Shown here: one piece after another, positions 1 to 28,665 of the stretch
Layout: the number at the start of each line of letters is the position of its first letter
How positions within the stretch are numbered: position 1 is the stretch's first letter
Source: a virus
Lineage: Duplodnaviria > Heunggongvirae > Uroviricota > Caudoviricetes
Reading direction: 5' to 3' (one strand)
Length of the DNA stretch: 28,665 nucleotides
IMG/VR virus record: IMGVR_UViG_2740892282_000008
Translations under genes and position numbers: made by a program
Notes under the pieces: generated by a model
Told to the model about the DNA's origin: nothing
Seen by the model: the letters and a program-made list of their open reading frames with translations, nothing else
Database searches by the model: none

Positions 1-393
1 ATGTTAGATATTGACAGTTTCAAAAGCATCAATGACAAATGGGGGCATCATATGGGTGATCAAGTCATAGTAATGGTTACCAGAATAATAAAAAAATCCA
101 TCAGGAAAGAGGATATATTAGGGCGCTTAGGCGGTGAGGAGTTCGGTATTATCATTAAAGGTAATACTCAAAAGCTCTTGCTATCAATTGCAGAGCGAAT
201 CAGAAAAAACATTGAAGAGCAATGCTCGGAAAAATTATTATCGCATGGACCTGAGAAAATAACTGTCAGTATTGGTTGCTTTACTTCAAAAGAGAATAAC
301 CTCAGTCCATCTGAAATGTTAGTCAATGCCGATAAAGCGTTATATCAAGCCAAAAGAACCGGAAAAAACAAGGTGATAATTCACTCAAAATAA
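1..393 (+). CDS. GGDEF-domain diguanylate cyclase, C-terminal portion (5' end lies outside the window)
   Basis: Frame-1 ORF open from the window edge; GGEEF active-site motif (RLGGEEFGIII) with typical downstream cyclase sequence; stop at 391-393. Confidence 0.8.
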   Translation: MLDIDSFKSINDKWGHHMGDQVIVMVTRIIKKSIRKEDILGRLGGEEFGIIIKGNTQKLLLSIAERIRKNIEEQCSEKLLSHGPEKITVSIGCFTSKENNLSPSEMLVNADKALYQAKRTGKNKVIIHSK

Positions 394-420
394 ACACCTT
401 TTTAAAATACAGCCCCAATA

Positions 421-457
421 AACTGCAGAATATTATCCCATATAATATCCTGCAGTT
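421..457. other. 37-bp near-perfect inverted repeat (16-bp arms, 5-nt spacer) between convergent GGDEF and tfa genes; possible bidirectional terminator or prophage/deletion junction
   Basis: aactgcagaatattat-cccat-ataatatcctgcagtt; the arms are reverse complements with one mismatch. No clean T-run on either side. Confidence 0.4.
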
Positions 458-466
458 CGTAATGCA

Positions 467-1051
467 CTATTCGATAATGGGTACTGTTGGCCATTCAATA
501 TCCGGTGCAGTTGTTGTATTAACACGGTTCAGCAACACCCGATACTTCTTCCAGGCTTCCAGCAACGAGGTTTCTTCCTCCGTTGCAATTTCCAGATCTG
601 CAGCATCCTGAAGCGGCGCAATATGCTCACTGGCTACCTGCATCAGGCTGTTTTTTGTTTCTTCCGCCTCCCGGATCCGGAACAGTTTTTCTGCTTCTGC
701 ATCTTTCACCCAGGCTGTGCCGTTCCACTTCTGATATTCCCCTCCCGGCGACAACCAGGTAACATTTTCCGGTAACGGACCGAGTTCAGAAATAAATAAC
801 GCGTCGCCGGAAGCCACGTCATAAACCGTTTTACACCGATGGTCTTCAACGAGATGCCACGATGCCTCATCACTGTTGAAAACAGCCACAAAGCCAGCAG
901 GAATATCTGGTGGTGCAATATCGGTACTGTTTGCTGGCAGACCTGTATGAGGCGGAATATATGCGTCACCTTCACCAATAAATTCATTAGTTCCGACCAG
1001 CAGATTATAAATTTTTATGGTCCGTGGTTGTTCACTCATTCTGAATGCCAT
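467..1051 (-). CDS. tfa: Tail fibre assembly protein (Tfa family)
   Basis: 194-aa ORF with ATG start; N-terminus [18 protein letters not shown] and overall sequence match my recollection of E. coli prophage TfaR/TfaE proteins; stop overlaps the upstream ORF by 1 nt. Confidence 0.85.
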
Positions 1052-1362
1052 TATGCAAGCCTCACAATATAGTTAAATGCGATGTTTTTGACGGTGTTTT
1101 CCGCATTATCAGCAGCGTTAACGGTGATGGTGTGTCCATGTGAACCAATCGCAACGGAGTGCGTATGAGCACCAATAGCTGCTTTTAATTTTGCGAGCGC
1201 GTTCTTCTCATCTTCTGTTGCCTTAGTCACTTTCCCTGCGCTATTTGCAGCAGTTTCCCCAGCCTGCGTCATTTTGACTAATGAGGAGGTCAGATTGTCA
1301 GCATTATTTTTCGCTCCAGTGCTATCAATAATTATTGCGAGACGCGAGGTTTGCTCTGCCAT
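1051..1362 (-). CDS. Side tail fibre C-terminal domain protein (103 aa), probable remnant of a longer stf gene
   Basis: C-terminal His-rich motif [18 protein letters not shown]...[11 protein letters not shown] typical of lambdoid side tail fibre C-termini; has its own ATG and an AGGAG RBS, but no virion-attachment N-terminal domain; a terminator lies immediately upstream. Confidence 0.6.
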
Positions 1363-1385
1363 TTATTAAAACTCCTGACAACAAA

Positions 1386-1407
1386 AAACCCACCGCGAAG
1401 TGGGTTT
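1386..1407 (-). terminator. Rho-independent terminator (minus strand)
   Basis: 8-bp stem aaacccac/gtgggttt with 6-nt loop; on the minus strand it is followed by a T-run (ttttttgttg). Confidence 0.6.
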
Positions 1408-1527
1408 CAGGCGACATAATAGTAGATATAGCGATTACGAGGCCACGCAATGCTTTTCTCCAGGAGCATCATCGATTTAATTAAAGACACCATCACATCT
1501 CTGTAACAGAGTGTACGTAATTAACAA

Positions 1528-1761
1528 CTACACACACTGCTCCTGAAAATACTGGTCATTCAGTGCAAAGATCACTGCTTCAAATTCATCGCGCTCAATC
1601 AATACCGGATGAGTGGCTAAATATTCATTTATCTCTGTCAGAGATAAAGGCAAAGGCAGCCCAGCCATTCCAGCATAACGTCGGGCACGGGATATTACCG
1701 AATAGGCGTACAACAACTCCTTAAGCACCGGGTCTATTTCTGGTTCCGGTATCGGTGGCAA
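1528..1761 (-). CDS. Hypothetical protein (77 aa)
   Basis: ORF with TTG start only and weak RBS; no recognisable motif. Confidence 0.3.
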   Translation of the reverse strand: MPPIPEPEIDPVLKELLYAYSVISRARRYAGMAGLPLPLSLTEINEYLATHPVLIERDEFEAVIFALNDQYFQEQCV

Positions 1762-1835
1762 CCTGAGTTTTTCTCGCTTCCATCTTGCCTTTTCCCCCCT
1801 TTCTCCCCCGAACTCCGATAACCACCGCTGGGCAG

Positions 1836-2297
1836 CTATGGCTTTTTTATCGTATCCTGCTTCTGCTGCTCTTTACCCTGGGCGATGCTGGCTGCTTCTG
1901 CAAGGATCTGCCAGTACAACTCTGGATTCTGCTTAAGCAGCGCGATCCCTCGTTCTGCCGTATATTCCAGTGCAACCTCAACACCATTAACCAGTTCACC
2001 AACCCCTTTCCAGTCTTTCAGCAGATAACGAGCGGCATTATCAATGAGTAAATCATCAACAGAATCCACCTCGGAAACCTTTGAAATATCAAACTCCTTC
2101 GTTCCGACGTGCAAACTGGCATCCATTTTCTCAATGTGGCGACGGATTAATGCATTACGGGAGCGATACTGATCGTTATCGCTGCTTGCCACCAACAGTT
2201 TTAACCCGTCTACAGGTTTTAAGTCCTTCATTGGCGTAAACCAGCGTTCTCCACCAATGATAATTTTCTGATTAAGAATAAACATCCATAACCTCAT
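1836..2297 (-). CDS. Hypothetical phage protein (153 aa)
   Basis: ATG start with G-rich RBS; co-oriented with neighbouring phage ORFs; function not recognisable. Confidence 0.45.
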   Translation of the reverse strand: MRLWMFILNQKIIIGGERWFTPMKDLKPVDGLKLLVASSDNDQYRSRNALIRRHIEKMDASLHVGTKEFDISKVSEVDSVDDLLIDNAARYLLKDWKGVGELVNGVEVALEYTAERGIALLKQNPELYWQILAEAASIAQGKEQQKQDTIKKP

Positions 2298-2345
2298 TCA
2301 ATGCGTCCCCCTGTAGGGCAGTACCACAGGAGGAATAACGGAAAA

Positions 2346-2789
2346 TCAACTAATCGCCTCAGCACTGGCTTTTGCGATCACGGCAGCCGGGGAATTTTTT
2401 TTTCTGGTTAGTCGGTACGCCTCTGTCGGCTTTTTACCCTGAGCAACAAGCATCGCAAACTTAGCCTGCTGGTCAGAAATGCCGAATTCATCGGGACAGA
2501 ACGAAAATTCCTCCGCGTCGCCCTCATTCAGGCCCGCATCGAATACTGGCTTTTTTTCCTGAGATTTTTCGTTCCGCTTTTGTGCAGTCTGCGCAGATTT
2601 TTTCTGCGCACTTTTTTGTGCAGTTTTGCACATTTCTGTCTGCGCATTTTTCGGAGTTTTTTTGATGTAACGACGGGCTGTTGCGTAATTCAGTCCCCTT
2701 GCTTCACACCATGCCACCGGAGATATACCGGAGCGGGTGTATTCAGCAATATACTCCTGCTGCAACGCCCCCCAGTCCGGTCTGCTCAT
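2346..2789 (-). CDS. Hypothetical HTH-containing protein (147 aa), possibly terminase small subunit-like
   Basis: N-terminal helix-turn-helix-like segment (ISPVAWCEARGLNYATARRYI); central low-complexity AQK repeat encoded by repeated TGCGCA/TGTGCAG DNA motifs; sits where terS is expected downstream of the lysis genes. Confidence 0.45.
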   Translation of the reverse strand: MSRPDWGALQQEYIAEYTRSGISPVAWCEARGLNYATARRYIKKTPKNAQTEMCKTAQKSAQKKSAQTAQKRNEKSQEKKPVFDAGLNEGDAEEFSFCPDEFGISDQQAKFAMLVAQGKKPTEAYRLTRKKNSPAAVIAKASAEAIS

Positions 2790-2792
2790 CAG

Positions 2793-3044
2793 TTAGTCCT
2801 GATTTTTATCCACCCTGAGTAGTTCGCGCAGAGCAAAGGCATCCCCTTTTCTGGCAAGCTTAAACAATGCCGCTCGTAACTCGGCTTCACCTTTCGCTCT
2901 GCCCTTACGGATGGCCGCATAAAAATCTGTCATTGCTTCCCGATTTTCTTTCAGTCGGTTCAGATCAACATCCAGAACGTCAGCGATTTGTTGTGCAGTC
3001 ATCCGGCACGCTGCCAGAGACTCGACTTTCGAATACGGAATCAT
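2793..3044 (-). CDS. Hypothetical small HTH-like protein (83 aa)
   Basis: ATG with strong RBS (GGGGGTGA); overlaps the 3' end of the upstream gene in another frame. Confidence 0.5.
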   Translation of the reverse strand: MIPYSKVESLAACRMTAQQIADVLDVDLNRLKENREAMTDFYAAIRKGRAKGEAELRAALFKLARKGDAFALRELLRVDKNQD

Positions 3045-3933
3045 TTGTCACCCCCATTGATATGCAGGGTGTCTTCTTCCTGTATTTTTCGTGAAGGATT
3101 TTTACTGCAGCGTTGTTCCAGGTGACCTGATGGTGAATGCGTTTATGGCTGGCACCCATCAGTGAGATTTTTACGCACGACGGCGCATACATGACGGAGT
3201 AAAAACTTTTAACGTAGGTTCCGGAATCCAGATACAGCTCGGTCATTCCGCCGCTGTTTTTCTGCGTCTGTTTCTGCCCTAACTGGACAGCACCGATCGT
3301 CATAAACAATTCACCACAGCGACCGAGATTCGTGTACGTATTCACATCCTCGTTAATGCGCCCCATGAATGAGAACGGTCGATCAACCGAACAGATAAAG
3401 CTGTTCATTGCCTTGCGTTTCACCCACGAAGCATGGCCGCCATTGTCACCAAGAAAATCCCCGCCCTGCGACATAGCGATGGAAAGAGCAGGTATTGATT
3501 CGTAGTACGCCAGCATTTCAGAAAGGATCGCATCCAGTTTCCTTATCGGAAAATAGGCCTGGTCATAGTTGCGATCCACCCGAAACTGGAACTCGTGATA
3601 ATCATCATCGAGCTGAATGAAGTATTTACACCCGACCAGTTTTGCCAGGTCGAAACAGGCATTACGGGCGTAAAAAATTGAGCGGCGGTCACAGAAATTA
3701 TCGGCTTCGTCAAAACGACTGGCGATATCGGCTTTGGAAAACACCAGCACCTGTTCACCAAATTCAGCCATGTACTGATTCCGTGTCTTATCTTCATCAT
3801 CAACAACGATAAAAATTTTCCCGGTATAGCCAGCACGACGCAACGTCCGGTAAGTCAGAACTTTGTCCGGTCGCCCGTGAGTCAGAATAAAGGCGCAAAA
3901 ATCATCACGCATATTCCTCCTCCTCACCACCAT
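2980..3933 (-). CDS. Uncharacterised protein, partner of the ParB-like gene (310-317 aa)
   Basis: Long ORF translationally coupled to the upstream ParB-like gene. The likely true start is the ATG at 3912, preceded by AGGAGGAGG. Contains a possible PD...(D/E)xK-like motif (GRPD ... IFIVVDDEDK); no methyltransferase DPPY/NPPY motif and no PP-loop. Confidence 0.7.
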   Translation of the reverse strand: MVVRRRNMRDDFCAFILTHGRPDKVLTYRTLRRAGYTGKIFIVVDDEDKTRNQYMAEFGEQVLVFSKADIASRFDEADNFCDRRSIFYARNACFDLAKLVGCKYFIQLDDDYHEFQFRVDRNYDQAYFPIRKLDAILSEMLAYYESIPALSIAMSQGGDFLGDNGGHASWVKRKAMNSFICSVDRPFSFMGRINEDVNTYTNLGRCGELFMTIGAVQLGQKQTQKNSGGMTELYLDSGTYVKSFYSVMYAPSCVKISLMGASHKRIHHQVTWNNAAVKILHEKYRKKTPCISMGVTNDSVFESRVSGSVPDDCTTNR

Positions 3934-4696
3934 GCATGATCTCCACCATGCGCTGCGTCATCCGGACAAATCCATTTTCAATAGCCTGCTGATAATCAAT
4001 GATCACCAGCGCCGACTCCTCGAAAAAACACTGAATTTCAGAGGGGGCGTGAGCGTAATAGTCCGCAATTCTGCTGAAATTAAACACCGTGTGACGTTCT
4101 GCCGCACACAGGAGGAATTTCTCAATATCAGGCTCAAGGGACGCCGAACGTATCCGGCTGATCAGCTCCTGAGTTTTCGTATCGTCGTACAGTTCACTGA
4201 TATCCGGTTTACCGCCCGACGGCTCATAAACAGGCGTATCAATTTTCGTCGTATACGGCTCCTCCTCATTTCCTGTACCGGGCAAAACATCCGTCAACAG
4301 TTCATCAATTTCTGTCGGGATGAAGCCTGTCAGGGAGACATCAAAATCAGCATTGATTAGGTCCGACAGCTCCATCCGCAACAGATCTTCATCCCAGCCA
4401 GCATTCATCGGCAGGCGATTATCTGCCAGGCGGTACGCCTTTTTCTGCTCATCCGTCAGGCCAGACAGAACAATGACCGGAACAGAATCCATTTTGAGCA
4501 TTTCAGCCGCCATAACACGACCGTGACCCGCAATAATTTCGCCCTTTTCGTCAATCAGCACCGGATTAGTCCAGCCGAATTGCTTAATACTTTCTACCAG
4601 TTGTGCCACCTGCTCAGGGCTGTGCGTCCTGGCGTTGTGCGCATACGGTGACAATTCTTGTAATGGGCGATAGACTATCTTTAATTTCTCGCTCAT
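3905..4696 (-). CDS. ParB-like nuclease domain (ParB/Srx fold) protein, 263 aa
   Basis: N-terminal ParB-box-like motifs (VYRPLQELSPYAHNARTH ... IIAGHGRVMAA); 3' end overlaps the start of the next gene. Confidence 0.8.
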   Translation of the reverse strand: MSEKLKIVYRPLQELSPYAHNARTHSPEQVAQLVESIKQFGWTNPVLIDEKGEIIAGHGRVMAAEMLKMDSVPVIVLSGLTDEQKKAYRLADNRLPMNAGWDEDLLRMELSDLINADFDVSLTGFIPTEIDELLTDVLPGTGNEEEPYTTKIDTPVYEPSGGKPDISELYDDTKTQELISRIRSASLEPDIEKFLLCAAERHTVFNFSRIADYYAHAPSEIQCFFEESALVIIDYQQAIENGFVRMTQRMVEIMHGGEEEEYA

Positions 4697-4833
4697 ACAG
4701 CCTTGCTTTATGAATAAAACGCACCCCAGCAGCCAGTGCTACTGGGGACGGAGGGGTTGCTGGTAAAGTTAGGTATTGGATCAATGAGTGAGTCAACATA
4801 ATATTAAACTCACAATTATAAATCAGCCATATA

Positions 4834-6291
4834 TTAGGAGCGCCAAAAAAAACCTGAAAACAATATAATAACAGGATAAATTTCAAGGCGACCAAGAATC
4901 ATAGCTATGCACATTAAACATTTTGCAATGTCATTAAGCACTCCGAATGACGATGCAGTAGCCCCAAAACCTAATCCCATATTATTAATACATGCAGCCA
5001 CTGTTGCAAATGATGTAAGAAAATCATATCCCATACCATTTAACACCAGTATAAAAAACACCGTGAAGAGAGTATAAAGAAAAAAGAAACTCCATACAGA
5101 CCTCATTACACGATCTGTAACTATCTTCCCTCCTACATTTACACTCAACAACGCTCTGGGATGAGAAAGCTGATTTATCTCGTGTTTGCTTTGTTTGAAA
5201 AGTATAAGAAATCGAAGTGACTTAATTCCACCACAAGTTGAACCTATACATCCCCCAAAGAAACTTGACAACAGCAAAAACACTATCGTGTGCGTGGGCC
5301 AACTTGCATAATCCTGCGTAGCTAAACCATTATCAGTGAGCATGGAGCTGGCAAGAAAAAACGAATGAATAAAACTTCCATGCAAGTCATACATACCTAT
5401 ATGCCAGACCTGGAAAGAGGTAACAATGATCACCCCTAAGGCTATTAACAGAAAGAAACGAAGTTCAATATCTCTGATTAAAGGTTTTATCGTTTTCCTG
5501 CTAATAACAATATACCAAAGAGTGAAGTTGAAAGCCGATAGCAGGGAAAAAGAACCAGCCACCAGCTCAACCAAATAGTTATTAAAATATCCGATACTCT
5601 CGCTATGAGTTGAGAAACCACCAAGCGAAACTGTGGAAATCCCGTGACAAATAGCATCAAACAAAGGCATTCCTGCAAGTCTATAACAGACAATACAAGC
5701 AATACCTAATAAAGAATAAGTTATCCACAGTGTCCGTGACGTATCGGCCAGGCGGGGAGTGAGTTTGTCATCCTTAAATGGCCCCGGCATTTCTGACTGA
5801 TAAAGCTTTGCACCACCAATACCCAATAATGGCAATACAGCAACCGCCAGAACAATAACTCCTAAACCACCTATAAAATTTAACTGTGACCGATAGTACA
5901 AATATGCCCGAGGTAATGAACTAACATCATCAATTACAGTTGCTCCTGTTGTTGTTATTCCAGAAACCCCTTCAAACAGAGCATCAATGAACGTTAAATT
6001 AAGTTCTGAGTCAATCCATAAAGGGAATGCACTAATAACAGAAAACAAAATCCAAAACATTACAATTATAATAAACCCATCACGGGTACGTAATTGAATG
6101 CCAGATTTCTTAGTTGTATACCACGCTCCGCCACCAATGCAAAAAAATATAACGAAAGTTATAAAGAAAACGAACAGGCTTTTTTCTTTATAAAACAATG
6201 CTACAACCATTGGTGGCAACATTGAAAGACTATAGAGCCAAACCAGGAACCCACACATATGAGTAACAACTCTTACATGAGATGTATTCAT
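4834..6291 (-). CDS. trkG: Trk-system potassium uptake protein TrkG (485 aa)
   Basis: Polytopic membrane protein whose sequence from MNTSHVRVVTHMCGFLVWLYSLS matches my recollection of Rac TrkG; conspicuously AT-rich relative to its neighbours. Confidence 0.9.
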   Translation of the reverse strand: MNTSHVRVVTHMCGFLVWLYSLSMLPPMVVALFYKEKSLFVFFITFVIFFCIGGGAWYTTKKSGIQLRTRDGFIIIVMFWILFSVISAFPLWIDSELNLTFIDALFEGVSGITTTGATVIDDVSSLPRAYLYYRSQLNFIGGLGVIVLAVAVLPLLGIGGAKLYQSEMPGPFKDDKLTPRLADTSRTLWITYSLLGIACIVCYRLAGMPLFDAICHGISTVSLGGFSTHSESIGYFNNYLVELVAGSFSLLSAFNFTLWYIVISRKTIKPLIRDIELRFFLLIALGVIIVTSFQVWHIGMYDLHGSFIHSFFLASSMLTDNGLATQDYASWPTHTIVFLLLSSFFGGCIGSTCGGIKSLRFLILFKQSKHEINQLSHPRALLSVNVGGKIVTDRVMRSVWSFFFLYTLFTVFFILVLNGMGYDFLTSFATVAACINNMGLGFGATASSFGVLNDIAKCLMCIAMILGRLEIYPVIILFSGFFWRS

Positions 6292-6428
6292 ATCTAAATA
6301 TTCTTTCAATTATAACCACCTTGCTGCAATATTATGATTATACTGTATAAAATTTAACTCCTCTTAGATCTTACTTCACTGTTCCTTATGAAACAATCAT
6401 CAAAATGAATCATATTGTAGTTAAGATT

Positions 6429-6893
6429 TTACTTTAAACACTGCTCGGTTATGTATTGCTGAGCACCTTCAAGTTGGGCCTGCATCATTACCAGTCGTTC
6501 CCGGAGGGTGAAATAATCCCGTTCAGCGGTGTCTGCCAGTCGGGGGGAGGCTGCATTATCCACGCCGGAGGCGGTGGTGGCTTCACGCACTGACTGACAG
6601 ACTGCTTTGATGTGCAACCGACGACGACCAGCGGCAACATCATCACGCAGAACATCATTTTCAGCTTTCGCATCAGCTAACTCCTTCGTGTATTTTGCAT
6701 CGAGCGCAGCAACATCACGCTGACGCATCTGCATGTCAGTAATTGCCGCGTTCGCCAGCTTCAGTTCTCTGGCATTTTTGTCGCGCTGTTCTTTGTAGGC
6801 GATGGCGTTATCACGGTAATGATTAACACCCCATGACAGGCAGACGACGATGCAGATAACCAGAGCGGAGATAATCGCGGTTACTCTGTTCAT
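6429..6893 (-). CDS. Rz: Spanin inner-membrane subunit Rz (i-spanin)
   Basis: N-terminal transmembrane segment plus coiled-coil periplasmic domain; ATG overlaps the R stop (ATGA); contains the embedded Rz1 frame. Confidence 0.85.
6488..6673 (-). CDS. Rz1: Spanin outer-membrane lipoprotein Rz1 (o-spanin), embedded in the +1 frame of Rz
   Basis: 61-aa ORF with lipoprotein signal and lipobox (LPLVVVGC), proline-rich mature part ([15 protein letters not shown]), strong AAGGAG RBS, entirely inside Rz. Confidence 0.8.
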
Positions 6894-7387
6894 TGCTGAC
6901 CCCACAAACAGATTTCACGCTCAATCTCACGACGAGTCATGAGACCTTTCCATTGCTTACCGCCAGCATATGTCCAGCGACGTAGCTGATCACATGCGCC
7001 TTTGATATCGCCCTGGTTTATTTTGCGAAGAAGCGTCGATGTTCTGAAATTGCCAGCACCCACGTTGTAAACGAATGAGTAAAGAGCGCCGCGCGTTGTT
7101 TCCGGTATATCGACTTTGATGTACGGGTTAATTTGTCTGGCGACCGTGGCAAGGTCTTTATTCAGGAGGGCTTTGCATTCTGCTTTGGTATACGTTTTAC
7201 CGAGCATGATGTCTTTTCCTGTATGCCCGTGACATACAGTCCATACACCAACAATATCTTTGTATGGTATGTAGCTGACACCTTCCAGACCATCGTTACC
7301 ACTTGGGCCAGTGATTAACACTGATGCTATAGCAATTGCTCCGCCACCAATAGCAGCAGCAACGACTTTTCGTAATGATGGAGGCAT
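6890..7387 (-). CDS. R: SAR endolysin (phage-21-type lysozyme R)
   Basis: 165 aa; N-terminal signal-anchor-release segment ([20 protein letters not shown]) followed by a lysozyme domain; close match to my recollection of phage 21 R; strong RBS. Confidence 0.9.
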
Positions 7388-7602
7388 TATTCACCTCTCG
7401 CAGCCTTGCGCTTATCTTCTTTAATCTTGAAATAAAGGTTTGTCAGGTACGTCAGCAGGCCAAATACCAGACTACCCAGCACACCGATTGCAGCCCACTG
7501 TGACGGAGTTACTCTATCGAGCAACTGTAAAAACCAGTAGCCAGCACTGCCTGCGGAGGTGCCGTAGGCAATGCCTGTTGAAATTTTGTCCATGGATTTC
7601 AT
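7387..7602 (-). CDS. S: Class II holin / pinholin (S21-like) with dual-start motif
   Basis: 71 aa starting [26 protein letters not shown]; two transmembrane segments; dual start Met1/Met4 (holin/antiholin); strong GGAGGTGA RBS; stop overlaps the R start. Confidence 0.85.
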
Positions 7603-7710
7603 AGCCTCACCTCCGTACGGAACGGATGGCATAGTTATTATGTGTAGGCTTTCAGACACATCAATCAGAGCCTTAATTGATATATATGCTGGAGACGATG
7701 CAATATAAAA

Positions 7711-7728
7711 AGCTCGCCGTAGCGAGCT
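7711..7728 (-). terminator. Rho-independent terminator closing the lipoprotein moron (minus strand)
   Basis: Stem agctcgc/gcgagct with loop cgta; on the minus strand it is followed by ttttatatt. Confidence 0.55.
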
Positions 7729-7853
7729 AATAAAATGTATTTCTCTGATATTATGTTTATTTGTATTAGCTCAGACTTGACATCACAGGTTTCGTATATA
7801 GAACATCATCAAATCTGTCAGTTTGCTATGAATGAGATATAGTAATTGAAGAG

Positions 7854-8249
7854 CTAACCTCGCATGTCAAAGCCAGATTTCTGAAAATCTCTGTAGACTT
7901 CCGGATTGTTGAAGGCCGGAAATTTGGCTTTATGAGCTGCGGACTTTATCGCTTCGCAATAGGCTTTATCACCGTTACTGGTAGATATTTTTAACGCCGT
8001 GCCATCCTGAGAGAATTCCATATGCAACCTGCATTTTTTCCCTTTCCAGTTATGCGGCTCATCAAGTTTGGCATTAATTGCAGCTCTGATTCCCCGCGCT
8101 TGCGCCCCCCATTCATCCTGATCATCCCAGCGTCCTGAACTGCAACTACCTGTAGCAGTAGTTTTGTGGCAATCTGAAGGGTGTAAAGGTGTGCATCCCG
8201 CAACAAAACCGACCCAAAAAGTCAACATAACGATTTTCTTTAATCCCAC
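7854..8249 (-). CDS. Lipoprotein with TolA domain-III-like C-terminal domain (paralogue B, 131 aa)
   Basis: GTG start with GAGGAG RBS; signal peptide plus lipobox (FVAGC); C-terminal ~80 aa share the K-C-L-M...G-L...C-EA...PA...EVY-F pattern with the neighbouring paralogue and with the TolA C-terminus. Confidence 0.7.
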   Translation of the reverse strand: MGLKKIVMLTFWVGFVAGCTPLHPSDCHKTTATGSCSSGRWDDQDEWGAQARGIRAAINAKLDEPHNWKGKKCRLHMEFSQDGTALKISTSNGDKAYCEAIKSAAHKAKFPAFNNPEVYRDFQKSGFDMRG

Positions 8250-8399
8250 TTCTTGCTCCTCAATCCATTAAAATCTCAGCAATAGTAGTTGTTACGTCCG
8301 CCACTGGCTCAGAGCTGACTATCCGCTAAATTTAGCTCAGTGCCGTAGCTGTGTCAGAACAAACCTAAGCCGAAACCGTTTATTACAAAACAATAAATA

Positions 8400-8828
8400 T
8401 CAGGGTTTAAAATCCAGCACCCCATTTTGAAATACTTTATATACTTCCGGCGAAGGGGGGGCAGGTATATCAGCATTCTTTATCGCATTCATCGCTTCAC
8501 GACATAAATCGAGGTCTCCACTTTCTCTTTTAACCTCCAGTAGAAGGCCATTCGGGGCCATATGCATTCTCAGTGTACACTCTTTTCCTGAATACTTACT
8601 CGCATCCCCGAACTGTTTTTCGATGGCGCTCTTGATTTGATGGGCATACAGACGGATATCCTCACTAACATCAGAAGTACGTTCAGATGAACTCACATAC
8701 TGTGTCTCTATTGCTTTATTGGAGTAATATGATGTACGGTCATGATAATTTGTCGATACAGCATCAGTGCACCCGATAATAATCCCACTAATAATCAACG
8801 TAAGAATTGATGCGCTACGAAAACCCAT
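8400..8828 (-). CDS. Lipoprotein with TolA domain-III-like C-terminal domain (paralogue A, 142 aa)
   Basis: Signal peptide plus lipobox (IIIGC); C-terminus YAHQIKSAIEKQFGDASKYSGKECTLRMHMAPNGLLLEVKRESGDLDLCREAMNAIKNADIPAPPSPEVYKVFQNGVLDFKP is strongly similar, from memory, to the C-terminal domain of E. coli TolA. Confidence 0.8.
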   Translation of the reverse strand: MGFRSASILTLIISGIIIGCTDAVSTNYHDRTSYYSNKAIETQYVSSSERTSDVSEDIRLYAHQIKSAIEKQFGDASKYSGKECTLRMHMAPNGLLLEVKRESGDLDLCREAMNAIKNADIPAPPSPEVYKVFQNGVLDFKP

Positions 8829-9762
8829 TTTTCCTCACATATGTCATATAGTAAAGGATTATATATACCGTTGTTTTGGACGCTCAAACAGCGAATCAGA
8901 TCAAATAAAACGCACATTTGTTAACATTTACACAAAGTCTGCGTGGGATATTCTGAAAGAATATCCATAATGTGGAGAGAATCTATTGAAGTGCATGGTG
9001 CCGGGTGCCTCCCGGTGAACAAAATGTTCGTGATACCTGTCGGCGACAGAAAAGGTTAATGGTATCACCCCACCGCACAGGGGGATTCACCATGCAGGAG
9101 TTTTCTTAGCAAACTCACTGCGCGCCCGGCAACTCCCAACCACATAAAATGCGGAGTTTGTGGTATTTATGCATATAACTCGCAGGAATTATCTTAAAAA
9201 ACTGATGTCGATCCGGATTAAAAAGAAGCAGGTCATCATCAGATGACTGGAAAAAAGGAAAACAAAAAATACTCATCATACAGTTTTGATTGCAGGGATG
9301 AGCCTGCTATGCACAATATGCAGAATATAAGCAAGATAAAAATATGCAGGCATATTATTTCGGATTTTGTTATTAACACAACCTTTTTAATAATCATTTG
9401 GCATACAATAAACCAGCCCAAAAAGAACCGCCTAAACAGGCGGTTGGTCAATACAAAGGATGCTTCGTCTTTATTATAGTAATCTGAGGCGTCGGGTGTC
9501 TTGTATCAGACAACATATTGTCCCGCTAAACAGCGAATTACAAACCACCCTGCAATGATCTCTCATCTCATTTTATATGAGTTGACGACATCAGGATAAC
9601 GCATCATCAGCCCCTGCCAAGAAATATCAAAACTCCCGCCAGCAATGTGTTATCACAATATTGTAAAAAAAACACAGCACCGAAACTATAACTGGTCTCT
9701 GTTATAATTTGGAGCAGAAAGACCAGTTGCCCAACTAGCAGCATTCTCCCCTGCTTTCCTGA

Positions 9763-9795
9763 CGTAAAAAAACCGCATTAAGCGGTTTTTTTACG
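9763..9795. terminator. Strong bidirectional rho-independent terminator ~80 nt downstream of the Q-position gene (tR'-like or end of the early operon)
   Basis: Perfect 14-bp inverted repeat cgtaaaaaaaccgc / gcggtttttttacg with 5-nt loop; A/T runs on both sides. Confidence 0.75.
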
Positions 9796-9872
9796 ATGTC
9801 CATGTCTGCAATCCGCCTCGCGATACAGCTTTGCGAAGCATAGCAAAATTGAAGCAGTTTATACGTAAGAAA

Positions 9873-10415
9873 TCAAGCCATTTTCTCAGCAAATGATTCA
9901 CGCATGGGAATATATAGGGCATACTCAGCAACAGCTAACCAATTAGCAATCCGTTTTTCGCATGTGCTAAAACACCACTCTGGGTGTGCATCATTTAGCA
10001 ATTCAGCCATTTTGCGCTTAGTCATCCCCCGCCCTTCATAGCGTTGCCGGAGAATGCAAATCAATCCTGGATGCTCTGCCAGCACCTCACTTATGACTCG
10101 ATCAATACATAACGCCTCTGCATCAGTACAATGCGCCAGCCAGCTCTTTTGCTTGCCGTTGATCATCTCTCGCAAAAACGCTTCCAGCTCAGCTTTCTCT
10201 ATTCCCGCTTTTTTCATTCTGCGCAGGGCTTCATTAATGGCTGTTTTCGTCAGTTTTTTGGATGCCAACAACTGATTGAACATATTCCCTGACCTGCCAC
10301 CGCCAATATACGACCAGCGCCCCCACATACGTAGTTTTCCCTGAATCCAGACACTTTCCAGCGTGGTGAGGCGAAGGTGTTCTCCGCTTTTTCCTGTATT
10401 CGTTGGGTAAATCAT
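9873..10415 (-). CDS. Putative late-gene antiterminator (Q-like), assigned mainly by position
   Basis: 180-aa ORF, last gene of the early-right operon, translationally coupled (ATGA) to the upstream gene, immediately upstream of a strong terminator and the lysis cassette. Sequence identity to a named Q family not confirmed. Confidence 0.45.
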   Translation of the reverse strand: MIYPTNTGKSGEHLRLTTLESVWIQGKLRMWGRWSYIGGGRSGNMFNQLLASKKLTKTAINEALRRMKKAGIEKAELEAFLREMINGKQKSWLAHCTDAEALCIDRVISEVLAEHPGLICILRQRYEGRGMTKRKMAELLNDAHPEWCFSTCEKRIANWLAVAEYALYIPMRESFAEKMA

Positions 10416-10702
10416 AAATGACCTTTCTTTCTCCAGATTTCTTGTGTGCGAAAAACCCCTTCAGCATGCATCAGGCGCAATTCTTCTTTGGTGTAATCGC
10501 TGGTTTTTACCCGCCCGTCGATTAGATCGTGGCATGAGCTACAGGCTATCGCCGCCTGCATATCGTGTGGTTTTGTCGCTGTTCCGCACGTCCCCGCCAG
10601 CCTGTAATGCGCCAGCACAGAGGTTTCGGGATTGTGATTGCAGTAGCCAGGGATTCTGATCTGGCACATCTGGCCTTTAGCCGCTTTACGTAAATTCACC
10701 AT
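10412..10702 (-). CDS. Nin-region protein, Cys/His-rich (YbcO-like, 96 aa)
   Basis: 96-aa ORF with multiple Cys/His (CNHN ... CSSCHD), same size as YbcO-type nin proteins; start overlaps the upstream stop by 1 nt. Confidence 0.5.
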   Translation of the reverse strand: MVNLRKAAKGQMCQIRIPGYCNHNPETSVLAHYRLAGTCGTATKPHDMQAAIACSSCHDLIDGRVKTSDYTKEELRLMHAEGVFRTQEIWRKKGHL

Positions 10703-11301
10703 TACGCAAACTCCAGTAGTTGTGCGGCCACATTTTCAACTTCCTCCTGAGAGGAGAATTTACGGAACAGAATCCAGTTCCACAGCACATTCAGTACAGA
10801 TTTATAAACCTGCTGAAACTCGACTTCGTCCATATTCGCAAAAGCGATGGATTTTGCCCGACGCCCACGGCTACCGTCCGGATAAATATGCTCGGTGTAA
10901 AATCCGGCCTGAATGGTTACCCACTCGCGGAAAGCCTCAAACGACTTTAGCAACGCCGTATCCCGGGTTCTACGAGTCGCAACGGTGTTAAGGTATTGCT
11001 CTACGGCATCACTCAGGGCTGGCGTGTGTTCCCGACCAACTGATTCGCACAGGTAATCAACGAAACCAGACAGCAGTTCTCGTTCGCGAGGCGTGATCGC
11101 CCCACCGACCGGAGTCCAGTAATCGAATCCCAGTTGCAGGAGTTTGAAAAAACGCTTGTGGAATGCGTAGTTACGCACACGCTTAAAGTCTGCGTGTATC
11201 CACTCACCTATTTTGATTTGATGCAGAAAATCGCAACTCTCCGGCGTCGCCGGGAGAAGTAAACCAGAAGAAGTTTGTTTGACCAGTTGTATATGCGCCA
11301 T
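10702..11301 (-). CDS. Nin-region phage protein of unknown function (199 aa)
   Basis: ATG start; first gene of a three-gene translationally coupled unit ending in the Q-position gene. Confidence 0.65.
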   Translation of the reverse strand: MAHIQLVKQTSSGLLLPATPESCDFLHQIKIGEWIHADFKRVRNYAFHKRFFKLLQLGFDYWTPVGGAITPRERELLSGFVDYLCESVGREHTPALSDAVEQYLNTVATRRTRDTALLKSFEAFREWVTIQAGFYTEHIYPDGSRGRRAKSIAFANMDEVEFQQVYKSVLNVLWNWILFRKFSSQEEVENVAAQLLEFA

Positions 11302-11574
11302 TTCTCAATCTCTCGATGGCGCAGTGCAGCAGATGCCAGTTGTTCAGGCTGACGTATAAAGTATAAATAAACTGGTTCCAGTGTAAAGCCCCCACCTTAA
11401 TGGAATAAAAACCAAACAACAGATTGCTGGGATACAAACAACGCTTATTATTAAAAGCGGTTAAACAAATTAAATTTTAATGTTATGCAAATTTGTCAGA
11501 TCACCATAATATCTCATTTGAAAACCGCTGAAATAACAATCCTATCAGGATTAATCATATTAAGGTGAGTAAAT

Positions 11575-11661
11575 ATGGAAAACAACAAATCTGCACATTA
11601 CGCTCCTTTTTTATCTGTAATACTTTTTGTTTTTTGCTGTGTATGGGCATTATTTTTATAA
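11575..11661 (+). CDS. Candidate small hydrophobic peptide (28 aa, MENNKSAHYAPFLSVILFVFCCVWALFL)
   Basis: ATG preceded by AAGGTGAG at good spacing; polar N-terminus then a single transmembrane-like segment; convergent with hok. No homologue recognised. Confidence 0.3.
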   Translation: MENNKSAHYAPFLSVILFVFCCVWALFL

Positions 11662-11769
11662 AAATATTCACAGATAAAATAAACTCGCCGAATCAGGTTA
11701 AGTGTGGGTGCGTTGAGGATGCCTGACACATCAGAGGCGGCGAGGGATTTCTCCCTCGCCTAGTCACTC

Positions 11770-11925
11770 TTACTCCTCAGGTTCGTAAGCTGTGAAGACA
11801 GCGACCTCCGTCTGACCGGTTCGGATTCGCACCTCGCAGAGGTCTTTCCTCGTTACCAGTGCCGTCACTATGACGGTTAAACAGATGACAATCAGTGCGA
11901 CTAACATCGCCTTTTGCTGCTTCAT
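11770..11925 (-). CDS. hok: Hok-family type I toxin (51 aa); in-frame mok-like extension to 11982
   Basis: MKQQKAMLVALIVICLTVIVTALVTRKDLCEVRIRTGQTEVAVFTAYEPEE is near-identical to my recollection of HokD; AAGGAG RBS; upstream in-frame ATG at 11982 gives a 70-aa mok-like ORF; 9-bp hairpin ggcgaggga/tccctcgcc just 3' of the stop. Confidence 0.85.
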   Translation of the reverse strand: MKQQKAMLVALIVICLTVIVTALVTRKDLCEVRIRTGQTEVAVFTAYEPEE

Positions 11926-12136
11926 AGCCTGCTTCTCCTTGCCTTCCGGCGCGTAAGAGGCTAACCTACATGTGCAAAGCATGAAATTGGCCTCAGATTA
12001 ATGTTAAGCGTCTTGCCGGACGCGTAATGTTATCTGGGGCTTTTCTCTATCTGCCTTTGGTGTTCATGCCTGAGGCAGATAGCCTCAAGCACCCGCAGCA
12101 ATTCTACTTAACTCCCGTCACCTCGCCAATATAAAA

Positions 12137-12226
12137 TCAATCAGAAAGGCGATCCATAAGAACAACAGCAAGACAATAAATTGCCATTACAGCCGCAATA
12201 GCTAGCGCACATTTGAGAACCAGCAC
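12137..12226 (-). CDS. Candidate small membrane peptide (29 aa, GTG start)
   Basis: GTG preceded by AGGAGG at 5 nt; encodes VLVLKCALAIAAVMAIYCLAVVLMDRLSD, a single hydrophobic helix. It overlaps the 74-aa six-frame ORF at 12141-12365 in a different frame. Confidence 0.25.
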   Translation of the reverse strand: MLVLKCALAIAAVMAIYCLAVVLMDRLSD

Positions 12227-12405
12227 GACAACCTCCTGTATTGGACGTACACCAGTTCTGATAAATATGAGGCTGTCTCATCATTGATTCAATATAACTA
12301 TTGGGTATAGTTTCTGTGATTTTGTTCTGTAGAAATGGAACACAACAACCAGTCACCACCAGCACTTCTTTAAATACGCCAAGTCCGACGCAAGCTAACC
12401 TTCTA

Positions 12406-12429
12406 GTCCGCTTTGAGCGAGGAGCGGAC
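12406..12429. repeat. Dyad element copy C: GTCCGCT-N10-AGCGGAC
   Basis: Perfect 7-bp inverted arms with 10-bp spacer, ~220 bp upstream of the MFS operon. Confidence 0.6.
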
Positions 12430-12645
12430 CAAACCCGGCCAACTGACTCTTAAAGGGGCCGCAGGAATTTTTCGTCTGAACTTTCGAAGCTCCTCTCCCT
12501 GAAGACAGAAAACTTCTGTGTGCTGTGGGAATATTGAATCTTTGCCTTAGATATAAATAATTTTATCCCGCCTGAAGTTTACATTATTTTATTTATCTGT
12601 TTTTCTAAATCAGACTGCACTCCTTACTTAAATCAGGAGCCAGTC

Positions 12646-13845
12646 ATGCCATTTGTTATTTATGTGTTTACTATCAGTGCCTTTGCGCTCGGACTCGCGG
12701 AATTTGTCCCCATTGGGCTGACAGACGTTATGGCTCAGGGGTTGTGTGTGGGTGTGGAGCAGACCGGGGCAGCGGTTACAACCTATGCACTGGGGGCAAC
12801 GTTCGCGGCACCCGTACTGTCTGCGCTGACAGCAAGCTGGAGCCGGAAAAATGTAATGCTTACAACTGCCGTTGTGTTTACTGCCGGTAGTCTGGCGGCC
12901 GCGTTTGCAGCCACATTACCTCAGCTCCTGTTAGCGCGGTTCATTGCTGGTCTGGGACACGGCCTGTTTCTGGCTGCGGCATCCAGTACCGCAGCTCGTC
13001 TTGCTGGACCGGGTAAAGCAGGCAGAGCGGTGGCTGTGGTATTTGGTGGCTTTACTCTGGCGATGGCAATCGGCGTACCGCTGAGTACATGGTTGGGGGG
13101 GGGGGTCTCATGGCGTCCAGTTCTCGGCGCTATTGCCGCTTTTGGCGCGTTCGGATTCCTTGGACTGTTGTTCGGTATGAAAGATCCCGTACGCAGCGTG
13201 CCCGGTGAACATAGTGACTCAGCAATGCAGAATATCGGCATGCTGTTTAACCGTAAGTTGCTGGCCGGCGCGCTGGTTACGGTGCTGGCGTATGCAGGCT
13301 CGTTTACGGATTACACCTTTATCGCACCTATTCTGACGCAGGTGACAGGGGTTACCGGAGCAACGGTGAGTCTGTTTATGCTGGTTTACGGTATTACAGC
13401 TGCGGTAGGTAATATTCTTGGTGGGAAACTTACCGACAGCATGGGGGTTAATCGTGCCAATATACTCATCATTAGCGGCATTGTTGTTGTCGTGCTTGGT
13501 ATGTGGCTGCTGTCATCCTCACCGGTGAGCATGGGCATTCTGGTTGCGCTGCTGGGTATGGTGACATTTGCCGCAGTGCCGGCACTGCAGGCCCGTCTGA
13601 TTGGTGTCGCTGAGCAACATGCTCCTCATGCGCATGGTGTTGCTGCCGGCCTGAATATTGCGGGCTTCAACTCAGGTATAGCGCTGGGATCAGTACTGGG
13701 CAGCATTACTATAAGCCACGCCGGTATCGTGTATACCGGTATCAGCGGTGCGATTGTTTCTCTGCTCGGCCTGCTGTTGCTGCTTGCACAAATCCGTCGC
13801 AGCCACAGTCGTAAATTTCAACAGGTTAAAATCGTAGGCCAGTAA
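12646..13845 (+). CDS. MFS transporter (399 aa)
   Basis: About 12 predicted transmembrane helices, Gly/Ala-rich major-facilitator-like sequence; AGGAG RBS; GC-rich relative to phage DNA; contains an 11-G tract. Confidence 0.85.
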   Translation: MPFVIYVFTISAFALGLAEFVPIGLTDVMAQGLCVGVEQTGAAVTTYALGATFAAPVLSALTASWSRKNVMLTTAVVFTAGSLAAAFAATLPQLLLARFIAGLGHGLFLAAASSTAARLAGPGKAGRAVAVVFGGFTLAMAIGVPLSTWLGGGVSWRPVLGAIAAFGAFGFLGLLFGMKDPVRSVPGEHSDSAMQNIGMLFNRKLLAGALVTVLAYAGSFTDYTFIAPILTQVTGVTGATVSLFMLVYGITAAVGNILGGKLTDSMGVNRANILIISGIVVVVLGMWLLSSSPVSMGILVALLGMVTFAAVPALQARLIGVAEQHAPHAHGVAAGLNIAGFNSGIALGSVLGSITISHAGIVYTGISGAIVSLLGLLLLLAQIRRSHSRKFQQVKIVGQ

Positions 13846-13856
13846 AGGGAGGTTAT

Positions 13857-14549
13857 ATGCTTACCCGTGAAAATATGCTTAATGGCACATTTGTCAGGGT
13901 GCATGAAGCGCTGCTCCCGGCGAATATGCTCTGGGACGCTGAAAAAATACGCGCATCAATGAACTCTACTCTGGAGGAGCGCCCGACGGGTGCTCCTGTC
14001 TGGATATTTGCCTACGGGTCATTGATGTGGAATCCCGTGCTGGCGATTGAAGAAATGCAACGGGCCCGTCTGAAAGGATGGCAGCGCAGTTTCTGCATTC
14101 GTTTGATATCCGGACGAGCGACTCCTGATGTCCCCGGCAGGATGTTATCGCTCGACGAAGGTGGAATTACCGAAGGTATTGCGTTCAGACTGCCGGAATC
14201 GACTCTTATTAATGAGCTGGAAATTGTCTGGACGCGCGAGATGATAACCGGTCTTTACCGTCCGGTCTGGGCAGACGTTTCGCTAGGAAACGGTGAGGAA
14301 ATTCAGGCGCTGGCTTTCGTATCAGACAGACTGCATCCGCATTATGAACAGGACAATCTTACAGCGACCGTAGCGTTGAGCATCGCATCTGCCCGTGGAG
14401 ACATTGGCACGAATGCAGATTATGTATGGAAACTGCAGGCCACTCTGGGTGCGTTGGGAATACGGGATGATTACGTGAGTGAACTGGCCCTTGCTCTGCA
14501 TGAGGCTCCCTGTAACGATAAACTTCATCAGCGAGGCGCTTCACTATGA
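13857..14549 (+). CDS. ChaC-family gamma-glutamylcyclotransferase-like protein (230 aa)
   Basis: VWIFAYGSLMWNP and GRMLSLDEGG motifs resemble E. coli ChaC; GGGAGG RBS. Confidence 0.75.
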   Translation: MLTRENMLNGTFVRVHEALLPANMLWDAEKIRASMNSTLEERPTGAPVWIFAYGSLMWNPVLAIEEMQRARLKGWQRSFCIRLISGRATPDVPGRMLSLDEGGITEGIAFRLPESTLINELEIVWTREMITGLYRPVWADVSLGNGEEIQALAFVSDRLHPHYEQDNLTATVALSIASARGDIGTNADYVWKLQATLGALGIRDDYVSELALALHEAPCNDKLHQRGASL

Positions 14550-15427
14550 GCCATCTGAGCCATCTGCGAACGTTTCTTGAGGCCTATCGCTCTGGCTCCT
14601 TTTCAAAGGCGGCAGAACTACTGGGCATCACTCAGCCCGCGGCGTCACAGCATATCCAGTCTCTTGAGACTCTGGTTGGTAAGCGTCTGTTTATCAGGCA
14701 GGCCAGAGGCGTGACGGCAACCGAAGCTGCGGATGAGCTTGCCCGCTCAGTTTCACCCTTCATTGATGGTCTGGAAGAAAAGCTGTCCTCTTTCCGGTCA
14801 GGCTCTGTACGCGGGGGAACAATTAATCTGGCAGGACCGCCAGATTTTATTCATTCCCGGCTTGGGACAGTAATGGCTCCACTAATGAAGGAGGGGTATC
14901 GCCTACGCTTTCATACCGGCAATAAGCAACGTATTTATTCCCTTTTGCATGACGGGAGCGCCGATCTCGCTGTTACCGCATCTATGCCTGATGACCGTCT
15001 GTACGGCTATGCACATCTACTGACTGAACGCATGCTCCTTGTTCATGCTCCCGCCATGTCAGAGATCATCGGATCAGAACCTGGTGCTGAAACGCTTGCC
15101 TCATTACCGCTGATTGCTTATGACGAAGAGTTGCCACTGATTAGAGCGCTCTGGGCCTCCATGTTTCAGAGAGCCCCTGAGATGCAGGCTACATTCACCA
15201 TTCCGGATTTACGTATTATCCGCGACTTGGTCTGTGACGGCCACGGGTGGACAGTGCTGCCGGATTATCACTGTGACAATGACCTGAAAAGTGGTCGCCT
15301 GATTTCAGTGACACCTGCAGACCTCGCTCCGACTAATCATCTTTATCTGGTCTGGAACAAAAGGACGGCTAATAACAGCCGAACCGCCTATGTTCGGGAT
15401 TACATTCTTAAAACGTTTCCGCGTTGA
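14546..15427 (+). CDS. LysR-type transcriptional regulator (293 aa)
   Basis: N-terminal LysR HTH (LRTFLEAYRSGSFSKAAELLGITQPAASQHIQSLE) and C-terminal substrate-binding-like domain; ATGA overlap with the ChaC-like gene. Confidence 0.85.
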   Translation: MSHLSHLRTFLEAYRSGSFSKAAELLGITQPAASQHIQSLETLVGKRLFIRQARGVTATEAADELARSVSPFIDGLEEKLSSFRSGSVRGGTINLAGPPDFIHSRLGTVMAPLMKEGYRLRFHTGNKQRIYSLLHDGSADLAVTASMPDDRLYGYAHLLTERMLLVHAPAMSEIIGSEPGAETLASLPLIAYDEELPLIRALWASMFQRAPEMQATFTIPDLRIIRDLVCDGHGWTVLPDYHCDNDLKSGRLISVTPADLAPTNHLYLVWNKRTANNSRTAYVRDYILKTFPR

Positions 15428-15471
15428 TGTTTGAAACGGATGATTGGCGATGCGTATCATAAGTTACGTAT

Positions 15472-15495
15472 GTCCGCTTCTGGCACAAAGCAGAC
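15472..15495. repeat. Dyad element copy A: GTCCGCT-tctggcacaa-AGCAGAC
   Basis: 7-bp arms (one mismatch) with 10-bp spacer, between convergent LysR and membrane-protein genes; 20 of 24 positions identical to copy B. Confidence 0.6.
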
Positions 15496-15557
15496 GCCCA
15501 CTCTCACGCGAATGCTTTGCCCTTGACTTGCCAACAACCGTATCGCTTGCTCCGCAA

Positions 15558-16835
15558 CTATGGTTTTTTATTAGAATCTTCGCCACTAAATAAATTATAA
15601 TAAATTGATTTTATTAGATATCTGTCAGAATCTATATGGTCAGCACGAGTAGCATGCTCTAATGTTTCAAATGCTAGGGTTTGTGCGGCTTCAGCAAAAA
15701 TTCCAGGCCAACCCTTACTCAGCATCGACAGTCCTTTAAGTACCCTTATCTGAATTTCCCTCATACTGGCACCATCGCGCGCAACAGGTGAGAAAAAGTC
15801 TTCAAGTAGATCGTTATTCTGAAGTGGTGCAACATGTACAGAAGGATATTTCACTTCTATTTCATCAGATTTATTCTGCGCGTAAGCGGAAAGTATACGT
15901 ACACCTCTGCCAATGACATCAATGGCGGTTCCAGGATCGTTCACTGCGGGGGAAAGGGCTCGGCAGGCTATTTCGGCCATGACGCTAAGACAAAATCGGG
16001 GGTCCTGAGCAAATGAACGTACATCCGAGACAATAATCGTCTCAAGTAAATCGGTGCTGATTGATGACTCCTGGCCCTGACTCAGGTACAAAACTGGCGT
16101 GGACGGATGTATGAAACTGCCCGGCTGCGCCACGAGGTATACATGACGGGGATCATTGGTCAGCAGCTTGCTGAGTTTCACCATATCAACATATTCAACA
16201 TAGCCAATCTTTTTCGGATAAACTGCAACCGTTCCTTTCGGCTGTTCATTGTTCTCAAGCCATGGATATCCGCCGAGACAGGGATTTCTTGCTCTCGCAA
16301 TAAATGTTTCGATGGCCGCCTGTTCTACTTTTGCCGTTGTCTCACCAACCCTCCCCAGAGAGGTCAAATGCTGTATCCAGCGAAGCAATGTGATGAGGAT
16401 TAAGGCAATGACAACCAGTGTTACAATGAATAAAATGACTCTCCCCCTTTCTCCATAAGCTCCCATATTGAGGGCAATAATCCCTACCAGACTGAAGAGA
16501 AAAGAACCGATGAAGGTGGCCAGTACATTTTGTGTGGTGACGTCTTCAACAACTAAACGAGTAGCTCTGGGAGTCACATTAGTAGTGGCTGAACCGTAGG
16601 CTGTGACCATGATGCTCAGCGAAAATGTGGTCACTGCCAGCATACTCGATGCCAGTATGTTCAGAATGTTATCGACTGCTTCCGCACCAACCTTCACGGA
16701 AACCGACTCAGGTATCATTGATTTAAAAAGAATTGATAAAAGGGCCGTTATTATTGCGACAATTGCGAATAACGTTGCCCTGAACCATAGTTTTTTAAAT
16801 GTCTGCTTCAGCATCCATTTCCAGCGTGAAATCAT
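15558..16835 (-). CDS. Membrane protein of unknown function (about 425 aa; resembles DUF2254-type predicted membrane proteins)
   Basis: Several N-terminal transmembrane helices and a large soluble C-terminal domain; start chosen at the second ATG (16835), which has a GAGGGA RBS; the maximal ORF extends to 16850. Family assignment is from memory and tentative. Confidence 0.55.
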   Translation of the reverse strand: MISRWKWMLKQTFKKLWFRATLFAIVAIITALLSILFKSMIPESVSVKVGAEAVDNILNILASSMLAVTTFSLSIMVTAYGSATTNVTPRATRLVVEDVTTQNVLATFIGSFLFSLVGIIALNMGAYGERGRVILFIVTLVVIALILITLLRWIQHLTSLGRVGETTAKVEQAAIETFIARARNPCLGGYPWLENNEQPKGTVAVYPKKIGYVEYVDMVKLSKLLTNDPRHVYLVAQPGSFIHPSTPVLYLSQGQESSISTDLLETIIVSDVRSFAQDPRFCLSVMAEIACRALSPAVNDPGTAIDVIGRGVRILSAYAQNKSDEIEVKYPSVHVAPLQNNDLLEDFFSPVARDGASMREIQIRVLKGLSMLSKGWPGIFAEAAQTLAFETLEHATRADHIDSDRYLIKSIYYNLFSGEDSNKKP

Positions 16836-16870
16836 TCTGCATTCCCTCATATTGCAGCCGGGATAAATAA

Positions 16871-16891
16871 ATGCCGCCTCTGTGGCGGCAT
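16871..16891 (-). terminator. Hairpin between the BCCT transporter and the membrane-protein gene; possible intrinsic terminator or attenuator
   Basis: 8-bp stem atgccgcc/ggcggcat with loop tctgt; on the minus strand it is followed by ttatttatcc. Confidence 0.4.
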
Positions 16892-16898
16892 GTTGCTG

Positions 16899-18902
16899 TT
16901 AACGAACCAGATGCAGGAAGTGCAGGTGTTTTTCGTACTGGTCCAGTATGTCATTAATCAGCTGTTCCTGATTCCAGCCCATTACATCATAATTTTGGCC
17001 GCCCTCTTTGAGATAGACTTCAGCGCGATAATATCGATGTTGTTCACTCTGCTGCTCATCATTATCCAGCGCAGCGAGCGCGAAGGTCGGTGAGTTATAC
17101 CCGCGAAGCCTCACTTCATATATATAATTCAGCTCGTTGCCCAAATCGACTTCAAGGCGAATACGATCCTCGGCGGCGTCACTGATGTGGCTTATCGTTC
17201 CCTGCTTGTTAAGTTCCTCCTGAACCAGCGTCATGGCGGGTTGGATAATGTCGTCCATAAAACGTTTCACAAGAGAGCGCTTCGGCAAATACGCGATATT
17301 GCGTAACCTTCTCTGCCAGGGAATTGGGTTACGTGCAGCCGTAGGAGCAATAGTCGCCATGCTAAGGCTTTCACGCTTGGTCAAATCCCGACGCAGGGCT
17401 TTTAACAGTCCGTATATGGATATTAATAAGATAACTGAGAAGGGCAATGCACTCGCTATCGTTACGGTTTGCAACGCACTCAGCCCCCCTGCGATCAGCA
17501 GGGCAATAGCAACAACGCCCATGAGCGATGCCCAGAAAATTCGCTGCCAGACGGGCGTGTTTGCCACCCCACCTGATGCCAGAGTATCCACAACCATTGC
17601 CCCCGAATCAGCAGACGTTACAAAGAAGACGATGACCATCGCCATTGCAATGAATGACAGCACGGAAGAGAACGGGAAATGCTCCAGGAAATTAAACAGG
17701 GCAAGCGCAACATCCTGCTGAACGGTATTGGCGAGGTCAGTGGCGCCCTGGTTCATGATGAGATAGATGGCGCTGTTTCCAAACACCGTCATCCACATGA
17801 GCGTAAAGCCGGCGGGAACAAACAACACGCCAGTCACGAACTCACGAATTGTCCTGCCGCGGGAAACGCGTGCAATGAACATACCTACAAACGGCGACCA
17901 TGAAAGCCACCATCCCCAGTATAATAATGTCCAGCCCCCCAGCCAGTTGCTCGACTTGGGTTCATACGCGTAAAGGTTGAACGTTTTACTCACCAGTTCC
18001 GACAGATAACCACCCGTATTTTCCACAAATGACTTCAGCAGAAGCACAGTGGGACCCAGGCACAAGACCAGCGCCAGGAGCAACACCGCCAGGCCCAGAT
18101 TAAGCTCAGACAGGATGCGTATTCCCTTGTCCAGGCCGGACACCACCGAAATCGTCGCTAACCCCGTGATGACCACGATCAAAATGACCTGTACCGTTTC
18201 ATTGATGGGCACGCCGAAAAGATGGTTCAAACCGGCATTCACCTGCAATACACCGTAACCCAGCGATGTTGCAACGCCAAAGACAGTGCCTATCACGGCG
18301 AAGATATCAACCGCGTGGCCTATAGGCCCGTAAATGCGATCGCCGATAATGGGATAGAGCGCAGAACGCAGCGTTAAAGGCAGACCGTGACGGTAACTGA
18401 AAAAGGCCAGAATCAGCGCCACGATGGCATAAATTGCCCATGCGTGCAGACCCCAGTGGAAGAACGTCAGGCGCATGGCTTCCTTCGCTGCCGCAACGGT
18501 CTCTGGAGTGCCGACAGGTGGCGAAAGATAATGCATCACAGGTTCGGCAACGCCAAAGAACATCAGGCCGATCCCCATCCCTGCCGAAAAAAGCATCGCG
18601 AACCAGGAGTGGTAGCTGAAATCAGGCTGCGCATGGTCTGGGCCCAGCTTTATATCACCGTAACGTGAGAGTCCAAGGAACGTGACGCTCAGTAAAATCA
18701 GGGCCACAGCAAGTATGTAGAACCAGCTGGCATTCGTGAAGATTTGTTGCTGAAGTAGTTTAAAATTTTTGTCGGCGACATCCGGGAATACGGCGGCAAA
18801 GGCGACAAGAAGGAAAATTAGCAAAGCAGATGTAAAGAATACCGCTTTGTTAATCTGGCTTGTAGACTTCTTTGGGGTTGTATCATTTTCACTCATAATC
18901 AT
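16899..18902 (-). CDS. BCCT-family transporter, BetT-like (667 aa)
   Basis: Collinear similarity to my recollection of E. coli BetT, including LSELN, WTLLYWGWWLSWSPFVGMFIARVSRGRTIREF and the cytoplasmic C-terminal extension ending DILDQYEKHLHFLHL. Confidence 0.9.
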   Translation of the reverse strand: MIMSENDTTPKKSTSQINKAVFFTSALLIFLLVAFAAVFPDVADKNFKLLQQQIFTNASWFYILAVALILLSVTFLGLSRYGDIKLGPDHAQPDFSYHSWFAMLFSAGMGIGLMFFGVAEPVMHYLSPPVGTPETVAAAKEAMRLTFFHWGLHAWAIYAIVALILAFFSYRHGLPLTLRSALYPIIGDRIYGPIGHAVDIFAVIGTVFGVATSLGYGVLQVNAGLNHLFGVPINETVQVILIVVITGLATISVVSGLDKGIRILSELNLGLAVLLLALVLCLGPTVLLLKSFVENTGGYLSELVSKTFNLYAYEPKSSNWLGGWTLLYWGWWLSWSPFVGMFIARVSRGRTIREFVTGVLFVPAGFTLMWMTVFGNSAIYLIMNQGATDLANTVQQDVALALFNFLEHFPFSSVLSFIAMAMVIVFFVTSADSGAMVVDTLASGGVANTPVWQRIFWASLMGVVAIALLIAGGLSALQTVTIASALPFSVILLISIYGLLKALRRDLTKRESLSMATIAPTAARNPIPWQRRLRNIAYLPKRSLVKRFMDDIIQPAMTLVQEELNKQGTISHISDAAEDRIRLEVDLGNELNYIYEVRLRGYNSPTFALAALDNDEQQSEQHRYYRAEVYLKEGGQNYDVMGWNQEQLINDILDQYEKHLHFLHLVR

Positions 18903-19144
18903 TTATTCCATTAATTAAATCCGCACTGGATAGAAGGTACTACCTCTCACAGAGTAGCAAAGTTCAACTGGCTATGCGGGGTTAATCGGAATGCATGGTG
19001 GAATGAGTGCCGATACAAATCATCCTATATTCTAAGGAGTTTTAAGTTACTCAGCCTGCCAATTACTGGGGCATTTAATTTGTATGATCTGTATCAAAGC
19101 TGGGATATAAGTTAAGTGAAGTATATTAGGCACGAATTACCAGC

Positions 19145-19168
19145 GTCTGCTCTTGGCACAAAGCGGAC
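19145..19168. repeat. Dyad element copy B: GTCTGCT-cttggcacaa-AGCGGAC
   Basis: Same 7-10-7 architecture as copies A and C; ~250 bp upstream of the BCCT start, at the cargo/phage junction. Confidence 0.6.
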
Positions 19169-19236
19169 AACCACGCTAGCTCTACCCTGTGCCACAAAAT
19201 GTCAATTTGCATCTGAACTAATGCACTTTAATCTCG

Positions 19237-19659
19237 TCACTTCAATAAATACCGAACATCCCCCTGATAAAACGACAATATGCGCTGCATAACTTCGCTC
19301 TTCCGGCACTCGCGACAGATTATGTTTAGGCGACTGTCGTAGCGACGTATTTCTCCGTCAGGTAATGACCAGATAAGGTCCGGATCAACCACAACCGGTT
19401 TCTTCAGCTTTGCCCTCGATAATTTTTTGCGGGCATTTTGCCAGTCTTTACGAGCCTGTTCAGACGGGAATAACCCGTAGCCAGAATTGTATACATCGCC
19501 ACTGGCAACCAGCTCTCTGGCCAGAACGCTCATCAGATATCTTGTTGCCCCAGTTTTAGCTTCCAGTTGTCGTAACGTCTCGCGCCCACTCTGGCGTACG
19601 AGTTCAAGAACCTGCCCTTTAATTTTTTCCCGCTCTTCTTGTGTAAAAACTTTTGCCAC
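19237..19659 (-). CDS. Hypothetical phage early protein (140 aa)
   Basis: GTG start with AGGAGGG RBS; last gene of the early-right block before the cargo; no Walker A motif, so not a DnaC-type loader. Confidence 0.6.
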   Translation of the reverse strand: MAKVFTQEEREKIKGQVLELVRQSGRETLRQLEAKTGATRYLMSVLARELVASGDVYNSGYGLFPSEQARKDWQNARKKLSRAKLKKPVVVDPDLIWSLPDGEIRRYDSRLNIICRECRKSEVMQRILSFYQGDVRYLLK

Positions 19660-19699
19660 AAGCCCTCCTGAAAATTACCTCATGACCAGAAATTAACAC

Positions 19700-20776
19700 T
19701 TACCCCCTGAAGCCCGGCGGAATTTCGTTATCCGGTTCAGAAATATGATTCACACAACGCTGGTTGTTCGTGCCGCTTACCGGGAGCAACCAGGGGTTCT
19801 CAAAATTCCGGTCCGGTCCAAAAAACGTCGTCGCTCGCTGAACAAATTCCGTTCCCGTTTTCCCGGTAGCCGCCAAGTATCTTGCGTAACGCCTCACGCC
19901 ATCCAGCATGGCCTCTGGTGGCACCCCCTCGCGTAATCTGGCCTTCCAGGCACTGAAAGCGGATTTCTTCGGGTTTGCCCCAGCACGCAACGGGTACTCC
20001 CGCCAGACCTGTTCGAACACATCCGGATAATCCACTCGTCCCACAGACTGCCCGGTGTTTTCCGGGACTACCCGATCGGCTTCCCGCTGAATGGCGGAAT
20101 CGGCTTCAGGCTGCTGCAGTTGGTGTGATTGCTCCGCCCTTGCGGTCATCACCTGCTGCACAGCGCCCGAATCGGCTTTCAGCGCATACGCTGAATCGGC
20201 TTCCGGTGTCGTGCCTGCTGGCTGACCAAGATTGACGGTCTGAACATCCCCTGCCTGGTTCGTGGCGTTTTTTACGCCATGGACCATAGTGTTTTGATCT
20301 TCTTGATCTGTATCTTTATCTGTATCTTTATCTGTCGTGACTCGTCGTGACATGTGCGTGACATTTCGTGACGCGCCGTGACAATCGCCATTTTGTTCCC
20401 GCTTTCTTTCCCTCTCTCGCTGCGCCCTCTTGCGCTCTGCAGGAGATTTTGCGGTTTGCGAAATATTGCCGTTGTCCTCTTTAAGCACCTGGCGTTTTTC
20501 CCATCCAGTGATTAAATCACCATCAAGTACCCGCCCCTGCATCGTCTGCAAAATTGAATCAATTACCTCTTCTGTCACGTCGAGCGCACTTGCCAAATCT
20601 TCTGTCGTGACATCAATGTGACCTCGCGTGACATTTCGTGACGCGCTCACCAGGAGGTGGATATACACTGCCATCACTGTTGCAATTGGCTGTCCTGACA
20701 CCCTGGCAATTGTTCGCCACTTAGGGTCATTTGGCATGTCATGCCATAATCTGAGCCAGGCGTTAGCCATACTCAC
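19700..20776 (-). CDS. Putative replication initiation protein (YdaU/DUF1376-like C-terminal domain) with internal iteron-like repeats
   Basis: 358-aa ORF in the replication position; C-terminal domain resembles YdaU-family proteins from memory; central low-complexity segment (DKDTDKDTD) and a duplicated ASRNVT motif coincide with the DNA repeats. Confidence 0.6.
   Translation of the reverse strand: MSMANAWLRLWHDMPNDPKWRTIARVSGQPIATVMAVYIHLLVSASRNVTRGHIDVTTEDLASALDVTEEVIDSILQTMQGRVLDGDLITGWEKRQVLKEDNGNISQTAKSPAERKRAQRERERKREQNGDCHGASRNVTHMSRRVTTDKDTDKDTDQEDQNTMVHGVKNATNQAGDVQTVNLGQPAGTTPEADSAYALKADSGAVQQVMTARAEQSHQLQQPEADSAIQREADRVVPENTGQSVGRVDYPDVFEQVWREYPLRAGANPKKSAFSAWKARLREGVPPEAMLDGVRRYARYLAATGKTGTEFVQRATTFFGPDRNFENPWLLPVSGTNNQRCVNHISEPDNEIPPGFRG
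20306..20382. repeat. Iteron-like array 1: two tandem 12-mers (atctgtatcttt) followed by five CGTGAC hexamers phased at 10-11 bp
   Basis: CGTGAC at 20336, 20346, 20357, 20367 and 20377. Confidence 0.7.
20574..20642. repeat. Iteron-like array 2: one inverted GTCACG plus four (C/T)GTGAC hexamers phased at 10-11 bp
   Basis: GTCACG at 20574; CGTGAC at 20606, 20627 and 20637; TGTGAC at 20617; a 21-bp exact repeat gcgtgacatttcgtgacgcgc is shared with array 1 (20356-20376 and 20626-20646). Confidence 0.7.
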
Positions 20777-20841
20777 CTCTTTTGATACCGAATCTTTTTA
20801 CTCACAAATTGCCGGAAGTGATCCGGTATGAATATTGCGAG

Positions 20842-21267
20842 TCAATGCACAGCCACAATATTTCCTGCAGGGCCACCACGATTCATCTGGTTGAAACCAG
20901 CGATCGCCACTGCGACAAAATCATCAGCGTCTCTCACCAGTCGTTCCCGCGTCTCCACTAGTTCCCGAAAATAGGCTGAGCTATGGCTGCGCATTCGGGC
21001 CACCAGCAGAGGTGGCATTGCTTTTTCGATAGCTGGTAACAACGCCTGAATTTTTTCAACTGCATCAGGGGTGTCTTTCTCTACCCAGCGGAAAATTTTC
21101 TGGGTATTGCGAGCCAGGGCTTCCGGATGGCTGTCGTCATACAGTTCTGGGAACGTCATACCCAGTTCAAAATAAGCCCTGGTTATTTCAGCTGCCGGAA
21201 CTTTTTCACCGTCCGGATGCGCCCAGGCATTCATCGCCATGCGGATGTGTTCATGCTTGATTTTCAT
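20842..21267 (-). CDS. YdaT-like early protein (141 aa)
   Basis: ATG with AGGAG RBS; follows the cro-like gene with a 17-nt overlap, as ydaS-ydaT do in Rac; name assigned by size and position. Confidence 0.55.
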   Translation of the reverse strand: MKIKHEHIRMAMNAWAHPDGEKVPAAEITRAYFELGMTFPELYDDSHPEALARNTQKIFRWVEKDTPDAVEKIQALLPAIEKAMPPLLVARMRSHSSAYFRELVETRERLVRDADDFVAVAIAGFNQMNRGGPAGNIVAVH

Positions 21268-21532
21268 GAATCAAGCTCCTAGAAAGTGGTTGTGTTAACA
21301 TTTTGGTATCTTCCAGCTCGGGCCAAATATTCATCCAATCAAAAGGCCTTAGTTGCTGACGTGTAACTTCACCATTACTGGCTCGCTCAATAAGGACACA
21401 TAACGATGCCCCTAACACTTGACCTTTACTCAATGCCTTTCTTAGATAACCGATGCTGGTACCACACTCGCATGCAAACATACGCTGTTCATCTGACGAA
21501 AGAGAATTGAGAAATATTCTTAATTCTTCCAT
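21251..21532 (-). CDS. Cro-like HTH regulator (YdaS-like, 93 aa)
   Basis: Divergent from racR across the operator region; HTH-like segment (GTSIGYLRKALSKGQ) and IERASNGEVTRQQLRPFDW motif typical of Cro/YdaS-like proteins; strong AAGGAG RBS. Confidence 0.7.
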   Translation of the reverse strand: MEELRIFLNSLSSDEQRMFACECGTSIGYLRKALSKGQVLGASLCVLIERASNGEVTRQQLRPFDWMNIWPELEDTKMLTQPLSRSLIHENQA

Positions 21533-21561
21533 AGCTACTCCTTAGTAAACACAGCAAAGAA

Positions 21562-21637
21562 TACCCATAGGTAAACAAAAGTCAATACCCACAGGTTGTT
21601 TACCTTGCAGTAATCGCATCTATTATTTACCTATGGA
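21562..21637. promoter_or_regulatory. Immunity operator/promoter region (OR-like) with three related dyad sites
   Basis: tacccataggta (21562-21573), tacccacaggtt (21586-21597) and tacctatgga (21628-21637, overlapping the racR ATG), in the 100-bp gap between divergent racR and cro-like genes. Confidence 0.6.
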
Positions 21638-22052
21638 CAAATATGAATTTAGACGACAGCAACTCATCAAAATTCGTGATGAGAAATGCGATGGTAAAGC
21701 GGTTAACGTGGCCAGAAAGATCGGGCGCGAGCCTTCTTATGTATCAAGAATGTTGTACCCAGAGGGGAAAAAGGGAAAAAAACGGATCGCTGATGATATG
21801 GTGGAGATTATCGAAGAGTCCTTTGGGTTACCCCGGGGATGGATGGATGGTATCGTTTCATCATCAACGAACACAGCCTCCAGTTATGAAACAAGGGTTC
21901 TAACGCCACGACAACGTATTTTTTTAGATCTCTTAGACGAACTGCCAGAAAGTGAAGCGGATAACTTATTAAAAACTCTTGAAGAGAAAAAACAGTATTA
22001 CAATATGATCTACGAAGAAATCCGTAAAAAGAAAGCACAAAACGCATCATAG
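21633..22052 (+). CDS. racR: Prophage repressor (RacR-like)
   Basis: 139-aa ORF with N-terminal HTH (NVARKIGREPSYVSRML), divergent from the cro-like gene and flanked on both sides by operator-like palindromes. The symbol is assigned by position and my recollection of Rac. Confidence 0.65.
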   Translation: MDKYEFRRQQLIKIRDEKCDGKAVNVARKIGREPSYVSRMLYPEGKKGKKRIADDMVEIIEESFGLPRGWMDGIVSSSTNTASSYETRVLTPRQRIFLDLLDELPESEADNLLKTLEEKKQYYNMIYEEIRKKKAQNAS

Positions 22053-22094
22053 CTCACCAAACAACTAGTCACCAGTTAAGACACCGCAAAAAGT

Positions 22095-22132
22095 TACCCA
22101 TGGGTATTTACTTTTTAAATACCTATGGGTAT
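22095..22132. promoter_or_regulatory. Second operator cluster (OL-like) downstream of racR
   Basis: Perfect 12-bp palindrome tacccatgggta (22095-22106) and near-copy tacctatgggta (22121-22132), same family as the sites at 21562-21637. Confidence 0.55.
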
Positions 22133-22306
22133 CCTTCTTTTCATACCAACCCACCCCGCCCCACAGAATGCAGGGCAATACTTCGAGTTACCAGGCAGTG
22201 GTCAGGGGTTAAGTAGCCAGCCCGAGGCGTAAGAACATGACGGCGGGATTCAAATTTTGCAGTGCAGCAGTTAGTTCCGCCACCCGGCGTTAAGGGGAGA
22301 GATAAG

Positions 22307-22441
22307 ATGGTGCATTACGAAGTAGTTCAGTATTTGATGGATTGTTGCGGTATCACTTACAACCAGGCTGTGCAGGCTTTACGCAGCAACGACTGGGATC
22401 TCTGGCAGGCAGAAGTCGCTATACGTAGCAACAAGATGTGA
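22307..22441 (+). CDS. ydaG: Small Rac early-left protein YdaG (44 aa)
   Basis: ATG with AAGGGGAG RBS; MVHYEVVQYLMDCCGITYNQAVQALRSNDWDLWQAEVAIRSNKM; below the ORF-track size cutoff. Confidence 0.6.
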   Translation: MVHYEVVQYLMDCCGITYNQAVQALRSNDWDLWQAEVAIRSNKM

Positions 22442-22451
22442 GATTCGCAAA

Positions 22452-22607
22452 ATGCAAAAAATCGACCTCGGCAACAACGAATCCCTGGTGTGCGGCGTGT
22501 TCCCCAACCAGGATGGAACGTTCACTGCCATGACGTATACCAAAAGCAAAACATTTAAAACCGAAACTGGTGCGCGCCGATGGTTGGAGAAGCACACAGT
22601 AAGCTAA
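22452..22607 (+). CDS. ydaF: Small Rac early-left protein YdaF (51 aa)
   Basis: ATG ORF MQKIDLGNNESLVCGVFPNQDGTFTAMTYTKSKTFKTETGARRWLEKHTVS; its 3' end overlaps the sieB 3' end convergently. Confidence 0.55.
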   Translation: MQKIDLGNNESLVCGVFPNQDGTFTAMTYTKSKTFKTETGARRWLEKHTVS

Positions 22608-23092
22608 CGATTAAAACGTCTACTCCTGCTGTTCCAGAATAACTTCATAAAATGGGAGTATTTTTCGGTGACGAGATAATAAGAACAGTTTGCGCTATCA
22701 CTCTGATGTTGAATGATGCCCTTCCGTTCTAATTTTTTCATAACCGGGTTACGGCAAGGAGAAGTGATAATAAGATTTCCTGTTTTAAGGAAATCTTTAA
22801 ATACAGCGATTTCTTTCTCAGATAAACGAAGCAATACTCGTTGCTCTGGTAGTAATGAATAATGCTTTTGAATATGTGCTCGCAATCTTGAGAAGGAAAT
22901 GGCGACCACGAAAGAAAAGGCAAAAACGATAATCTGAAAGAGCCAAGGTATTTCAGTATAAGCATTGAATGCGACAGTAAACTCTTTCGGTATCAGCCAG
23001 AGAGTGAGACCAAAAATGATAATCGTATACATAAGTCTTTCGAGTGGCTCGTTAGCAAAAAGTTTCAACAATGGAGTAAATACATCCAACAT
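22604..23092 (-). CDS. sieB: Superinfection exclusion protein B (SieB, 162 aa)
   Basis: Internal ATG at 23092 gives the 162-aa membrane protein MLDVFTPLLKLFANEPLERLMYTIIIFGLTLWLIP...; the maximal ORF runs to 23404. Confidence 0.75.
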   Translation of the reverse strand: MLDVFTPLLKLFANEPLERLMYTIIIFGLTLWLIPKEFTVAFNAYTEIPWLFQIIVFAFSFVVAISFSRLRAHIQKHYSLLPEQRVLLRLSEKEIAVFKDFLKTGNLIITSPCRNPVMKKLERKGIIQHQSDSANCSYYLVTEKYSHFMKLFWNSRSRRFNR

Positions 23093-23532
23093 ATCAATAA
23101 CTCTCAACTGTAAGGGTATTGAAATGTTAACACAAGCTCTCGCTGTAGGGGTATAGCCGAGACCACCGAAGCCCGGAGGTGGTGAAATAAAACCGGGCAC
23201 AACACGAAGGCGCATTTCCGATATCCATAAAGAGTCGGTCTTGTCTGTTAAATTTAAATGGTGGAGTGCGCCTCCGGTTGTAAATAACGACATTGCTGTG
23301 TGTAGTCCTGGCGGCATCAGTTTTTTTCTTGAAGTTCGGCTGATGTCCGCCCTTTTTAAAGTGAATTTTGTGATGCGGTGAATGCGGCTAAGCGCACGTG
23401 GCACAGTTAAAAGTCATGTTAGTCCTTATTGGTTTGGGTGGGAAAGCCGACTGTAATTGTTAACTGGTTGCAGTCACCTGGAGGCACCAGGCACCGCATC
23501 AACAAAGTTCATTTGTAAAAATGGAGATAATT

Positions 23533-23754
23533 ATGATTGCACATCACTTCGGAACTGATGAAATACCACGTCAGTGTGTGACTCCTGGCGATTATGTTCT
23601 TCATGAAGGCCGGACATATATTGCCTCGGCAAACAATATTAAAAAGCGAAAACTATATATTCGTAACCTGACCACAAAAACATGCATTACTGACCGCATG
23701 ATTAAAGTCTTCCTCGGTCGTGATGGTTTACCTGTAAAGGCGGAGTCATGGTGA
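23533..23754 (+). CDS. kilR: FtsZ inhibitor Kil (KilR, 73 aa)
   Basis: [46 protein letters not shown]... matches my recollection of Rac KilR; GGAG RBS. Confidence 0.8.
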
Positions 23755-23924
23755 TGACTAAGAAAATAAAATGTGCTTACCACCTTTGCAAAAAAGACGT
23801 TGAAGAAAGCAAAGCTATTGAAAGAATGCTTCACTTCATGCACGGGATTTTATCAAAAGACGAACCGAGAAAATATTGCAGTGAAGCTTGTGCCGAAAAA
23901 GACCAGATGGCACATGAACTTTAA
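23754..23924 (+). CDS. ydaE: Small Cys-rich protein YdaE (56 aa)
   Basis: ATG overlapping the kilR stop (ATGA); [56 protein letters not shown]; below the ORF-track cutoff. Confidence 0.7.
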   Translation: MTKKIKCAYHLCKKDVEESKAIERMLHFMHGILSKDEPRKYCSEACAEKDQMAHEL

Positions 23925-23998
23925 TTAATTGACTATTCGAAACTGAATTTATGCCAGAAATGGCAGGTATTCGCTCAACCTTAATTAAGGAGAAAAAC

Positions 23999-24274
23999 AT
24001 GATTACCAATTATGAAGCCACTGTTGTAACTACCGATGACATTGTTCACGAGGTGAATCTGGAAGGAAAGCGCATTGGCTACGTAATTAAAACAGAAAAT
24101 AAAGAAACCCCATTCACTGTGGTTGATATCGATGGTCCATCAGGCAACGTAAAAACACTTGATGAAGGTGTCAAAAAAATGTGCCTGGTGCATATCGGAA
24201 AGAATCTGCCCGCAGAAAAAAAAGCCGAATTTCTGGCAACTCTAATTGCAATGAAATTAAAAGGTGAAATCTGA
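23999..24274 (+). CDS. racC: RacC (91 aa)
   Basis: ATG with AGGAG RBS; MITNYEATVVTTDDIVHEVNLEGKRIGYVIKTENKETPF... matches my recollection of Rac RacC. Confidence 0.8.
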   Translation: MITNYEATVVTTDDIVHEVNLEGKRIGYVIKTENKETPFTVVDIDGPSGNVKTLDEGVKKMCLVHIGKNLPAEKKAEFLATLIAMKLKGEI

Positions 24275-24375
24275 AAGAAATAGCCTGCGTATGGCGCAGG
24301 CTATGAACAGTGTGTATCCGGCAAGATCATTCACTGAACAAAACGAATTTTAATCTGAGTTGAGGTTAAAAAACA

Positions 24376-26346
24376 ATGAGCACAAAACCACTCTTCCTGT
24401 TACGGAAAGCGAAAAAATCATCCGGTGAACCTGACGTCGTCCTGTGGGCAAGCAACGATTTTGAATCGACCTGTGCCACTCTGGACTACCTGATCGTTAA
24501 GTCAGGTAAAAAACTGAGCAGCTATTTTAAAGCTGTTGCCACGAATTTTCCTGTCGTTAATGACCTGCCCGCTGAAGGTGAGATCGATTTTACCTGGAGT
24601 GAACGCTATCAACTCAGCAAAGACTCCATGACATGGGAACTAAAACCGGGAGCAGCACCAGACAACGCTCACTATCAAGGCAATACCAACGTCAACGGCG
24701 AAGACATGACTGAGATTGAGGAGAATATGCTACTCCCAATTTCTGGCCAGGAACTGCCCATTCGTTGGCTTGCTCAACACGGCAGCGAAAAACCGGTAAC
24801 GCACGTTTCACGCGACGGACTCCAGGCATTACACATTGCTCGGGCTGAAGAACTACCGGCTGTTACTGCCCTGGCTGTTTCCCACAAAACCAGCCTGCTC
24901 GACCCGCTGGAAATTCGCGAACTCCACAAACTGGTTCGTGACACTGACAAAGTTTTCCCTAATCCTGGTAATTCAAACCTGGGACTGATAACTGCTTTTT
25001 TCGAAGCATACCTGAACGCTGACTACACCGATCGAGGACTGCTGACAAAAGAGTGGATGAAGGGTAATCGTGTTTCACACATCACTCGCACGGCTTCCGG
25101 TGCTAATGCTGGCGGCGGAAACCTCACCGATCGCGGCGAAGGTTTCGTACACGATCTGACGTCACTGGCGCGCGACGTAGCCACTGGCGTACTGGCCCGT
25201 TCAATGGATCTGGACATCTATAACCTTCATCCGGCACACGCTAAACGCATTGAGGAAATTATCGCTGAAAATAAACCGCCCTTTTCTGTTTTCCGCGACA
25301 AATTCATCACCATGCCTGGCGGGCTGGATTATTCCCGCGCCATCGTGGTTGCGTCCGTAAAAGAAGCACCAATTGGGATCGAGGTCATCCCCGCGCACGT
25401 CACTGAATATCTGAACAAAGTACTGACTGAAACCGATCATGCCAACCCTGATCCGGAAATCGTGGATATTGCCTGCGGTCGCTCCTCTGCCCCGATGCCG
25501 CAGCGAGTAACAGAAGAAGGAAAACAGGATGATGAAGAAAAACCGCAACCATCTGGAACAACGGCAGTTGAACAGGGAGAGGCTGAAACAATGGAACCGG
25601 ACGCAACTGAACATCATCAGGACACGCAGCCGCTGGATGCTCAGTCACAGGTAAATTCTGTTGATGCGAAATATCAGGAACTGCGGGCAGAACTCCATGA
25701 AGCCCGGAAAAACATTCCATCAAAAAATCCTGTCGATGCCGATAAATTGCTTGCTGCATCACGTGGTGAATTTGTTGACGGAATTAGCGACCCGAACGAT
25801 CCGAAATGGGTAAAGGGGATCCAGACTCGCGATTGTGTGTACCAGAACCAGCCAGAAACGGAAAAAACCAGCCCAGATATGAATCAACCTGAGCCAGTAG
25901 TGCAACAGGAACCGGAAATAGCCTGCAATGCCTGCGGCCAGACTGGCGGGGATAACTGCCCTGACTGTGGTGCGGTGATGGGCGACGCAACATACCAGGA
26001 AACATTCGCTGAAGAGAGTCAGGTTGAAGCTAAGGAAAATGATCCGGAGGAAATGGAAGGCGCTGAACATCCGCACAATGAGAATGCTGGCAGCGATCCG
26101 CATCGCGATTGCAGTGATGAAACTGGCGAAGTCGCAGATCCCGTAATCGTAGAAGACATAGAGCCAGGTATTTATTACGGAATTTCGAATGAGAATTACC
26201 ACGCGGGTCCCGGTATCAGTAAGTCTCAGCTCGATGACATTGCTGATACTCCGGCACTATATTTGTGGCGTAAAAATGCCCCCGTGGACACCACAAAGAC
26301 AAAAACGCTCGATTTAGCTTCGAATTTGGCCTTGATGAAAAGTTAA
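24376..26346 (+). pseudogene. recE: recE, C-terminally truncated (N-terminal ~640 codons retained; exonuclease domain deleted)
   Basis: Sequence from [29 protein letters not shown] to ...[17 protein letters not shown] matches my recollection of Rac RecE; after LDL the frame runs out-of-frame into recT sequence and stops after 11 codons. Confidence 0.85.
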
Positions 26347-26681
26347 TACACCGCCCGGGAGAAAACGAAGATGCCCCGGTTACCCACGTCTATGCTGTCG
26401 CAAGACTGAAAGACGGAGGTACTCAGTTTGAAGTTATGACGCGCAAACAGATTGAGCTGGTGCGCAGCCTGAGTAAAGCTGGTAATAACGGGCCGTGGGT
26501 AACTCACTGGGAAGAAATGGCAAAGAAAACGGCTATTCGTCGCCTGTTCAAATATTTGCCCGTATCAATTGAGATCCAGCGTGCAGTATCAATGGATGAA
26601 AAGGAACCACTGACAATCGATCCTGCAGATTCCTCTGTATTAACCGGGGAATACAGTGTAATCGATAATTCAGAGGAATAA
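26313..26681 (+). pseudogene. recT: recT 3' remnant (about the last 120 codons, no native start)
   Basis: Reading frame encodes [72 protein letters not shown]...VIDNSEE, matching my recollection of the RecT C-terminus; joined directly to the truncated recE. Confidence 0.8.
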
Positions 26682-26737
26682 TTCAGCCTGGCGGTGTAAT
26701 GCACCGCCAACTTGAAATATTTTTTATGAGAAAAATT

Positions 26738-26932
26738 ATGAGATATGACAATGTTAAACCATGTCCATTTTGTGGTTGTCCATCAGTAACGGTGAAAGCC
26801 ATTTCAGGATATTACCGAGCGAAGTGTAACGGATGTGAATCCCGAACCGGTTATGGTGGAAGTGAAAAAGAAGCACTCGAAAGATGGAATAAACGAACCA
26901 CTGGAAATAATAATGGAGGTGTTCATGTATAA
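26738..26932 (+). CDS. ralR: Restriction alleviation protein / type I toxin RalR (Lar, 64 aa)
   Basis: MRYDNVKPCPFCGCPSVTVKAISGYYRAKCNGCESRTGYGGSEKEALERWNKRTTGNNNGGVHV matches my recollection of Rac RalR. Confidence 0.8.
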   Translation: MRYDNVKPCPFCGCPSVTVKAISGYYRAKCNGCESRTGYGGSEKEALERWNKRTTGNNNGGVHV

Positions 26933-27134
26933 AATTACCGCCACTATTGAAAAGGAAGGTGGCACTCCTACTAACTGGACAAGATATTCAAAATCTAAAC
27001 TAACGAAATCAGAATGCGAAAAAATGCTCTCAGGTAAAAAAGAAGCAGGCGTTTCCAGAGAGCAGAAAGTAAAACTGATAAATTTTAATTGCGAGAAACT
27101 TCAGTCCTCGAGAATTGCATTGTATTCAAATTAA
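26925..27134 (+). CDS. ydaC: YdaC (69 aa)
   Basis: ATG with GGAGGTG RBS, overlapping the ralR stop by 8 nt; MYKITATIEKEGGTPTNWTRYSKSKLTKSECEKMLSGKK... Confidence 0.75.
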   Translation: MYKITATIEKEGGTPTNWTRYSKSKLTKSECEKMLSGKKEAGVSREQKVKLINFNCEKLQSSRIALYSN

Positions 27135-27212
27135 AACTTCATAGCTGATTATTAATAATCAACATCGGGCGTCAATTTCAGTCTAACATTGGCGCCTGCC
27201 AGAGGTGATGCG

Positions 27213-27428
27213 ATGGCACAAGTAATCTTTAATGAAGAGTGGATGGTTGAATACGGCCTGATGCTTCGCACTGGTCTGGGGGCCAGACAAATTGAAGCAT
27301 ACCGCCAGAACTGTTGGGTGGAGGGCTTCCACTTCAAACGAGTATCTCCTTTAGGTAAGCCAGACAGCAAACGAGGGATTATCTGGTACAACTATCCAAA
27401 GATAAATCAGTTTATCAAAGACTCATGA
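27213..27428 (+). CDS. xisR: Excisionase-like protein (YdaQ/XisR-like, 71 aa)
   Basis: ATG with GAGGTGA RBS, immediately upstream of the integrase (2-nt gap); small basic protein in the canonical xis position. Confidence 0.65.
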
Positions 27429-27429
27429 T

Positions 27430-28665
27430 ATGTCTAAATTACCAACAGGTGTCGAGATTAGAGGTAGATACATTCGCATCTGGTTCATGTTTCGAGGAAA
27501 ACGATGTCGGGAAACATTAAAAGGCTGGGAGATTACAAACAGTAATATTAAAAAGGCCGGAAATTTAAGAGCGCTGATAGTTCATGAAATAAACTCCGGT
27601 GAATTTGAGTATTTAAGACGTTTTCCCCAGTCCAGCACTGGGGCAAAAATGGTGACAACGAGAGTCATAAAAACGTTCGGAGAGCTTTGTGATATCTGGA
27701 CAAAAATTAAAGAGACAGAGTTAACAACAAACACAATGAAGAAAACGAAATCACAATTAAAAACACTCAGAATAATAATTTGTGAAAGTACCCCGATATC
27801 ACATATTCGTTATAGCGATATCTTAAACTACCGGAATGAACTGCTGCATGGAGAAACGCTTTACCTGGATAATCCAAGATCCAACAAAAAAGGAAGAACC
27901 GTGCGCACAGTTGATAACTATATCGCCCTGCTCTGTTCGCTGTTGCGTTTTGCGTATCAGTCGGGATTTATATCAACCAAACCATTTGAAGGAGTAAAAA
28001 AATTACAGCGAAACAGAATAAAGCCTGATCCGTTATCTAAAACAGAATTCAATGCATTAATGGAAAGTGAAAAAGGACAGAGCCAGAACTTGTGGAAATT
28101 TGCCGTTTACTCAGGACTTCGTCACGGGGAACTGGCAGCTCTGGCGTGGGAGGATGTGGATCTCGAAAAGGGAATAGTGAATGTCAGAAGAAACCTGACG
28201 ATACTTGATATGTTCGGTCCCCCAAAAACAAATGCCGGGATCCGAACAGTAACACTACTGCAGCCTGCTCTTGAAGCACTGAAGGAGCAATACAAACTGA
28301 CCGGACATCATCGCAAAAGCGAAATCACCTTTTATCATCGGGAGTACGGCAGAACCGAAAAGCAAAAACTGCATTTTGTTTTCATGCCCAGGGTGTGTAA
28401 CGGAAAACAAAAACCTTATTACTCGGTAAGCAGTTTGGGGGCAAGGTGGAATGCAGCAGTAAAACGTGCTGGTATTCGCCGCCGTAATCCGTACCATACG
28501 CGGCATACTTTTGCCTGCTGGCTGTTGACGGCAGGAGCGAACCCGGCATTTATAGCCAGCCAAATGGGGCATGAAACTGCGCAGATGGTGTATGAAATTT
28601 ACGGTATGTGGATTGATGACATGAACGACGAACAGATAGCCATGTTGAATGCGCGGTTATCGTAG
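27430..28665 (+). CDS. intR: Tyrosine site-specific integrase (411 aa)
   Basis: C-terminal catalytic region with the conserved R...HxxR...Y pattern (YHTRHTFACWLLTAGANPAFIASQMGHE...MVYEIYG); length and position match Rac IntR; stop is the last codon of the window. Confidence 0.9.
   Translation: MSKLPTGVEIRGRYIRIWFMFRGKRCRETLKGWEITNSNIKKAGNLRALIVHEINSGEFEYLRRFPQSSTGAKMVTTRVIKTFGELCDIWTKIKETELTTNTMKKTKSQLKTLRIIICESTPISHIRYSDILNYRNELLHGETLYLDNPRSNKKGRTVRTVDNYIALLCSLLRFAYQSGFISTKPFEGVKKLQRNRIKPDPLSKTEFNALMESEKGQSQNLWKFAVYSGLRHGELAALAWEDVDLEKGIVNVRRNLTILDMFGPPKTNAGIRTVTLLQPALEALKEQYKLTGHHRKSEITFYHREYGRTEKQKLHFVFMPRVCNGKQKPYYSVSSLGARWNAAVKRAGIRRRNPYHTRHTFACWLLTAGANPAFIASQMGHETAQMVYEIYGMWIDDMNDEQIAMLNARLS

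Follow-up and report, generated by a model that had tools for sequence, protein, structure and literature searches.

A decayed Rac-type lambdoid prophage at ttcA that has very probably lost its virion genes through internal deletions and retains dgcX as cargo

The stretch of DNA analysed here (the window; 28,665 nt) is very probably a decayed Rac-type lambdoid prophage located at ttcA, which has lost its virion genes through internal deletions while retaining the cargo gene dgcX. Open reading frames were listed for the window and protein families were assigned with Pfam and PHROG profiles. No complete terL, portal, capsid, tube, tape-measure or tail-tip gene was found within the 28.7-kb window, and the structural remains are confined to codons 1-126 of terS, the last 20 amino acids of the tube protein, codons 1-63 of the tape-measure gene and the last 40 codons of stfR. 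A particle-forming temperate phage was taken to carry complete terminase, portal, capsid, tube, tape-measure, tail-tip and fibre genes, a set that the window does not hold. With no head or tail genes and with recET broken, the element is predicted to be unable to build virions. The window thus adds a new deletion derivative to a type of element that is already well known. The features of the window are given below.

1-393, plus strand: 3' end of dgcX, residues 314-443 of 443 aa (Pfam GGDEF, E 3.7e-36)
421-457: palindrome in the spacer of the convergent genes dgcX and tfaR (arms of 16 nt, loop of 5 nt, 1 mismatch)
467-1051, minus strand: tfaR, an intact tail-fibre assembly gene of 194 aa (Pfam Caudo_TAP, E 2e-42; phrog_105)
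1051-1362, minus strand: 103-aa chimeric ORF, tape measure/StfR (translation comparison; PHROG N- and C-terminal matches)
1173-1177: junction of deletion 1, with the 5-bp microhomology CAATA
1372-1376, minus strand: AGGAG, 9 nt upstream of the ATG of the 103-aa ORF (1360-1362)
1385-1408, minus strand: hairpin resembling an intrinsic terminator, with a T-run, ahead of the tape-measure start (terminator scan)
1528-1761, minus strand: 77-aa ORF downstream of ydaY (phrog_1189; weak Phage_TAC_18 match, below the curated cut-off)
1836-2297, minus strand: ydaY, tail assembly chaperone (phrog_313, E 4e-46; annotated as ydaY in relatives)
2346-2789, minus strand: 147-aa chimeric ORF, terS/tail tube (translation; phrog_51, terminase small subunit)
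2410: junction of deletion 2, with a 1-bp overlap
26313-26317: junction of deletion 3, with a 5-bp overlap, in recE/recT and out of frame
27430-28665, plus strand: intR integrase at the ttcA-proximal prophage end (block 99.8% identical to the annotated intR stretch, L005)

The first 25 kb of the window was compared as a query with 5,426 complete E. coli genomes. At least 80% of the query was present in 201 of these genomes, where the matching region was about twice as long as the query itself. The best match was found in E. coli PapRG-06-3 (NZ_CP048604.1, about 777.6-834.8 kb), which carries an annotated intact Rac-type prophage of ~57 kb at ttcA. This prophage begins with a dgcX-like diguanylate cyclase gene followed by tfaR, stfR, lom, J, I, K, L, M, the tape-measure gene and ydaY, and continues with the genes for the tail tube, tail terminator, head-tail proteins, capsid, scaffold-like protein, minor head protein and portal, then terL and terS. 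Two small genes, ynaK, trkG, the lysis genes, the Q-region genes and hokD come after terS, and these are followed by a five-gene transporter/regulator block, the replication and immunity genes, sieB, kilR and recE. The terS, terL, portal, capsid, tube, tape-measure, tail-tip, lom, stfR, recE and recT genes are all retained in full in PapRG-06-3. Collinear blocks of this prophage cover the entire window with identities of 98.5-99.9%. Three of the blocks are listed here with their positions in the PapRG-06-3 locus (L003), and the last one, window 26313-28665, corresponds after a further gap to the recT-xisR-intR stretch of PapRG-06-3 (L005) with 99.8% identity.

Window 1-1177: L003 1401-2577, 98.5% identity
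Window 1173-2410: L003 15400-16635, 99.6% identity
Window 2410-26317: L003 25940-49845, 99.4% identity
Deletion 1, junction 1173-1177: ~12.8 kb, from codon 64 of the tape-measure gene into stfR, of which the last 40 codons remain
Deletion 2, junction 2410: ~9.3 kb, from codon 127 of terS into the tail tube gene, of which the last 20 codons remain
Deletion 3, junction 26313-26317: ~1.1 kb, comprising the C-terminus of recE and the N-terminus of recT

These sizes are relative to a single intact reference that is 98.5-99.6% identical to the window, with the ancestral state inferred from PapRG-06-3. Deletion 2 takes out the rest of terS together with terL and the portal, minor head, scaffold-like, capsid, connector, tail terminator and tube genes. 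Junctions with little or no microhomology bear the signature of illegitimate recombination, and deletions 1 and 2 most likely arose in this manner, one via a 5-bp microhomology and the other by an essentially blunt joining. The sequence-only reading of this DNA had described a defective prophage whose late region jumps from a few small ORFs to a tail-fibre remnant. The defect and the loss of the structural module are borne out, as every missing gene is listed in the intact PapRG-06-3 prophage. The single jump has to be given up, because two separate deletions are present with ydaY and the 77-aa ORF, probably the second part of a tail-assembly-chaperone pair, stranded between them. The alignment with an intact Rac-type prophage that the reading had proposed places the end points at 1173-1177 and 2410. 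The window also does not simply stop short of its structural genes. To the left, as seen in assemblies that carry the same deletions, lie the rest of dgcX, sitABCD, the att repeat, uspF and ompN, and on the other side ttcA is found beyond the integrase in PapRG-06-3, with no structural genes at either place.

Deletions 1 and 2 are both in frame, and each has left a chimeric ORF at its junction. Translation of the 103-aa ORF shows residues 1-63 of the tape-measure protein fused to the last 40 residues of StfR, and the 147-aa ORF likewise joins residues 1-126 of TerS with the C-terminal 20 residues of the tail tube protein. Neither ORF gave a match in Pfam, and both were resolved with PHROG. The N-terminal half of the 103-aa ORF resembles the starts of tape-measure profiles and its C-terminal half the extreme C-termini of tail-fibre families, and for the 147-aa ORF the match is to the beginning of terminase small subunit families. 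The earlier description of the 103-aa ORF as the C-terminal part of a tail fibre is therefore correct for its last 40 residues and mistaken for residues 1-63, which are the tape-measure N-terminus. It had also been credited with a ribosome-binding site and ATG of its own and a preceding terminator. These signals exist; they are the native signals of the tape-measure gene and are unchanged in the intact phage, the block that contains the terminator, the AGGAG and the ATG being 99.6% identical to that of PapRG-06-3. The hairpin at 1385-1408 on the minus strand has a 10-pair stem with 4 GC pairs, the stem ending in TTTT followed by the T-rich tail TTGTTGTC, and folds with -16.1 kcal/mol. It thus has the G+C-rich stem-loop and immediate U-tract of a Rho-independent terminator. 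The stop codon of the 103-aa ORF overlaps the ATG of tfaR (1051), and the TfaR product, reported in the earlier reading as tfa and confirmed here, has 190 of its 194 residues identical to TfaR of PapRG-06-3.

Queries spanning junctions 1 and 2 found no contiguous match in the 5,426 complete E. coli genomes, and the exact 38-nt pattern of junction 1 had no match among one genome per species; the lineage with the deletions is not a species representative. An exact-protein look-up found the 103-aa chimera on at least 16 public contigs, which come from independent NCBI isolate assemblies and ENA gut metagenomes. They match the window with 99.5-100% identity along as much as 11.4 kb and have both junctions wherever they extend that far, and both chimeras co-occur with dgcX, sitABCD, uspF and ompN in the carrier contigs. 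One of them, CXYJ01000012.1 of GCA_001268685.1, is 100% identical to window positions 1-11362 and ends at window position 1. GCA_030712435.1 is another of the carrier assemblies, and in one carrier contig (L012) the chimera is located at the Qin site. The deletion lineage is thus documented by draft and metagenome contigs only.

Two other readings of the junctions were weighed. One holds that the deletions are assembly artefacts in which repeated prophage sequence was collapsed, the real prophage of the strain being intact. The origin of the window in a draft contig that ends inside dgcX and the absence of the junctions from complete genomes would agree with this. Such a collapse is nevertheless extremely improbable, as identical junctions with both chimeric ORFs recur on the independent contigs described above, and microhomologies of 5 bp and 1 bp are far too short for it. 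We regard the deletions as real and inherited on the strength of these contig comparisons. The second reading accepts the deletions and proposes that their remnants are under selection, with the tape-measure/tail-fibre chimera and intact TfaR, and perhaps the terS/tube chimera, being domesticated, expressed and beneficial to the host. It is consistent with the intactness of tfaR, with the native ribosome-binding site and the stop/start overlap kept by the 103-aa chimera, and with the identity of this chimera across its carriers, one of them a contig whose tfa allele differs. Recent common descent explains the carrier identity equally well. In addition, the last 40 residues of a fibre 1,132 aa long would probably not fold into a receptor-binding tip, a terminator stands before the 103-aa ORF, and late transcription in lambdoid prophages is normally silent in lysogens. 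The in-frame state of two of the three deletions was considered as a sign of selection and was set aside. By our own calculation at least two in-frame events in three are expected with a chance of ~26%, and since deletion 3 is out of frame, the in-frame fusions are compatible with chance. Taken with these points, selection on the remnants is very unlikely, and simple decay through inherited deletions is preferred.

The ORF at 1-393 encodes the C-terminal three-quarters of a GGDEF domain and looks truncated solely because position 1 of the window is the end of the draft contig. The full-length gene was found in three deletion-carrying contigs (L006, L007 and L010), where it encodes 443 aa with a MASE4 domain (PF17158) and a GGDEF domain (PF00990), and the C-terminal part encoded in L006 is the same as residues 314-443 in the window. 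A GGEEF A-site is located at residues 357-361 and an RKED I-site at residues 348-351. The E359A/E360A mutants described for DgcX (PMC10459773) agree with this numbering, and the RKED geometry matches the DgcX I-site, an RxxD five residues upstream of the A-site (PMC4287979). On the basis of published description, motif numbering and context, the gene is assigned as dgcX, a predicted MASE4-GGDEF diguanylate cyclase.

Horizontally transferred dgcX is always adjacent to lambdoid prophage DNA, in most cases at the lambda attB site, and in strain SE11 it adjoins the prophage of the Rac region to the left of uspF-ompN; K-12 has no dgcX at these sites, and the authors of that study propose that dgcX hitch-hikes on prophages (PMC4287979). 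A further site, argW-dsdC, is known from strain Fec101 (PMC10459773). We observed dgcX in three contexts, namely at ttcA (L003), at lambda attB beside ybhB (L001 and L015) and at argW (L014). Beyond dgcX, the sister contigs with the deletions carry sitDCBA, a short spacer, uspF, ompN and ydbK, and the order in PapRG-06-3 is the same. The other end of the PapRG-06-3 prophage consists of intR followed by ttcA. In PapRG-06-3 the 5' end of ttcA is repeated directly between uspF and sitA over 43 bp, with 93% identity and a 26-bp identical core, and this core was also found between uspF and sitA in L006, L007 and L010. The att direct repeat that the sequence-only reading had suggested looking for is thus present at the start of ttcA and between uspF and sitA, the integrase-side copy (attL) lying beyond the window and being seen in PapRG-06-3 only. 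Since the repeat lies beyond sitABCD, dgcX and sitABCD are inside the att-bounded prophage and appear to be prophage cargo, not host chromosome. The att-bounded element measures ~57 kb when intact and ~34 kb in the deletion lineage. The earlier reading was right that a GGDEF gene ends at 1-393 and wrong to call the gene chromosomal. A literature search for sitABCD with 'Rac prophage' returned no papers.

The stop codons of dgcX and tfaR are separated by a spacer of 73 nt that contains the palindrome, whose arms at 421-436 and 442-457 are complementary at 15 of 16 positions. Two palindromes of such quality occur in the 28.7-kb window, compared with none in 30 block-shuffled windows. The 3' end of dgcX, the spacer, the palindrome and the 3' end of tfa are contiguous in 767 of the 5,426 complete genomes, and they are equally contiguous in the intact PapRG-06-3 prophage, with 98.5% identity over window 1-1177. 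The palindrome sequence is essentially invariant at ttcA, attB-lambda and argW with one substitution in a single locus (L725), and it is kept even at loci that retain just 32-59 tfa codons. The 37-bp near-perfect palindrome pointed out in the earlier reading therefore exists as described; its presence in an intact prophage and in the 767 genomes means that it does not mark a deletion or the end of the prophage. The tfa genes of phages and prophages without dgcX are homologous to the window from 479-489 onward, starting in the last tfa codons, and for this reason the palindrome belongs to the dgcX-side segment. On these comparisons it appears to be a native, widely conserved element of the dgcX/tfa spacer.

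As RNA, the palindrome folds with -16 kcal/mol on the plus (dgcX) strand, where an A-C mismatch is present, and with -26.6 kcal/mol on the minus (tfa) strand, where the mismatch becomes a G-U pair; the z-score is about -5.8 in both cases. The stem is AT-rich, and the RNA that follows it reads CGUAAUG on the plus strand and UUAUUGGGG on the minus strand. No U-tract follows the hairpin on the dgcX strand and only UUAUU on the tfa strand. The terminator scan gave no call at 421-457, where the G+C-rich stem-loop with an immediate U-tract is lacking, and Rfam placed no RNA family at the palindrome, its sole match being IS009 within the tfaR coding sequence. The palindrome copies examined are nearly identical and carry no covariation signal. 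The palindrome most likely forms a hairpin at the RNA 3' ends of the convergent transcripts, where it would act either as a 3'-end stabiliser or as a weak bidirectional stop. The role of shared terminator suggested in the earlier reading is possible in a weak form only, considering the stable hairpin, the AT-rich stem and the lack of a U-tract on the dgcX strand.

The position of the palindrome can be read in other ways. If the GGDEF gene were host chromosome, the prophage would end at or near the palindrome, which would then be a deletion scar or an att junction. The halt of homology to tfa without dgcX just right of the palindrome would fit this, as would the phage collection, in which no isolated phage with dgcX or junction 1 was found and matches were limited to tfa and the 3' end of stfR (479-1177). 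The same junction is, however, found in an intact prophage and in hundreds of complete genomes, the att repeat lies beyond sitABCD, dgcX stands beside tfa remnants at three unrelated chromosomal sites and is absent from these sites in K-12 (PMC4287979), and the true deletion junctions are elsewhere (1173-1177 and 2410), so that a chromosomal dgcX is highly improbable. A protein-binding or recombination site, used for example when the dgcX segment joined tfa, would account for a near-perfect DNA palindrome with two CTGCAG motifs located 22-32 bp from the start of homology to tfa without dgcX. No recombinase is associated with the palindrome, though, and in the RNA of one strand the only mismatch turns into a G-U pair. 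The palindrome also sits precisely between the stop codons of two convergent genes, a usual place for hairpins at transcript ends. A DNA site in place of an RNA hairpin is very unlikely given these points, and an RNA 3'-end element is the reading we favour. It is conceivable, although doubtful, that dgcX, the palindrome and the last ~7 tfa codons form a discrete cassette that is moved between unrelated lambdoid prophages by recombination inside tfa. Such a cassette would account for the identical 3' flanks at ttcA, lambda attB and argW. The palindrome would then be a functional 3' RNA element that stabilises the dgcX transcript or insulates it from the tfa transcript, and would have a part in the unusually strong dgcX expression that has been reported.

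The assignment to the Rac type is based on both ends and on the gene content of the element. The region of dgcX, tfaR and the 103-aa ORF belongs to the tail-fibre end of the prophage. The integrase end, the only one of the two prophage ends that the window includes, is of the intR type, and the stretch with xisR and intR adjoins ttcA in L005, ttcA itself being outside the window. The att direct repeat was found at both ends in PapRG-06-3 and on the uspF-sitA side in the three deletion-carrying contigs as well. The Rac gene set (recE/recT, kilR, sieB, ydaS/ydaT-type immunity, trkG, ydaY and stfR/tfaR) was identified by collinearity with a RefSeq-annotated relative, with recE/recT and stfR being truncated in the window, and the TrkH, Caudo_TAP and Q-like families were confirmed directly by profiles. 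Family matches or collinearity show that the element has retained int, xis, the immunity region, the Q-like antiterminator (by PHROG), the holin/endolysin/Rz genes (the lysis genes being assigned by collinearity with PapRG-06-3), kilR and sieB. Its cargo comprises dgcX, trkG and the transporter block, with tfaR intact and sitABCD just outside the window in sister assemblies.

These observations suggest the following course of events. The intact late operon would have run from terS through the tape measure to stfR-tfaR and ended opposite the convergent cargo gene dgcX, beyond which sitABCD and then the att repeat are found in intact relatives. Illegitimate recombination would have caused the ~12.8-kb loss from the tape measure to stfR and the ~9.3-kb loss from terS to the tail tube, so that tfaR survives intact beside the tail chaperone genes and two chimeric ORFs that are in frame, and a third deletion would have broken recE/recT. 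Expression of the 103-aa chimera and tfaR would need Q-dependent late transcription through the terminator at 1385-1408. The element may have been domesticated and kept for its cargo and perhaps for its immunity or exclusion functions, and induction could still yield excision and lysis without particles.

The closest well-known counterpart is the cryptic prophage Rac of K-12, with gene names in this comparison taken from the annotation of near-identical relatives (PapRG-06-3). Both share the ttcA site, the integrase, recE, kilR, sieB, ydaS/ydaT, trkG, ydaY and an stfR/tfaR-type fibre end, and both are defective through the loss of morphogenetic genes with a tape-measure remnant left in place. 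The deletion end points differ and K-12 keeps stfR; beyond tfaR, K-12 Rac has pinR-ynaE, where the window element has dgcX and sitABCD. The window element has in addition an MFS/GGCT/LysR/DUF2254/BCCT cargo block and the recE/recT deletion. The PapRG-06-3 prophage is collinear with it, including dgcX, the palindrome, tfaR and all of the cargo, and differs in holding the 12.8-kb, 9.3-kb and 1.1-kb segments missing from the window.

The published dgcX-prophage associations (Richter et al. 2014, PMC4287979; Cimdins-Ahne et al. 2023, PMC10459773) agree with our annotation in the MASE4-GGDEF architecture and in the GGEEF glutamates 359/360, and all three of their sites (lambda attB, Rac/uspF-ompN and argW-dsdC) were seen in the present analysis. 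The att repeat enclosing dgcX and sitABCD, the linkage of the palindrome with the tfa 3' end and the deletion derivative of the window are absent from these two papers. E. coli CUPF09 and 2018-05-5CC show a similar arrangement, in which dgcX-tfa is followed by an N-terminal tape-measure remnant joined to a C-terminal tail-fibre remnant. Unlike the window element at ttcA, they carry it at lambda attB, retain 639 bp of the tape measure and 1,065 bp of the tail fibre, have head genes present and have a frameshifted dgcX. They appear to be independently decayed relatives.

The element adds one more case of prophage domestication in which the virion genes are lost and the cargo, immunity and lysis functions are kept, and it matters mainly for correct annotation. 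The att repeat, which places dgcX and sitABCD inside Rac-type elements, fits a dgcX that would be prophage cargo and not a mere neighbour of prophages. The constant palindrome and tfa 3' flank of dgcX suggest how this gene moves between prophages.

At 26313-26317 lies the junction of a third deletion; some 1.1 kb is missing there, and with it the C-terminal (nuclease) part of RecE and the N-terminus of RecT. This deletion is out of frame and leaves a 656-aa recE open reading frame and an 81-aa recT fragment. Several further features were annotated in the prophage and are listed below.

Additional features annotated in the window
2980-3933 (-) and 3905-4696 (-): two adjoining genes immediately upstream of the terS remnant
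7854-8249 (-) and 8400-8828 (-): TolA C-terminal domains in two prophage ORFs, which lie between lysis cassette and Q region
12646-18902: metabolic cargo block of five genes, an insertion with hokD on one side and replication genes on the other
22095-22131: second palindrome, 16-nt arms and 5-nt loop, 15/16 paired

One of the two genes upstream of the terS remnant encodes a TET-associated-glycosyltransferase-like product (Pfam TAGT; PHROG 'beta-glucosyl-HMC-alpha-glucosyltransferase') and the other a full-length ParB_N/YnaK protein; the pair may serve in phage DNA modification. No TET/JBP gene was seen. Annotation of relatives names the products of the two ORFs at 7854-8249 and 8400-8828 TolA-domain proteins. 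The cargo block comprises an MFS transporter, a gamma-glutamylcyclotransferase, a LysR regulator, DUF2254 and a BCCT transporter, and it is also found in the intact Rac-type relative of E. coli PapRG-06-3. The palindrome at 22095-22131 is the only other one in the window equal in quality to that at 421-457 and sits immediately downstream of a racR-like ORF (21633-22052) in the immunity region, where it may act as a terminator or as an operator-like site.

Within the tail-fibre assembly gene tfaR, positions 510-708 (-) match RF02111 'IS009', an Rfam family for a putative sRNA gene, scoring 227 bits where the gathering score is 117. As the match falls wholly within coding sequence, the family may simply model copies of the tfa gene.

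The identical 103-aa chimera and its junction were also found in a metagenome contig (L012 1-904; ENA k141_157218), where they adjoin a different tfa allele and all 22 mismatches fall inside tfa. The contig has a Qin-type flank (pin, ynaE/ydfK-like, ydfJ, ydfI and ydfZ). Either recombination carried the junction from one prophage to the other (Rac, Qin), or the metagenome contig is itself chimeric.

Assembly breaks interrupt the diguanylate cyclase gene dgcX in two independent drafts that carry the chimera, at differing points (the contig edge at window position 1, and 10970-11582 of carrier contig L008), which suggests that the carrier strains may contain a second copy of dgcX or a repeat of another kind. 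A frameshifted dgcX also adjoins an independent tape-measure/tail-fibre deletion in E. coli CUPF09 (L001 7050-8806, at the lambda attB), the break points of which differ from those in the window. Decay of the tape-measure/tail-fibre segment has thus taken place at least twice.

Follow-up and report, generated by a model that had tools for sequence, protein, structure and literature searches.

Two overlapping genes of the window (the whole stretch of DNA that was analysed, 28,665 nucleotides) encode a ParB-like protein and a TAGT-family glycosyltransferase, and we hold with moderate confidence that the pair is a two-subunit, ParB-assisted DNA glycosyltransferase working before packaging. The transferase would be a metal-dependent, nucleotide-sugar-using GT-A enzyme, and its obligate partner would combine an NTP-binding domain (NBD) of a type otherwise fused to phage DNA methyltransferases with a disordered linker and a helical C-terminal domain (CTD). 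In the proposed mechanism, both proteins would be made together from the late operon by way of coupled translation; the CTD and the linker motif YTxKIxxPxYEP would bind and activate the transferase; the ParB domain would load or hold the complex on double-stranded DNA, as in the case of the ParB-like activators of phage thymine dioxygenases; and progeny DNA would be glycosylated shortly before packaging, which would protect it from restriction in the next host. We infer that DNA is the acceptor of the sugar, that the ParB-like protein is the activator of the transferase, and that the module serves anti-restriction. A DNA-targeting role had been suggested from the sequence alone, with modification, anti-defence and an abortive-infection nuclease as its possible forms; modification or anti-restriction is the best-supported of these readings, and the abortive-infection nuclease is unsupported. 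The features of the locus are as follows.

2346..2789, minus strand: terminase small subunit (TerS), shortened to 147 aa (phrog_51, E 8e-40)
2793..3044, minus strand: small conserved ORF before the terminase small subunit (phrog_309, E 8e-23; synteny in L009 and SE11)
2980..3912, minus strand: TAGT-family GT-A glycosyltransferase, 310 aa, full-length form of Rac YdaY (Pfam PF20691, phrog_842, AF2, Foldseek)
2980..3043, minus strand: non-homologous C-terminal tail of the transferase, about 21 aa, overlapping the next ORF (DNA alignment with a Klebsiella homologue)
3601..3609, minus strand: DxD motif D102-D103-D104 (QLDDDY; GATGATGAT), predicted to bind metal and nucleotide sugar, invariant in alignments A1, A3 and A7
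3905..4696, minus strand: ParB/Srx-fold protein, 263 aa, full-length form of Rac YnaK
3905..3925, minus strand: coupling junction, with the Shine-Dalgarno-like GAGGAGGAGG, ATG 3912-3910 and the ParB stop TGA 3907-3905 (direct reading of the sequence)
3908..4204, minus strand: family-specific helical CTD, aa ~165-263 (alignments A2, A4 and A6)
4217..4261, minus strand: conserved linear motif YTxKIxxPxYEP, aa 146-160, in a linker predicted to be disordered (30 sequences; pLDDT)
4397..4696, minus strand: NTP-binding ParB domain (NBD), aa 1 to ~100, with N21, S36, G41, GHGR (57-60) and D92-N93 (alignment A2)

The sequence-only reading had described two overlapping, translationally coupled ORFs placed between lysis and packaging genes, without naming a strand, and all of this was borne out; both ORFs are real and both lie on the minus strand. 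The order of genes is holin (7387-7659), lysozyme (6890-7387), Rz (6429-6905), a trkG moron (4834-6309), the pair itself, and then terminase-small-subunit remnants (2793-3044 and 2346-2789). The ATG of the transferase at 3912, from which the ORF runs down to 2980, stands directly behind GAGGAGGAGG, and the minus-strand junction reads ...GGT GAG GAG GAG GAA T-ATG-CG-TGA; the ATG therefore lies 8 nt inside the ParB reading frame, which is the length of the overlap. Among relatives the ParB/TAGT overlap ranged from 4 to about 41 nt, as counted on the longest ORFs. Homologues of the transferase all start at MRDDFC in the alignment, and the RefSeq annotation is likewise the 310-aa form. Mechanically, a start at ATG 3933 would also work and would give 317 aa.

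The window is a defective Rac-type prophage, integrated and with an integrase, from which the head genes and most tail genes are missing. The shortened TerS shows where the module ends on the packaging side and where the head genes were deleted; in intact relatives TerS has 350-364 aa and is followed by TerL and the portal gene. The small ORF before it has 83 aa here, 69 aa in RefSeq and 85 aa in Klebsiella. At its own C-terminus the transferase departs from the Klebsiella homologue by a 1-nt frame difference and reads through an ancestral ATGA stop-start, and typical TAGT homologues, at 283-290 aa, cover only about 90% of the 310-aa query. The locus is that of the Rac prophage of E. coli K-12, with the same flanking trkG, but the ynaK-ydaY pair of K-12 consists of shortened remnants (b1365, 87 aa, and b1366, 119 aa), whereas the window holds the intact form, identical to ECSE_RS29555 plus RS07435 of E. 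coli SE11. Nothing functional was found in the literature on ynaK/ydaY or on the halovirus HHTV-2, and the annotation of ynaK and ydaY is here corrected to a ParB-like protein and a TAGT-family glycosyltransferase. With the head and most tail genes missing and a terminator-like hairpin between trkG and the pair, expression in the host is doubtful; the module in the window is probably a silent yet intact passenger, the prophage being defective. At least 80% of the 2.2-kb region was present in 867 of the 5426 complete E. coli genomes. Intact copies in hundreds of sequenced strains, together with a K-12 background that has remnants only and is thus a natural null, make for a very tractable test system.

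The transferase had been called uncharacterised, yet its family is known: it clearly belongs to Pfam PF20691 (TAGT; E 8.4e-35, 121 bits with the cut-off at 27.5, profile positions 4-205 of 205), its sole Pfam match, and to phrog_842 (E 1.2e-103). This is consistent with the earlier observation that it has neither a DPPY/NPPY methylase motif nor a PP-loop; assignment to an IbrA/IbrB or ParB-methylase type was considered and rejected, as TAGT was the only domain and neither a PAPS-reductase/PP-loop nor an N6/N4 methyltransferase domain was present. In the AF2 model the GT-A core was confident over residues 1-215 and the C-terminal 90 residues were of low confidence, and Foldseek matched the model to GT-A enzymes at E of about 1e-4 with probability 1.0, among them SpsA, glycogenin, ColGalT1 and ThuS. 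R14, D102-D104 and D189 were invariant in all three TAGT alignments (A1, A3 and A7), and E188 in A3 and A7 only. The predicted catalytic signature is the DxD motif plus E188-D189; the corresponding R...DDD...ED motifs, known from phage GT-A DNA glycosyltransferases and JGT, are invariant in the present subfamily. Both R14, in GRPD, and the acidic strand DDEDK belong to the N-terminal part of the GT-A fold, which binds the nucleotide sugar. A sequence search of the PDB with the TAGT profile returned no solved relative, and neither NCBIfam nor the PADLOC defence-system models matched the transferase.

The ParB/Srx domain recognised from the sequence at the N-terminus of the 263-aa protein was confirmed, its model having a pLDDT of about 90 and its profile matching Noc, Spo0J and ParB in the PDB. 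The nearest NBD profiles were those of ParB domains from DNA-methyltransferase fusions (PADLOC MTase_II, 2e-38; phrog_498, 1e-50). In the AF2 model the NBD (1-100) is followed by helices (103-134), a disordered stretch (137-155, pLDDT below 50) and the helical CTD (165-240), and no HTH DNA-binding domain was seen. Within the linker motif, Y148, K151, P155, Y157 and P159 were invariant in 30 sequences. The CTD matched no Pfam family; its homologues fell into 1373 clusters at 50% identity and the domain was always C-terminal in the protein. It also exists as a stand-alone protein of about 133 aa, including beside TAGT in Vibrio phages, and no CTD-TAGT fusion occurred among the best 150 CTD representatives. 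Among 50,697 phage records the CTD matches were a subset of the TAGT matches; the two co-occurred in 71 of the 74 loci in which the CTD was found, and a stand-alone CTD was followed directly by TAGT in 80 of 80 viral contigs. The CTD, found solely next to this TAGT subfamily, is a partner domain dedicated to it, and usually forms one protein with a ParB fold of the DNA-modification type.

TAGT homologues numbered more than 8000, and in essentially all of the 92 loci scanned a ParB gene again preceded TAGT; the pairing is therefore not due to chance. A ParB gene with an overlapping TAGT gene, at most a few genes upstream of terminase, was present in Lactobacillus, Nocardia and Porphyromonas phages, in enterobacterial prophages, in soil contigs and in HHTV-2; the conserved module is carried by phages whose hosts come from four bacterial phyla, and by one halovirus. 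Cultured phages in which it is intact include L. delbrueckii phage c5, L. gasseri phi jlb1, Nocardia NTR1 and HHTV-2, and LL-Ku, Ld17 and phiLdb are natural knock-outs. The pair is under purifying selection: dN was 0.12-0.32 in TAGT and 0.23-0.48 in ParB, and as synonymous sites were saturated, no dN/dS ratio is given for most pairs.

The TAGT family has been described as DNA-acting (PMC13216743, PMC13390438, bioRxiv 10.1101/2023.12.21.572611), and its characterised members add sugars to hydroxymethyl-pyrimidines or to sugars already on DNA. A TET/JBP dioxygenase or a thymidylate-synthase-type hydroxymethylase was searched for in the window, two complete phage genomes and about 170 related loci. 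Neither was found among the window ORFs of at least 90 aa, in the non-structural ORFs of the complete cultured phages c5 and phi jlb1, or in the neighbourhoods L009, L011, L093 and L095, and no recognisable candidate for a 5hmC- or 5hmU-forming enzyme was seen in the neighbour clusters of 80 contigs, which were inspected mostly by eye with ten representatives scanned. Two neighbours of 248-249 aa in L093 and L095 were considered as dioxygenases and rejected; one is a DUF1376-like replication protein, and the other has a class-I-methyltransferase-like motif by eye and no Pfam match. As a hydroxymethyl-pyrimidine-forming enzyme was not found, the sole known acceptors of the TAGT family are missing. 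It is possible, though on balance unlikely, that the ParB-CTD/TAGT pair puts the sugar straight onto ordinary, non-hydroxymethylated DNA (a canonical base or a DNA end) and needs no dioxygenase or hydroxymethylase, in which case the ParB-like subunit might open or clamp the duplex for the transferase. If true, this would be a previously unknown DNA modification in many temperate phages, among them common prophages of E. coli, Salmonella and Klebsiella as well as a haloarchaeal virus.

Known systems resemble the pair in part. The phage GT-A DNA glycosyltransferases of 5mYOX/TET pathways and the trypanosome JGT (bioRxiv 10.1101/2023.12.21.572611; Burke 2021, PMC8256090) share with the transferase the GT-A fold and the R...DDD...ED(Y/F) motifs, the likeness to JGT being taken from literature descriptions; the phage enzymes, moreover, often have ParB-like and terminase genes near them. 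They differ in that the hydroxyl acceptor is made for them by neighbouring enzymes, either a TET-like dioxygenase together with a C5-methyltransferase or a hydroxymethylase of the thymidylate-synthase type, and in that those papers describe no dedicated partner domain, whereas the pair has the CTD. The beta-glucosyl-HMC alpha-glucosyltransferase of T2/T6 (ggt), the namesake of phrog_842, belongs to the same Pfam family and transfers glucose from UDP-glucose to a DNA-linked acceptor, the glucosyl-5hmC made by gene 42 plus alpha-GT. T6 ggt is nevertheless very distant in sequence; its alignment to the subfamily profile by hhalign was not significant, with the ED motif alone shared, although Pfam still places both in PF20691. 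The T2/T6 enzyme also has neither the ~55 conserved C-terminal residues seen in the present subfamily nor any CTD or ParB partner, its neighbours being uvsX and gene 42. The transferase has a match above the Pfam gathering threshold and a GT-A fold with the family motifs, and no hydroxymethyl-pyrimidine-forming enzyme was found near it.

On the side of the ParB-like protein, the ParB176-type activators of phage thymine dioxygenases (O'Toole 2026, PMC13229309), likened here by their published description, have the same plan of NBD, short helical segment, disordered linker and CTD with no HTH, lie in a phage late-region context, and serve a partner enzyme that modifies DNA after replication; such activators are needed on dsDNA (PMC13229309). 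The AF2 model of the protein has this NBD-linker-CTD plan without a DNA-binding domain, but the gene adjacent to it in the window encodes TAGT and not a 5mYOX dioxygenase, and ParB176-type pathways go on with kinases, amidotransferases and amino-acid transferases. The ParB domain-DNA methyltransferase fusions of prophages (phrog_498; PADLOC MTase_II; Kaljevic 2025, PMC12704722) are the nearest NBD relatives and occupy the same slot upstream of terminase; their catalytic part is a fused N6/N4 methyltransferase, whereas the window has a separate, coupled glycosyltransferase and a novel CTD.

The alternative that survives best, itself improbable, is that the transferase acts on an acceptor other than DNA, either an envelope polymer or a protein (its partner, at the conserved Tyr/Thr-containing YEP motif, a protein of packaging or of the virion, or one of the host), with the ParB-like protein as scaffold or substrate. 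No hydroxyl-bearing DNA base could be made by the phages examined; GREB1, a eukaryotic TAGT-domain protein, O-GlcNAcylates a protein; and among solved structures the best neighbours include glycogenin, which glucosylates itself, the peptide S-glycosyltransferase ThuS and a collagen galactosyltransferase. The nearest solved folds work on teichoic acids, proteins or glycans, TarP having been reported for related phage GT-A enzymes, and the invariant Tyr-rich motif lies within a disordered linker. Against this, the N-terminal domain of the partner is the DNA-modification type of ParB fold and the late-operon slot of the module is also that of ParB-methyltransferase genes; the module is found in viruses of Gram-negative, Gram-positive, actinobacterial, Bacteroidota and archaeal hosts, which have no envelope polymer in common; and conservation of the YEP motif does not extend to its Thr/Ser, which is Lys in several sequences.

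Less probable again, in our estimate, is that the transferase is a conventional hydroxymethyl-pyrimidine glycosyltransferase whose dioxygenase or hydroxymethylase was lost or is encoded elsewhere, leaving an enzyme that is inert alone and a relic in a decaying prophage. Every phage TAGT/GT-A enzyme that has been characterised biochemically acts on 5hmC or 5hmU, or on a sugar that one of these already carries; Pfam can miss divergent 5mYOX enzymes; the window prophage is defective; the K-12 copies are pseudogene-like; and the TAGT gene is broken in several L. delbrueckii phages. However, the dioxygenase-free two-gene form was the rule in every genome and metagenome neighbourhood examined, with saturated dS and low dN; c5 and phi jlb1 are complete cultured phages and offered no candidate enzyme; and ParB-dependent dioxygenase pathways have been reported with other downstream enzymes and not with glycosyltransferases.

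The two last alternatives are both very remote. The sequence-only reading had seen a PD-(D/E)xK-like arrangement in the partner (GRPD ... IVVDDEDK), by which the pair would be an abortive-infection or DNA-cleaving defence or anti-defence system, and 'nuclease' is often used to annotate ParB-fold proteins; the structure prediction that it had asked for gave a GT-A fold, both Pfam and PHROG assign a glycosyltransferase, the 50 Foldseek matches listed, each with an E at or near 1e-3, included no nuclease fold, and R14 alone among the proposed residues is invariant. A true partition or centromere-binding function for the ParB-like protein, in a prophage that is plasmid-like and with its neighbour as unrelated cargo, would fit the ParB_N domain, the weak similarity to TIGR00180 and Noc and some deposited records ('chromosome (plasmid) partitioning protein'), but beyond the N-terminal CTPase-fold domain it has no HTH, no ParA among the scanned window ORFs and no equivalog-level similarity (TIGR00180, 38.5 bits against an NCBIfam cut-off of 58.45; Noc, 30 against 315), the prophage is integrated, and the coupling of the gene to TAGT is invariable.

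Glycosylation of phage DNA is known only from systems that first make a hydroxymethyl-pyrimidine, and in a published survey about two thirds of the glycosyltransferase contigs from phages were set aside for lacking an enzyme that does so, a DNA-modifying role being judged 'less likely' for contigs without such neighbours. Among these orphan glycosyltransferases, a large subset that is ancient and maintained by selection has a fixed structure, with a dedicated partner domain and a place at the head of the packaging operon; this points to a DNA-directed activity, and a new partner domain is thereby defined for the TAGT family. In favour of the DNA-glycosyltransferase reading, some relatives have accessory sugar-pathway genes within the module or next to it: in one contig a histidine-phosphatase plus cytidylyltransferase gene was inserted between ParB and TAGT, in another TAGT was fused to a SAM methyltransferase, and a minority of contigs carried downstream of the module a hexapeptide acetyltransferase or glycosyltransferase-like genes, the latter with weak or absent Pfam support.

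The partner gene begins inside the end of the ParB-like gene, and the two open reading frames are arranged as follows:

4696 to 3905, minus strand: ParB-like gene, 263 aa; barely over threshold for Pfam ParB_N, very strong match to phrog_620
3912 (ATG) to 2980, minus strand: partner gene, 310 aa

The ATG at 3912 lies immediately 3' of GAGGAGGAGG, 8 nt within the upstream gene. The same start is annotated by RefSeq in identical copies from other E. coli strains, and all partner homologues in the alignment share the N-terminus MRDDFC; together with the reading of both frames, this confirmed the coupled, overlapping genes described by the sequence-only reading. In the E. coli protein the last ~21 residues (2980-3043) are a non-homologous read-through tail outside the conserved region, caused by a 1-nt frame difference immediately before the ancestral ATGA stop-start, and this tail overlaps the next ORF by 65 nt. 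The pair is under selection, both genes exhibiting low dN and saturated dS between enterobacterial relatives.

The partner, which had been taken as uncharacterised, belongs to a known family; it matches Pfam PF20691 (TET-associated glycosyltransferase, TAGT; E 8.4e-35) and phrog_842 (E 1.2e-103). The T2/T6 beta-glucosyl-HMC alpha-glucosyltransferase has been placed in the same Pfam family (PMC13216743, PMC13390438), and T6 ggt scored in it as well in our own Pfam scan. When proteins from E. coli, Klebsiella, a soil contig, phages of Lactobacillus, Nocardia, Porphyromonas and Vibrio, and halovirus HHTV-2 were aligned, the invariant residues included R14, D68, R83, D102-D103-D104, K167, D189 (INEDVN) and H260-H261. 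They correspond to the R...DDD...ED motifs that have been described (bioRxiv 10.1101/2023.12.21.572611) both for the base-J glucosyltransferase and for the GT-A enzymes with which phages glycosylate DNA. AlphaFold modelled the GT-A core of the partner with confidence, and its solved structural neighbours are SpsA, glycogenin, WrtF, ColGalT1 and ThuS. A nuclease, the mechanistic guess drawn from a possible PD-(D/E)xK site at 'GRPD ... IVVDDEDK', is highly improbable: given the family and GT-A core, those residues belong to the half of a glycosyltransferase that binds the nucleotide sugar and do not form such a site, and no nuclease was present among the structural matches listed.

For the ParB-like protein, structure prediction upheld the ParB/Srx N-terminal domain, in agreement with the ParB_N and phrog_620 matches, and the model was divided into four parts:

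residues 1 to ~100: ParB/Srx NTP-binding domain, confident
residues 103-134: two short helices
residues 137-155: disordered stretch
residues ~165-240: helical C-terminal domain (CTD)

The ParB CTP-binding residues are conserved in the alignment (N21, S36, G41, GHGR and D92-N93), and by profile the N-terminal domain came closest to ParB domains that form fusions with DNA methyltransferases of phages (phrog_498, 1e-50; PADLOC MTase_II, 2e-38). A partition ParB was rejected as extremely unlikely, as NCBIfam scores fell far under the cut-offs, the model lacks an HTH domain, and no ParA was found among the window ORFs scanned. Phage thymine dioxygenases have ParB-like activators, needed specifically when the substrate is double-stranded DNA, and the architecture described for those activators (PMC13229309) matches the one modelled here.

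Conservation is strong across the C-terminal half of the ParB-like protein, which comprises a linker motif (YTxKIxxPxYEP) and a helical domain with AAxRH, IADYYAH and ALVIID; a Pfam scan found no family for it. Vibrio phages of 191 kb have, upstream of TAGT, a gene for this part alone (139 aa, profile positions 133-254), and a database search with the CTD returned mostly stand-alone proteins of 130-140 aa. The TAGT gene lay directly 3' of the stand-alone CTD gene, usually with an 11-nt overlap, in 80 of 80 viral contigs found via such proteins. Essentially all loci found via TAGT had the ParB-like gene immediately upstream, and TAGT was adjacent in 71 of the 74 loci found via the E. coli-type CTD. 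Two of the three exceptions were deletions; in the third (L163, 2942-3895) the ParB-like gene and TAGT are separated by an inserted gene for a histidine-phosphatase and cytidylyltransferase-like fusion, which suggests that a dedicated nucleotide-activated donor is produced within the module. Among 50,697 phage records, every one with the CTD also had this TAGT subfamily. An exhaustive profile search yielded 1373 CTD clusters at 50% identity, and in the best 150 of these the CTD invariably formed the very end of the protein, either on its own or preceded by a ParB domain. The distant TAGT T6 ggt had no CTD neighbour.

All characterised members of this enzyme class require a hydroxyl on DNA, which according to the literature is supplied either by a TET/JBP-type dioxygenase (5mYOX) with 5mC or T as substrate or by a hydroxymethylase of the thymidylate-synthase type (ThyS). 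Neither was found in the window, in the neighbourhoods of one Klebsiella prophage and one soil phage, among the non-structural ORFs of phages c5 and phi jlb1, whose genomes are complete, in the HHTV-2 annotation, in the examined contexts of stand-alone-CTD/TAGT pairs, or among gene clusters that were enriched near 80 of these pairs (most were judged by eye and ten were scanned). A C5 cytosine DNA methyltransferase is encoded two genes upstream of one stand-alone-CTD/TAGT pair (L093, 5868-6614), with no recognisable dioxygenase near them. Two alternatives were weighed: that the transferase acts on a non-DNA acceptor, which is rather unlikely, and that it is an orphaned conventional 5hm-pyrimidine glycosyltransferase, inert on its own, which we consider still less likely.

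With modest confidence, we favour a DNA glycosyltransferase that consists of two subunits and is encoded in the late operon. Coupled translation would yield both proteins in fixed proportion, the linker motif and CTD would bind and activate the GT-A enzyme, and the ParB domain would keep it on duplex DNA; progeny DNA would be glycosylated shortly ahead of packaging as an anti-restriction measure. The data above show family, fold, motifs, coupling, co-occurrence and selection; we infer the DNA acceptor, the activation by the ParB-like partner and the anti-restriction purpose. The pair, which looks like an ordinary ParB gene beside a hypothetical protein, proves to be a well-defined variant among phage DNA-glycosylation systems, with a predicted function, and interest centres on its missing acceptor and on the newly delimited TAGT partner domain.

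Extra genes that hint at more complex glycans lie 2 to 4 kb downstream of TAGT in a minority of stand-alone-CTD/TAGT loci (L170-L249); the first three kinds listed are sugar-related, and some loci also have one of the other two:

15 loci: possible GT-B, Pfam match below threshold
10 loci: hexapeptide acetyltransferase
9 loci: second GT-A-like ORF, by eye
5 loci: N6/N4 methyltransferase, by eye
4 loci: PP-loop-like protein, by eye

One high-GC viral contig (L088, 10001-11719) encodes a 572-aa fusion of TAGT with a class-I SAM methyltransferase domain, and the ParB-like gene is 3 kb upstream, not adjacent. In the literature, ParB-dependent dioxygenases associate with kinases, amidotransferases and amino-acid transferases, and glycosyltransferases with ParB-independent ones; published work left aside ~65% of glycosyltransferase contigs, which had neither 5mYOX nor ThyS as a neighbour. 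The ParB-CTD/TAGT module is therefore a distinct association. No description of it was found in the literature searched, which left out Iyer et al. 2013, where TAGT was reportedly defined.

The window is a defective E. coli prophage of the Rac type, with integrase, RecE, SieB, YdaS/T-like, Q-like antiterminator, holin, lysozyme and Rz genes and the moron trkG. The order is trkG, the pair, then a truncated TerS joined to tail-chaperone and tail-fibre-assembly genes:

4724-4747, minus strand: strong hairpin resembling a terminator (stem of 10 bp with 7 G-C pairs, and a T-rich tail), in the gap from the trkG stop codon to the start of the ParB-like gene
1836-2789: truncated TerS and tail-assembly-chaperone gene; TerS 147 aa versus 350-364 aa in intact relatives

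Downstream of the pair, SE11 and a Klebsiella prophage have a small ORF and then full-length TerS, TerL and portal genes; the TerS remnant in the window abuts the tail-assembly-chaperone gene, so a single deletion took out TerL, portal, head genes and most tail genes. The prophage is incapable of forming particles, and without Q antitermination the hairpin would insulate the pair from trkG transcription; the module is thus probably silent here, whatever its chemistry.

The 2.2-kb pair region had matches in 1619 of 5426 complete E. coli genomes, 867 of them covering at least 80% of it. At the same position in K-12 MG1655, the ParB-like and TAGT genes survive as the remnants ynaK (87 aa) and ydaY (119 aa). 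TAGT is split, truncated or a remnant in several Lactobacillus delbrueckii phages (LL-Ku, Ld17, phiLdb and Ld25A; H39-H51, matches in phage records), and intact in their close relative c5; the broken copies are natural knock-outs usable for comparison. Decay in these phages and K-12 fits a dispensable accessory function.

Elsewhere in the window, tandem small ORFs with TolA C-terminal domains (7854-8249 and 8400-8828; N-termini lipoprotein-like by eye) lie just upstream of holin on the late-gene strand, and are possibly morons interfering with Tol-dependent colicins or phages. A non-phage-looking block (12646-18902: MFS transporter, ChaC-like, LysR regulator, DUF2254 membrane protein, BCCT transporter) sits between late-regulator genes (Q-like, YbcO, DUF1367) and replication/immunity genes, and may be a cargo island or rearrangement. 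At the window start (1-393), a GGDEF-type diguanylate-cyclase gene fragment, assigned by eye, adjoins tail-fibre-assembly-like ORFs on the other strand, and this junction may be a prophage end.

Follow-up and report, generated by a model that had tools for sequence, protein, structure and literature searches.

The route to cell lysis by a pinholin, a SAR endolysin and a spanin is known from the work of Young and colleagues. The record of phage 21 (OL657228) annotates each component: a holin gene with a dual start, whose two products are named S21-71 and S21-68, a SAR endolysin, an i-spanin and an o-spanin. An intact cassette of this P21 type is also carried by a defective lambdoid prophage, DLP12 of Escherichia coli K-12, as essD, rrrD/ybcS, rzpD and rzoD. 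The DLP12 lysis module is reported to be functional and transcribed, with OMV and lysis phenotypes (PMC7918800).

Members of the Rac family are found at several stages of completeness. Full-sized Rac-like prophages have been described (PMC5917428), and there is a report of Rac-like prophages infecting other strains (PMC4632033). The Rac-like phage KingRac lyses cells and makes particles, and its induction by mitomycin C is weak (PMC6731689). The Rac prophage of K-12 stands at the other end, as its lysis remnant is annotated as an rzpR pseudogene and rzoR only.

The stretch analyzed here (the window) is a 28,665-nucleotide record of a tailed phage, IMGVR_UViG_2740892282_000008. Both the listing of open reading frames and the sequence itself place four uninterrupted genes, S, R, Rz and Rz1, on the minus strand at 6429-7602. 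The Pfam scores of the four products exceed the curated cut-offs by factors of 2.5 to 7, which rules out chance, and the four-gene observation is real. The locus is very probably the late lysis operon of a Rac-family lambdoid prophage, coding-intact and of the phage 21/DLP12 pinholin, SAR endolysin and spanin type, as judged from gene order, family membership and conserved residues.

The lysis genes and their products

The first gene, S (7387..7602, minus strand), encodes 71 amino acids in its antiholin form, which begins at Met1 (7602); a second, in-frame start at Met4 (7593, minus strand) gives a 68-amino-acid pinholin form. R (6890..7387, minus strand) encodes a 165-residue SAR endolysin of the GH24 family with a T4-lysozyme fold. 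Rz (6429..6893, minus strand; 154 residues) is the inner-membrane spanin subunit, and Rz1 (6488..6673, minus strand; 61 residues), the outer-membrane lipoprotein subunit, lies in the +1 frame wholly within Rz. Each start has a Shine-Dalgarno sequence before it. The two of S have GGAGG/GAGG, that of R has GAGAGG and that of Rz1 has AAGGAG; the GGGG preceding Rz is weaker.

A first-pass annotation of this DNA had described an intact, phage-21-type cassette with a dual-start pinholin, a SAR endolysin, an Rz1 embedded in Rz and a ribosome-binding site for each gene, and the comparison with phage 21 bears this description out. All four Pfam families match, the nucleotide identity to OL657228 is 94%, and the matching segment spans the annotated dual start, SAR endolysin, i-spanin and o-spanin of that phage. 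Aligned to phage 21 S, R, Rz and Rz1, as that annotation had proposed as a check, all frames are open and every key residue tested is retained. One detail has to be corrected. An ATGA overlap had been claimed at both the S/R and the R/Rz junctions; the R/Rz overlap and the nesting of Rz1 in Rz are as described, but S and R meet at TAATG, with an overlap of 1 nt. A Megablast search of phage genomes gives 548 matching records. NCBIfam contains no family matching S, Rz, Rz1 or Q, and R gives sub-threshold matches only.

The 5' leader of S (7603..7650, minus strand), with its Shine-Dalgarno sequences, is of the phage 21 type: it aligns with the phage 21 leader and gives no alignment to the leaders of phage 434 or of phage record 683R6. 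A small hairpin can be drawn over the Shine-Dalgarno region, but RNA folding of the leader gives z = -1.57, which is not significant, so an sdi-like regulatory structure was considered and is not claimed.

S scores 120.9 bits (E=2e-35) with the Pfam family PF04971 (Phage_holin_2_1, 'Bacteriophage P21 holin S'), whose cut-off is 26, over 63 of the 64 profile positions, and is identical to phage 21 S at 64 of 71 residues (90%). Its N-terminus, MKSMDK (M1-K2-S3-M4), is the same as in phage 21 and provides the dual start with a basic residue between the two methionines. In the hydropathy profile, residues 31-61 (TMD2) alone exceed KD17>1.0 and residues 8-28 (TMD1) fall below it; a first transmembrane domain too weakly hydrophobic for the standard threshold is a SAR-type signature. 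G40, S44 and G48 are retained in TMD2, forming the G40xxxS44xxxG48 zipper whose role in the pinholin has been described (PMC9025707). With these sequence features S is assigned to the phage 21-type pinholins (class II holins), and as such would form small depolarizing pinholes without releasing soluble endolysin.

The S allele is divergent from that of phage 21 at the DNA level. The two differ at 43 of 213 nucleotides, almost all of them synonymous (dN/dS 0.03). Each of the seven residues at which S departs from phage 21 is found in S of the records 434, PhiR11_1, 2G7b or 683R6 as well, so the sequence reads as a mosaic of phage-borne alleles with no private change.

R matches PF00959 (Phage_lysozyme) at 155.2 bits (E=1e-45). 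The Glu-8aa-Asp-5aa-Thr catalytic triad is present as E35, D44 and T50, and the N-terminal hydrophobic stretch is 52% G/A/S/T, again a SAR-type signature. Release of a SAR domain depends on weak hydrophobicity. R is identical to phage 21 R at 163 of 165 residues (99%), and it aligns over residues 1-165, with two positions differing in each case, to two structures: the crystallized R21 (PDB 3HDE, E=9.6e-111) and RrrD (PDB 4ZPU, E=2.5e-111). Within the SAR domain A8V alone separates R from R21, and none of the other sequences in a six-way comparison has it. M98T is common to 434, 683R6 and RrrD. At the DNA level R differs from phage 21 by 6 nt (dN/dS 0.15), and S and R together look like a typical lambdoid mosaic under purifying selection. 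The features of R are those of an R21-type SAR endolysin (GH24), for which export via Sec, tethering to the membrane and activation on depolarization would be expected by analogy.

Rz matches PF03245 ('Rz lysis protein') at 179.5 bits (E=4e-53), and Rz1 matches PF06085 ('Lipoprotein Rz1 precursor') at 69.5 bits (E=2e-19). Rz has a transmembrane domain within residues 1-27 and the cysteines Cys99 and Cys152; intermolecular disulfides formed through such cysteines are known from lambda Rz. Rz1 has the lipobox VVGC with Cys20, a Thr21 at +2 (no Asp), a further cysteine at position 29 and the proline runs PPPPP and PPP. Identity to phage 21 is 138/153 (90%) for Rz and 56/60 (93%) for Rz1. These features are those of an embedded two-component spanin, and with them every feature of the lysis class that is testable in sequence is present at this locus: a P21-type pinholin, an R21-type SAR endolysin and an embedded Rz/Rz1 pair.

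The end of the spanin genes departs from phage 21. Homology of the cassette to the phage 21/434 type stops at about window position 6504, and the final ~25 codons of Rz and the final 4-5 of Rz1 form a Rac-specific allele. 683R6 and the K-12 Rac remnant have this same Rz C-terminus, and K-12 RzoR shares the Rz1 C-terminus (SGNDW). Overall, the identity of Rz is 99% both to its 683R6 counterpart and to the K-12 rzpR remnant, and that of Rz1 to RzoR is 98%. A single C>T change gives both Rz A81V and Rz1 L8F (codons 81 and 8), neither of which is found in the five phage records compared; L8F sits in the signal peptide of Rz1.

The host prophage and its late region

The cassette resembles that of phage 21 in gene order, the MKSMDK N-terminus, leader type, the R/Rz overlap and the embedded Rz1, but its surroundings differ. 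The downstream neighbor is trkG here and bor in phage 21, and the upstream neighbors are genes for TolA-like lipoproteins here and tRNAs in phage 21. The DLP12 cassette, taken from K-12 W3110, aligns over 94% of the present one at ~95% nucleotide identity; it belongs to another prophage at another chromosomal site, with another Q and upstream region, and its Rz/Rz1 C-termini are of the P21 rather than the Rac type. The Rac-like phage vB_EcoS-683R6 (ON470595) matches at 98.2% nucleotide identity over the cassette and the start of trkG. In 683R6, KingRac and the prophage of strain CFSAN061771, as in the window, the order is Q (DUF1133), S-R-Rz, trkG and a ParB-like gene.

Synteny identifies the window as a Rac-family prophage, by intR, xisR, ralR, recE, kilR and sieB on one side and Rz/Rz1, trkG and ynaK on the other. 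Three blocks match K-12 Rac at 99.7-99.9% nucleotide identity: intR to sieB (22142-28665), Rz-trkG-ynaK (4443-6873) and ydaY-ynaA (1173-2187). Since the stop codon of intR is where the window ends, ttcA falls outside it; in the matching genomes CFSAN061771 and ECCWS199, intR abuts ttcA. The other end was considered as a possible chromosomal junction on account of a GGDEF domain encoded at 1-393; this was rejected, as 316 genomes have a diguanylate-cyclase gene after tfa. Directly downstream of Rz lies trkG (4834..6309, minus strand), a Rac cargo gene whose product matches Pfam TrkH (E=5e-145) and which is 99.7% identical to the K-12 Rac region.

The lysis genes of K-12 Rac had been described in the first-pass annotation as degenerate, and they are. 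From inside Rz through trkG the two prophages are 99.7% identical, with the same Rz C-terminus and Rz1 C-terminal allele, but K-12 has a deletion that joins ydaW to Rz 20 nt into the gene (window 6873). Lost with it are Q, the TolA-like genes, S, R and the start of Rz, all of which the window keeps. The same annotation took the prophage to be otherwise defective, which agrees with a comparison to the near-complete Rac-like prophage of CFSAN061771. Relative to that prophage, two blocks are missing. The first starts within the gene for the small terminase and extends to that for the tail tube (junction ~2410). The second opens near the start of the tape-measure gene and extends as far as the final ~40 codons of the side tail fiber gene (junction ~1175). 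Rac-like phages and full-size prophages keep terminase, portal, capsid and tail genes, whereas this copy has lost them. With the head and tail blocks missing, the prophage cannot make virions.

Upstream of the cassette, a 180-amino-acid reading frame of full length (9873..10415, minus strand) is a candidate Q-type antiterminator. It matches PF06576 (DUF1133; E=2.5e-107 over positions 1-175 of 176) and, weakly, PF06530 (Phage_antitermQ) at 26.1 bits, about at the cut-off of 26. The homologue in 683R6 is annotated as 'antitermination protein Q'. Immediately after the Q stop codon, at 9765..9877 (minus strand), lies a putative late promoter with a first terminator, similar to pR'/tR'. About 65 nt past the stop codon are conserved with 683R6, and each sequence then continues with a different hairpin and T run, an arrangement that would be expected for a Q-specific late promoter followed by its first terminator. 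No exact -35 and -10 hexamers could be assigned after Q; the conserved ~65-nt block and the hairpin are what is visible.

The 2.2 kb between Q and S hold two moron genes and three terminator-like hairpins. The genes (7854-8249 and 8400-8828, same strand as S) encode lipoproteins with TolA C-terminal domains. The hairpins lie at 9790-9765, seen by eye past Q; at 9445-9426; and at 7711..7728 (all on the minus strand). The last, found by a pattern scan ~110 nt upstream of S, has a 7 bp stem with 5 GC pairs followed by a T run and is a putative terminator. Expression of the cassette should need Q antitermination through several terminators. A tRNA scan of the window found none, whereas phage 21 and 683R6 carry tRNAs between Q and S. 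A sigma-70 scan gave 13 matches against 9.2 +/- 3.0 expected, which is background; a match between the last hairpin and S (7664-7637, 9/12) was accordingly rejected as a promoter.

Predicted course of lysis

The mechanism proposed here is drawn by homology to phage 21, from the OL657228 annotation with its experimental PMIDs, PMC9025707 and earlier work on this lysis class. After derepression, Q would modify RNA polymerase at the late promoter just past its own gene, and the modified polymerase would read through the hairpins at ~9790-9765, 9445-9426 and 7728-7711 into S-R-Rz/Rz1. S would then yield both the S71 antiholin from Met1 and the S68 pinholin from Met4, and S68 would build up in the inner membrane, held back by S71. 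The weakly hydrophobic TMD1 would exit the membrane, and TMD2 would oligomerize via its G40xxxS44xxxG48 face to form small pinholes and collapse the proton-motive force. Depolarization would free the SAR domain of R, which would refold to an active muramidase (E35/D44/T50) and degrade the wall. Rz in the inner membrane and Rz1 in the outer membrane would finish lysis by disrupting the outer membrane.

Once expressed, the four genes would very probably lyse cells. The suggestion in the first-pass annotation that this copy may retain lytic capacity and contribute to autolysis of its host is plausible; expression, timing and lysis in this strain are projected from the described systems. Because the virion genes are lost, cell lysis without phage would be the sole possible outcome, and because Q, S, R, Rz and Rz1 are all retained, unlike in the Rac prophage of K-12, derepression could kill the cell in this way.

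Two features of the prophage may restrain the pathway at its start. A 6.3-kb cargo island (an MFS transporter, a ChaC-like protein, a LysR regulator, a DUF2254 protein and a BCCT transporter) is inserted between the early operon and Q; with this island preceding it, three of whose genes are oriented opposite, Q may be poorly expressed after derepression. The 139-amino-acid reading frame at the repressor position has no Pfam match, and since a LexA-type peptidase domain was not detected in it, SOS inducibility is doubtful. The weak response of KingRac to mitomycin C calls for caution as well, and so do the 2.2 kb of moron genes and hairpins between Q and S and the private substitutions in R, Rz and Rz1.

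Prevalence and rival readings

The cassette is an ordinary and already known one, as it is common in E. coli genomes, occurs in well-studied phages and has been annotated before. The count covers 5426 complete E. coli genomes. A P21-type cassette that spans no less than 80% of the present one occurs in 3315 of them and trkG in 1542; the two are linked in 692, and 441 have the whole block of TolA-like genes, cassette and trkG, many at 100% identity. PGAP already labels the genes essD, rrrD and 'lysis protein'. A literature search joining Rac, trkG and holin found no paper. Beyond correct annotation the finding matters little, as the pinholin, SAR endolysin and spanin mechanism is textbook knowledge. 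Its relevance is to strain engineering, to studies of prophage-induced autolysis and vesicles, and to reading the decay of Rac across E. coli.

Retention of intact genes admits several explanations other than a lysis operon that can still be expressed. It is possible, though on balance unlikely, that the cassette is a silent fossil, intact as the deletions of virion genes are recent, never effectively transcribed and of no use to the host. The block is 100% identical in many genomes whose prophages differ from one another by deletions and IS insertions of independent origin, which suggests that decay of the prophage is recent and ongoing. The terminator-like hairpin immediately upstream of S, the cargo island that parts the early genes from Q and the failure to detect a LexA-type domain at the repressor position also favor silence. 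However, both transcription and phenotypes have been reported for the homologous cassette of DLP12, an equally defective prophage (PMC7918800). Q and the region after it are intact in the window, and the cassette is still linked to trkG in 692 of the 1542 trkG-bearing genomes. Loss of function through the substitutions themselves, that is, through R A8V, Rz A81V/Rz1 L8F or the allele mosaic of S, is highly improbable. With A8V the SAR domain gains a little hydrophobicity, and A8V, A81V and L8F are missing from the five phage records compared, but all three changes are conservative, L8F falls in a signal peptide that is cleaved, the catalytic residues and cysteines are intact, and the same DNA recurs at 100% identity in many genomes.

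A different proposal is that the cassette has been domesticated and is kept in head-less Rac remnants as low-level or subpopulation expression helps the host. In DLP12, OMV production is modulated by the P21-type module, which is described as both conserved and transcribed (PMC7918800), and deletion of Rac or DLP12 from K-12 approximately halves biofilm lysis (PMC4632033), though K-12 Rac is without S and R. The weak sigma-70-like match between the last hairpin and S would suit low-level expression, but such matches are no more frequent than background. In some sister genomes the stretch from the cassette to trkG contains an IS element, so the cassette is not indispensable. The low dN/dS values also speak less for host use than they might, since they were measured against free phages and would reflect selection in the phage lineage rather than selection after domestication. 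Domestication, which has been proposed for the module of DLP12, is an improbable account of the locus. Its more specific form, in which host use retains the cassette in head- and tail-less Rac remnants and Q-controlled lysis of a subpopulation releases vesicles, DNA or cell contents, is more doubtful still. If host use were real, the cassette, and possibly both genes for TolA-domain-III lipoproteins, would be under purifying selection at the level of the host, as opposed to simply having escaped decay so far. Examples of what a domesticated module of this kind might bring the host are peptidoglycan turnover, release of vesicles and eDNA, biofilm formation and content release.

TolA-like lipoproteins and the post-Q segment

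The moron slot between Q, the DUF1133 antiterminator candidate, and S, the pinholin gene, is occupied by two minus-strand ORFs (7854-8249 and 8400-8828), each with a lipoprotein signal and a TolA C-terminal (domain III) module. Their lipoboxes are VAGC and IIGC, and their Pfam matches to PF06519 have E values of 1e-14 and 2e-23. The 142-aa TolA-like protein matches the E. coli TolA domain III structures 1S62, 1TOL and 2X9A (E ~1e-27), in an alignment that extends to its final residue, and one ORF of the pair is a tolA pseudogene in the PGAP annotation. Our literature search found no paper on TolA-like lipoprotein ORFs of this slot. By acting as decoys for TolA in the periplasm, these proteins could counter colicins or filamentous phage.

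Comparison with 683R6, a Rac-like phage record with the same Q (ON470595), revealed a conserved minus-strand segment 3' of the Q stop codon (window 9810-9877; 4706-4800 in the phage sequence). Some 65 nt directly after the stop codon are kept in both; beyond this block each has a hairpin and T run, differing between the two. The segment and hairpin are a candidate Q-binding late promoter and tR' of DUF1133-type Q, which appears to be uncharacterised.

The hok ORF and the cargo island

A Hok/Gef family toxin ORF (11770-11982, minus strand; PF01848, E=2e-23), annotated as hokD in one sister genome, is situated upstream of the DUF1367-YbcO-Q genes. Between its early region (DUF977) and hok/Q, the prophage contains a cargo island (12646-18902). 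Plus-strand genes of the island encode an MFS transporter, a ChaC-like gamma-glutamylcyclotransferase and a LysR regulator; its minus-strand genes encode DUF2254 and a BCCT transporter. The 9.9-kb stretch that includes this transporter/regulator island is present in 285 complete E. coli genomes. CFSAN061771, a strain with a near-complete Rac-like prophage, instead has a NACHT-domain protein at the island's position.

Divergence from K-12 Rac

The immunity region comprises a 139-aa ORF (21633-22052, plus strand) without a Pfam match and, divergent from it, YdaS-like and YdaT-like genes (21251-21532 and 20842-21267, both minus strand). It is unlike that of K-12 Rac, to which it has no nucleotide match, and is a separate immunity type inside the Rac family.

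Relative to K-12 and CFSAN061771, 1.09 kb is missing at about 26310-26317, including the recE C-terminal and recT N-terminal parts. Because both genes are truncated by this deletion, this copy of Rac probably lacks an active RecET recombination module.

Flanked by trkG and a terminase remnant are a ParB N-terminal-domain protein (2980-3933, minus strand), the full-length version of K-12 ynaK, and a TET-associated glycosyltransferase family protein (3905-4696, minus strand; PF20691, E=8e-35), which PGAP names 'GREB1-related'. The two may form a DNA-modification pair.

Where K-12 Rac has pinR, the window has the 3'-terminal portion of a diguanylate cyclase (GGDEF) gene (1-393, plus strand), convergent with the tail-fibre assembly gene (467-1051). 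This layout of tfa with a 'sensor domain-containing diguanylate cyclase' occurs in 316 complete genomes.

What the first reader, a model, noticed from the sequence alone, without database searches (positions are those of the whole stretch)
7711..8828. Two paralogous lipoproteins with TolA domain-III-like C-termini in the Q-S moron slot
Between the strong terminator after the Q-position gene and the holin there is a self-contained insert: an AT-rich leader, two lipoprotein genes and an intrinsic terminator at 7711-7728. This is the locus where lambdoid phages carry morons, stx being the classic case. Both proteins have lipoprotein signal peptides with lipoboxes. The C-terminal ~85 aa of the 142-aa protein is, from memory, roughly 50-60% identical to the C-terminal domain III of E. 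coli TolA (QIKSAIE...GK.CTLR...AP.G.LL......GD..LC..A..A.K.A.IP.PPS..VY.VF....LDFKP). The 131-aa paralogue keeps the same Cys and PEVY-FQ skeleton but is more divergent. TolA domain III is the periplasmic co-receptor used by filamentous phage g3p and by group A colicins, and it contacts Pal/CpoB. Prophage-encoded, membrane-anchored copies could act as decoys that block Tol-dependent phage or colicin import (superinfection exclusion), or could modulate the host Tol-Pal system. I am not aware of a characterised system of this kind.
Basis: partly seen in the sequence, partly recalled or inferred. Interest (0 to 1): 0.85.

Follow-up and report, generated by a model that had tools for sequence, protein, structure and literature searches.

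The report
Prophage lipoproteins copying TolA's receptor domain
Between the late-gene regulator and the lysis genes, this E. coli prophage carries two small genes for membrane-anchored copies of the TolA domain that colicins and filamentous phages use to enter cells; they most likely act as decoys, and nobody appears to have tested them.

Summary
ORF A (8400-8828, minus strand, 142 aa) and ORF B (7854-8249, minus strand, 131 aa) each have a ribosome-binding site, a lipoprotein signal peptide with a lipobox, a tether AlphaFold2 could not model confidently and a C-terminal TolA domain III. A is 60% identical to E. coli TolA 336-421 and B is 34% identical. Predicted folds superpose on solved TolAIII at 0.6 and 1.1 A. 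The cassette has its own promoter-like site and terminator, and lies between Q and the holin in a Rac-type prophage.

New findings:
- A and B are not tandem duplicates. They belong to two lineages of a large family of stand-alone lipoprotein-TolAIII proteins in Enterobacterales that I could not find described.
- A occurs in 898 and B in 1269 of 5426 complete E. coli genomes.
- B-type genes also lie on about 600 plasmids, the examples inspected being I-complex-type conjugative plasmids and pO157, and on Enterobacter-type chromosomes.
- A third lineage sits on Klebsiella plasmids, once in tandem with an exported TonB C-terminal domain.
- RefSeq annotates A as a tolA pseudogene.

Best explanation (inferred, untested): outer-membrane-tethered decoys that intercept ligands of TolA's beta3 edge, giving tolerance to Tol-dependent colicins and filamentous phages. 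The main rival is modulation of Tol-Pal and the outer membrane. No paper on their function was found.

The parts
8400..8828 (-). ORF A: 142-aa lipoprotein. Signal peptide 1-19, lipid-modified Cys20, low-confidence tether about 21-53, TolA domain III about 54-142.
   Evidence: ORF; RBS; PF06519 82.6 bits; 60% identity to E. coli TolA 336-421; AF2 model; rmsd 0.6 A to 2x9a_B.
7854..8249 (-). ORF B: 131-aa lipoprotein. GTG start, lipid-modified Cys19, conserved Cys-rich segment 20-40, TolA domain III about 41-130.
   Evidence: PF06519 54.6 bits; 34% identity to TolAIII; AF2 model; rmsd 1.1 A to 3qdp; dN/dS 0.05-0.14.
7711..7728 (-). Intrinsic terminator closing the cassette, 126 nt after the stop codon of B and upstream of the holin gene.
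   Evidence: 7-bp stem, 5 GC pairs, T-run; dG -13 kcal/mol, z -3.3.
8858..8887 (-). Sigma-70-like promoter candidate (TTGAGC, 18-nt spacer, TATAAT) 30 nt upstream of the ATG of A.
   Evidence: 10 of 12 matches. This is a consensus match only; function was not shown.
8939..9125 (-). Match to the STnc100 sRNA family in the leader upstream of A. Similarity to phage mEp460_ev081 stays above 99% up to window 9019, inside this element, and ends at 9116.
   Evidence: 86.6 bits, gathering score 47; extent of shared sequence.
9763..9795 (-). Strong hairpin with a U-run about 80 nt after the Q-position gene.
   Evidence: sequence; dG -19.7 kcal/mol, z -4.9.
9426..9445 (-). Second terminator-like site in the Q-to-A gap (candidate tR').
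   Evidence: (dG -14.3 kcal/mol, z -1.4, so weak).
9873..10415 (-). Context: Q-position gene, DUF1133 with weak similarity to antiterminator Q.
   Evidence: PF06576 E 2.5e-107; PF06530 E 8.6e-6.
7387..7602 (-). Context: P21-type holin (EssD), first gene of the lysis cassette.
   Evidence: PF04971 E 4.4e-35; PGAP essD, 216 nt.
6429..7387 (-). Context: lysozyme RrrD (6890-7387) and the spanin pair Rz (6429-6905) and Rz1 (6488-6673). The spanin function is therefore already supplied by other genes.
   Evidence: (PF00959 E 1.3e-45).

Best explanation
A and B are outer-membrane lipoproteins. Each hangs a copy of the TolA C-terminal domain from the inner face of the outer membrane on a short tether that AlphaFold2 could not model confidently.

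Proposed mechanism:
1. In a lysogen the cassette is transcribed from its own promoter and stopped by its own terminator before the holin gene.
2. Colicin translocation domains and filamentous-phage g3p-N1 enter the periplasm at the outer membrane, where the tethered domains sit.
3. These invaders dock by beta-strand addition onto the decoy's exposed beta3 edge, and for A also onto the beta2 edge.
4. They are therefore held on a domain with no link to TolQR and the proton motive force, instead of on the real TolA, and import stalls.
5. The cell becomes tolerant to Tol-dependent colicins or bacteriocins and to Ff/If1-type phages.

Invaders bind TolAIII at about 1 uM and TolB binds it at about 40 uM. 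A modest amount of decoy could therefore soak up invaders while only weakly disturbing Tol-Pal.

Shown here: gene structure, lipoprotein signals, fold, retention of the binding edges and distribution on mobile elements. Inferred: localisation, expression in lysogens, binding and phenotype.
For: (1) Fold and edge strands.
- TolAIII fold at 0.6 and 1.1 A rmsd.
- A has LDFKP identical to TolA 417-421, including D418 and K420. PMC4339652 reports that proline substitution at either residue abolishes ColN, g3p and TolB binding.
- A also keeps LLEVKR, K379 and K396 of the colicin A site described in PMC3365938.
- B keeps F-D-M-R at beta3.
- Among the 58 lipobox-bearing representatives aligned, D418 and F419 are 71% and 84% conserved.

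(2) Placement. A lipobox with a residue other than Asp at +2 predicts Lol sorting to the outer membrane (established sorting rule). The low-confidence tether is 20-33 residues long.

(3) Moron architecture. The cassette has a promoter-like site, two genes and a terminator ahead of the holin. The same cassette is found behind two different Q modules and in the phage record mEp460_ev081. An A variant sits alone where Stx phages carry stx (as I recall their gene order), between the tRNA genes downstream of Q and nanS-p.

(4) Carriage by other mobile elements whose hosts would also gain from blocking Tol-dependent entry.
- B-type lies just after nikB on the I-complex-type conjugative plasmids inspected. 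About 600 PLSDB plasmid records carry a copy at about 88% identity, and pO157 also carries B.
- A third lineage lies on MPF_F Klebsiella plasmids and on Col-type plasmids next to an Exc2 entry-exclusion lipoprotein and a bacteriocin cluster.
- On 10-kb plasmids it is in tandem with an exported TonB C-terminal domain. What TolA-CTD and TonB-CTD have most obviously in common is that colicins and phages hijack both as periplasmic hubs.

(5) Selection. dN/dS is 0.05-0.14 for the B domain and 0.27 for the A domain, and the lipobox Cys is conserved in all lineages.

(6) Established knowledge, from memory and not retrieved here. Periplasmic overproduction of TolAIII makes E. coli tolerant to group A colicins and to f1 (Levengood-Freyermuth et al. 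1993, J Bacteriol 175:222). Periplasmic TonB-CTD blocks FhuA and FecA transport (Howard et al. 2001, J Bacteriol 183:5885).
Against: - No experiment or expression data are available. The promoter is only a consensus match.
- A's beta3 is identical to TolA's, so it should also bind the TolB N-terminus. Both would be at the outer membrane, so competition with real TolA could damage the envelope. That fits the rival explanation as well.
- B has lost the three lysines of the colicin A site (K368E, K379S, K396H).
- B is only 31% identical to TolAIII, yet is 79-89% conserved across genera, including a Cys-rich N-terminal segment with dN/dS 0.03-0.11. That pattern suggests a conserved partner of its own rather than an arms race.
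- B also occurs as a single chromosomal gene away from obvious mobile elements in Enterobacter.
- The roughly 780 near-identical E. coli copies largely reflect inheritance of one Rac-type prophage. Their conservation says little about selection.
Confidence: 0.45

Rival explanations
1. Tol-Pal modulators rather than invader decoys. The tethered TolAIII domains bind the TolB N-terminus, or another native TolA partner such as CpoB, at the outer membrane. This damps Pal mobilisation and so loosens the outer membrane. Possible pay-offs are more vesicles, easier release of phage or bacteriocin, help with lysis when the late operon is on, or envelope remodelling during conjugation.
For: - A's TolB-binding strand is identical to TolA's (PMC4339652).
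- The cassette lies in the late operon directly before the holin.
- A C-type copy lies on a plasmid with a bacteriocin and a colicin-release lysis gene.
- The Tol-Pal review notes that vesicle production could be regulated by modulating TolB-TolA or TolB-Pal contacts (PMC7391070).
- TolAIII overproduction makes cells leak periplasmic proteins (Levengood-Freyermuth 1993; Wan & Baneyx 1998; both from memory).
- B's strong purifying selection fits a conserved host partner.
Against: - The terminator between B and the holin, together with a promoter-like site, indicates expression in the lysogen. A chronically leaky envelope there would be costly.
- The genes are carried by 16-23% of complete E. 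coli genomes.
- The TolA-TolB interaction is weak (about 40 uM) compared with invader binding (about 1 uM) (PMC4339652).
- Spanins are already present.
- The pairing with an exported TonB-CTD is not explained by a Tol-Pal-specific role.
Confidence: 0.27
2. Exclusion factors for DNA transfer. The lipoproteins act in recipient cells against incoming plasmids, as the Exc and TraT surface or entry exclusion proteins do. Their link to Tol is incidental.
For: - B-type follows the relaxase gene nikB on the I-complex-type plasmids inspected and persists on pO157 although nikB there is a pseudogene.
- A C-type copy lies directly next to an Exc2-family entry-exclusion lipoprotein.
Against: - I know of no role for TolA domain III in conjugative entry.
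- The prophage and chromosomal copies have no transfer genes nearby.
- As far as I recall, I-complex plasmids already have dedicated ExcA/TraY exclusion.
Confidence: 0.07
3. Decayed fragments of a captured tolA gene with no function. RefSeq treats A this way.
For: - PGAP annotates A as 'tolA, incomplete, missing N-terminus'.
- The Rac-type prophage carrying the cassette is partly degraded; it has a terminase pseudogene.
Against: - Both are intact ORFs with a Shine-Dalgarno site, a signal peptide and a lipobox, none of which derive from tolA.
- The lipobox Cys and the domain disulfide cysteines are conserved in all lineages.
- dN/dS is well below 1.
- Of the best 150 cluster representatives, 80 are 100-175 aa long, and at least 58 of those carry a lipobox.
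Confidence: 0.03

Closest known systems
E. coli TolA, domain III (residues about 330-421; PDB 1S62, 3QDP, 1TOL, 2X9A, 3QDR)
   Same: - Same fold, at 0.6-1.1 A rmsd.
- Same disulfide pair.
- Same C-terminal beta3 edge strand: identical in A, conservatively changed in B.
- 60% (A) and 34% (B) sequence identity.
   Different: - No transmembrane domain I and no long helical domain II, so there is no link to TolQR or to the proton motive force.
- Anchored to the outer rather than the inner membrane by a lipid.
- Encoded outside the tol-pal operon on mobile elements.
- B lacks the colicin A lysines.
Artificial periplasmic overproduction of TolAIII (Levengood-Freyermuth, Click & Webster 1993; from memory)
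   Same: A free TolAIII domain in the periplasm competes with native TolA. It gives tolerance to group A colicins and f1 phage. This is the mechanism proposed for the natural genes.
   Different: That was a laboratory construct: soluble, overexpressed, and it causes leakiness. Here the domain is naturally encoded, lipid-tethered at the outer membrane, diverged from host TolA and presumably expressed at low level.
Phage receptor-blocking lipoproteins Llp (T5) and Cor (phi80, N15, mEp167)
   Same: Small outer-membrane lipoproteins encoded by phages. They shut an entry route shared by phages and colicins (FhuA).
   Different: Pfam reported only TolA/TonB-family matches for A and B. Llp and Cor bind and inactivate the outer-membrane receptor itself. 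A and B would instead mimic a periplasmic co-receptor and titrate the invader.
Ff phage g3p-mediated immunity and colicin tolerance (Boeke, Model & Zinder 1982; from memory)
   Same: This is a mobile element blocking the TolA step of entry, giving both superinfection immunity and colicin tolerance.
   Different: It is the mirror image. The filamentous phage makes the ligand (g3p) that occupies host TolA, whereas here the element makes extra copies of the receptor domain.
Q-S slot morons of lambdoid phages (stx; DLP12 nmpC and PA-2 lc porin; bor and lom elsewhere in lambda)
   Same: - Same slot in the late operon.
- Own promoter and terminator.
- Present or absent among related phages.
- Envelope-directed products. 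An A variant sits where Stx phages carry stx (as I recall their gene order), between the tRNA genes downstream of Q and nanS-p.
   Different: The cargo is different, and the same gene family is shared with plasmids and chromosomes.

Membership tests
TolA C-terminal domain (Pfam PF06519) | Profile score above the Pfam gathering cut-off (25 bits) | tested here: met
   A scores 82.6 bits and B 54.6 bits.
TolA C-terminal domain (Pfam PF06519) | Alpha-beta-beta-alpha-alpha-beta fold superposable on solved TolAIII | tested here: met
   AF2 pLDDT is about 90 over the domain. A superposes on 2x9a_B at rmsd 0.6 A (TM 0.96) and B on 3qdp at rmsd 1.1 A (TM 0.93).
TolA C-terminal domain (Pfam PF06519) | Conserved disulfide pair (C363-C388) and beta3 edge residues (L417, D418, K420) | tested here: met
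   Both Cys are invariant in the alignment. D418 is invariant. A has LDFKP and B has FDMRG.
TolA proper (cell envelope integrity protein TolA; NF007065 / TIGR02794 equivalogs) | Full-length score above the curated cut-off | tested here: not met
   NF007065: 108 and 53.7 bits against a cut-off of 213. TIGR02794: A at 75.8 nominally passes 59.45, but only over positions 261-362; B at 47.2 fails.
TolA proper (cell envelope integrity protein TolA; NF007065 / TIGR02794 equivalogs) | N-terminal inner-membrane anchor (domain I), long helical domain II, and a gene in the tol-pal operon | tested here: not met
   The N-terminus is a lipoprotein signal peptide, the linker is 20-33 residues, and the gene lies in a prophage late region.
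Bacterial outer-membrane lipoproteins (signal peptidase II / Lol substrates) | Positively charged n-region, hydrophobic core, lipobox [LVI][ASTVI][GAS]C, and a residue other than Asp at +2 | tested here: met
   A has R4 and IIGC followed by T. B has K4, K5 and VAGC followed by T. The same holds in the plasmid lineages: LTAC, MTAC and ITAC.
Bacterial outer-membrane lipoproteins (signal peptidase II / Lol substrates) | Actual lipidation and outer-membrane localisation | not testable with these tools
   This needs globomycin sensitivity, palmitate labelling and membrane fractionation.
Phage moron (Hendrix and Juhala sense) | Own terminator, and presence or absence among otherwise related phages with homology breaking at the insert borders | tested here: met
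   Terminator at 7728..7711. The cassette lies behind two different Q modules. B's homology to plasmid and chromosomal copies covers only the CDS and RBS, 7851-8286.
Phage moron (Hendrix and Juhala sense) | Own promoter active in the lysogen | tested here: inconclusive
   TTGAGC-18-TATAAT at 8887..8858 matches 10 of 12 positions. The scan found 11 sites against 7.1 expected by chance in the region. No expression data are available.
Superinfection-exclusion / receptor-blocking lipoproteins (Llp, Cor) | Confers resistance to phages or colicins that share an entry route | not testable with these tools
   This requires plating and killing assays. Pfam reported only TolA/TonB-family matches for A and B and PADLOC found nothing.
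PHROG 5772 (phage protein family of unknown function) | Profile match | tested here: met
   A at E 1.6e-62 and B at E 6.7e-65, both full length.

The most novel reading that the evidence does not exclude
Mobile elements of Enterobacterales routinely carry lipid-anchored or exported copies of the C-terminal domains of the two envelope force transducers, TolA and in at least one case TonB. The elements include lambdoid prophages, I-complex and F-type conjugative plasmids, pO157 and small Col-type plasmids. The copies would act as receptor decoys. This would be an unrecognised, widespread class of defence against bacteriocins and pilus-dependent filamentous phages. The A and B lineages would cover different ligand sets, which would explain why the prophage carries both.
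Probability: 0.35. Interest if true: 0.85.

Novelty: new variant of a known kind. Interest (0 to 1): 0.72.

Why it matters
If the decoy reading is right, about one in five E. coli genomes carries a built-in modifier of sensitivity to Tol-dependent colicins and filamentous phages. So do pO157, many I-complex resistance plasmids and common Klebsiella plasmids.

- It would affect colicin ecology in the gut.
- It would affect the design of colicin- or pyocin-like antimicrobials and of plasmid-dependent phage therapies.
- It would affect phage-display hosts.
- It would provide a natural set of TolAIII variants that separate invader binding from TolB binding.
- It would add 'copy the co-receptor' to the known ways mobile elements exclude competitors.

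If the rival is right, these would be the first natural regulators of the TolA-TolB force-transduction step that I know of, with links to vesicle production and lysis.

In either case the RefSeq pseudogene call for A hides a real gene.

Tried and rejected
- **Literature.** Ten full-text searches found nothing on function. They combined TolA with prophage, lipoprotein, decoy, IncI1/nikB, CloDF13, TolA-like/homolog/paralog, mEp460 and TolAIII overexpression. Hits that looked relevant turned out to be the author name 'Tolar' or chromosomal tolA. The 1993 TolAIII overproduction paper is not held.
- **Defence-system databases.** PADLOC has no hit. PHROGs gives only 'unknown function'.
- **Tandem duplication of A and B.** Rejected. 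Domain identity is 28% for A against B but 59% for A against TolA. B's DNA homology to plasmid copies stops at the gene borders.
- **Pseudogene reading of A.** Rejected.
- **Extra spanin or lysis lipoprotein.** Unlikely, because Rz and Rz1 are present and B-type genes occur without lysis genes.
- **B's conserved SSGRWDDQDEWG as a colicin-type TolB box.** I compared it by eye with the ColE9 epitope recalled from memory. The Trp spacing and the DGSGW core do not match, and AF2 places it at the start of helix 1. I dropped the idea.
- **tRNA genes in the window's Q-S gap.** None were found, although other carriers of the cassette have tRNA-Ile and tRNA-Arg there.
- **Comparison of beta3 conservation between short and full-length family members**. 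It is supportive but confounded by different taxon sampling.
Full report
**1. What is in the sequence**

On the minus strand, between a Q-position gene (9873-10415; DUF1133, weak antiterminator Q similarity) and a P21-type holin (7387-7602), there are two small ORFs. The holin is followed by lysozyme RrrD and the spanins Rz and Rz1.

- ORF A (8400-8828, 142 aa) starts at an ATG preceded by GAGGA. Its N-terminus is MGFRSASILTLIISGIIIGC-T.
- ORF B (7854-8249, 131 aa) starts at a GTG preceded by GAGGAG. Its N-terminus is MGLKKIVMLTFWVGFVAGC-T.
- Both N-termini are canonical lipoprotein signal peptides with a residue other than Asp at +2. By the established sorting rule this predicts outer-membrane localisation.

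The flanking signals are as follows.
- A 7-bp GC-rich hairpin with a T-run at 7728-7711 closes the unit (dG -13 kcal/mol, z -3.3).
- A strong hairpin follows the Q-position gene at about 9795-9763 (dG -19.7, z -4.9).
- A promoter-like site, TTGAGC-18-TATAAT, lies 30 nt upstream of A.
- A match to the STnc100 sRNA family lies in the leader at 8939-9125.
- The leader is AT-rich.
- There are no tRNA genes in the window.

**2. The TolA claim holds**

- Both proteins exceed the Pfam cut-off for the TolA C-terminal domain: 82.6 and 54.6 bits against 25.
- A matches solved E. coli TolAIII chains at E about 1e-28 and is 52/86 = 60% identical to TolA 336-421.
- B is 34% identical to TolAIII. A and B are 29% identical to each other.
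- AlphaFold2, run on a 15-sequence alignment, gives a low-confidence signal peptide and tether. This covers residues 1-52 in A and 1-39 in B.
- The rest is a confident alpha-beta-beta-alpha-alpha-beta domain.
- Foldseek puts A on TolAIII from the IF1 g3p complex (2x9a_B, rmsd 0.6 A, TM 0.96). It puts B on 3qdp (rmsd 1.1 A, TM 0.93).
- Neither protein is TolA proper. There is no membrane anchor and no helical domain II. The curated full-length model scores 108 and 53.7 bits against a cut-off of 213.

**3. Binding edges**

The literature defines two ligand-binding edges on TolAIII.
- g3p-N1, colicin N and the TolB N-terminus add a strand to beta3 (A415-K420). D418P or K420P abolishes all three. 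ColN binds at about 1 uM and TolB at about 40 uM (PMC4339652; PMC7391070).
- Colicin A binds the opposite edge (L375-P380) with cation-pi contacts to K368, K379 and K396 (PMC3365938).

In the alignment:
- A keeps LDFKP exactly. It has LLEVKR with K379 and K396 retained and K368 changed to His.
- B keeps beta3 conservatively (FDMR). It has ALKIST and has lost all three lysines (changed to E, S and H).
- Sequence therefore predicts that A could bind all the known TolAIII ligands and that B could bind only the beta3 set. This is inference, not measurement.

**4. Context and mobility**

- The window is a Rac-type prophage. It contains sieB, ydaT, trkG, hokD/sok and RalA.
- 450 of 5426 complete E. 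coli genomes carry at least 80% of window 7600-9900.
- The A gene is in 898 genomes, almost always on the chromosome. The B gene is in 1269 genomes, with 826 chromosomal and 536 plasmid places.
- Copies at 99% identity or above number 781 records for A and 784 for B. In viral contigs the 99% A is always followed by the 99% B at fixed spacing. These two observations show that A and B travel together as one cassette.
- The same cassette sits behind a different, 21/Qin-type Q with tRNA-Ile and tRNA-Arg. It also occurs in the phage record mEp460_ev081. That is the only one of 50,697 phage records with either gene.
- A variant of A (80% nucleotide identity, 65-73% protein identity) occurs alone. 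It sits between the tRNA genes downstream of Q and nanS-p, where Stx phages carry stx as I recall their gene order.
- PGAP annotates A as a tolA pseudogene 'missing N-terminus'. This probably explains its poor representation in protein databases.

**5. A wider family**

A and B are not tandem duplicates. Within the domain, A is 59% identical to E. coli TolA and only 28% to B. B's DNA homology to copies elsewhere covers just the CDS and RBS.

B-type proteins are 79-89% identical across Citrobacter, Enterobacter, Klebsiella, Raoultella, Serratia and Shigella. They occur in four settings.
- As single chromosomal genes.
- At the edge of a decayed prophage.
- On about 600 PLSDB plasmids at 88% identity. 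In the plasmids inspected, which are typed IncI1/B/O or MPF_I, the gene lies just downstream of the relaxase gene nikB.
- On pO157, beside toxB.

A third lineage ('C') lies on Klebsiella plasmids and is also lipoprotein-anchored. It is found in three places.
- On MPF_F conjugative plasmids.
- On a 6-kb Col-type plasmid, next to an Exc2 entry-exclusion lipoprotein and a bacteriocin/lysis cluster.
- On 10-kb mobilisable plasmids, in tandem with an exported TonB C-terminal domain.

An exhaustive profile search found 578 cluster representatives. Of the best 150, 80 are 100-175 aa long and at least 58 of those have a lipobox. Ten of these clusters were looked up; the members that carry names come from Serratia, Dryocola, Klebsiella, Kosakonia and Salmonella, and all are labelled 'TolA' by homology.

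**6. Selection**

- B is under strong purifying selection. dN/dS is 0.05-0.14 in the domain and 0.03-0.11 in its Cys-rich segment 20-40.
- A is less constrained: 0.27 in the domain and 0.39 in the tether.
- Among the 58 lipobox-bearing representatives aligned, beta3 is as conserved as in full-length TolAs. D418 is 71% conserved and F419 84%. Taxon sampling differs between the two sets, so this comparison is weak.

**7. Mechanism**

The best-supported reading is that these are outer-membrane-tethered TolAIII decoys.
- They sit where colicin translocation domains and g3p-N1 emerge into the periplasm.
- They offer the same strand-addition edges as TolA but are uncoupled from TolQR. Invaders that bind them are stalled.
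- The laboratory precedent, cited from memory, is that periplasmic TolAIII overproduction gives colicin and f1 tolerance (Levengood-Freyermuth et al. 1993). Periplasmic TonB-CTD likewise blocks Ton-dependent uptake (Howard et al. 2001).
- The affinity gap, about 1 uM for invaders against about 40 uM for TolB, would let a modest decoy level work without crippling Tol-Pal.
- The terminator placed between B and the holin argues that the cassette is transcribed in lysogens. Transcription starting inside the cassette would otherwise run on into the holin gene.
- Carriage by plasmids that build I-type and F-type conjugation systems fits. As I recall, those pili are the receptors of If1- and Ff-type phages, whose g3p uses TolAIII. 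Carriage by bacteriocin plasmids and the pairing with a TonB-CTD also fit.

I put this explanation at about 0.45.

The main rival, at about 0.27, is that the proteins bind TolB or another native partner and tune Tol-Pal. That could affect outer-membrane stability, vesicles, release or lysis. A's identical TolB-binding strand, the position next to the lysis genes and B's highly conserved lineage-specific features all favour it. Conjugative exclusion (0.07) and dead gene fragments (0.03) are less likely.

**8. Novelty**

The domain similarity is already reflected in automatic annotation ('TolA C-terminal domain-containing protein', GO 'bacteriocin transport'). The family has a PHROG number with unknown function. 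I found no paper that studies these proteins in ten searches, and PADLOC has no model for them.

The concept of mobile-element lipoproteins that close an entry route is known from Llp, Cor and TraT. Copying a periplasmic co-receptor domain would be a new variant. I rate the finding as a new variant of a known kind, with interest about 0.7.

The most novel reading not excluded is a widespread class of TolA and TonB C-terminal-domain decoys on mobile elements (probability about 0.35).

Noticed in passing
window 8400-8828; L001 14801-15061; L016-L018 3501-3761: RefSeq/PGAP annotates ORF A as a pseudogene ('tolA, incomplete, missing N-terminus', only the last 87 codons). The ORF is in fact intact, with an RBS, a signal peptide and a lipobox. 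For B, PGAP starts at an internal ATG (124 aa) rather than at the GTG that restores the Lys-Lys n-region.
   Followed up: yes
L009 6965-7396 (pHUSEC41-1); L010 2877-3308; L015 5001-5432 (pO157): An 88%-identical B-type lipoprotein gene lies directly downstream of the relaxase gene nikB on the I-complex-type conjugative plasmids inspected, and about 600 PLSDB plasmid records carry such a copy. It stays intact on pO157 although nikB there is a frameshifted pseudogene. On pO157 it lies next to toxB.
   Followed up: partly
L011 969-1702: 10,060-bp ColRNAI mobilisable Klebsiella plasmids carry a lipoprotein TolAIII gene (123 aa) overlapping by 4 nt an exported stand-alone TonB C-terminal domain gene (121 aa; PF03544, E 9e-11). 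This pairs copies of both envelope force-transducer domains.
   Followed up: partly
L012 1518-2441 and 4314-5859: A 6.2-kb K. oxytoca Col-type plasmid has an Exc2-family entry-exclusion lipoprotein immediately upstream of a lipoprotein TolAIII gene. It also carries a lysozyme-domain putative bacteriocin, a candidate immunity gene and a colicin-release lysis gene.
   Followed up: partly
window 8939-9125 (minus strand); L014 1000-3882: The leader upstream of A matches the Rfam sRNA family STnc100 (86.6 bits). Pieces of this element (window 8992-9116) are repeated at least seven times in the late region of an Stx-like prophage (L014). Similarity to mEp460_ev081 drops inside the element, so it may act as a recombination linker.
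   Followed up: partly
window 7854-8249, residues 20-40 of B: B's mature N-terminus (C-x-PLHPS-x-CHKTTA-x-GSCSSGRWDDQDEWG) has two extra cysteines. It is as strongly conserved across genera as the TolAIII domain (dN/dS 0.03-0.11), although AF2 gives it low confidence. It looks like a functional element rather than a simple linker. Its partner is unknown.
   Followed up: partly
L014 4001-4429; L057 4001-4429: A diverged A-type gene (65-73% protein identity) occurs alone, between the tRNA genes downstream of Q and nanS-p. That is where Stx phages carry stx, as I recall their gene order. In L014 the neighbours are Q, a methyltransferase, tRNA-Ile and tRNA-Arg upstream and nanS-p downstream (the holin lies beyond the fetched stretch); in L057 nanS-p and a holin lie downstream.
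   Followed up: partly
window 12646-18902: A block of non-phage cargo genes sits inside the prophage between the hok/sok region and the replication/immunity genes. It comprises an MFS transporter, a gamma-glutamylcyclotransferase, a LysR regulator, a DUF2254 protein and a BCCT transporter. In the related locus L001 an IS1 lies at its edge.
   Followed up: no
window 4834-6309; 11920-12094; 26931-27109; 510-708: Rac hallmarks and small RNAs are present. trkG lies between the lysis cassette and the head genes. There is a sok antitoxin RNA (with hokD), a RalA antitoxin sRNA and an IS009 RNA-family match.
   Followed up: no
L002 (LR597641, mEp460_ev081) 3891-5625: Only this one of 50,697 phage records carries the cassette. 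Its flanks resemble Qin-type late and cold-shock genes (cspG, gnsB). The name suggests an evolved derivative of mEp460 that may have picked the region up from a resident prophage by recombination.
   Followed up: no

Follow-up and report, generated by a model that had tools for sequence, protein, structure and literature searches.

A hok/mok/sok locus and a convergent 28-codon gene placed tail to tail in a lambdoid prophage of Escherichia coli

A hok toxin gene, located in the part of a Rac-like lambdoid E. coli prophage that corresponds to the nin region, faces an open reading frame (ORF) of only 28 codons on the opposite strand. It was pertinent to ask if this small ORF is a gene, if it belongs to the hok locus and if its product is a second toxin. 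The window analysed here is the whole stretch of 28,665 nucleotides of the virus record IMGVR_UViG_2740892282_000008, in which the locus has DUF1367, DUF1364 and DUF1133 genes on its left and replication genes on its right. An earlier reading of the letters alone (the original prediction) had placed the locus in the nin region, which agrees with our assignment, and every element it named was found where it had been put. The spacing, given there as about 110 bp, is 108 nt from the last base of the ORF to the last base of hok. We propose, with a probability of roughly 0.6, that the locus consists of two independent modules placed tail to tail, i.e. hok/mok/sok and a small-ORF cassette which is a moron coding for a membrane peptide.

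The hok/mok/sok module

The Hok-family toxin gene, its in-frame mok-like upstream ORF and its 3' hairpin, all of which had been noticed earlier, were confirmed (Table 1). The Hok protein revealed identity with HokD of E. coli K-12 at 50 of 51 residues (98%) and scored 82.4 bits with the Pfam domain PF01848 HOK_GEF (cut-off 22). The Mok protein was 89% identical to MokW of phage 933W and matched the profile PHROG 251 'MokW-like host killing' (E = 1.6e-32). The hok leader aligned with the full-length model of Rfam RF01794 (positions 1-157) at 116.1 bits (gathering score, 59), and the DNA of the hok locus was about 92% identical to that of 933W. The Sok antisense RNA, which the original prediction could not locate, is present and canonical. 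Its coordinates were taken over by alignment from the annotated sokW of phage 933W, and the RNA folded at -30.6 kcal/mol (z = -4.5) into a hairpin followed by a U-tract. The putative sok promoter was read from the sequence and falls under the hexamer threshold of our promoter scan. When the transcript from 12094 to 11700 was folded, its first ~20 nt were paired with the fbi element in the minimum free energy (MFE) as well as the centroid structure (z = -6.7). The locus is complete and canonical in that all sequence elements are present; killing on loss of Sok and translational coupling to mok are predicted.

Table 1. Coordinates of the features of the hok/mok/sok locus and of the small-gene cassette
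Feature	Position	Strand	Remarks
Left-edge hairpin, 5-bp stem CGCTT-ATTATTAA-AAGCG	11442..11459	.	Invariant loop; start of L141-type homology
AT-rich block AAATTAAATTTTAATGTTATG	11467..11487	+	Invariant; putative UP-element/-35 region or regulator site
Candidate -10 hexamer TAATAT	11507..11512	+	Conservation; predicted mRNA start near 11519
Candidate small 5'-UTR hairpin AATCC-TATCA-GGATT	11537..11551	+	Mixed pair changes
Shine-Dalgarno AAGGTGAG (AAGGTG)	11562..11569	+	7 nt before ATG; sequence
28-codon gene, small hydrophobic peptide MENNKSAHYAPFLSVILFVFCCVWALFL	11575..11661	+	Conserved frame, selection
Eroded copy of hairpin following hokD-type mRNA, CTCGCCGAATCAGG	11684..11697	.	CCCGCCGAAGCGGG in relatives and K-12
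fbi element, 3' end of hok mRNA, pairs with 5' tac element	11706..11723	-	Conserved in window, 933W and K-12
Hairpin just 3' of hok stop codon, GGCGAGGGATTTCTCCCTCGCC	11739..11760	-	Sequence; present in full-length fold
hok toxin CDS (PGAP name 'hokD')	11770..11925	-	51 aa
mok, N-terminally extended in-frame reading frame	11770..11982	-	70 aa, ATG at 11982
hok mRNA leader (tac, mok translation-initiation region, Sok target)	11920..12094	-	Rfam RF01794
sok promoter TTGCCT-17-TAACCT	11939..11967	+	By homology; 7 nt upstream of mapped Sok start
Sok antisense RNA (single-stranded 5' tail, long terminator hairpin, U-tract)	11974..12044	+	Alignment to 933W sokW
hok promoter TTGGCG-17-TAGAAT	12101..12129	-	Promoter scan; 7 nt upstream of first base of leader

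The hok/mok/sok mechanism is well established for this family. In the window, base pairs between the 5' tac and the 3' fbi element would lock the stable hok mRNA, transcribed from the promoter at 12129-12101, in an inert state, and 3' trimming would allow hok to be translated through coupling to mok. The short-lived Sok RNA would pair with the mok initiation region and thereby block hok translation. The window shares its parts and their order with hokW/mokW/sokW of 933W and the chromosomal hokC/mokC and hokD, and the order runs promoter, tac, in-frame mok, Sok target, hok, hairpin and fbi, with Sok on the opposite strand. In K-12, hokD is fused behind relBE and has lost its leader, whereas the copy in the window is complete. 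As compared to the known hok loci, its only unusual feature is the eroded hairpin beyond fbi, which carries two point changes with respect to relatives and K-12. This hairpin has a stable fold in the relative L004 but is not formed on either strand in the fold of the window (MFE of the whole stretch around it, -12.5 kcal/mol in L004 versus -8.0/-5.4 kcal/mol in the window). The module offers nothing new except the correct annotation of mok and Sok, both omitted by PGAP.

The 28-codon gene is under purifying selection and lies in a mobile cassette

Here we show that the small ORF is a real gene under purifying selection and that it is carried by a discrete, mobile cassette independent of hok. 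The opposite-strand ORF of 28 codons with a strong Shine-Dalgarno (SD) sequence was present as originally described. The SD is TAAGGTG in all clades, with TAAAGTG in the L004 type. Since the ORF was intact in 121 of 121 homologous copies selected by an anchor outside it, and its frame alone among the six stayed open in every one of the 19 haplotypes, its conservation is well beyond chance. Its length was exactly 28 codons in all 131 sampled copies (19 haplotypes), and it was intact in each of eight sampled RefSeq loci ranging from 100% to about 75% identity. Segregating sites numbered 6, 9 and 17 at the first, second and third codon positions, respectively. By parsimony, 20 synonymous and 25 non-synonymous changes were counted (20% synonymous sites; ω about 0.3, p = 1.4e-4). 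Comparison of the window with the L141 type gave 9 synonymous and 4 non-synonymous changes (p = 1.3e-4), and pN/pS between clades was 0.11-0.44. Between clades, the ORF was 84-87% identical without any indels, whereas the 5' UTR was rich in both substitutions and indels. Almost no synonymous variation was seen in codons 11-13 or in the last six codons plus stop. The polar head and single hydrophobic helix of the original prediction were borne out by Kyte-Doolittle hydropathy, which averaged -1.44 over residues 1-11 and +2.86 over residues 12-28. P11, C21 and W24 were invariant, and replacements in the helix were conservative (V/I/A/L/F/C).

An exact look-up of eight peptide variants in a collection of 15 billion proteins found none of them, and the RefSeq and phage records examined had no gene annotated at the position of the cassette. 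The peptide strings had no match in the literature text searched, nor was the peptide present in the supplement on novel small genes of O157 Sakai; the literature on IteS and on lambdoid hot spots yielded nothing relevant. The missing annotation is probably due to the small size of the ORF, as common gene callers have a minimum length near 90 nt. Two other identities were considered and rejected. A lipoprotein signal peptide was discarded because the lipobox [LVI][ASTVI][GAS]C is not conserved; LFAGC and LFAC occur in minor variants only, the common forms being FVFC or FVLC. A Phe-type leader peptide or attenuator was discarded for want of a constant same-strand gene downstream, where hok or iteS in convergent orientation, a DUF1971 gene some way off or unrelated sequence may be found. 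The Rfam Phe_leader match in the cassette scored 15 bits as compared to a threshold of 55.

The cassette is AT-rich and about 225 bp long (about 11442-11665), with a GC content of 28-30% against 47-57% (about 50%) in its flanks, and runs against the direction of the early-right operon. In four different genomic contexts, homology breaks off immediately past the stop codon of the ORF. Of 5426 complete E. coli genomes, 1178 (~22%, about a fifth) had the cassette. Carriers include E. coli LY180 (NC_022364), whose copy adjoins hok and is 96% identical, as well as CP53 and ECCHD184, which are identical to the window. The original prediction had treated the ORF as part of the hok locus, which was not supported. 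Among 120 classifiable viral contigs, hok was adjacent in 68, only the fbi end in 14 and neither in 38, and about a third of the sampled cassette copies lacked hok. The cassette adjoins iteS in L003 and the DUF1971 gene in L006-L009, and it is absent from the hok loci of K-12 Qin, mEp460 and 933W. The L141-type cassette lies beside a tail-fibre gene and an integrase, and the neighbouring core genes are only about 87% identical to those of E. coli. It belongs to another enterobacterial species and occupies a different prophage position, which again argues against a tie of the ORF to hok. A tblastn search of the peptide against phages and plasmids found Escherichia copies only. When one genome per species was scanned with a degenerate pattern, only S. 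flexneri and E. ruysiae were found, besides eight chance matches. The small gene is apparently confined to enterobacterial prophages of Escherichia, Shigella and one further relative.

The cassette is devoid of a terminator of its own and depends on whatever lies downstream. The hairpin after the ORF was rejected as its terminator, being part of the hokD-type module here and of other neighbours elsewhere. Assignment of the ORF to the rem-hokD spacer of K-12 Qin was likewise rejected, as the ORF is absent there. A 20-nt inverted repeat (11609-11628/11660-11679) did not qualify as a conserved mRNA structure, since it occurs in hok-adjacent copies only and its changes do not covary.

Three invariant blocks upstream of the gene are best read as a putative promoter of the cassette's own. 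The AT-rich block was 98-100% conserved among 85 unique cassette sequences from all five clades, except for A/C at 11473 (84%). The candidate -10 hexamer occurs as TAATAT, TAACAT or TAGCAT (TA[AG][TC]AT). Variation is confined to its positions -10 and -9, and no clade departs from T-12, A-11, A-8 and T-7. This holds for the L141 type too, which has lost the TATGGT that overlaps the hexamer on the minus strand. As a -35, the candidate is poor, reaching no more than 3/6, and the plus-strand promoter was not placed high by either the consensus scan or the PWM scan. AT-rich DNA is known to yield many promoter-like hexamers. The stem of the left-edge hairpin covaries, being CACTT/AAGTG in the L141 type. 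The scan flagged this hairpin as the only terminator-like site, on the minus strand and weak (-5.2 kcal/mol). Its conservation slightly favours a minus-strand RNA and is left unexplained by a simple promoter model. In the candidate 5'-UTR hairpin, the T-A pair is changed to C-G (AACCC...GGGTT) in 29 loci, to U-G in 5 and to a C-A mismatch in 18.

Alternative explanations for the cassette

It could be argued that the ORF is untranslated and that the conserved element is a non-coding RNA or a DNA site, the open frame being incidental. The absence of the peptide from the protein collection, the examined annotations and the searched literature text would fit such an explanation, and the few synonymous changes in codons 11-13 and at the 3' end of the ORF could reflect constraint at the nucleotide level. 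The excess of third-position changes, the ratio of synonymous to non-synonymous changes, the conservative replacements in the helix and the single frame open in all haplotypes make it very unlikely. So do the retention of SD and ATG while the UTR drifts and the recombination junctions immediately 3' of the stop codon. Hardly probable at all is a direct link with hok, wherein the small-ORF transcript would be a convergent RNA antisense to fbi that modulates the locking or decay of hok mRNA. The tail-to-tail arrangement with 108 nt in between suits this idea, as does the fact that about 57-68% of the copies adjoin hok, and read-through toward hok is plausible because the intervening hairpin is eroded in the window. 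However, about a third of the copies are without hok, the hok loci of 933W, K-12 Qin and mEp460 work without the cassette, and selection has acted on the protein sequence. Moreover, an intact hairpin separates the two units in some of the hok-adjacent relatives (such as L002, L004, L052 and L090); many other hok-adjacent relatives have variant stems in this hairpin.

Could the cassette be a new type I toxin-antitoxin system? Its 28-residue product would then be a membrane-damaging toxin of ShoB/Ibs-like architecture, and the invariant upstream blocks would be a short minus-strand antitoxin RNA. Transcription of such an RNA would begin near 11547 (TTTCCA-16-TATGAT) or near 11496 (-10 TATGGT) and end at the left-edge hairpin, read as 11459-11442, plus a T-rich tail. 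We hold this to be unlikely, and as slightly less likely its more specific form, wherein the 225-bp cassette would represent an unrecognised, self-contained type I family of Escherichia prophages made up of a tail-anchored toxin and a minus-strand RNA of 60-110 nt. The three invariant non-coding blocks would be the promoter, body and terminator hairpin of this RNA, and the cassette would move as a unit among prophage hot spots, often tail to tail with hok. A polar head and a hydrophobic C-terminus within less than 30 aa are found in known type I toxins, such an architecture having precedents in ShoB, Ibs and DinQ, and hok as well as the anti-phage gene iteS are found in the slot of the cassette. 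On the minus strand, a promoter-like site (9/12) is present at 11581->11554, and every E. coli clade has a -10 TATGGT/TATGAT at the corresponding position. The sole terminator-like match of the region is the left-edge hairpin on the same strand; it coincides with the left boundary of the cassette, and its stem variants in 28 loci pair through G-U on the minus strand only, as seen in the L006-type clade.

Against a type I system, this hairpin is weak (about -5 kcal/mol), and in the L141 type there is no T-tract after it and the minus-strand -10 loses T-7. The minus strand offered promoter-like and weak terminator-like sites only, and no convincing antitoxin RNA was found in the cassette. Rfam gave nine matches over the cassette at E <= 10, all below the gathering score, and complementarity between the putative sRNA and the mRNA was no better than in shuffled controls. 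No conserved structure sequestering the SD was detected (consensus fold -2.8 kcal/mol, without compensatory pairs); no convincing structure emerged when consensus folds were computed for the 5' UTR and the minus strand, and pairing probabilities of the SD varied with the mRNA ends assumed. The original prediction had described the peptide as resembling small membrane toxins. This holds good for the architecture, a polar head followed by a C-terminal helix, but not for family membership. By sequence, the peptide is not a member of the known toxin families Hok, Ldr, Ibs, ShoB, TisB, DinQ or Zor, and searches of Pfam, NCBIfam, PHROG and PADLOC gave nothing better than E = 0.046, all matches being unrelated and below the cut-offs. 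Very small type I toxins are known, viz. ShoB (26 aa), Ibs (19 aa), DinQ (27 aa) and TisB (29 aa). The peptide is like them in size, in its single hydrophobic helix and in its location in horizontally acquired DNA, and like ShoB in its polar N-terminal head. It differs in having no sequence relationship with them, and the cassette has neither a demonstrable complementary antisense or divergent sRNA nor a long structured 5' UTR. Further, a conserved strong SD and 100% intact copies in about one-fifth of the genomes are better suited to a non-lethal product.

Possible role of the small peptide

The best reading is that the cassette is a prophage moron coding for a tail-anchored inner-membrane peptide. 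Morons are extra genes of lambdoid prophages that behave autonomously. Like the morons bor and lom of lambda and gp15 of HK97, the cassette is discrete, differs in base composition from its surroundings, lies between phage operons in the opposite orientation, changes position from one prophage to another and is probably equipped with a promoter of its own. Both its presence or absence among related phages, seen in four contexts, and its deviant base composition are as expected of a moron. It differs in being much smaller (225 bp, 28 codons) than the morons described and in lacking a terminator, and we infer its expression in the lysogen. The mRNA of the small gene would be initiated from the putative UP/-35 region and the -10 TAATAT, and its strong SD would direct translation. 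The peptide would be too short to emerge from the ribosome tunnel before termination and would therefore be inserted after translation as a tail-anchored inner-membrane protein, with its 11 polar N-terminal residues predicted to be cytoplasmic and residues 12-28 in the bilayer.

Most likely, the peptide acts in the membrane of the lysogen on a membrane function of the host or of an incoming phage, which may be by superinfection exclusion or by modulation of a membrane protein. A role as a post-segregational toxin appears less likely. Any such role is conjectured from the architecture of the peptide and its location, and neither of these tells exclusion or modulation apart from toxicity.

A selected 28-codon gene is carried by about 22% of complete E. 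coli genomes, a gene that is unannotated in the records examined and has no match to a family or to the literature, at the edge of a prophage slot that exchanges toxin and anti-phage cargo (hok, iteS). If its product is a toxin with an RNA antitoxin of its own, the cassette would define a new type I family; if not, it would add to the poorly charted small membrane proteins encoded by prophages. At 225 bp, the cassette is compact enough for direct study of toxicity, phage exclusion and effects on the neighbouring hok. Although the small gene is prophage-borne and the peptide showed no homology with the small inner-membrane regulatory proteins of E. coli, such as AcrZ, MgtS, PmrR and CydX (NCBIfam models, none at E <= 0.01), it shares with them a single membrane helix, a size of less than 50 aa and the fact of having been missed by annotation pipelines.

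Conservation of the 28-codon reading frame

The original prediction had described a 28-codon ORF with a strong Shine-Dalgarno (SD) sequence about 110 bp past hok, on the opposite strand. The ORF was found as described, with AAGGTGAG 7 nt ahead of its ATG and with the ends of the two genes 108 nt apart. The proposed polar head and hydrophobic helix of the peptide were also borne out, mean hydropathy being -1.44 for the 11-residue head and +2.86 for the 17-residue tail. A 211-nt query centred on the small ORF matched 1178 of 5426 complete E. coli genomes at identities from 100% down to ~75%, with no annotated gene under it among the matches listed, and the 28 codons were kept in 8/8 RefSeq loci sampled over this range. 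In order to avoid selection on the ORF itself, IMG/VR was scanned with an invariant 21-mer lying ~90 nt upstream. Three of the 124 usable matches were unrelated, and the frame was intact in 121/121 homologous loci.

For codon analysis the pooled loci comprised 131 copies representing 19 haplotypes, and the small-ORF frame was the only one of the six frames open in all 19. Segregating sites by codon position numbered 6/9/17. Parsimony on a neighbour-joining tree counted 20 synonymous against 25 non-synonymous events, the expected synonymous share being ~20% (p = 1.4e-4, ω ~0.3), and comparison of the window with the most distant copy (L141) gave 9 synonymous and 4 non-synonymous changes (p = 1.3e-4). 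Replacements in the helix were conservative (V/I/A/L/F/C), and P11, F12-L13-S14, I16-L17-F18, C21, W24 and F27-L28 showed no or almost no variation. Between clades the small ORF was 84-87% identical with zero indels, while the 55 nt before the SD were strongly substituted and carried indels. Judged by this conservation, the 28-codon ORF is a real gene, and that it goes untranslated is very improbable.

Features of the locus and its surroundings (window positions)
Feature	Position	Strand	Remark
hok	11770-11925	minus	present in sequence and ORF list
mok-like frame	start 11982		70-codon in-frame extension of hok
hok 3' hairpin	11739-11760		GC-rich
hok promoter TTGGCG-17-TAGAAT			ends 7 nt upstream of leader 12094-11920
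sok promoter TTGCCT-17-TAACCT	11939-11967		precedes Sok
Sok RNA	11974-12044	+	coordinates from annotated sokW of phage 933W, via alignment
Small ORF	11575-11661	+	28 codons, peptide MENNKSAHYAPFLSVILFVFCCVWALFL
Block 1, essentially invariant	11442-11459		loop and stem of 5-bp hairpin
Block 2, essentially invariant	11467-11487		AAATTAAATTTTAATGTTATG
Block 3, essentially invariant	11505-11512		CATAATAT
Left of locus			DUF1367, DUF1364, DUF1133 genes, then lysis genes
Cargo island, right of locus	~12646-19000		MFS transporter, gamma-glutamylcyclotransferase, LysR regulator, DUF2254, BCCT transporter
Beyond cargo island			ydaT-type immunity and replication genes, sieB, kilR

The hok/mok/sok locus and the cassette beside it

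The hok gene, its mok-like upstream frame and its 3' hairpin were all present as originally predicted. The Hok toxin scored 82 bits against Pfam HOK_GEF and was identical to K-12 HokD at 50/51 residues; the extended mok frame, in the arrangement of chromosomal loci such as mokC/hokC, was 89% identical to MokW of phage 933W. The Rfam 'sok' model RF01794, built on the hok-sense leader, matched that leader at full length with 116 bits. The Sok-like RNA, which could not be located earlier, is present on the strength of its sokW-transferred coordinates, its promoter and its expected fold of single-stranded 5' tail, long terminator hairpin and U-tract (-30.6 kcal/mol, z = -4.5). In the fold of full-length hok mRNA (12094->11700, z = -6.7) the first ~20 nt pair with 11706-11723, forming the lock between tac and fbi, the 5' and 3' elements. 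K-12 hokD, by contrast, loses homology just 5' of the hok start, at its junction with relE. The sole blemish lies at 11684-11697, where the hairpin that follows hokD-type mRNA in K-12 and several relatives, such as hok-adjacent loci L002 and L004 (CCCGCCGAAGCGGG), carries two point changes (CTCGCCGAATCAGG) and its stable fold is gone; this makes it likelier here than in relatives with an intact stem that convergent transcription reads through between hok and the small ORF. The window hok locus is complete and ordinary, and hok/mok/sok is already known biology.

The earlier interpretation is supported in part: its other component, the small ORF as a feature of the hok locus, did not hold, as by the homology limits the ORF belongs to a separate cassette that also occurs without hok. 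Homology among the hok loci of 933W, K-12 and the window stops just beyond fbi, or beyond the hairpin in the hokD type, and phage BLAST matches likewise start at 11677-11696. In strain H22 (L003) there is no hok, and beyond the small ORF come a strong bidirectional terminator and iteS, a convergent anti-phage gene; four other strains have unrelated sequence and then a DUF1971 gene in this place. In all these contexts similarity ends within a few bases of the small-ORF stop codon. Among 120 classifiable viral contigs with the cassette, hok was adjacent in 68, the fbi end alone was present in 14 and neither in 38, and the hok loci of K-12 Qin and mEp460 were without the cassette. A functional tie of the small ORF to hok through convergent transcription, which the weakened hairpin might favour, is considered very improbable given this distribution.

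The cassette was delimited with a divergent form, ~78% identical (L141 639-870; metagenomic loci L163, L165 and L166), which is found at a prophage end, with a 992-aa tail-fibre-like gene and an integrase as neighbours. Identity to E. coli is only ~87% in the flanking core genes (ptrB-yebE), and the host is therefore another enterobacterial species. Since this form aligns with E. coli over ~230 bp only, from the small hairpin through the stop codon, the unit was set as window ~11442-11665. Its GC content is 28-30%, versus ~50% on both sides. A relaxed protein-level pattern, applied to one genome per species, found the peptide in Shigella flexneri and Escherichia ruysiae only, and tblastn against phages and plasmids in Escherichia only.

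The terminator in H22 had -22 kcal/mol (z = -8.8). iteS (PGAP 'S8 family anti-phage peptidase') fills the slot of hok at L003 1747-3210 and in 11 similar viral contigs, and the slot behaves as a cargo-exchange hot spot. In the 14 contigs with fbi alone the hok coding-region probe was unmatched, and their hok loci may be truncated or divergent. A 20-nt inverted repeat (11609-11628/11660-11679; 80% complementary, 10-nt perfect core) joins the small-ORF interior to the segment just past its stop; it was confined to hok-adjacent copies and showed no covariation.

Expression and probable role of the small gene

On the plus strand, block 3 corresponds to a -10 hexamer, TA[AG][TC]AT, with -12, -11, -8 and -7 constant in every clade and with -10 and -9 variable. 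A σ70 -10 element is expected to vary at -10/-9 rather than at those four positions, and this match suggests that block 3 is such an element. The spacer would then be the variable 17 bp on its 5' side, with block 2 as a poor -35 plus an AT-rich UP-like region; the small-ORF mRNA would begin near 11519 and have a leader of 55 nt. No conserved structure was found in this leader, and computed SD pairing probabilities varied with the mRNA ends assumed; a hairpin at 11537-11551 showed one compensatory change (T-A to C-G), and mismatched variants were also common.

Alternatively, the non-coding blocks may encode a minus-strand sRNA. That strand has promoter-like sites (11581->11554, 9/12), a -10 TATGGT/TATGAT recurs throughout the E. 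coli clades, and the block-1 hairpin, the sole terminator-like site from the scan and called on the minus strand, has a stem that in 28 loci pairs only via G-U on this strand. However, the hairpin is weak (-5 kcal/mol), L141-type copies lack a T-tract after it and have lost T-7 of the -10, an Rfam search of the cassette gave no family at threshold, and pairing of the putative RNA with the mRNA was no stronger than in shuffled controls. We regard it as unlikely that the cassette is a new type I toxin-antitoxin system.

We favour instead a small membrane protein benefiting the lysogen, e.g. by excluding incoming phage or modulating a membrane protein, because the cassette has the features typical of a moron: it is discrete, of foreign base composition, oriented opposite to the phage operon and found at varied prophage positions, and it probably has its own promoter. 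Its terminator is borrowed from neighbours. A 28-residue peptide would be released before emerging from the ribosome and so should be inserted post-translationally, as a tail-anchored inner-membrane helix. Database searches returned no variant among 15 billion proteins and no match in Pfam, NCBIfam, PHROGs or PADLOC; absence from the protein collection may reflect a length below the usual minimum for genes, which is ~90 nt in gene callers. Neither searchable literature text nor the small-gene list for O157 Sakai contained the peptide strings. This gene represents a new family within a known kind, prophage-borne small hydrophobic proteins. It is widespread among E. coli genomes, none of the records examined annotates it, and it is open to direct test.

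Prophage setting

Many E. coli isolates, e.g. CP53, have the region in their chromosomes at 100% identity. It is part of a Rac-like lambdoid prophage, whose gene layout places early-right transcription on the minus strand. The metabolic and transport cargo island separates hok from the prophage replication genes, and PGAP annotates only 'hokD' over 11301-12646. Rfam gathering-score matches were obtained for RalA, antitoxin RNA of the RalR type I system (26931-27109, minus, 225 bits), IS009 (510-708, minus, 227 bits) and STnc100 (8939-9125, minus, 87 bits); with RalA besides hok, the prophage has at least two type I toxin-antitoxin loci.

A 70-bp block at 11326-11394, 97-100% conserved, holds a promoter-like TTTACA-16-TATACT (10/12; 11360-11387, minus) directed at the DUF1367 gene. 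It was present with the cassette in 123/127 loci and retained 5' of either of two leftward genes, DUF1367 and a 92-aa hypothetical with DUF968 behind it; such a constitutive-looking promoter heading a nin-type operon is unexpected for a prophage. A second unannotated small hydrophobic ORF (12137-12226, minus; 29 aa, (M)LVLKCALAIAAVMAIYCLAVVLMDRLSD), without family match, has AGGAGG 5 nt ahead of its GTG start and a stop codon ending 7 nt ahead of the hok -35 hexamer. It was intact in 34 related loci, with all changes conservative (M/I/V, V/I, M/T, D/E/N).

Follow-up and report, generated by a model that had tools for sequence, protein, structure and literature searches.

On the reverse strand of the window, by which the whole analysed stretch of viral DNA of 28,665 nt (28.7 kb) is meant, an open reading frame (ORF) of 29 codons lies between a hok/mok/sok locus and an MFS transporter gene that belongs to a cargo island (Table 1). 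The frame is opened by the GTG at 12226 and closed by the TGA at 12137-12139, and its 29 codons read VLVLKCALAIAAVMAIYCLAVVLMDRLSD when the GTG is taken as M at position 1. The ORF with its strand and start codon, the near-consensus Shine-Dalgarno sequence 5 nt upstream, and the placement between hok on one side and cargo on the other were all found exactly as the original prediction, made from the letters of the sequence, had described them. The neighbouring hok locus is a hokD/hokW-like hok/mok/sok locus. Its -35 hexamer begins 8 nt past the stop codon of the small gene, and 43 nt separate the end of the small gene from the 5' end of the hok mRNA. On the far side, the cargo island begins with the MFS transporter gene, which is encoded on the opposite strand. 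For an identical E. coli chromosome, RefSeq gives the order DUF2254, LysR, gamma-glutamylcyclotransferase, MFS, hokD, DUF1367, DUF1364, and DUF1133, with nothing annotated between the MFS gene and hokD. In a Shigella flexneri locus (L194, 1118..2316), the MFS transporter of the window is broken into ORFs of 177 and 251 aa and looks like a frameshift pseudogene, next to an intact small gene.

Table 1. Positions of the small gene, its predicted expression signals, and other features discussed in the text. Positions refer to the window unless another locus is named.
Feature	Position	Strand	Remarks
Small gene	12137..12226	-	GTG start, 29 codons, TGA stop; product MLVLKCALAIAAVMAIYCLAVVLMDRLSD, predicted single transmembrane helix
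Shine-Dalgarno AGGAGG	12232..12237	-	5 nt 5' of the GTG of the small gene
Predicted -35 hexamer TTGAAT	12287..12292	-	sigma-70 promoter of the small gene
Predicted -10 hexamer CATATT	12264..12269	-	small gene; 17 nt past the -35
Predicted 5' leader, 31 nt	12227..12257	-	small gene; start near 12257 suggested by the position of the -10
Conserved leader motif GTGTACGTCCA	12242..12252	-	inside the predicted leader of the small gene
Cys-rich 74-aa ORF	12141..12365	-	overlaps the small gene; rejected as a gene
hok CDS	11770..11925		neighbour of the small gene
hok/sok Rfam match RF01794	11920..12094		116 bits; places the 5' end of the hok mRNA at 12094
hok promoter TTGGCG-17-TAGAAT	12101..12129	-	neighbour, separate from the small gene
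Stretch shared with hok loci lacking the small gene	12137..12161		begins about 25 nt before the stop codon
Promoter-like TTGATT-16-TATAGT	12284..12311	+	back-to-back with the -35 of the small gene
Block of about 145 nt	12296..12440 (both strands)		upstream of the promoter of the small gene
MFS transporter gene	12646..13845	+	cargo
Another short hydrophobic ORF	1295..1369	+	TTG start, 24 aa, AGGAGG 5 nt upstream
queH-hokD intergenic region of strain B (equivalent in L214)	about 3040-3135		GTG of MLVLKCTLAIVAVMAIYCLVIVLMDHLSD

The encoded peptide has a GRAVY of 1.81, with a value of 2.57 over residues 2-24, and AlphaFold2 modelled it from a shallow alignment as one continuous helix spanning residues 2-29 (pLDDT 93.7). 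The model and the composition are consistent with the single hydrophobic helix that had been proposed for the ORF. A lysine stands near the N-terminus (Lys5) and the C-terminus is formed by an acidic tail (MDRLSD). By the positive-inside rule, Lys5 and the net acidic tail suggest that the peptide is probably oriented N-in/C-out. No Pfam, NCBIfam, PHROG, or PADLOC family matched the peptide, and when 1.84 billion representative proteins were searched exhaustively with HMMER, nine near-identical Escherichia peptides came back and nothing else. A homology to the transmembrane segment of Hok, drawn by eye (CLTVIV against CLAVVL and RKDLCE against DRLSD), was unsupported by any profile search and was discarded.

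By itself, the combination of a Shine-Dalgarno sequence and an ORF is only moderate evidence for the small gene. On both strands of the window, 19 start codons are preceded at 4-9 nt by AGGAG or GGAGG and followed by an ORF of at least 20 codons, and five of these 19 ORFs are shorter than 35 codons. What lifts the small ORF beyond chance is the support from the comparison with related loci. The window also holds another short hydrophobic ORF with a Shine-Dalgarno sequence (1295..1369), which lies antisense inside a 103-aa gene (1051..1362, - strand) and is probably fortuitous.

Viral contigs were scanned for related loci with the hok promoter as anchor, a second viral scan used the alternative downstream sequence, and for metagenomes the anchor consisted of the leader plus the first four codons; the loci from these scans were pooled with E. 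coli records that were fetched individually. The same start, stop, and length were found in 201 of the 213 pooled cassette matches (40 nucleotide haplotypes), and about five genuine homologues were disrupted by a 2-nt deletion, a lost stop codon, and rearrangements or junctions. Substitutions were inferred on a minimum-spanning tree of 39 haplotypes, which yielded 75 changes, distributed over codon positions 1, 2, and 3 as 20, 14, and 41, respectively (chi-square p = 3e-4). Read in the 29-codon frame, 40 changes were synonymous and 35 non-synonymous, compared with about 23 synonymous changes expected at a synonymous fraction of 0.30 (binomial p = 2.7e-5). The forward frame +1 gave 22 synonymous and 52 non-synonymous changes and no excess, and the forward frame +2, which is that of the overlapping 74-aa ORF, gave 15 and 60, respectively (p = 0.97). 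The synonymous excess in the 29-codon frame persisted in subsets defined by how the loci had been found (p = 1.4e-4 and 1.4e-5), and pairwise dN/dS among six lineages was 0.09-0.63 in 13 of 15 pairs.

The single most telling pair was the window and E. coli 746 (L215), with 12 differences, eight of them synonymous and the remaining four conservative. Amino-acid replacements were also conservative across the loci, being exchanges among A/T/V, V/I/L, M/V/T, D/E/N, and R/H. The nucleotide identity of the ORF between lineages was 81-97%. With a divergence this modest, the statistics are built on the 75 inferred changes, and the tree on which they were counted could be distorted by recombination. 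The lack of nonsense mutations was dropped as coding evidence since only 0.66 were expected, which makes their absence uninformative. The synonymous excess, the fixed start, stop, and length, and the conserved expression signals described below support the proposal that the ORF is a real protein-coding gene with a reading frame under selection, and it is from these features that we infer translation. The Cys-rich 74-aa ORF, the only ORF reported here by the six-frame track and judged less plausible in the original prediction, was rejected as a gene: its frame carried no coding signal, its start was not fixed, its length ranged from 23 to 107 aa among the loci, and it had no Pfam match.

The expression signals of the small gene were compared over four upstream sequence types, termed a (the window), b (E. 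coli B and phage HannyBb), c, and d. The -35 hexamer TTGAAT or TTGAAG (TTGAAK) was unchanged in six divergent lineages, and the -10 hexamer CATATT was invariant in six representative lineages and retained by almost every one of the 35 distinct upstream sequences. The spacing of the two hexamers was exactly 17 nt, and the identity of the spacer between upstream types was 35-71%. Constant hexamers around a diverged spacer are the pattern expected for a functional sigma-70 promoter, which is predicted here for the small gene. A consensus scan missed this promoter because it matches the consensus at 8 of 12 positions and the scan needs nine. The -35 was replaced in a few variants (L084/L098, L094, and L216), and a few copies were without the -35 or the whole promoter; in such copies the gene would depend on read-through from upstream phage genes. 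In L084 and L098 (6 copies), the sequence that replaces the -35 completes a perfect palindrome, TCTCATCA-A-TGATGAGA, which spans the spacer of the promoter.

With one exception, the distinct upstream sequences kept the Shine-Dalgarno sequence as AGGAGG, AGGGGG, AGGAGA, or GGGAGG, and a GGAG-type site together with the GTG persisted in all four upstream types. Conservation of the ORF and of its ribosome-binding site in related prophages had been named in the original prediction as a way to check it, and both are conserved. The leader motif GTRTACGTCMA was also kept in types a-d, in a surrounding leader that is 51-89% identical. RNAalifold paired this motif with codons 5-7 in an 8-bp helix that encloses the Shine-Dalgarno sequence and the start codon, with essentially no covariation and with mismatches that break the helix in types b and d. 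Compared with shuffled sequences, the fold of the small-gene mRNA was not significant (z = -1.08) and the antisense strand folded no better (z = +0.08). No LexA box or other operator fitted the leader in a check by eye. No intrinsic terminator was found between the stop codon of the small gene and the hok promoter, the sole terminator-like match being weak and inside the ORF, and no Rfam match was obtained in 12137..12440, the only model found at a permissive threshold being the adjoining hok/sok.

The 160-nt cassette, counted from the -35 to the stop codon, occurred in 1959 of 5426 complete E. coli genomes (36%), with one to three copies in each. A scan of one genome per species gave 88 matches, mostly chance, among which the true copies were solely those of Escherichia ruysiae and Shigella flexneri; E. 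albertii was added as a carrier by the protein databases. The range found by the genome scan and the protein searches is thus Escherichia/Shigella only. Four sequenced phages carry the cassette, namely Tritos, Evi, mEp460_ev081, and HannyBb. The cassette of strain B is of type b and lies in a Qin-like prophage between queH and hokD.

The suggestion that the small protein might be unannotated held in part. Among the matches listed, no RefSeq genome row annotates a gene under the cassette, but variants of the peptide are present in GenBank as ‘hypothetical protein’ or ‘membrane protein’, including those of REL606 (ACT39199.1) and BL21(DE3) (ACT43394.1), and one variant is a RefSeq MULTISPECIES entry from 650 contigs. 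The sequence string of the peptide had no match in a literature search, and as far as the searched literature shows, the peptide has been sporadically annotated as hypothetical and neither named nor studied. In the deposited annotation of phage HannyBb (L002, 2454..2743), two ‘hypothetical proteins’ are placed opposite the small gene and its leader, and these are probably miscalls given the substitution pattern of the small ORF.

The surroundings of the cassette vary on both sides. Its upstream neighbour is queH, the end of a DUF977 gene, or one of four different kinds of reverse-strand cargo, among them the MFS island. Downstream, the ORF is followed by hok in 166 copies and by a reverse-strand DUF1971 gene in 34 copies, and in the DUF1971 context the different sequence begins directly after the stop codon of the small gene. 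Upstream types and downstream contexts occur in various combinations around the unchanged ORF, and 41 of 119 hok-promoter loci are without the small gene. The changing flanks and these 41 loci indicate that the small gene is neither a part of hok nor dependent on it. In the 41 loci, of which L008 is the type, homology to the window begins about 25 nt before the stop codon of the small gene, so that the last eight codons overlap a stretch that travels with hok. This stretch is either a recombination joint or an upstream element of the hok promoter.

Upstream of the promoter of the small gene lies a block of about 145 nt that is conserved between the window and the phages Tritos, Evi, and mEp460_ev081 (L003, L004, and L005). 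Beyond it, each of the four has cargo of its own (the MFS island, an acetyltransferase, or one of two different proteins of about 445 aa), and the cargo gene always lies on the opposite strand and reads away. A promoter-like sequence on the forward strand stands back-to-back with the -35 of the small gene in a near-palindrome, ATTGAATCAAT, and the block ends in a hairpin (GTCCGCT...AGCGGAC). The arrangement may be a shared divergent promoter and leader for reverse-strand morons. Loci of type c (L047, L018, L020, L027, and L217) have, about 165-245 nt upstream of the small gene, a second small ORF that is conserved and hydrophobic and encodes 27 aa, M[TS]WPEAFTTVGIA[ILM]AVALVVY[SL]IC[HR]W[MG]. 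It is absent from the window and has a GGAGG-type ribosome-binding site, and its start codon is fused with the stop codon of the variable gene in front of it (ATGA).

We consider it likely that the ORF is a real small gene of the prophage ‘moron’ kind, which encodes a single-pass inner-membrane peptide and has its own weak promoter, and most of this confidence attaches to its being a real coding gene for a membrane peptide. The gene would be carried by lambdoid prophages of Escherichia as an independent cassette some 160 nt long. In this cassette, a weak sigma-70 promoter (TTGAAT, 17 nt, CATATT) would drive transcription of a leader of roughly 31 nt, and translation of the 29 codons would begin at the GTG behind a strong Shine-Dalgarno sequence. 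With a promoter of its own, the gene could be expressed from the resting prophage like a ‘moron’, and during lytic growth it would also be expressed through read-through of the early-right operon. The product would insert into the inner membrane, probably N-in/C-out, and would most likely act within the membrane through helix-helix contacts, either by modulating a bound host membrane protein or by self-association. The transcription start, translation, membrane insertion, and topology are predictions from the sequence.

A different explanation for a hydrophobic peptide in this position is a second type I toxin-antitoxin module with the peptide as its toxin: a membrane-depolarising peptide would be restrained by an antisense or divergent small RNA, or else by folding of the mRNA over its ribosome-binding site, either of them as yet unrecognised. 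We regard this as unlikely, even though size and shape match: as in TisB, ZorO, DinQ, ShoB, Ibs, and Hok/Gef (19-51 aa), a single hydrophobic helix, here with a polar tail, is encoded in intergenic or prophage cargo DNA and has a narrow host range. TisB and ZorO are 29 aa long, DinQ 27 aa, and ShoB 26 aa. The small gene moreover adjoins a confirmed type I locus (hok/sok) in a prophage cargo region and has a weak predicted promoter and a GTG start, and the predicted helix between leader and codons 5-7 would enclose its translation start. Just past the stop codon, an opposite-strand -10-like hexamer (TAAAAT, TGAAAT, or TGTAAT) is present in both downstream contexts, but in the DUF1971 context it is without a usable -35. 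No antitoxin RNA or Rfam match was found in the region, the antisense strand is unstructured, and complementarity with the upstream region or the Sok region is within chance. Unlike in type I systems, the leader of the small gene is short, the fold of its mRNA is not significant, and the helix lacks covariation and is broken in two of the upstream types. The peptide also shows no similarity to Hok/Gef or to another family model (Ldr, TisB, Ibs, ShoB, ZorO, and DinQ).

Candidates for an antitoxin partner were rejected as well. For a trans-acting or divergent RNA in the upstream block, or cross-pairing with Sok, the duplex energies of the window were no better than those of shuffles; the energies of L214 and L018 beat shuffles, but not at a conserved site. 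Pairing through an 8-nt repeat, GTGCTGGT, was within chance by estimate. The lack of a sequence signal for an antitoxin RNA is not proof of its absence, and since no partner was found, the small gene is not filed as a type I system.

It is very improbable that the ORF is fortuitous and the conserved stretch a non-coding element, be it upstream regulatory DNA of the hok promoter or the template of a small RNA that starts at the TTGAAT/CATATT promoter. The ORF does abut the hok -35, its last 25 nt or so are conserved without the rest in the 41 hok loci mentioned above, and its identity between lineages exceeds that of leader and spacer, which a constraint on RNA or DNA could equally yield. Three-base periodicity and synonymous excess, however, are confined to the frame of the small gene, the Shine-Dalgarno sequence, start, stop, and length are conserved, and the cassette remains intact without hok beside the DUF1971 gene. 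RNA structure was rejected as the cause of the conservation, as neither strand folds significantly, the RNAalifold helix is without covariation, and no Rfam family is matched.

Hardly credible is a regulatory leader peptide whose translation would control the downstream hok or nin genes: the ORF is short, has a strong Shine-Dalgarno sequence, and ends shortly before the hok promoter and mRNA start with no terminator before the next gene, but 34 copies face an opposite-strand gene and thus have nothing downstream to regulate, no attenuator-type alternative hairpins were found, and conservative replacements extend along the whole helix, whereas in leader peptides only the regulatory codons matter. 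Both this and the non-coding explanation are disfavoured because the substitutions are specific to one frame and because copies face a gene on the other strand.

The favoured explanation, a real gene for a prophage-borne membrane peptide, can be set beside two groups of known small proteins. KdpF, PmrR, MgtS, MgtR, AcrZ, and MgrB, small inner-membrane regulators of E. coli and Salmonella, are shorter than 50 aa, have one transmembrane helix, bind larger membrane proteins, and are missed by routine annotation. The peptide resembles them in its length, its one predicted helix, and its being missed by routine annotation, and its Ala-rich faces (A7, A9, A11, A12, A15, and A20) could support helix packing. 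It differs from them in being prophage-borne and not part of a core operon, in having no consistently adjacent partner gene, and in showing no homology.

The other group is that of prophage morons and small lysogenic-conversion proteins, such as DicB of Qin (PMC6832061) and hokW-sokW of Sp5 (PMC8621323). Like these, the small gene lies in that variable part of lambdoid prophages which is flanked by the replication genes and nin/Q, has promoter-like signals, namely invariant hexamers around diverged 17-nt spacers with an 8/12 match to the consensus, and behaves as a module whose flanks are shuffled and vary between phages. Unlike these, it has no terminator of its own and no known phage-exclusion or phage-release phenotype. 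With no intrinsic terminator behind its ORF, the small gene departs from the textbook picture of a self-contained moron.

The small gene is a new, uncharacterised example of the small single-pass membrane proteins that are carried by prophages. Proteins of this kind are routinely missed by annotation, and the present one concerns 36% of complete E. coli genomes, including strain B derivatives that are used for protein production and in long-term evolution experiments. The gene lends itself to testing, as the cassette is present in BL21 and REL606 and Ribo-RET initiation-site profiling exists for BL21 delta-tolC, the genome of which has a type b cassette. That the peptide is a prophage effector with a clear phenotype, either the first of a new membrane-toxin family that needs no antisense RNA or a peptide for superinfection exclusion or the blocking of a host transporter, is possible although rather doubtful; in that case, resident prophages would be producing it in about one third of E. 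coli strains, BL21(DE3) and REL606 among them. If the peptide is neither toxic nor protective, it would be one more conserved small protein to which a role is not assigned. If it is toxic or protects against phages, it would add a new family to the prophage-borne membrane effectors, beside hok/sok.

Follow-up and report, generated by a model that had tools for sequence, protein, structure and literature searches.

A family of 24-bp dyad sites at the edges of exchangeable cargo modules in Rac-like and P2-like phages

Phage hotspots are a main reservoir of anti-phage defence genes, and a 2026 study of P2/P4 hotspots describes it as still open how their contents are swapped rapidly between unrelated elements (PMC13586616). 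For the repeats of the Z-region in P2-like phages, a role in site-specific recombination has been proposed (Nilsson et al., 2004, as cited in a review). In the GenBank record linked to this work (AJ512685; Nilsson, Karlsson and Haggard-Ljungquist 2004, Mol Biol Evol 21:1), the P2-EC67 Z-region carries an annotated 'left/right inverted repeat', and each of the two repeats contains a short dyad element at its inner edge: the left one begins with TTCCACTTC TGGCAC AGAGCGGAC, and the right one ends in a degenerate site of the TCGCTC type. Neither the annotation nor the relevant passage of the citing review names a recombinase or a crossover at the level of the core for these repeats.

Here, we analyze three copies of this element in IMG/VR record IMGVR_UViG_2740892282_000008 (Caudoviricetes), whose entire stretch of 28,665 nt is referred to as the window. 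Judging by their sequences, the three dyads, termed sites A, B and C, belong to the site family already noted around the P2 Z/fun hotspot, with B and C differing from the left-repeat site of P2-EC67 at few positions. Both hotspots show the same inverted pair of sites with different cores (heterotypic) around variable cargo, and they have cargo in common. However, the prophage in the window is Rac-like and lambdoid, with the pair placed between its replication and nin modules, whereas the P2 pair is located between tail genes, and the window contains an additional internal site (B). We think it probable that a site-specific recombination system uses A, B and C as core-type sites to shuttle cargo into and out of temperate-phage hotspots.

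Architecture of the dyads and of the island that they delimit

A search with the pattern GTCYGCT-N10-AGCRGAC returned exactly three matches in the window (12406-12429, 15472-15495 and 19145-19168), in agreement with the initial annotation, and none in 100 dinucleotide-preserving shuffles. Each site comprises a variable arm (nt 1-9), a 6-bp core (TGGCAC or TCGCTC) and a conserved arm (nt 16-24). Sites B and C, both on the + strand, are of the TGGCAC-core type: B consists of the variable arm GTCCGCTTC (15472-15480), the core (15481-15486) and the conserved arm AAAGCAGAC (15487-15495), and C of the variable arm GTCTGCTCT (19145-19153), the core (19154-19159) and the conserved arm AAAGCGGAC (19160-19168). 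Site A is of the TCGCTC-core type and lies on the - strand, inverted relative to B and C. Read on the + strand, it starts with the conserved arm GTCCGCTTT (12406-12414), followed by GAGCGA (12415-12420), the reverse complement of TCGCTC, and the variable arm GGAGCGGAC (12421-12429); its reverse complement is GTCCGCTCC TCGCTC AAAGCGGAC. The earlier assertion that A and B have a common spacer is wrong: it is B and C that share the spacer TGGCACAA, whereas A represents the other core type in inverted orientation. A degenerate fourth copy (GTCCGCCAC TGGCTC AGAGCTGAC; 8296-8319, + strand, two mismatches) is located upstream of a moron resembling the TolA C-terminus; exchange is not evident for this copy, which was found five times in identical context with a single left partner.

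The positions of A, B and C coincide with the boundaries and the junction of two cargo modules, as originally described. Module 1 (12430-15471, + strand), which has variable arms at both of its edges, encodes an MFS transporter (12646-13845, + strand; Pfam MFS_1), a ChaC-like gamma-glutamylcyclotransferase (13857-14549, + strand; Pfam ChaC) and a LysR regulator (14546-15427, + strand; RefSeq annotation). Module 2 (15496-19144, - strand), a cassette placed between B and C, two sites in direct orientation with the same core, encodes a DUF2254 membrane protein (15558-16850, - strand; Pfam DUF2254) and a BCCT transporter (16899-18902, - strand; Pfam BCCT). These assignments corroborate the gene identities first read from the sequence, and the GC content of MFS-ChaC-LysR (0.52-0.54, versus ~0.44 in the flanks) agrees with the earlier impression of a GC-rich module. 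Module 1 is present in 297 of 5,426 E. coli genomes, and the DUF2254-BCCT cassette has copies of at least 99% identity in ~409 E. coli records and of ~94% identity in roughly 1,000-1,500 more.

The Rac-like hotspot has the replication gene DUF977 on one side and the hokD/nin region on the other. Site A precedes the MFS gene by 217 nt, with its conserved arm pointing left, towards the hokD/sok-nin backbone; B sits between the converging ends of the LysR and DUF2254 genes, and C between the start of the BCCT gene and the stop of DUF977, with its conserved arm facing this replication-module gene. Site A marks the boundary of module 1, as proposed, but accessory DNA extends beyond it, since the non-phage stretch begins further to the left with hokD/sok. 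The island as a whole is part of one contiguous Rac-like prophage, rather than chromosomal DNA between two prophage remnants.

Folding predicts hairpins of 7-9 bp (-10 to -17 kcal/mol) for the dyads, and B and C are located 3' of minus-strand genes, consistent with a role as transcript-level signals that protect phage genes from transcription of the cargo, such as terminators, insulators or mRNA-stabilizing hairpins. We regard such a role as very unlikely, given that the folding z-scores are unremarkable (0 to -1.8), changes in the stems of the enteric set are one-sided instead of compensatory, cargo genes occur in either orientation while site orientation follows the backbone, and there is no match in Rfam. 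Intrinsic terminators in particular can be rejected, because A, B and C are not followed by a T-tract and were not called by a terminator scan.

Distribution of the site family and position of the homology breakpoints

Sites of the B/C type occur in more than 120 IMG/VR contigs, and the 258 copies contained in 1.2 Mb of these loci fall into two core classes. In Rac-like and P2-like phages, at least 16-30 distinct sets of cargo have this element at their edges, which supports the view that the dyads form a small repeat family, and 46 Rac-like loci have the same flanks enclosing 1.0-6.8 kb of differing cargo. In E. coli, the family is restricted to prophages and plasmids, with a median of one and a maximum of six places per genome, a pattern clearly different from that of a motif spread genome-wide. 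In the Qin prophage of E. coli K-12, two sites surround flxA, one of them next to flxA and relBE, and a degenerate copy occupies the position of site B in a chromosomal island of strain E24377A. Although the dyad symmetry and the location of two of the copies at the edges of the LysR-containing operon would suit the suggested function as operators for the island's LysR regulator, this reading is scarcely credible, because almost all other copies have cargo without a LysR gene beside them; hundreds, including the one next to relBE in Qin, flank unrelated cargo of this kind, both in Rac-like and P2-like settings and elsewhere.

At 215 viral loci, the variable arm goes with the cargo flank and the conserved arm with the backbone flank, which places the exchange point in the core. 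Among 898 pairs with a common right flank and differing left flanks, the differences are concentrated in positions 1-9 of the element, with hardly any at positions 10-24, and 42 pairs with a common left flank differ mainly at positions 16, 17 and 21; since many loci are related, these counts do not represent independent events. The arm differences on either side confine the switch to approximately positions 10-15, although the narrowness of this interval depends on few informative arm variants. The 9-6-9 organization of the sites, with arm variants segregating with their own flanks around these positions, corresponds to the layout of tyrosine recombinase core sites, in which inverted arms surround an asymmetric spacer of 6-8 bp that hosts the exchange. 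Comparing Rac-like prophages to define the junctions revealed differing cargo between constant flanks, with the breakpoints located inside the element. The flank cluster TAGAAGGTTAGCTTGCG..., found to the left of A in the window, is joined to 16-18 different cargo flanks. At site B, the flank cluster GCCCACTCTCAC has seven different left partners, all with AGCAGAC, an arm variant that travels with the 3' flank of DUF2254. At site C, the flank cluster AACCACGC(T/C)AG... (~79 copies) has 16 different left partners, and the variable arm and flank of C are joined to a P2 backbone with the arm AGAGCGGAC in three loci.

Transfer between phage families is shown by a P2-like phage (locus L120), in which the region corresponding to window positions 15470-19192 is 99.5% identical and lies between the P2 tail genes G and FI. 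The DUF2254-BCCT cassette is bounded by the same sites in this phage, at the Z/fun hotspot, and the phage also carries a 1-kb cargo known from Rac-like phages. Several other cargo ends are common to Rac and P2 backbones, each combined with the backbone's own conserved arm. The initial idea that the elements are scars of recombination or insertion, left as modules were acquired step by step, thus gains support from both the breakpoints inside the element and the presence of module 2 in a P2-like phage.

Outside the enteric phages, the element is found in multiple copies in the chromosomes of Alphaproteobacteria, often in tandem and next to ordinary genes. The conserved arm is almost invariant between E. 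coli phages and Alphaproteobacteria, and a linked recombinase is absent at 119 of 120 alphaproteobacterial loci sampled, which could point to another primary function of the element. The abundance of these chromosomal copies is also what would be expected if the dyads were selfish REP- or MITE-like palindromes that were inserted or retained at existing module boundaries, with no role in movement. This possibility appears quite improbable, however, because the E. coli copies are few and always in mobile DNA, 'empty' continuous flank pairs were not seen, and left and right flanks assort independently while the arms follow their own flanks, a behaviour that simple intergenic insertion would not produce.

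Site grammar, a candidate recombinase and a model for cargo exchange

Core type and orientation of neighbouring sites are tightly coupled. Inverted neighbours have different cores in 205 of 208 pairs, with 152 of these heterotypic pairs enclosing cargo and 53 forming doublets ~18 nt apart, whereas direct neighbours have the same core in all 27 pairs. Sites A and C represent an inverted pair with different cores (TCGCTC versus TGGCAC) around cargo. As a sequence pattern, this grammar would fit a need for matching spacers between partner sites.

A candidate for the enzyme involved is a protein of ~200 aa that consists only of a tyrosine recombinase catalytic domain (PF00589, E = 7e-18) and whose gene occurs in ~16% of E. 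coli genomes (887 of 5,426) but is lacking in strain K-12. Its gene is physically linked to the sites. The enteric phage-borne copies have many different outer flanks, and in 12-16 of them a variable arm, TCGCTC and ATAAGGGAC are located upstream of the gene, while CAGCCCT, GTGCCA and a variable arm follow directly 3' of its stop codon; the gene thus lies between two sites, one per core type. In two GC-rich recombinase lineages (53-74% identical), complete palindromes lie 3-52 nt from both gene ends, and a recognizable flanking site is absent in three sampled lineages (L380, L386 and L390). On the basis of gene and site sequences, the recombinase likely catalyses exchange at the sites, and we infer that this exchange is conservative and site-specific. 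Because the gene is missing from the window and from most site-carrying phages, action in trans must be assumed. No direct trace of activity emerged from the sequence collections: the product predicted for a deletion between B and C is missing from the 5,426 E. coli genomes, as is the expected circle junction from IMG/VR.

Alternatively, the dyad may be a hairpin kept for other reasons, with swaps occurring through RecET, Red or RecA-independent annealing, without a dedicated recombinase, at what would be the only 15-24 bp of identity between otherwise unrelated phages. Rac encodes RecET, and identity over 15-24 bp is long enough for phage annealing systems. The absence of the recombinase gene from the window and of the predicted excision products from E. 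coli genomes and IMG/VR would be in line with this scenario, as would the fact that the mechanism is treated as open in the P2/P4 hotspot study (PMC13586616). We nevertheless consider it unlikely, because the switch stays in the 6-bp core even where arm variation affects positions 9 and 16-17. Moreover, homology with differences at no more than 2 of 24 positions would not lead one to expect a strict rule of heterotypic inverted and homotypic direct pairs, and the tyrosine recombinase gene is embedded between both site types in many lineages.

In the model of site-specific recombination that we favour, the catalytic-domain-only recombinase would act in trans on the sites of the window and exchange strands within the 6-bp core, leaving the variable arm with the cargo and the conserved arm with the backbone. 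Sites A and C would be unable to recombine with each other, but each could pair with a site of the same core on another molecule, which would lead to cassette exchange. Site B would have been brought in by the DUF2254-BCCT cassette, and the presence of B and C as direct sites with the same core is the arrangement expected after the integration of a single-site circle at C. More tentatively, it is quite possible that this previously uncharacterized recombinase family and its 24-bp two-core sites constitute an integron-like system of in-trans cassette exchange that shuffles defence and other cargo among P2-like phages, Rac/Qin-like lambdoid phages, plasmids and islands, and that its alphaproteobacterial recombinase-site relatives expanded the sites into REP-like repeats. 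If true, this would provide a mechanism by which phage defence hotspots swap their contents rapidly, a point that the 2026 survey lists as unexplained. The dyads connect a lambdoid prophage hotspot with the P2 Z/fun hotspot through one short site with a defined exchange point and direct attention to a candidate enzyme, and they may be usable as search handles for prophage cargo, including new defence systems.

Comparison with known site and recombinase systems

Integrons share with the system described here promoter-poor cargo units with one site each and a tyrosine recombinase gene next to its own sites. The direct same-core pair B/C resembles an integrated cassette, and arrays of small cassettes exist as well (locus L016). 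However, integron arrays run in one direction, whereas the hotspot is bracketed by two inverted heterospecific sites. The dyads are not attC sites, as they measure 24 bp and lack both the R''/L''...L'/R' structure and the GTTRRRY / RYYYAAC motifs. The island also contains no IntI-type integrase, and the candidate recombinase, limited to the catalytic domain, scores 20.7 bits against the integron-integrase model (cutoff 265).

The pdif modules of Acinetobacter plasmids, which depend on XerC/XerD, have sites with one conserved and one loose arm that alternate in orientation, with each module lying between two like arms. The sites studied here share these features, and they show a comparable 11-6-11 arm-spacer-arm layout once the flanking AT is counted. 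In contrast to pdif sites, they are phage-borne and bear no similarity to the dif/XerCD consensus. By inspection, their arms (GTCCGCTTT / AAAGCGGAC) are unlike the dif arms, and the putative enzyme does not classify as XerC or XerD, scoring 49 and 31 bits, respectively, against models with cutoffs of ~330.

REP/BIME elements with their RAYT enzymes are likewise short, sometimes paired palindromes that bracket the enzyme gene, and the multi-copy state in Alphaproteobacteria adds to this likeness. The E. coli copy number (median one, at most six places) and the lack of a GTAG tag nevertheless set the sites apart from REP elements mobilized by RAYT, and an HUH Y1 transposase can be dismissed because the sites bracket a gene of the PF00589 tyrosine recombinase family. 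FimB and FimE resemble the candidate in length (~200 aa), and the sfx sites of R64, on which Rci acts, are asymmetric like the sites described here, with one conserved and one loose arm. However, FimB/FimE- and Rci-type systems invert DNA, whereas the outcome in the hotspots is the exchange or insertion of modules, and the recombinase falls outside the invertase family (26.7 bits; cutoff 222). The cassette exchange proposed for the A/C bracket would resemble the engineered systems for recombinase-mediated cassette exchange that are based on heterospecific lox sites.

The dyads and their genomic setting

The motif GTCYGCT-N10-AGCRGAC occurs exactly three times in the window, at 12406-12429 (site A), 15472-15495 (site B) and 19145-19168 (site C), as described in the initial annotation, and a chance origin is excluded by the finding that none of 100 shuffled sequences matched this pattern. 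The claim that A and B share most of their spacer proved to be wrong: it is B and C that have a common spacer, TGGCACAA, and that of A is different. Site A is inverted, with its reverse complement agreeing with C at 20 of 24 positions. A degenerate fourth copy (GTCCGCCAC TGGCTC AGAGCTGAC) is located at 8296-8319, just upstream of a TolA-C-terminal-like moron. This copy is kept in five viral loci and has a single left partner, so that nothing points to its activity.

The window is an E. coli Rac-like prophage, with intR/ttcA at its right end, followed by recET, kilR, sieB, ydaS/T-like genes and an O-like gene. A DUF977 gene lies on the minus strand (19237-19659), and in the island itself the plus strand encodes MFS, ChaC-like and LysR proteins and the minus strand DUF2254 and BCCT proteins. 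The island is followed by hokD/sok, DUF1367, YbcO and a Q-like DUF1133 gene, and then the lysis genes and trkG. The full island is found in 296 of 5,426 complete E. coli genomes. Since hokD and the sok antisense RNA (Rfam RF01794), accompanied by a small hydrophobic minus-strand ORF, are situated between the nin-like genes and site A (11770-12094 and 12130-12240), accessory DNA reaches to the left of the island as initially reported. Compared with window positions 11301-12300, strain ECCWS199 (L001, 11471-13001) contains about 531 additional bp from DUF1367 to site A; this stretch, which is annotated with a DUF1971 protein and has no hokD annotation, is another variable segment adjoining the hotspot. 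The Rfam matches at 510-708, 8939-9125 and 26931-27109 (IS009, STnc100 and the RalA antitoxin RNA) are ordinary Rac/lambdoid features.

An intrinsic terminator is excluded, because a T-run is absent after the dyads and a terminator scan does not call them, and folding z-scores of just 0 to -1.8 argue against a stable RNA hairpin. No compensatory changes were found in the enteric copies, and an Rfam search with the dyads gave no match at either gathering or permissive thresholds. A search of literature text for the element's sequence strings was likewise without a match, and possible resemblances to P22 boxB, the sigma-54 -24 box, gyrase and RuvC consensus sites and the R64 sfx spacer GTGCCAA were dropped as unsupported.

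A repeat family with exchangeable flanks

Sequences of the B/C type are present in at least 120 viral contigs, and the matches listed for these viral loci include 258 copies (with at most two stem mismatches) whose cores are of two classes, TGGCAC and TCGCTC. Across complete E. coli genomes, the consensus 30-mer is found at one place per genome in the median case and at six at most, in prophages and plasmids. These findings exclude a genome-wide REP in E. coli; for CGTC-tagged REPs, loops of 4-5 nt are described in a text that does not give their sequences (PMC3733652). The distribution of the element also rules out the proposal that the dyads are operator sites for the resident LysR regulator.

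Every copy was oriented as arm (positions 1-9), core (10-15) and arm (16-24), and the flanks were then clustered. Among the matches listed, the flank of C (DUF977 side) was joined to 16 different left flanks, that of A (hok side) to 16 different flanks and that of B (the 3' end of DUF2254) to seven. With P2-like loci added, the matches listed amounted to 450 elements in 215 loci. Among them, copies with the same right flank and different left flanks (898 pairs) had their differences at positions 1-9, with hardly any at 10-24, and copies with the same left flank and different right flanks (42 pairs) differed mainly at positions 16, 17 and 21, with all pair and junction counts being drawn from related loci rather than independent events. 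The arm variants thus follow their own flanks, making every junction a chimera of a cargo arm, a common 6-bp core and a backbone arm. A transposon bearing the cargo between 24-bp terminal repeats is excluded, because the conserved-arm variants remain with the backbone.

The cargo between A-like and C-like sites is highly varied and found in either orientation, and three of eight alternative cargo proteins matched candidate defence families. The arrangement of neighbouring sites follows a simple grammar. Among the matches listed, inverted neighbours had unlike cores in 205 of 208 pairs, with 152 of these 205 enclosing cargo (median 1.6 kb) and 53 forming back-to-back doublets about 18 nt apart, and in all 27 pairs of direct neighbours the two cores were alike. 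The window obeys these rules: the MFS-ChaC-LysR module (module 1) lies between A (TCGCTC) and B (TGGCAC), which are inverted, and the DUF2254-BCCT module (module 2) lies between B and C, which both have the TGGCAC core and stand in direct orientation.

Transfer between phage families and the Z/fun hotspot

A search of phage records identified the element in P2-like phages. One of them (L120) shows 97% identity to P2 over FI and downstream and carries a G-like gene on the opposite side. A segment with 99.5% identity to window positions 15470-19192 lies between its G-like and FI genes, and after it comes a 1-kb cargo whose other occurrences are in Rac-like phages. Several more cargo ends are common to Rac and P2 backbones, each with the conserved arm of the respective backbone, AAAGCGGAC in Rac and AGAGCGGAC in P2. 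The suggestion that the dyads are recombination or insertion scars or a small repeat family is borne out by both the reassortment of flanks at the site and the nearly identical module 2 in L120, and we conclude with high confidence that the dyads represent the recombination joints of a cassette-exchange system. Well over 1,000 E. coli genomes also have a DUF2254-BCCT pair that is about 94% identical. In the E24377A chromosome (L245), for example, this pair is part of an IS-rich island next to lpxM/virK/capU, and a degenerate site (4977-5000) occupies the 3' position that B has in the window.

In the Z-region of P2-EC67 (GenBank AJ512685), the element lies within the annotated 'left' and 'right inverted repeat', and this Z-region corresponds to the Z/fun hotspot, which lies between G and FI. 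According to a review that cites Nilsson et al. (2004), the inverted repeats at this hotspot enable site-specific recombination. The Z/fun repeats are not discussed by Rousset et al. (2022), and a P2/P4 hotspot study from 2026 still gives the exchange mechanism as unknown (PMC13586616). A further motif, CCCTGTGCCA, is located 16-25 nt past the conserved arm of C (19169-19200). It is seen again in the left inverted repeat of P2, as CTCTGTGCC (L243, 1410-1445), and immediately behind the recombinase stop codon, as CAGCCCTGTGCCA (L378, 6555-6590). The motif may represent either a second site that survives as a relic or what is left of a recombinase module after its deletion.

Candidate recombinase and possible cassette arrays

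Some cargo regions encode a phage-integrase-family protein of about 200 aa that consists of the catalytic domain alone and scores far under the cutoffs of the Xer, Fim-type invertase and integron integrase models. Its homologs are very numerous, with 78-97% identity over several gammaproteobacterial genera, and 887 E. coli genomes out of 5,426 carry its gene; the window contains no copy. K-12 appears to be without the gene, the sole match being a 73-nt fragment in one K-12 record. Sites also border the recombinase gene itself, as seen in 12-16 enteric copies carried by phages: upstream, a variable flank and variable arm are followed by TCGCTC, ATAAGGGAC and a conserved leader, and immediately behind the stop codon there is a hairpin with CAGCCCT at its end, succeeded by GTGCCA and again by a variable arm and flank. 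Two GC-rich lineages of the recombinase have full palindromes with their own cores, inverted and 3-52 nt from both gene ends, and three further lineages show no recognisable flanking site. We infer with moderate confidence that cassettes are most likely exchanged in a site-specific reaction, for which this candidate small recombinase would act in trans as the catalyst. Neither the predicted circle junction (AATTACCAGC GTCTGCTCT TGGCAC AAAGCAGAC GCCCACTC) in IMG/VR nor the predicted B x C deletion product among 5,426 E. coli genomes was found. Many viral contigs (L441-L456, IMG/VR) contain only fragments of the recombinase gene (residues 162-200, 170-200 or 1-21), which suggests that the gene often decays or is truncated at the sites.

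Outside enteric phages, a perfect-arm palindrome, GTCCGCTTT-N6-AAAGCGGAC, is common in Alphaproteobacteria and also occurs in some Gamma- and Betaproteobacteria, often in tandem and beside ordinary genes. In genome contigs mostly from Alphaproteobacteria (L123-L242), this palindrome, in the form ATGTCCGCTTT-TGACCC/TGGCCC/TGGCAC-AAAGCGGACAT, is multi-copy, often as direct tandem pairs 21 nt apart, and spurious ORFs (MSAL..KRT, ..KADI) run through the palindromes. No recombinase was found within 8 kb of the palindrome in 119 of the 120 loci sampled.

The Qin prophage of K-12 MG1655 (L246) carries one site of each core type (4013-4036 and 5004-5027) flanking flxA, next to relBE-hokD; one of them is overlapped by the annotated ORF ydfV, which may be spurious. 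With this site pair, the system could conveniently be tested in the laboratory. Some viral contigs (L016, 979-3958; L072, 4169-8481) contain five to seven sites in a row with small cargo genes between them, such as those for a TIR-like nucleotide-binding protein and a GNAT acetyltransferase, and in their appearance these arrays are reminiscent of integron-style cassette arrays.

What the first reader, a model, noticed from the sequence alone, without database searches (positions are those of the whole stretch)
13095..13105. 11-nt poly-G tract inside the MFS transporter coding sequence
A run of 11 consecutive G residues (read as Leu-Gly-Gly-Gly-Val in the current frame) lies in the middle of the MFS gene. 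Homopolymers of this length are rare in enterobacterial coding DNA and are prone to slipped-strand mispairing. A +/-1 change would truncate the transporter, so this could act as a phase-variable ON/OFF switch, or it could be an assembly or sequencing error in a difficult homopolymer.
Basis: seen in the sequence. Interest (0 to 1): 0.5.

Follow-up and report, generated by a model that had tools for sequence, protein, structure and literature searches.

The report
Slippery poly-G run in transporter gene
The 11-G run is real: it is a rare variant of an 8-G run in an accessory E. coli prophage transporter gene, and the run often gains or loses a G in nature and so breaks the gene, which looks like an ordinary mutational hotspot rather than a proven evolved on/off switch.

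Summary
The G11 run at 13095-13105 is real and in frame (TTG GGG GGG GGG GTC, codons 150-154 of a 399-aa MFS transporter) in a cargo island of a Rac-like prophage. It is not the usual allele. Of 305 complete E. coli records with the site, 262 read G8-T-GG (Leu-Gly-Gly-Val-Val) and 7 read G11, which differs by T13103G (Val153Gly). Orthologues in other genera encode the motif with mixed codons and no run. Length variants exist: G9TGG 10, G7TGG 13, G10 2, G10TGG 1, G12 0. A control C8 run in tRNA gene leuT reads C7 in 3.7% and C9 in 0.33% of 5430 records. The -1 class is therefore no commoner than assembly error; the +1 class is 10-fold enriched (p=9e-7). G9TGG sits on at least 6 SNP haplotypes, at least four with near-identical G8TGG relatives, so +1 slippage is recurrent. 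Predicted truncated products occur on 3 to 842 contigs each. Best reading: a slipped-strand indel hotspot, made longer by a run-adjacent substitution, that repeatedly inactivates a dispensable gene. Switching within a clone and any selected function remain untested.

The parts
13095..13105 (+). G11 homopolymer (codons L150 third base to V154 first base). The common allele here is G8-T-GG.
   Evidence: Allele census.
13103..13103 (+). Derived base: T in 262/305 complete E. coli records, G in the window (GTG Val153 -> GGG Gly153). This change fuses the G8 and GG runs into G11.
   Evidence: Val or another aliphatic residue (or Thr) occupies this position in all 48 orthologues from other species.
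12646..13845 (+). 399-aa DHA1-type MFS transporter gene of unknown substrate. The tract encodes the end of hydrophobic segment 125-150 and the short loop before segment 157-179.
   Evidence: (best NCBIfam model Cmx/CmrA, 206 bits, below the 400-bit cutoff).
13857..14549 (+). ChaC-like gamma-glutamylcyclotransferase gene, 11 nt downstream of the MFS gene on the same strand (same cargo island).
14546..15427 (+). LysR-family regulator gene, overlapping the ChaC-like gene by 4 nt (same cargo island).
15558..18902 (-). DUF2254 protein gene and BetT-like BCCT transporter gene: the rest of the cargo island, between the prophage replication and Nin/antiterminator modules.
   Evidence: BetT subfamily, 752 bits against a 695-bit cutoff.

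Best explanation
The tract is a slipped-strand-mispairing hotspot in an accessory, probably dispensable, prophage cargo gene. It is not demonstrably an evolved switch. History (inferred): synonymous changes turned CTG GGN GGC GTG, the form kept in Enterobacter, Pantoea and Klebsiella, into TTG GGG GGG GTG in the E. coli copy, creating a G8 run. In a minority of lineages, including this window, the interrupting T became G. This is the kind of run-adjacent substitution that transient misalignment is expected to produce, and it gave G11 and a Val153Gly change in a loop between two membrane segments. Mechanism (shown at population level): the run gains or loses single G residues during replication. 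+1 gives a 187-aa and -1 a 177-aa truncated protein lacking roughly the C-terminal half of the transporter. +1 events have happened repeatedly on different haplotypes, and further steps (G10TGG, G13) and a frame-restoring allele (G9-T-G) also occur. Prediction (inferred from measured poly-G behaviour elsewhere): G11 should be several-fold more unstable than G8 and should mostly lose rather than gain G. The result is ON/OFF polymorphism of the transporter among strains, most simply a by-product of mutation bias on a gene under weak selection.
For: - Allele census in 305 complete E. coli records: G8TGG 262, G11 7, G9TGG 10, G7TGG 13, G10 2, G12 0, G10TGG 1.
- Control C8 run in leuT across 5430 records: C7 3.7%, C9 0.33%. 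The +1 class at the tract is enriched 10-fold (Fisher p=8.7e-7); the -1 class is not (p=0.35).
- G9TGG lies on at least 6 SNP haplotypes, at least four with identical or near-identical G8TGG relatives. One haplotype carries G8TGG, G9TGG, G9TG and G11. G10TGG shares a haplotype with G9TGG.
- Exact predicted frameshift products are on record: 842 contigs (G9TGG/G12), 164 (G7TGG), 53 (G6TGG/G9), 42 (G10TGG), 24 (G10), 3 (G13). Intact LGGGV proteins are on 113+84+18 contigs.
- IMG/VR plus metagenome contigs: 23 G8TGG, 2 G9TGG, 1 G7TGG.
- The tract is the only recurrent indel site in the island's coding DNA.
- Orthologues at 83-93% nucleotide identity have no run.
- Literature: E. coli indel rate rises exponentially with run length (PMC8510543). 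Base pairs next to runs are substitution hotspots, up to 18.5-fold at length 8, consistent with transient misalignment (bioRxiv 10.1101/346874). In C. jejuni reporters G8 mutates mainly by insertion, G11 mainly by deletion, and G11 is 10-fold more mutable (PMC3401435). That matches the G9TGG excess here and G10 without G12.
Against: - No read-level or within-clone data, so the actual switching rate in mismatch-repair-proficient E. coli is unknown.
- The -1 variants, and possibly the two G10 records, cannot be separated from long-read assembly error. One G10 genome has several other frameshifts.
- The sequencing platforms behind the contig counts are unknown, and the count for the common allele is capped at 1000, so frequencies in the large collection are not calibrated.
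- Recurrence of G11 on 5-6 haplotypes could partly reflect recombination or systematic base-calling error at G8-T-GG rather than repeated mutation.
- The frame-restoring G9-T-G allele hints at selection to regain function, which a purely neutral-decay view does not predict.
Confidence: 0.7

Rival explanations
1. A genuine, selected contingency locus. [quoted passage not shown] G11 would be a faster-switching allele.
For: ON and OFF lengths coexist on the same SNP haplotype, with multi-step variants and a second-site frame-restoring allele, G9-T-G, which encodes the same protein as G11. The +1 alleles are recurrent. Three synonymous differences cluster in the 9 nt that create the run, relative to the 93%-identical Klebsiella plasmid copy (P about 0.02, post hoc). 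A non-surface metabolic gene can be phase-variable through a short homopolymer, as in M. tuberculosis glpK 7C (bioRxiv 10.1101/717272).
Against: The tract is absent from all orthologues in other genera. E. coli as a species avoids SSRs in coding regions (PMC3315296) and has mismatch repair, so rates are expected to be well below those of classical poly-G loci. The gene is an inner-membrane transporter of unknown substrate, not a surface antigen or restriction-modification component. The clustering of synonymous changes is equally explained by run-extension mutation bias. One haplotype was sampled only in frameshifted form (G9TGG, G10TGG), which fits a long-lived OFF state.
Confidence: 0.17
2. 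The G11 in this window is a sequencing or assembly artefact of a true G8-T-GG (or other) sequence.
For: Homopolymers of this length are error-prone. 3.7% of 'complete' E. coli assemblies mis-read a C8 run in leuT. One partial protein begins exactly at the tract, so a contig broke inside G11. G11 appears on many different haplotypes, as an artefact would. From my own knowledge, not tested here: T-to-G miscalls after G runs are a recognised short-read error.
Against: The identical allele is present in 7 complete RefSeq genomes from different laboratories and hosts. It is present in a complete genome that differs from the window by 3 mismatches in 11.2 kb (L098, CP057368.1). It is present in three records sharing one haplotype (S21, H14, WP8-S17). 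It is also found in groups of assemblies with the same gene neighbourhood (6 and 11 further similar places). LGGGV proteins are on 113+84+18 contigs. The window's reading frame is intact, whereas most homopolymer errors are indels.
Confidence: 0.08
3. The run acts at the RNA or translation level. Transcriptional slippage or ribosomal frameshifting on the G run would yield mixed products, or partly rescue frameshifted alleles, so the DNA length would not strictly decide ON/OFF.
For: Only general knowledge, not tested here: long homopolymers can cause RNA-polymerase slippage in bacteria. Frameshifted alleles persist on a haplotype that has since acquired SNPs, which would be easier if they were leaky.
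Against: From my own knowledge: documented slippage in enterobacteria is on A/T runs of about 9 or more, and efficient -1 ribosomal slippery sites need A/U-rich heptamers. Nothing in the sequence, such as a downstream stimulatory structure, was looked for or found. Annotation pipelines treat the variants as split or frameshifted genes.
Confidence: 0.03

Closest known systems
Poly-G/C contingency loci of Campylobacter jejuni and Neisseria meningitidis (for example cj1139 G8, capA G11)
   Same: An intragenic G8-G11 run whose +/-1 slippage shifts the frame. The direction bias is also the same: G8 mostly gains a G, G11 mostly loses one (PMC3401435; compare).
   Different: From my own knowledge, those organisms carry many such tracts, C. 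jejuni lacks mismatch repair, and the genes are mostly surface or restriction-modification functions. Measured rates there are about 1e-4 to 4e-3 per division (PMC3401435). Here there is a single tract in a mismatch-repair-proficient species, in a transporter, absent from orthologues, with no measured rate.
Mycobacterium tuberculosis glpK 7C homopolymer frameshift switch
   Same: A short homopolymer inside a non-surface, metabolism or transport-type gene. Frameshift variants are found among natural isolates, and frame restoration occurs by further indels in or next to the tract (bioRxiv 10.1101/717272; compare the G9-T-G allele).
   Different: For glpK, reversibility, the phenotype (drug tolerance, small colonies) and in-host enrichment were shown experimentally. 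None of this is known for the E. coli MFS gene.
Mononucleotide-run mutational hotspots in E. coli mutation-accumulation experiments (Foster laboratory)
   Same: Same species and same two phenomena: indel rate rising exponentially with run length (PMC8510543), and base substitutions at the base next to a run that copy the run's base (bioRxiv 10.1101/346874). These fit the +/-1 variants and the T13103G change respectively.
   Different: Those are laboratory spectra over runs of 10 nt or less. This is a natural-population example with a run of 11.
Pseudomonas aeruginosa mucA G5 hotspot
   Same: A coding G run whose -1 deletion recurrently inactivates the gene in natural populations (PMC2781719, abstract seen).
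   Different: mucA loss has a known selected phenotype (mucoidy), the run is much shorter, and conversion is described as irreversible.

Membership tests
SSR-mediated phase-variable (contingency) locus | A repeat tract within the ORF or promoter whose unit gain or loss switches expression | tested here: met
   G11 (or G8) lies in codons 150-154. -1 gives a 177-aa and +1 a 187-aa truncated product.
SSR-mediated phase-variable (contingency) locus | Tract-length polymorphism, with both ON and OFF lengths, among closely related strains and above sequencing error | tested here: met
   G9TGG is in 10/305 records against a 0.33% +1 baseline at the leuT C8 run (p=8.7e-7). Four tract states occur on one SNP haplotype. 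The -1 class is not above baseline.
SSR-mediated phase-variable (contingency) locus | High-frequency, reversible switching within a clonal population | not testable with these tools
   No reads or cultures are available. The only indirect hints are the G9-T-G frame-restoring allele and stepwise G9TGG to G10TGG on one haplotype.
SSR-mediated phase-variable (contingency) locus | The tract is maintained or conserved in orthologues or across the species beyond what codon choice would give | tested here: not met
   All 48 orthologues from other species, and a 93%-identical K. pneumoniae plasmid copy, encode the motif with mixed codons. None has a run longer than 5 in the gene in the four closest copies checked.
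SSR-mediated phase-variable (contingency) locus | A gene product whose ON/OFF state is under fluctuating selection (typically surface, restriction-modification or host-interaction functions) | not tested
   The substrate is unknown. The best curated model is chloramphenicol-efflux Cmx/CmrA, at 206 bits against a 400-bit cutoff.
Major facilitator superfamily transporter (DHA1-like) | Match to Pfam MFS_1 above the gathering score over most of the protein | tested here: met
   PF07690, 144.2 bits against a 33.4-bit cutoff, residues 9-328.
Cmx/CmrA chloramphenicol efflux transporters (NCBIfam NF033135 equivalog) | Score at or above the curated equivalog cutoff | tested here: not met
   205.8 bits against a 400-bit cutoff. 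This is a related fold and family only, with no functional assignment.
Homopolymer assembly artefact | The allele is not reproduced in independent assemblies or within clonal groups | tested here: not met
   G11 is in 7 complete RefSeq genomes, in CP057368.1 (3 mismatches in 11.2 kb against the window), and in groups of similar contigs.

The most novel reading that the evidence does not exclude
E. coli, a species generally held not to rely on simple-sequence contingency loci, carries in a Rac-like prophage cargo island a transporter gene that truly phase-varies through a G8/G11 run. In this reading G11 and G9-T-G are in-frame 'revertant' or faster-switching alleles, selected because turning the transporter off and on again pays under alternating conditions.
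Probability: 0.15. Interest if true: 0.6.

Novelty: new member of a known kind. Interest (0 to 1): 0.3.

Why it matters
If the tract only marks a mutational hotspot, the value is practical:

- It explains why this accessory transporter is annotated as intact, split or 'frameshifted' in different E. coli genomes.
- It is a natural example of two laboratory-defined mutation biases acting in sequence: run-adjacent substitution that lengthens a run, then length-dependent slippage.
- It shows that -1 homopolymer variants in 'complete' genomes need an error baseline before they are interpreted.

If the switch were shown to be fast, reversible and selected, it would be one of very few simple-repeat phase-variable genes in E. 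coli, and it would be carried by a prophage.

Tried and rejected
1. I first took all +/-1 variants in complete genomes (about 8.5%) as biological. The leuT C8 control showed that -1 calls occur at 3.7% by error alone, so only the +1 class is claimed as clearly real.
2. I first thought the marker 13310C was linked to G11, and used it to derive ZF8-1's G10 from G11. The larger haplotype table showed 13310C also on G8TGG alleles. The G10-from-G11 inference for ZF8-1 now rests on its full-haplotype identity with S21/H14/WP8-S17, and G10 could still be an error.
3. G12 was looked for and found in none of 305 records.
4. Deposited phage genomes hold no copy of the gene, so nothing can be said about the tract in packaged phage.
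5. The paper I sought under PMC3478608 (Lee et al. 2012, for absolute indel rates per run length) is not held. Only the qualitative statement from later papers of the same laboratory is cited.
6. About 10 of the 305 records matched none of the six allele-specific queries.
7. No structure prediction or remote-homology search was run. The question concerns DNA mutability, and the Pfam and NCBIfam assignments were sufficient.

Full report
**Observation.** The window carries 11 consecutive G at 13095-13105. They are read TGG TTG GGG GGG GGG GTC, residues W149-V154 of a 399-aa ORF at 12646-13845 on the + strand. That ORF is a major-facilitator transporter: Pfam MFS_1, 144 bits against a 33.4-bit cutoff. 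No other G or C run in the window exceeds 7. Base composition predicts about 0.005 G/C runs of 11 or more in a window this size. A mutation-accumulation study reports 216 runs of 8 nt, 19 of 9 nt and a single run of 10 nt in E. coli MG1655 (bioRxiv 10.1101/346874).

**Context.** The gene is the first of a cargo island: MFS transporter, ChaC-like gamma-glutamylcyclotransferase, LysR regulator, DUF2254 protein and BetT-like BCCT transporter. The island lies between the replication module and the DUF1367/DUF1364/DUF1133 late-regulation module of a Rac-like lambdoid prophage that also carries recET, kilR, sieB and trkG. The gene is accessory: 307 of 5426 complete E. coli genomes hold it, nearly all at 99% identity or more. 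No deposited phage genome holds it. A K. pneumoniae IncF plasmid carries the MFS-ChaC-LysR trio at 93% identity. The transporter's substrate is unknown; its best curated model, Cmx/CmrA chloramphenicol efflux, scores 206 bits against a 400-bit cutoff. The tract encodes the end of one hydrophobic segment and the short loop before the next.

**G11 is a rare, derived allele.** The window's single mismatch to the best E. coli hits lies in the tract itself. The common allele is TTG GGG GGG GTG GTC, that is G8-T-GG, encoding Leu-Gly-Gly-Val-Val. Allele-specific 90-92-nt queries gave the census below.

| Allele | Records (of 305) | Frame |
|---|---|---|
| G8TGG | 262 | in frame |
| G7TGG | 13 | -1 |
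| G9TGG | 10 | +1 |
| G11 | 7 | in frame |
| G10 | 2 | -1 |
| G10TGG | 1 | +2 |
| G12 | 0 | - |
| unresolved | about 10 | - |

In 48 orthologues from other species the residue at position 153 is Val or another aliphatic residue (or Thr), never Gly. The closest ones (Enterobacter, Pantoea, Klebsiella and the Klebsiella plasmid; 83-93% nucleotide identity) write the motif CTG GGT/GGA/GGC GGC/GGT GTA/GTG with no homopolymer. The G8 run is therefore specific to the E. coli/Shigella copy, and G11 arose from it by T13103G (Val153Gly).

**G11 is not an artefact of this window.**
- It occurs in seven complete genomes from different hosts and laboratories.
- It occurs in a complete genome, CP057368.1, that differs from the window by 3 mismatches in 11.2 kb.
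- Three records share one haplotype and all carry G11.
- Groups of contigs with the same gene neighbourhood carry it.
- The LGGGV protein in three haplotype forms is on record from 113, 84 and 18 contigs, against at least 1000 (the counting cap) for each Val153 form.
- One caveat: one of the six places shown for the window protein carries G9-T-G rather than G11 at the DNA level, so these counts are not purely G11.

The tRNA-Leu gene leuT contains a C8 run (pointed out in PMC8510543) that must be intact in living cells. With the same query design across 5430 records it reads C8 in 94.3%, C7 in 3.7% (including DH5alpha and many early long-read assemblies) and C9 in 0.33%.
- The G7TGG frequency (4.3%) cannot be distinguished from assembly error (p=0.35).
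- G9TGG (3.3%) is enriched 10-fold (p=8.7e-7).
- Independent collections agree that variants exist. Among IMG/VR and metagenome contigs, 23 carry G8TGG, 2 G9TGG and 1 G7TGG.
- The exact predicted truncated proteins are on record from 842 contigs (G9TGG or G12), 164 (G7TGG), 53 (G6TGG or G9), 42 (G10TGG), 24 (G10) and 3 (G13). The sequencing platforms behind these contigs are not known to me.
- Within the island's coding DNA the tract is the only recurrent indel site. Other indels are confined to one 1.5x-coverage contig, one 12-nt deletion and one error-prone genome.

**Recurrence.** A haplotype table over 6.6 kb of the island in 47 E. coli loci shows G9TGG on at least six SNP backgrounds. At least four of these have identical or near-identical G8TGG relatives. 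The G9TGG genomes also differ in flanking IS elements and prophage modules. One background (14295A/14812T) carries G8TGG, G9TGG, G11 and an in-frame G9-T-G allele, TTG GGG GGG GGT GTC, which encodes the same protein as G11. That allele is one step from G9TGG (loss of a G after the T) or one step from G11 (G to T). Another background was sampled only as G9TGG and G10TGG, so an OFF state has persisted there long enough to take a further step. G11 itself sits on five or six backgrounds. The likeliest cause is recurrent mutation, but recombination or occasional miscalling cannot be excluded.

**Mechanism.**
- Shown: length changes at the tract are recurrent in nature, and each one truncates the transporter at 177-187 aa.
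- Inferred from established knowledge: the changes arise by slipped-strand mispairing, whose rate in E. coli rises exponentially with run length (PMC8510543).
- The T-to-G change fits transient-misalignment ('dislocation') mutagenesis. Base pairs next to runs are substitution hotspots, up to 18.5-fold at length 8, and about half of such substitutions next to runs were consistent with being templated by the run (bioRxiv 10.1101/346874).
- The same bias can explain why three synonymous differences from the Klebsiella plasmid copy cluster in the 9 nt that make up the run (P about 0.02, post hoc).
- The direction of change parallels reporter measurements in C. jejuni. There G8 mutates mostly by insertion (11:1 to 24:1), G11 mostly by deletion (23:1 or 2:1), and G11 is 10-fold more mutable (PMC3401435). 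Here G9TGG is the dominant variant of G8TGG, and G10 but not G12 accompanies G11.

**Comparison with known systems.** The locus works like a poly-G contingency locus and like the M. tuberculosis glpK 7C switch (bioRxiv 10.1101/717272). Membership in that class is not established.
- Met: an intragenic tract, and ON/OFF polymorphism above error.
- Tested and not met: maintenance of the tract in orthologues.
- Untestable here: rapid reversible switching within a clone, and a selected phenotype.

E. coli as a species tends to avoid coding SSRs (PMC3315296), and it has mismatch repair (my own knowledge). I therefore file the locus as a mutational hotspot in a weakly selected accessory gene (confidence 0.7). 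A selected switch remains the main rival (0.17), followed by an artefact in this window (0.08) and RNA-level recoding (0.03).

**Verdict.** The novelty class is a new member of a known kind, and interest is modest at 0.3. The most useful by-products are the demonstration that the run grew by a run-adjacent substitution, the natural-population match to laboratory slippage biases, and the error baseline for homopolymers in 'complete' genomes.

Noticed in passing
L087 878-885 (NC_000913.3 leuT), searched across the E. coli genome collection: The C8 run in tRNA-Leu gene leuT reads C7 in 201 of 5430 'complete' RefSeq E. coli records (3.7%), including DH5alpha CP025520, and C9 in 18. This is a ready-made quality marker for homopolymer errors in finished assemblies.
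   Followed up: yes
L099 5001-6200 (GCA_025987905.1): The tract reads G9-T-G (TTG GGG GGG GGT GTC). It is in frame and encodes the same protein as G11. It is one step from the out-of-frame G9TGG allele or from G11, so it may be a second-site frame restoration. An IS3-family transposase gene lies just upstream of the MFS gene in this strain.
   Followed up: partly
window 11770-12150; compare L005, L006, L095: Upstream of the MFS gene, strains carry one of two alternative cassettes: a hokD-type type I toxin (as in the window) or a DUF1971/TehB-like gene. The sequence switches sharply near window position 12150.
   Followed up: no
L094 4001-6782 (K. pneumoniae plasmid NZ_LR890357.1): The MFS, gamma-glutamylcyclotransferase and LysR trio also sits on a conjugative IncFIB/IncFII Klebsiella plasmid at about 93% nucleotide identity, without the DUF2254 and BCCT genes annotated next to it. 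The three genes appear to move as a unit between replicon types.
   Followed up: partly
L060, L088-L091, L056: IS1, IS3 and ISEsa1 copies flank or interrupt the island in several strains. In Z1323CEC0013 the MFS gene and a truncated cyclotransferase gene lie between two IS3-family copies, with a second partial copy of the island nearby. In ECONIH5 the island abuts uspF and ompN through an IS1.
   Followed up: no
P0015 and P0013 (cluster members): P0015 is a partial protein that begins exactly at GGGVSW, so its contig ended inside a G11 tract. P0013 has LGGAV, a T-to-C change at the same interrupting base, which is a third variant at position 13103.
   Followed up: no
window 9665-9672 (A8); also 2395-2403 (T9), 4845-4852 (A8), 24216-24223 (A8): These are other long A/T runs in the prophage. 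The A8 at 9665 shows a 1-nt deletion in two of the seven loci that cover it (L004, L067). The others were covered by too few loci to judge.
   Followed up: no
L084, at window-equivalent 13684-13695: One metagenome contig has a 12-nt in-frame deletion in the C-terminal half of the MFS gene.
   Followed up: no
L017 (Shigella flexneri SFBU0723, CP182557.1): The Shigella flexneri genome returned by the GTDB species-representative scan carries the gene with G7TGG (out of frame). It diverges sharply from the E. coli island downstream of about window position 15500.
   Followed up: no
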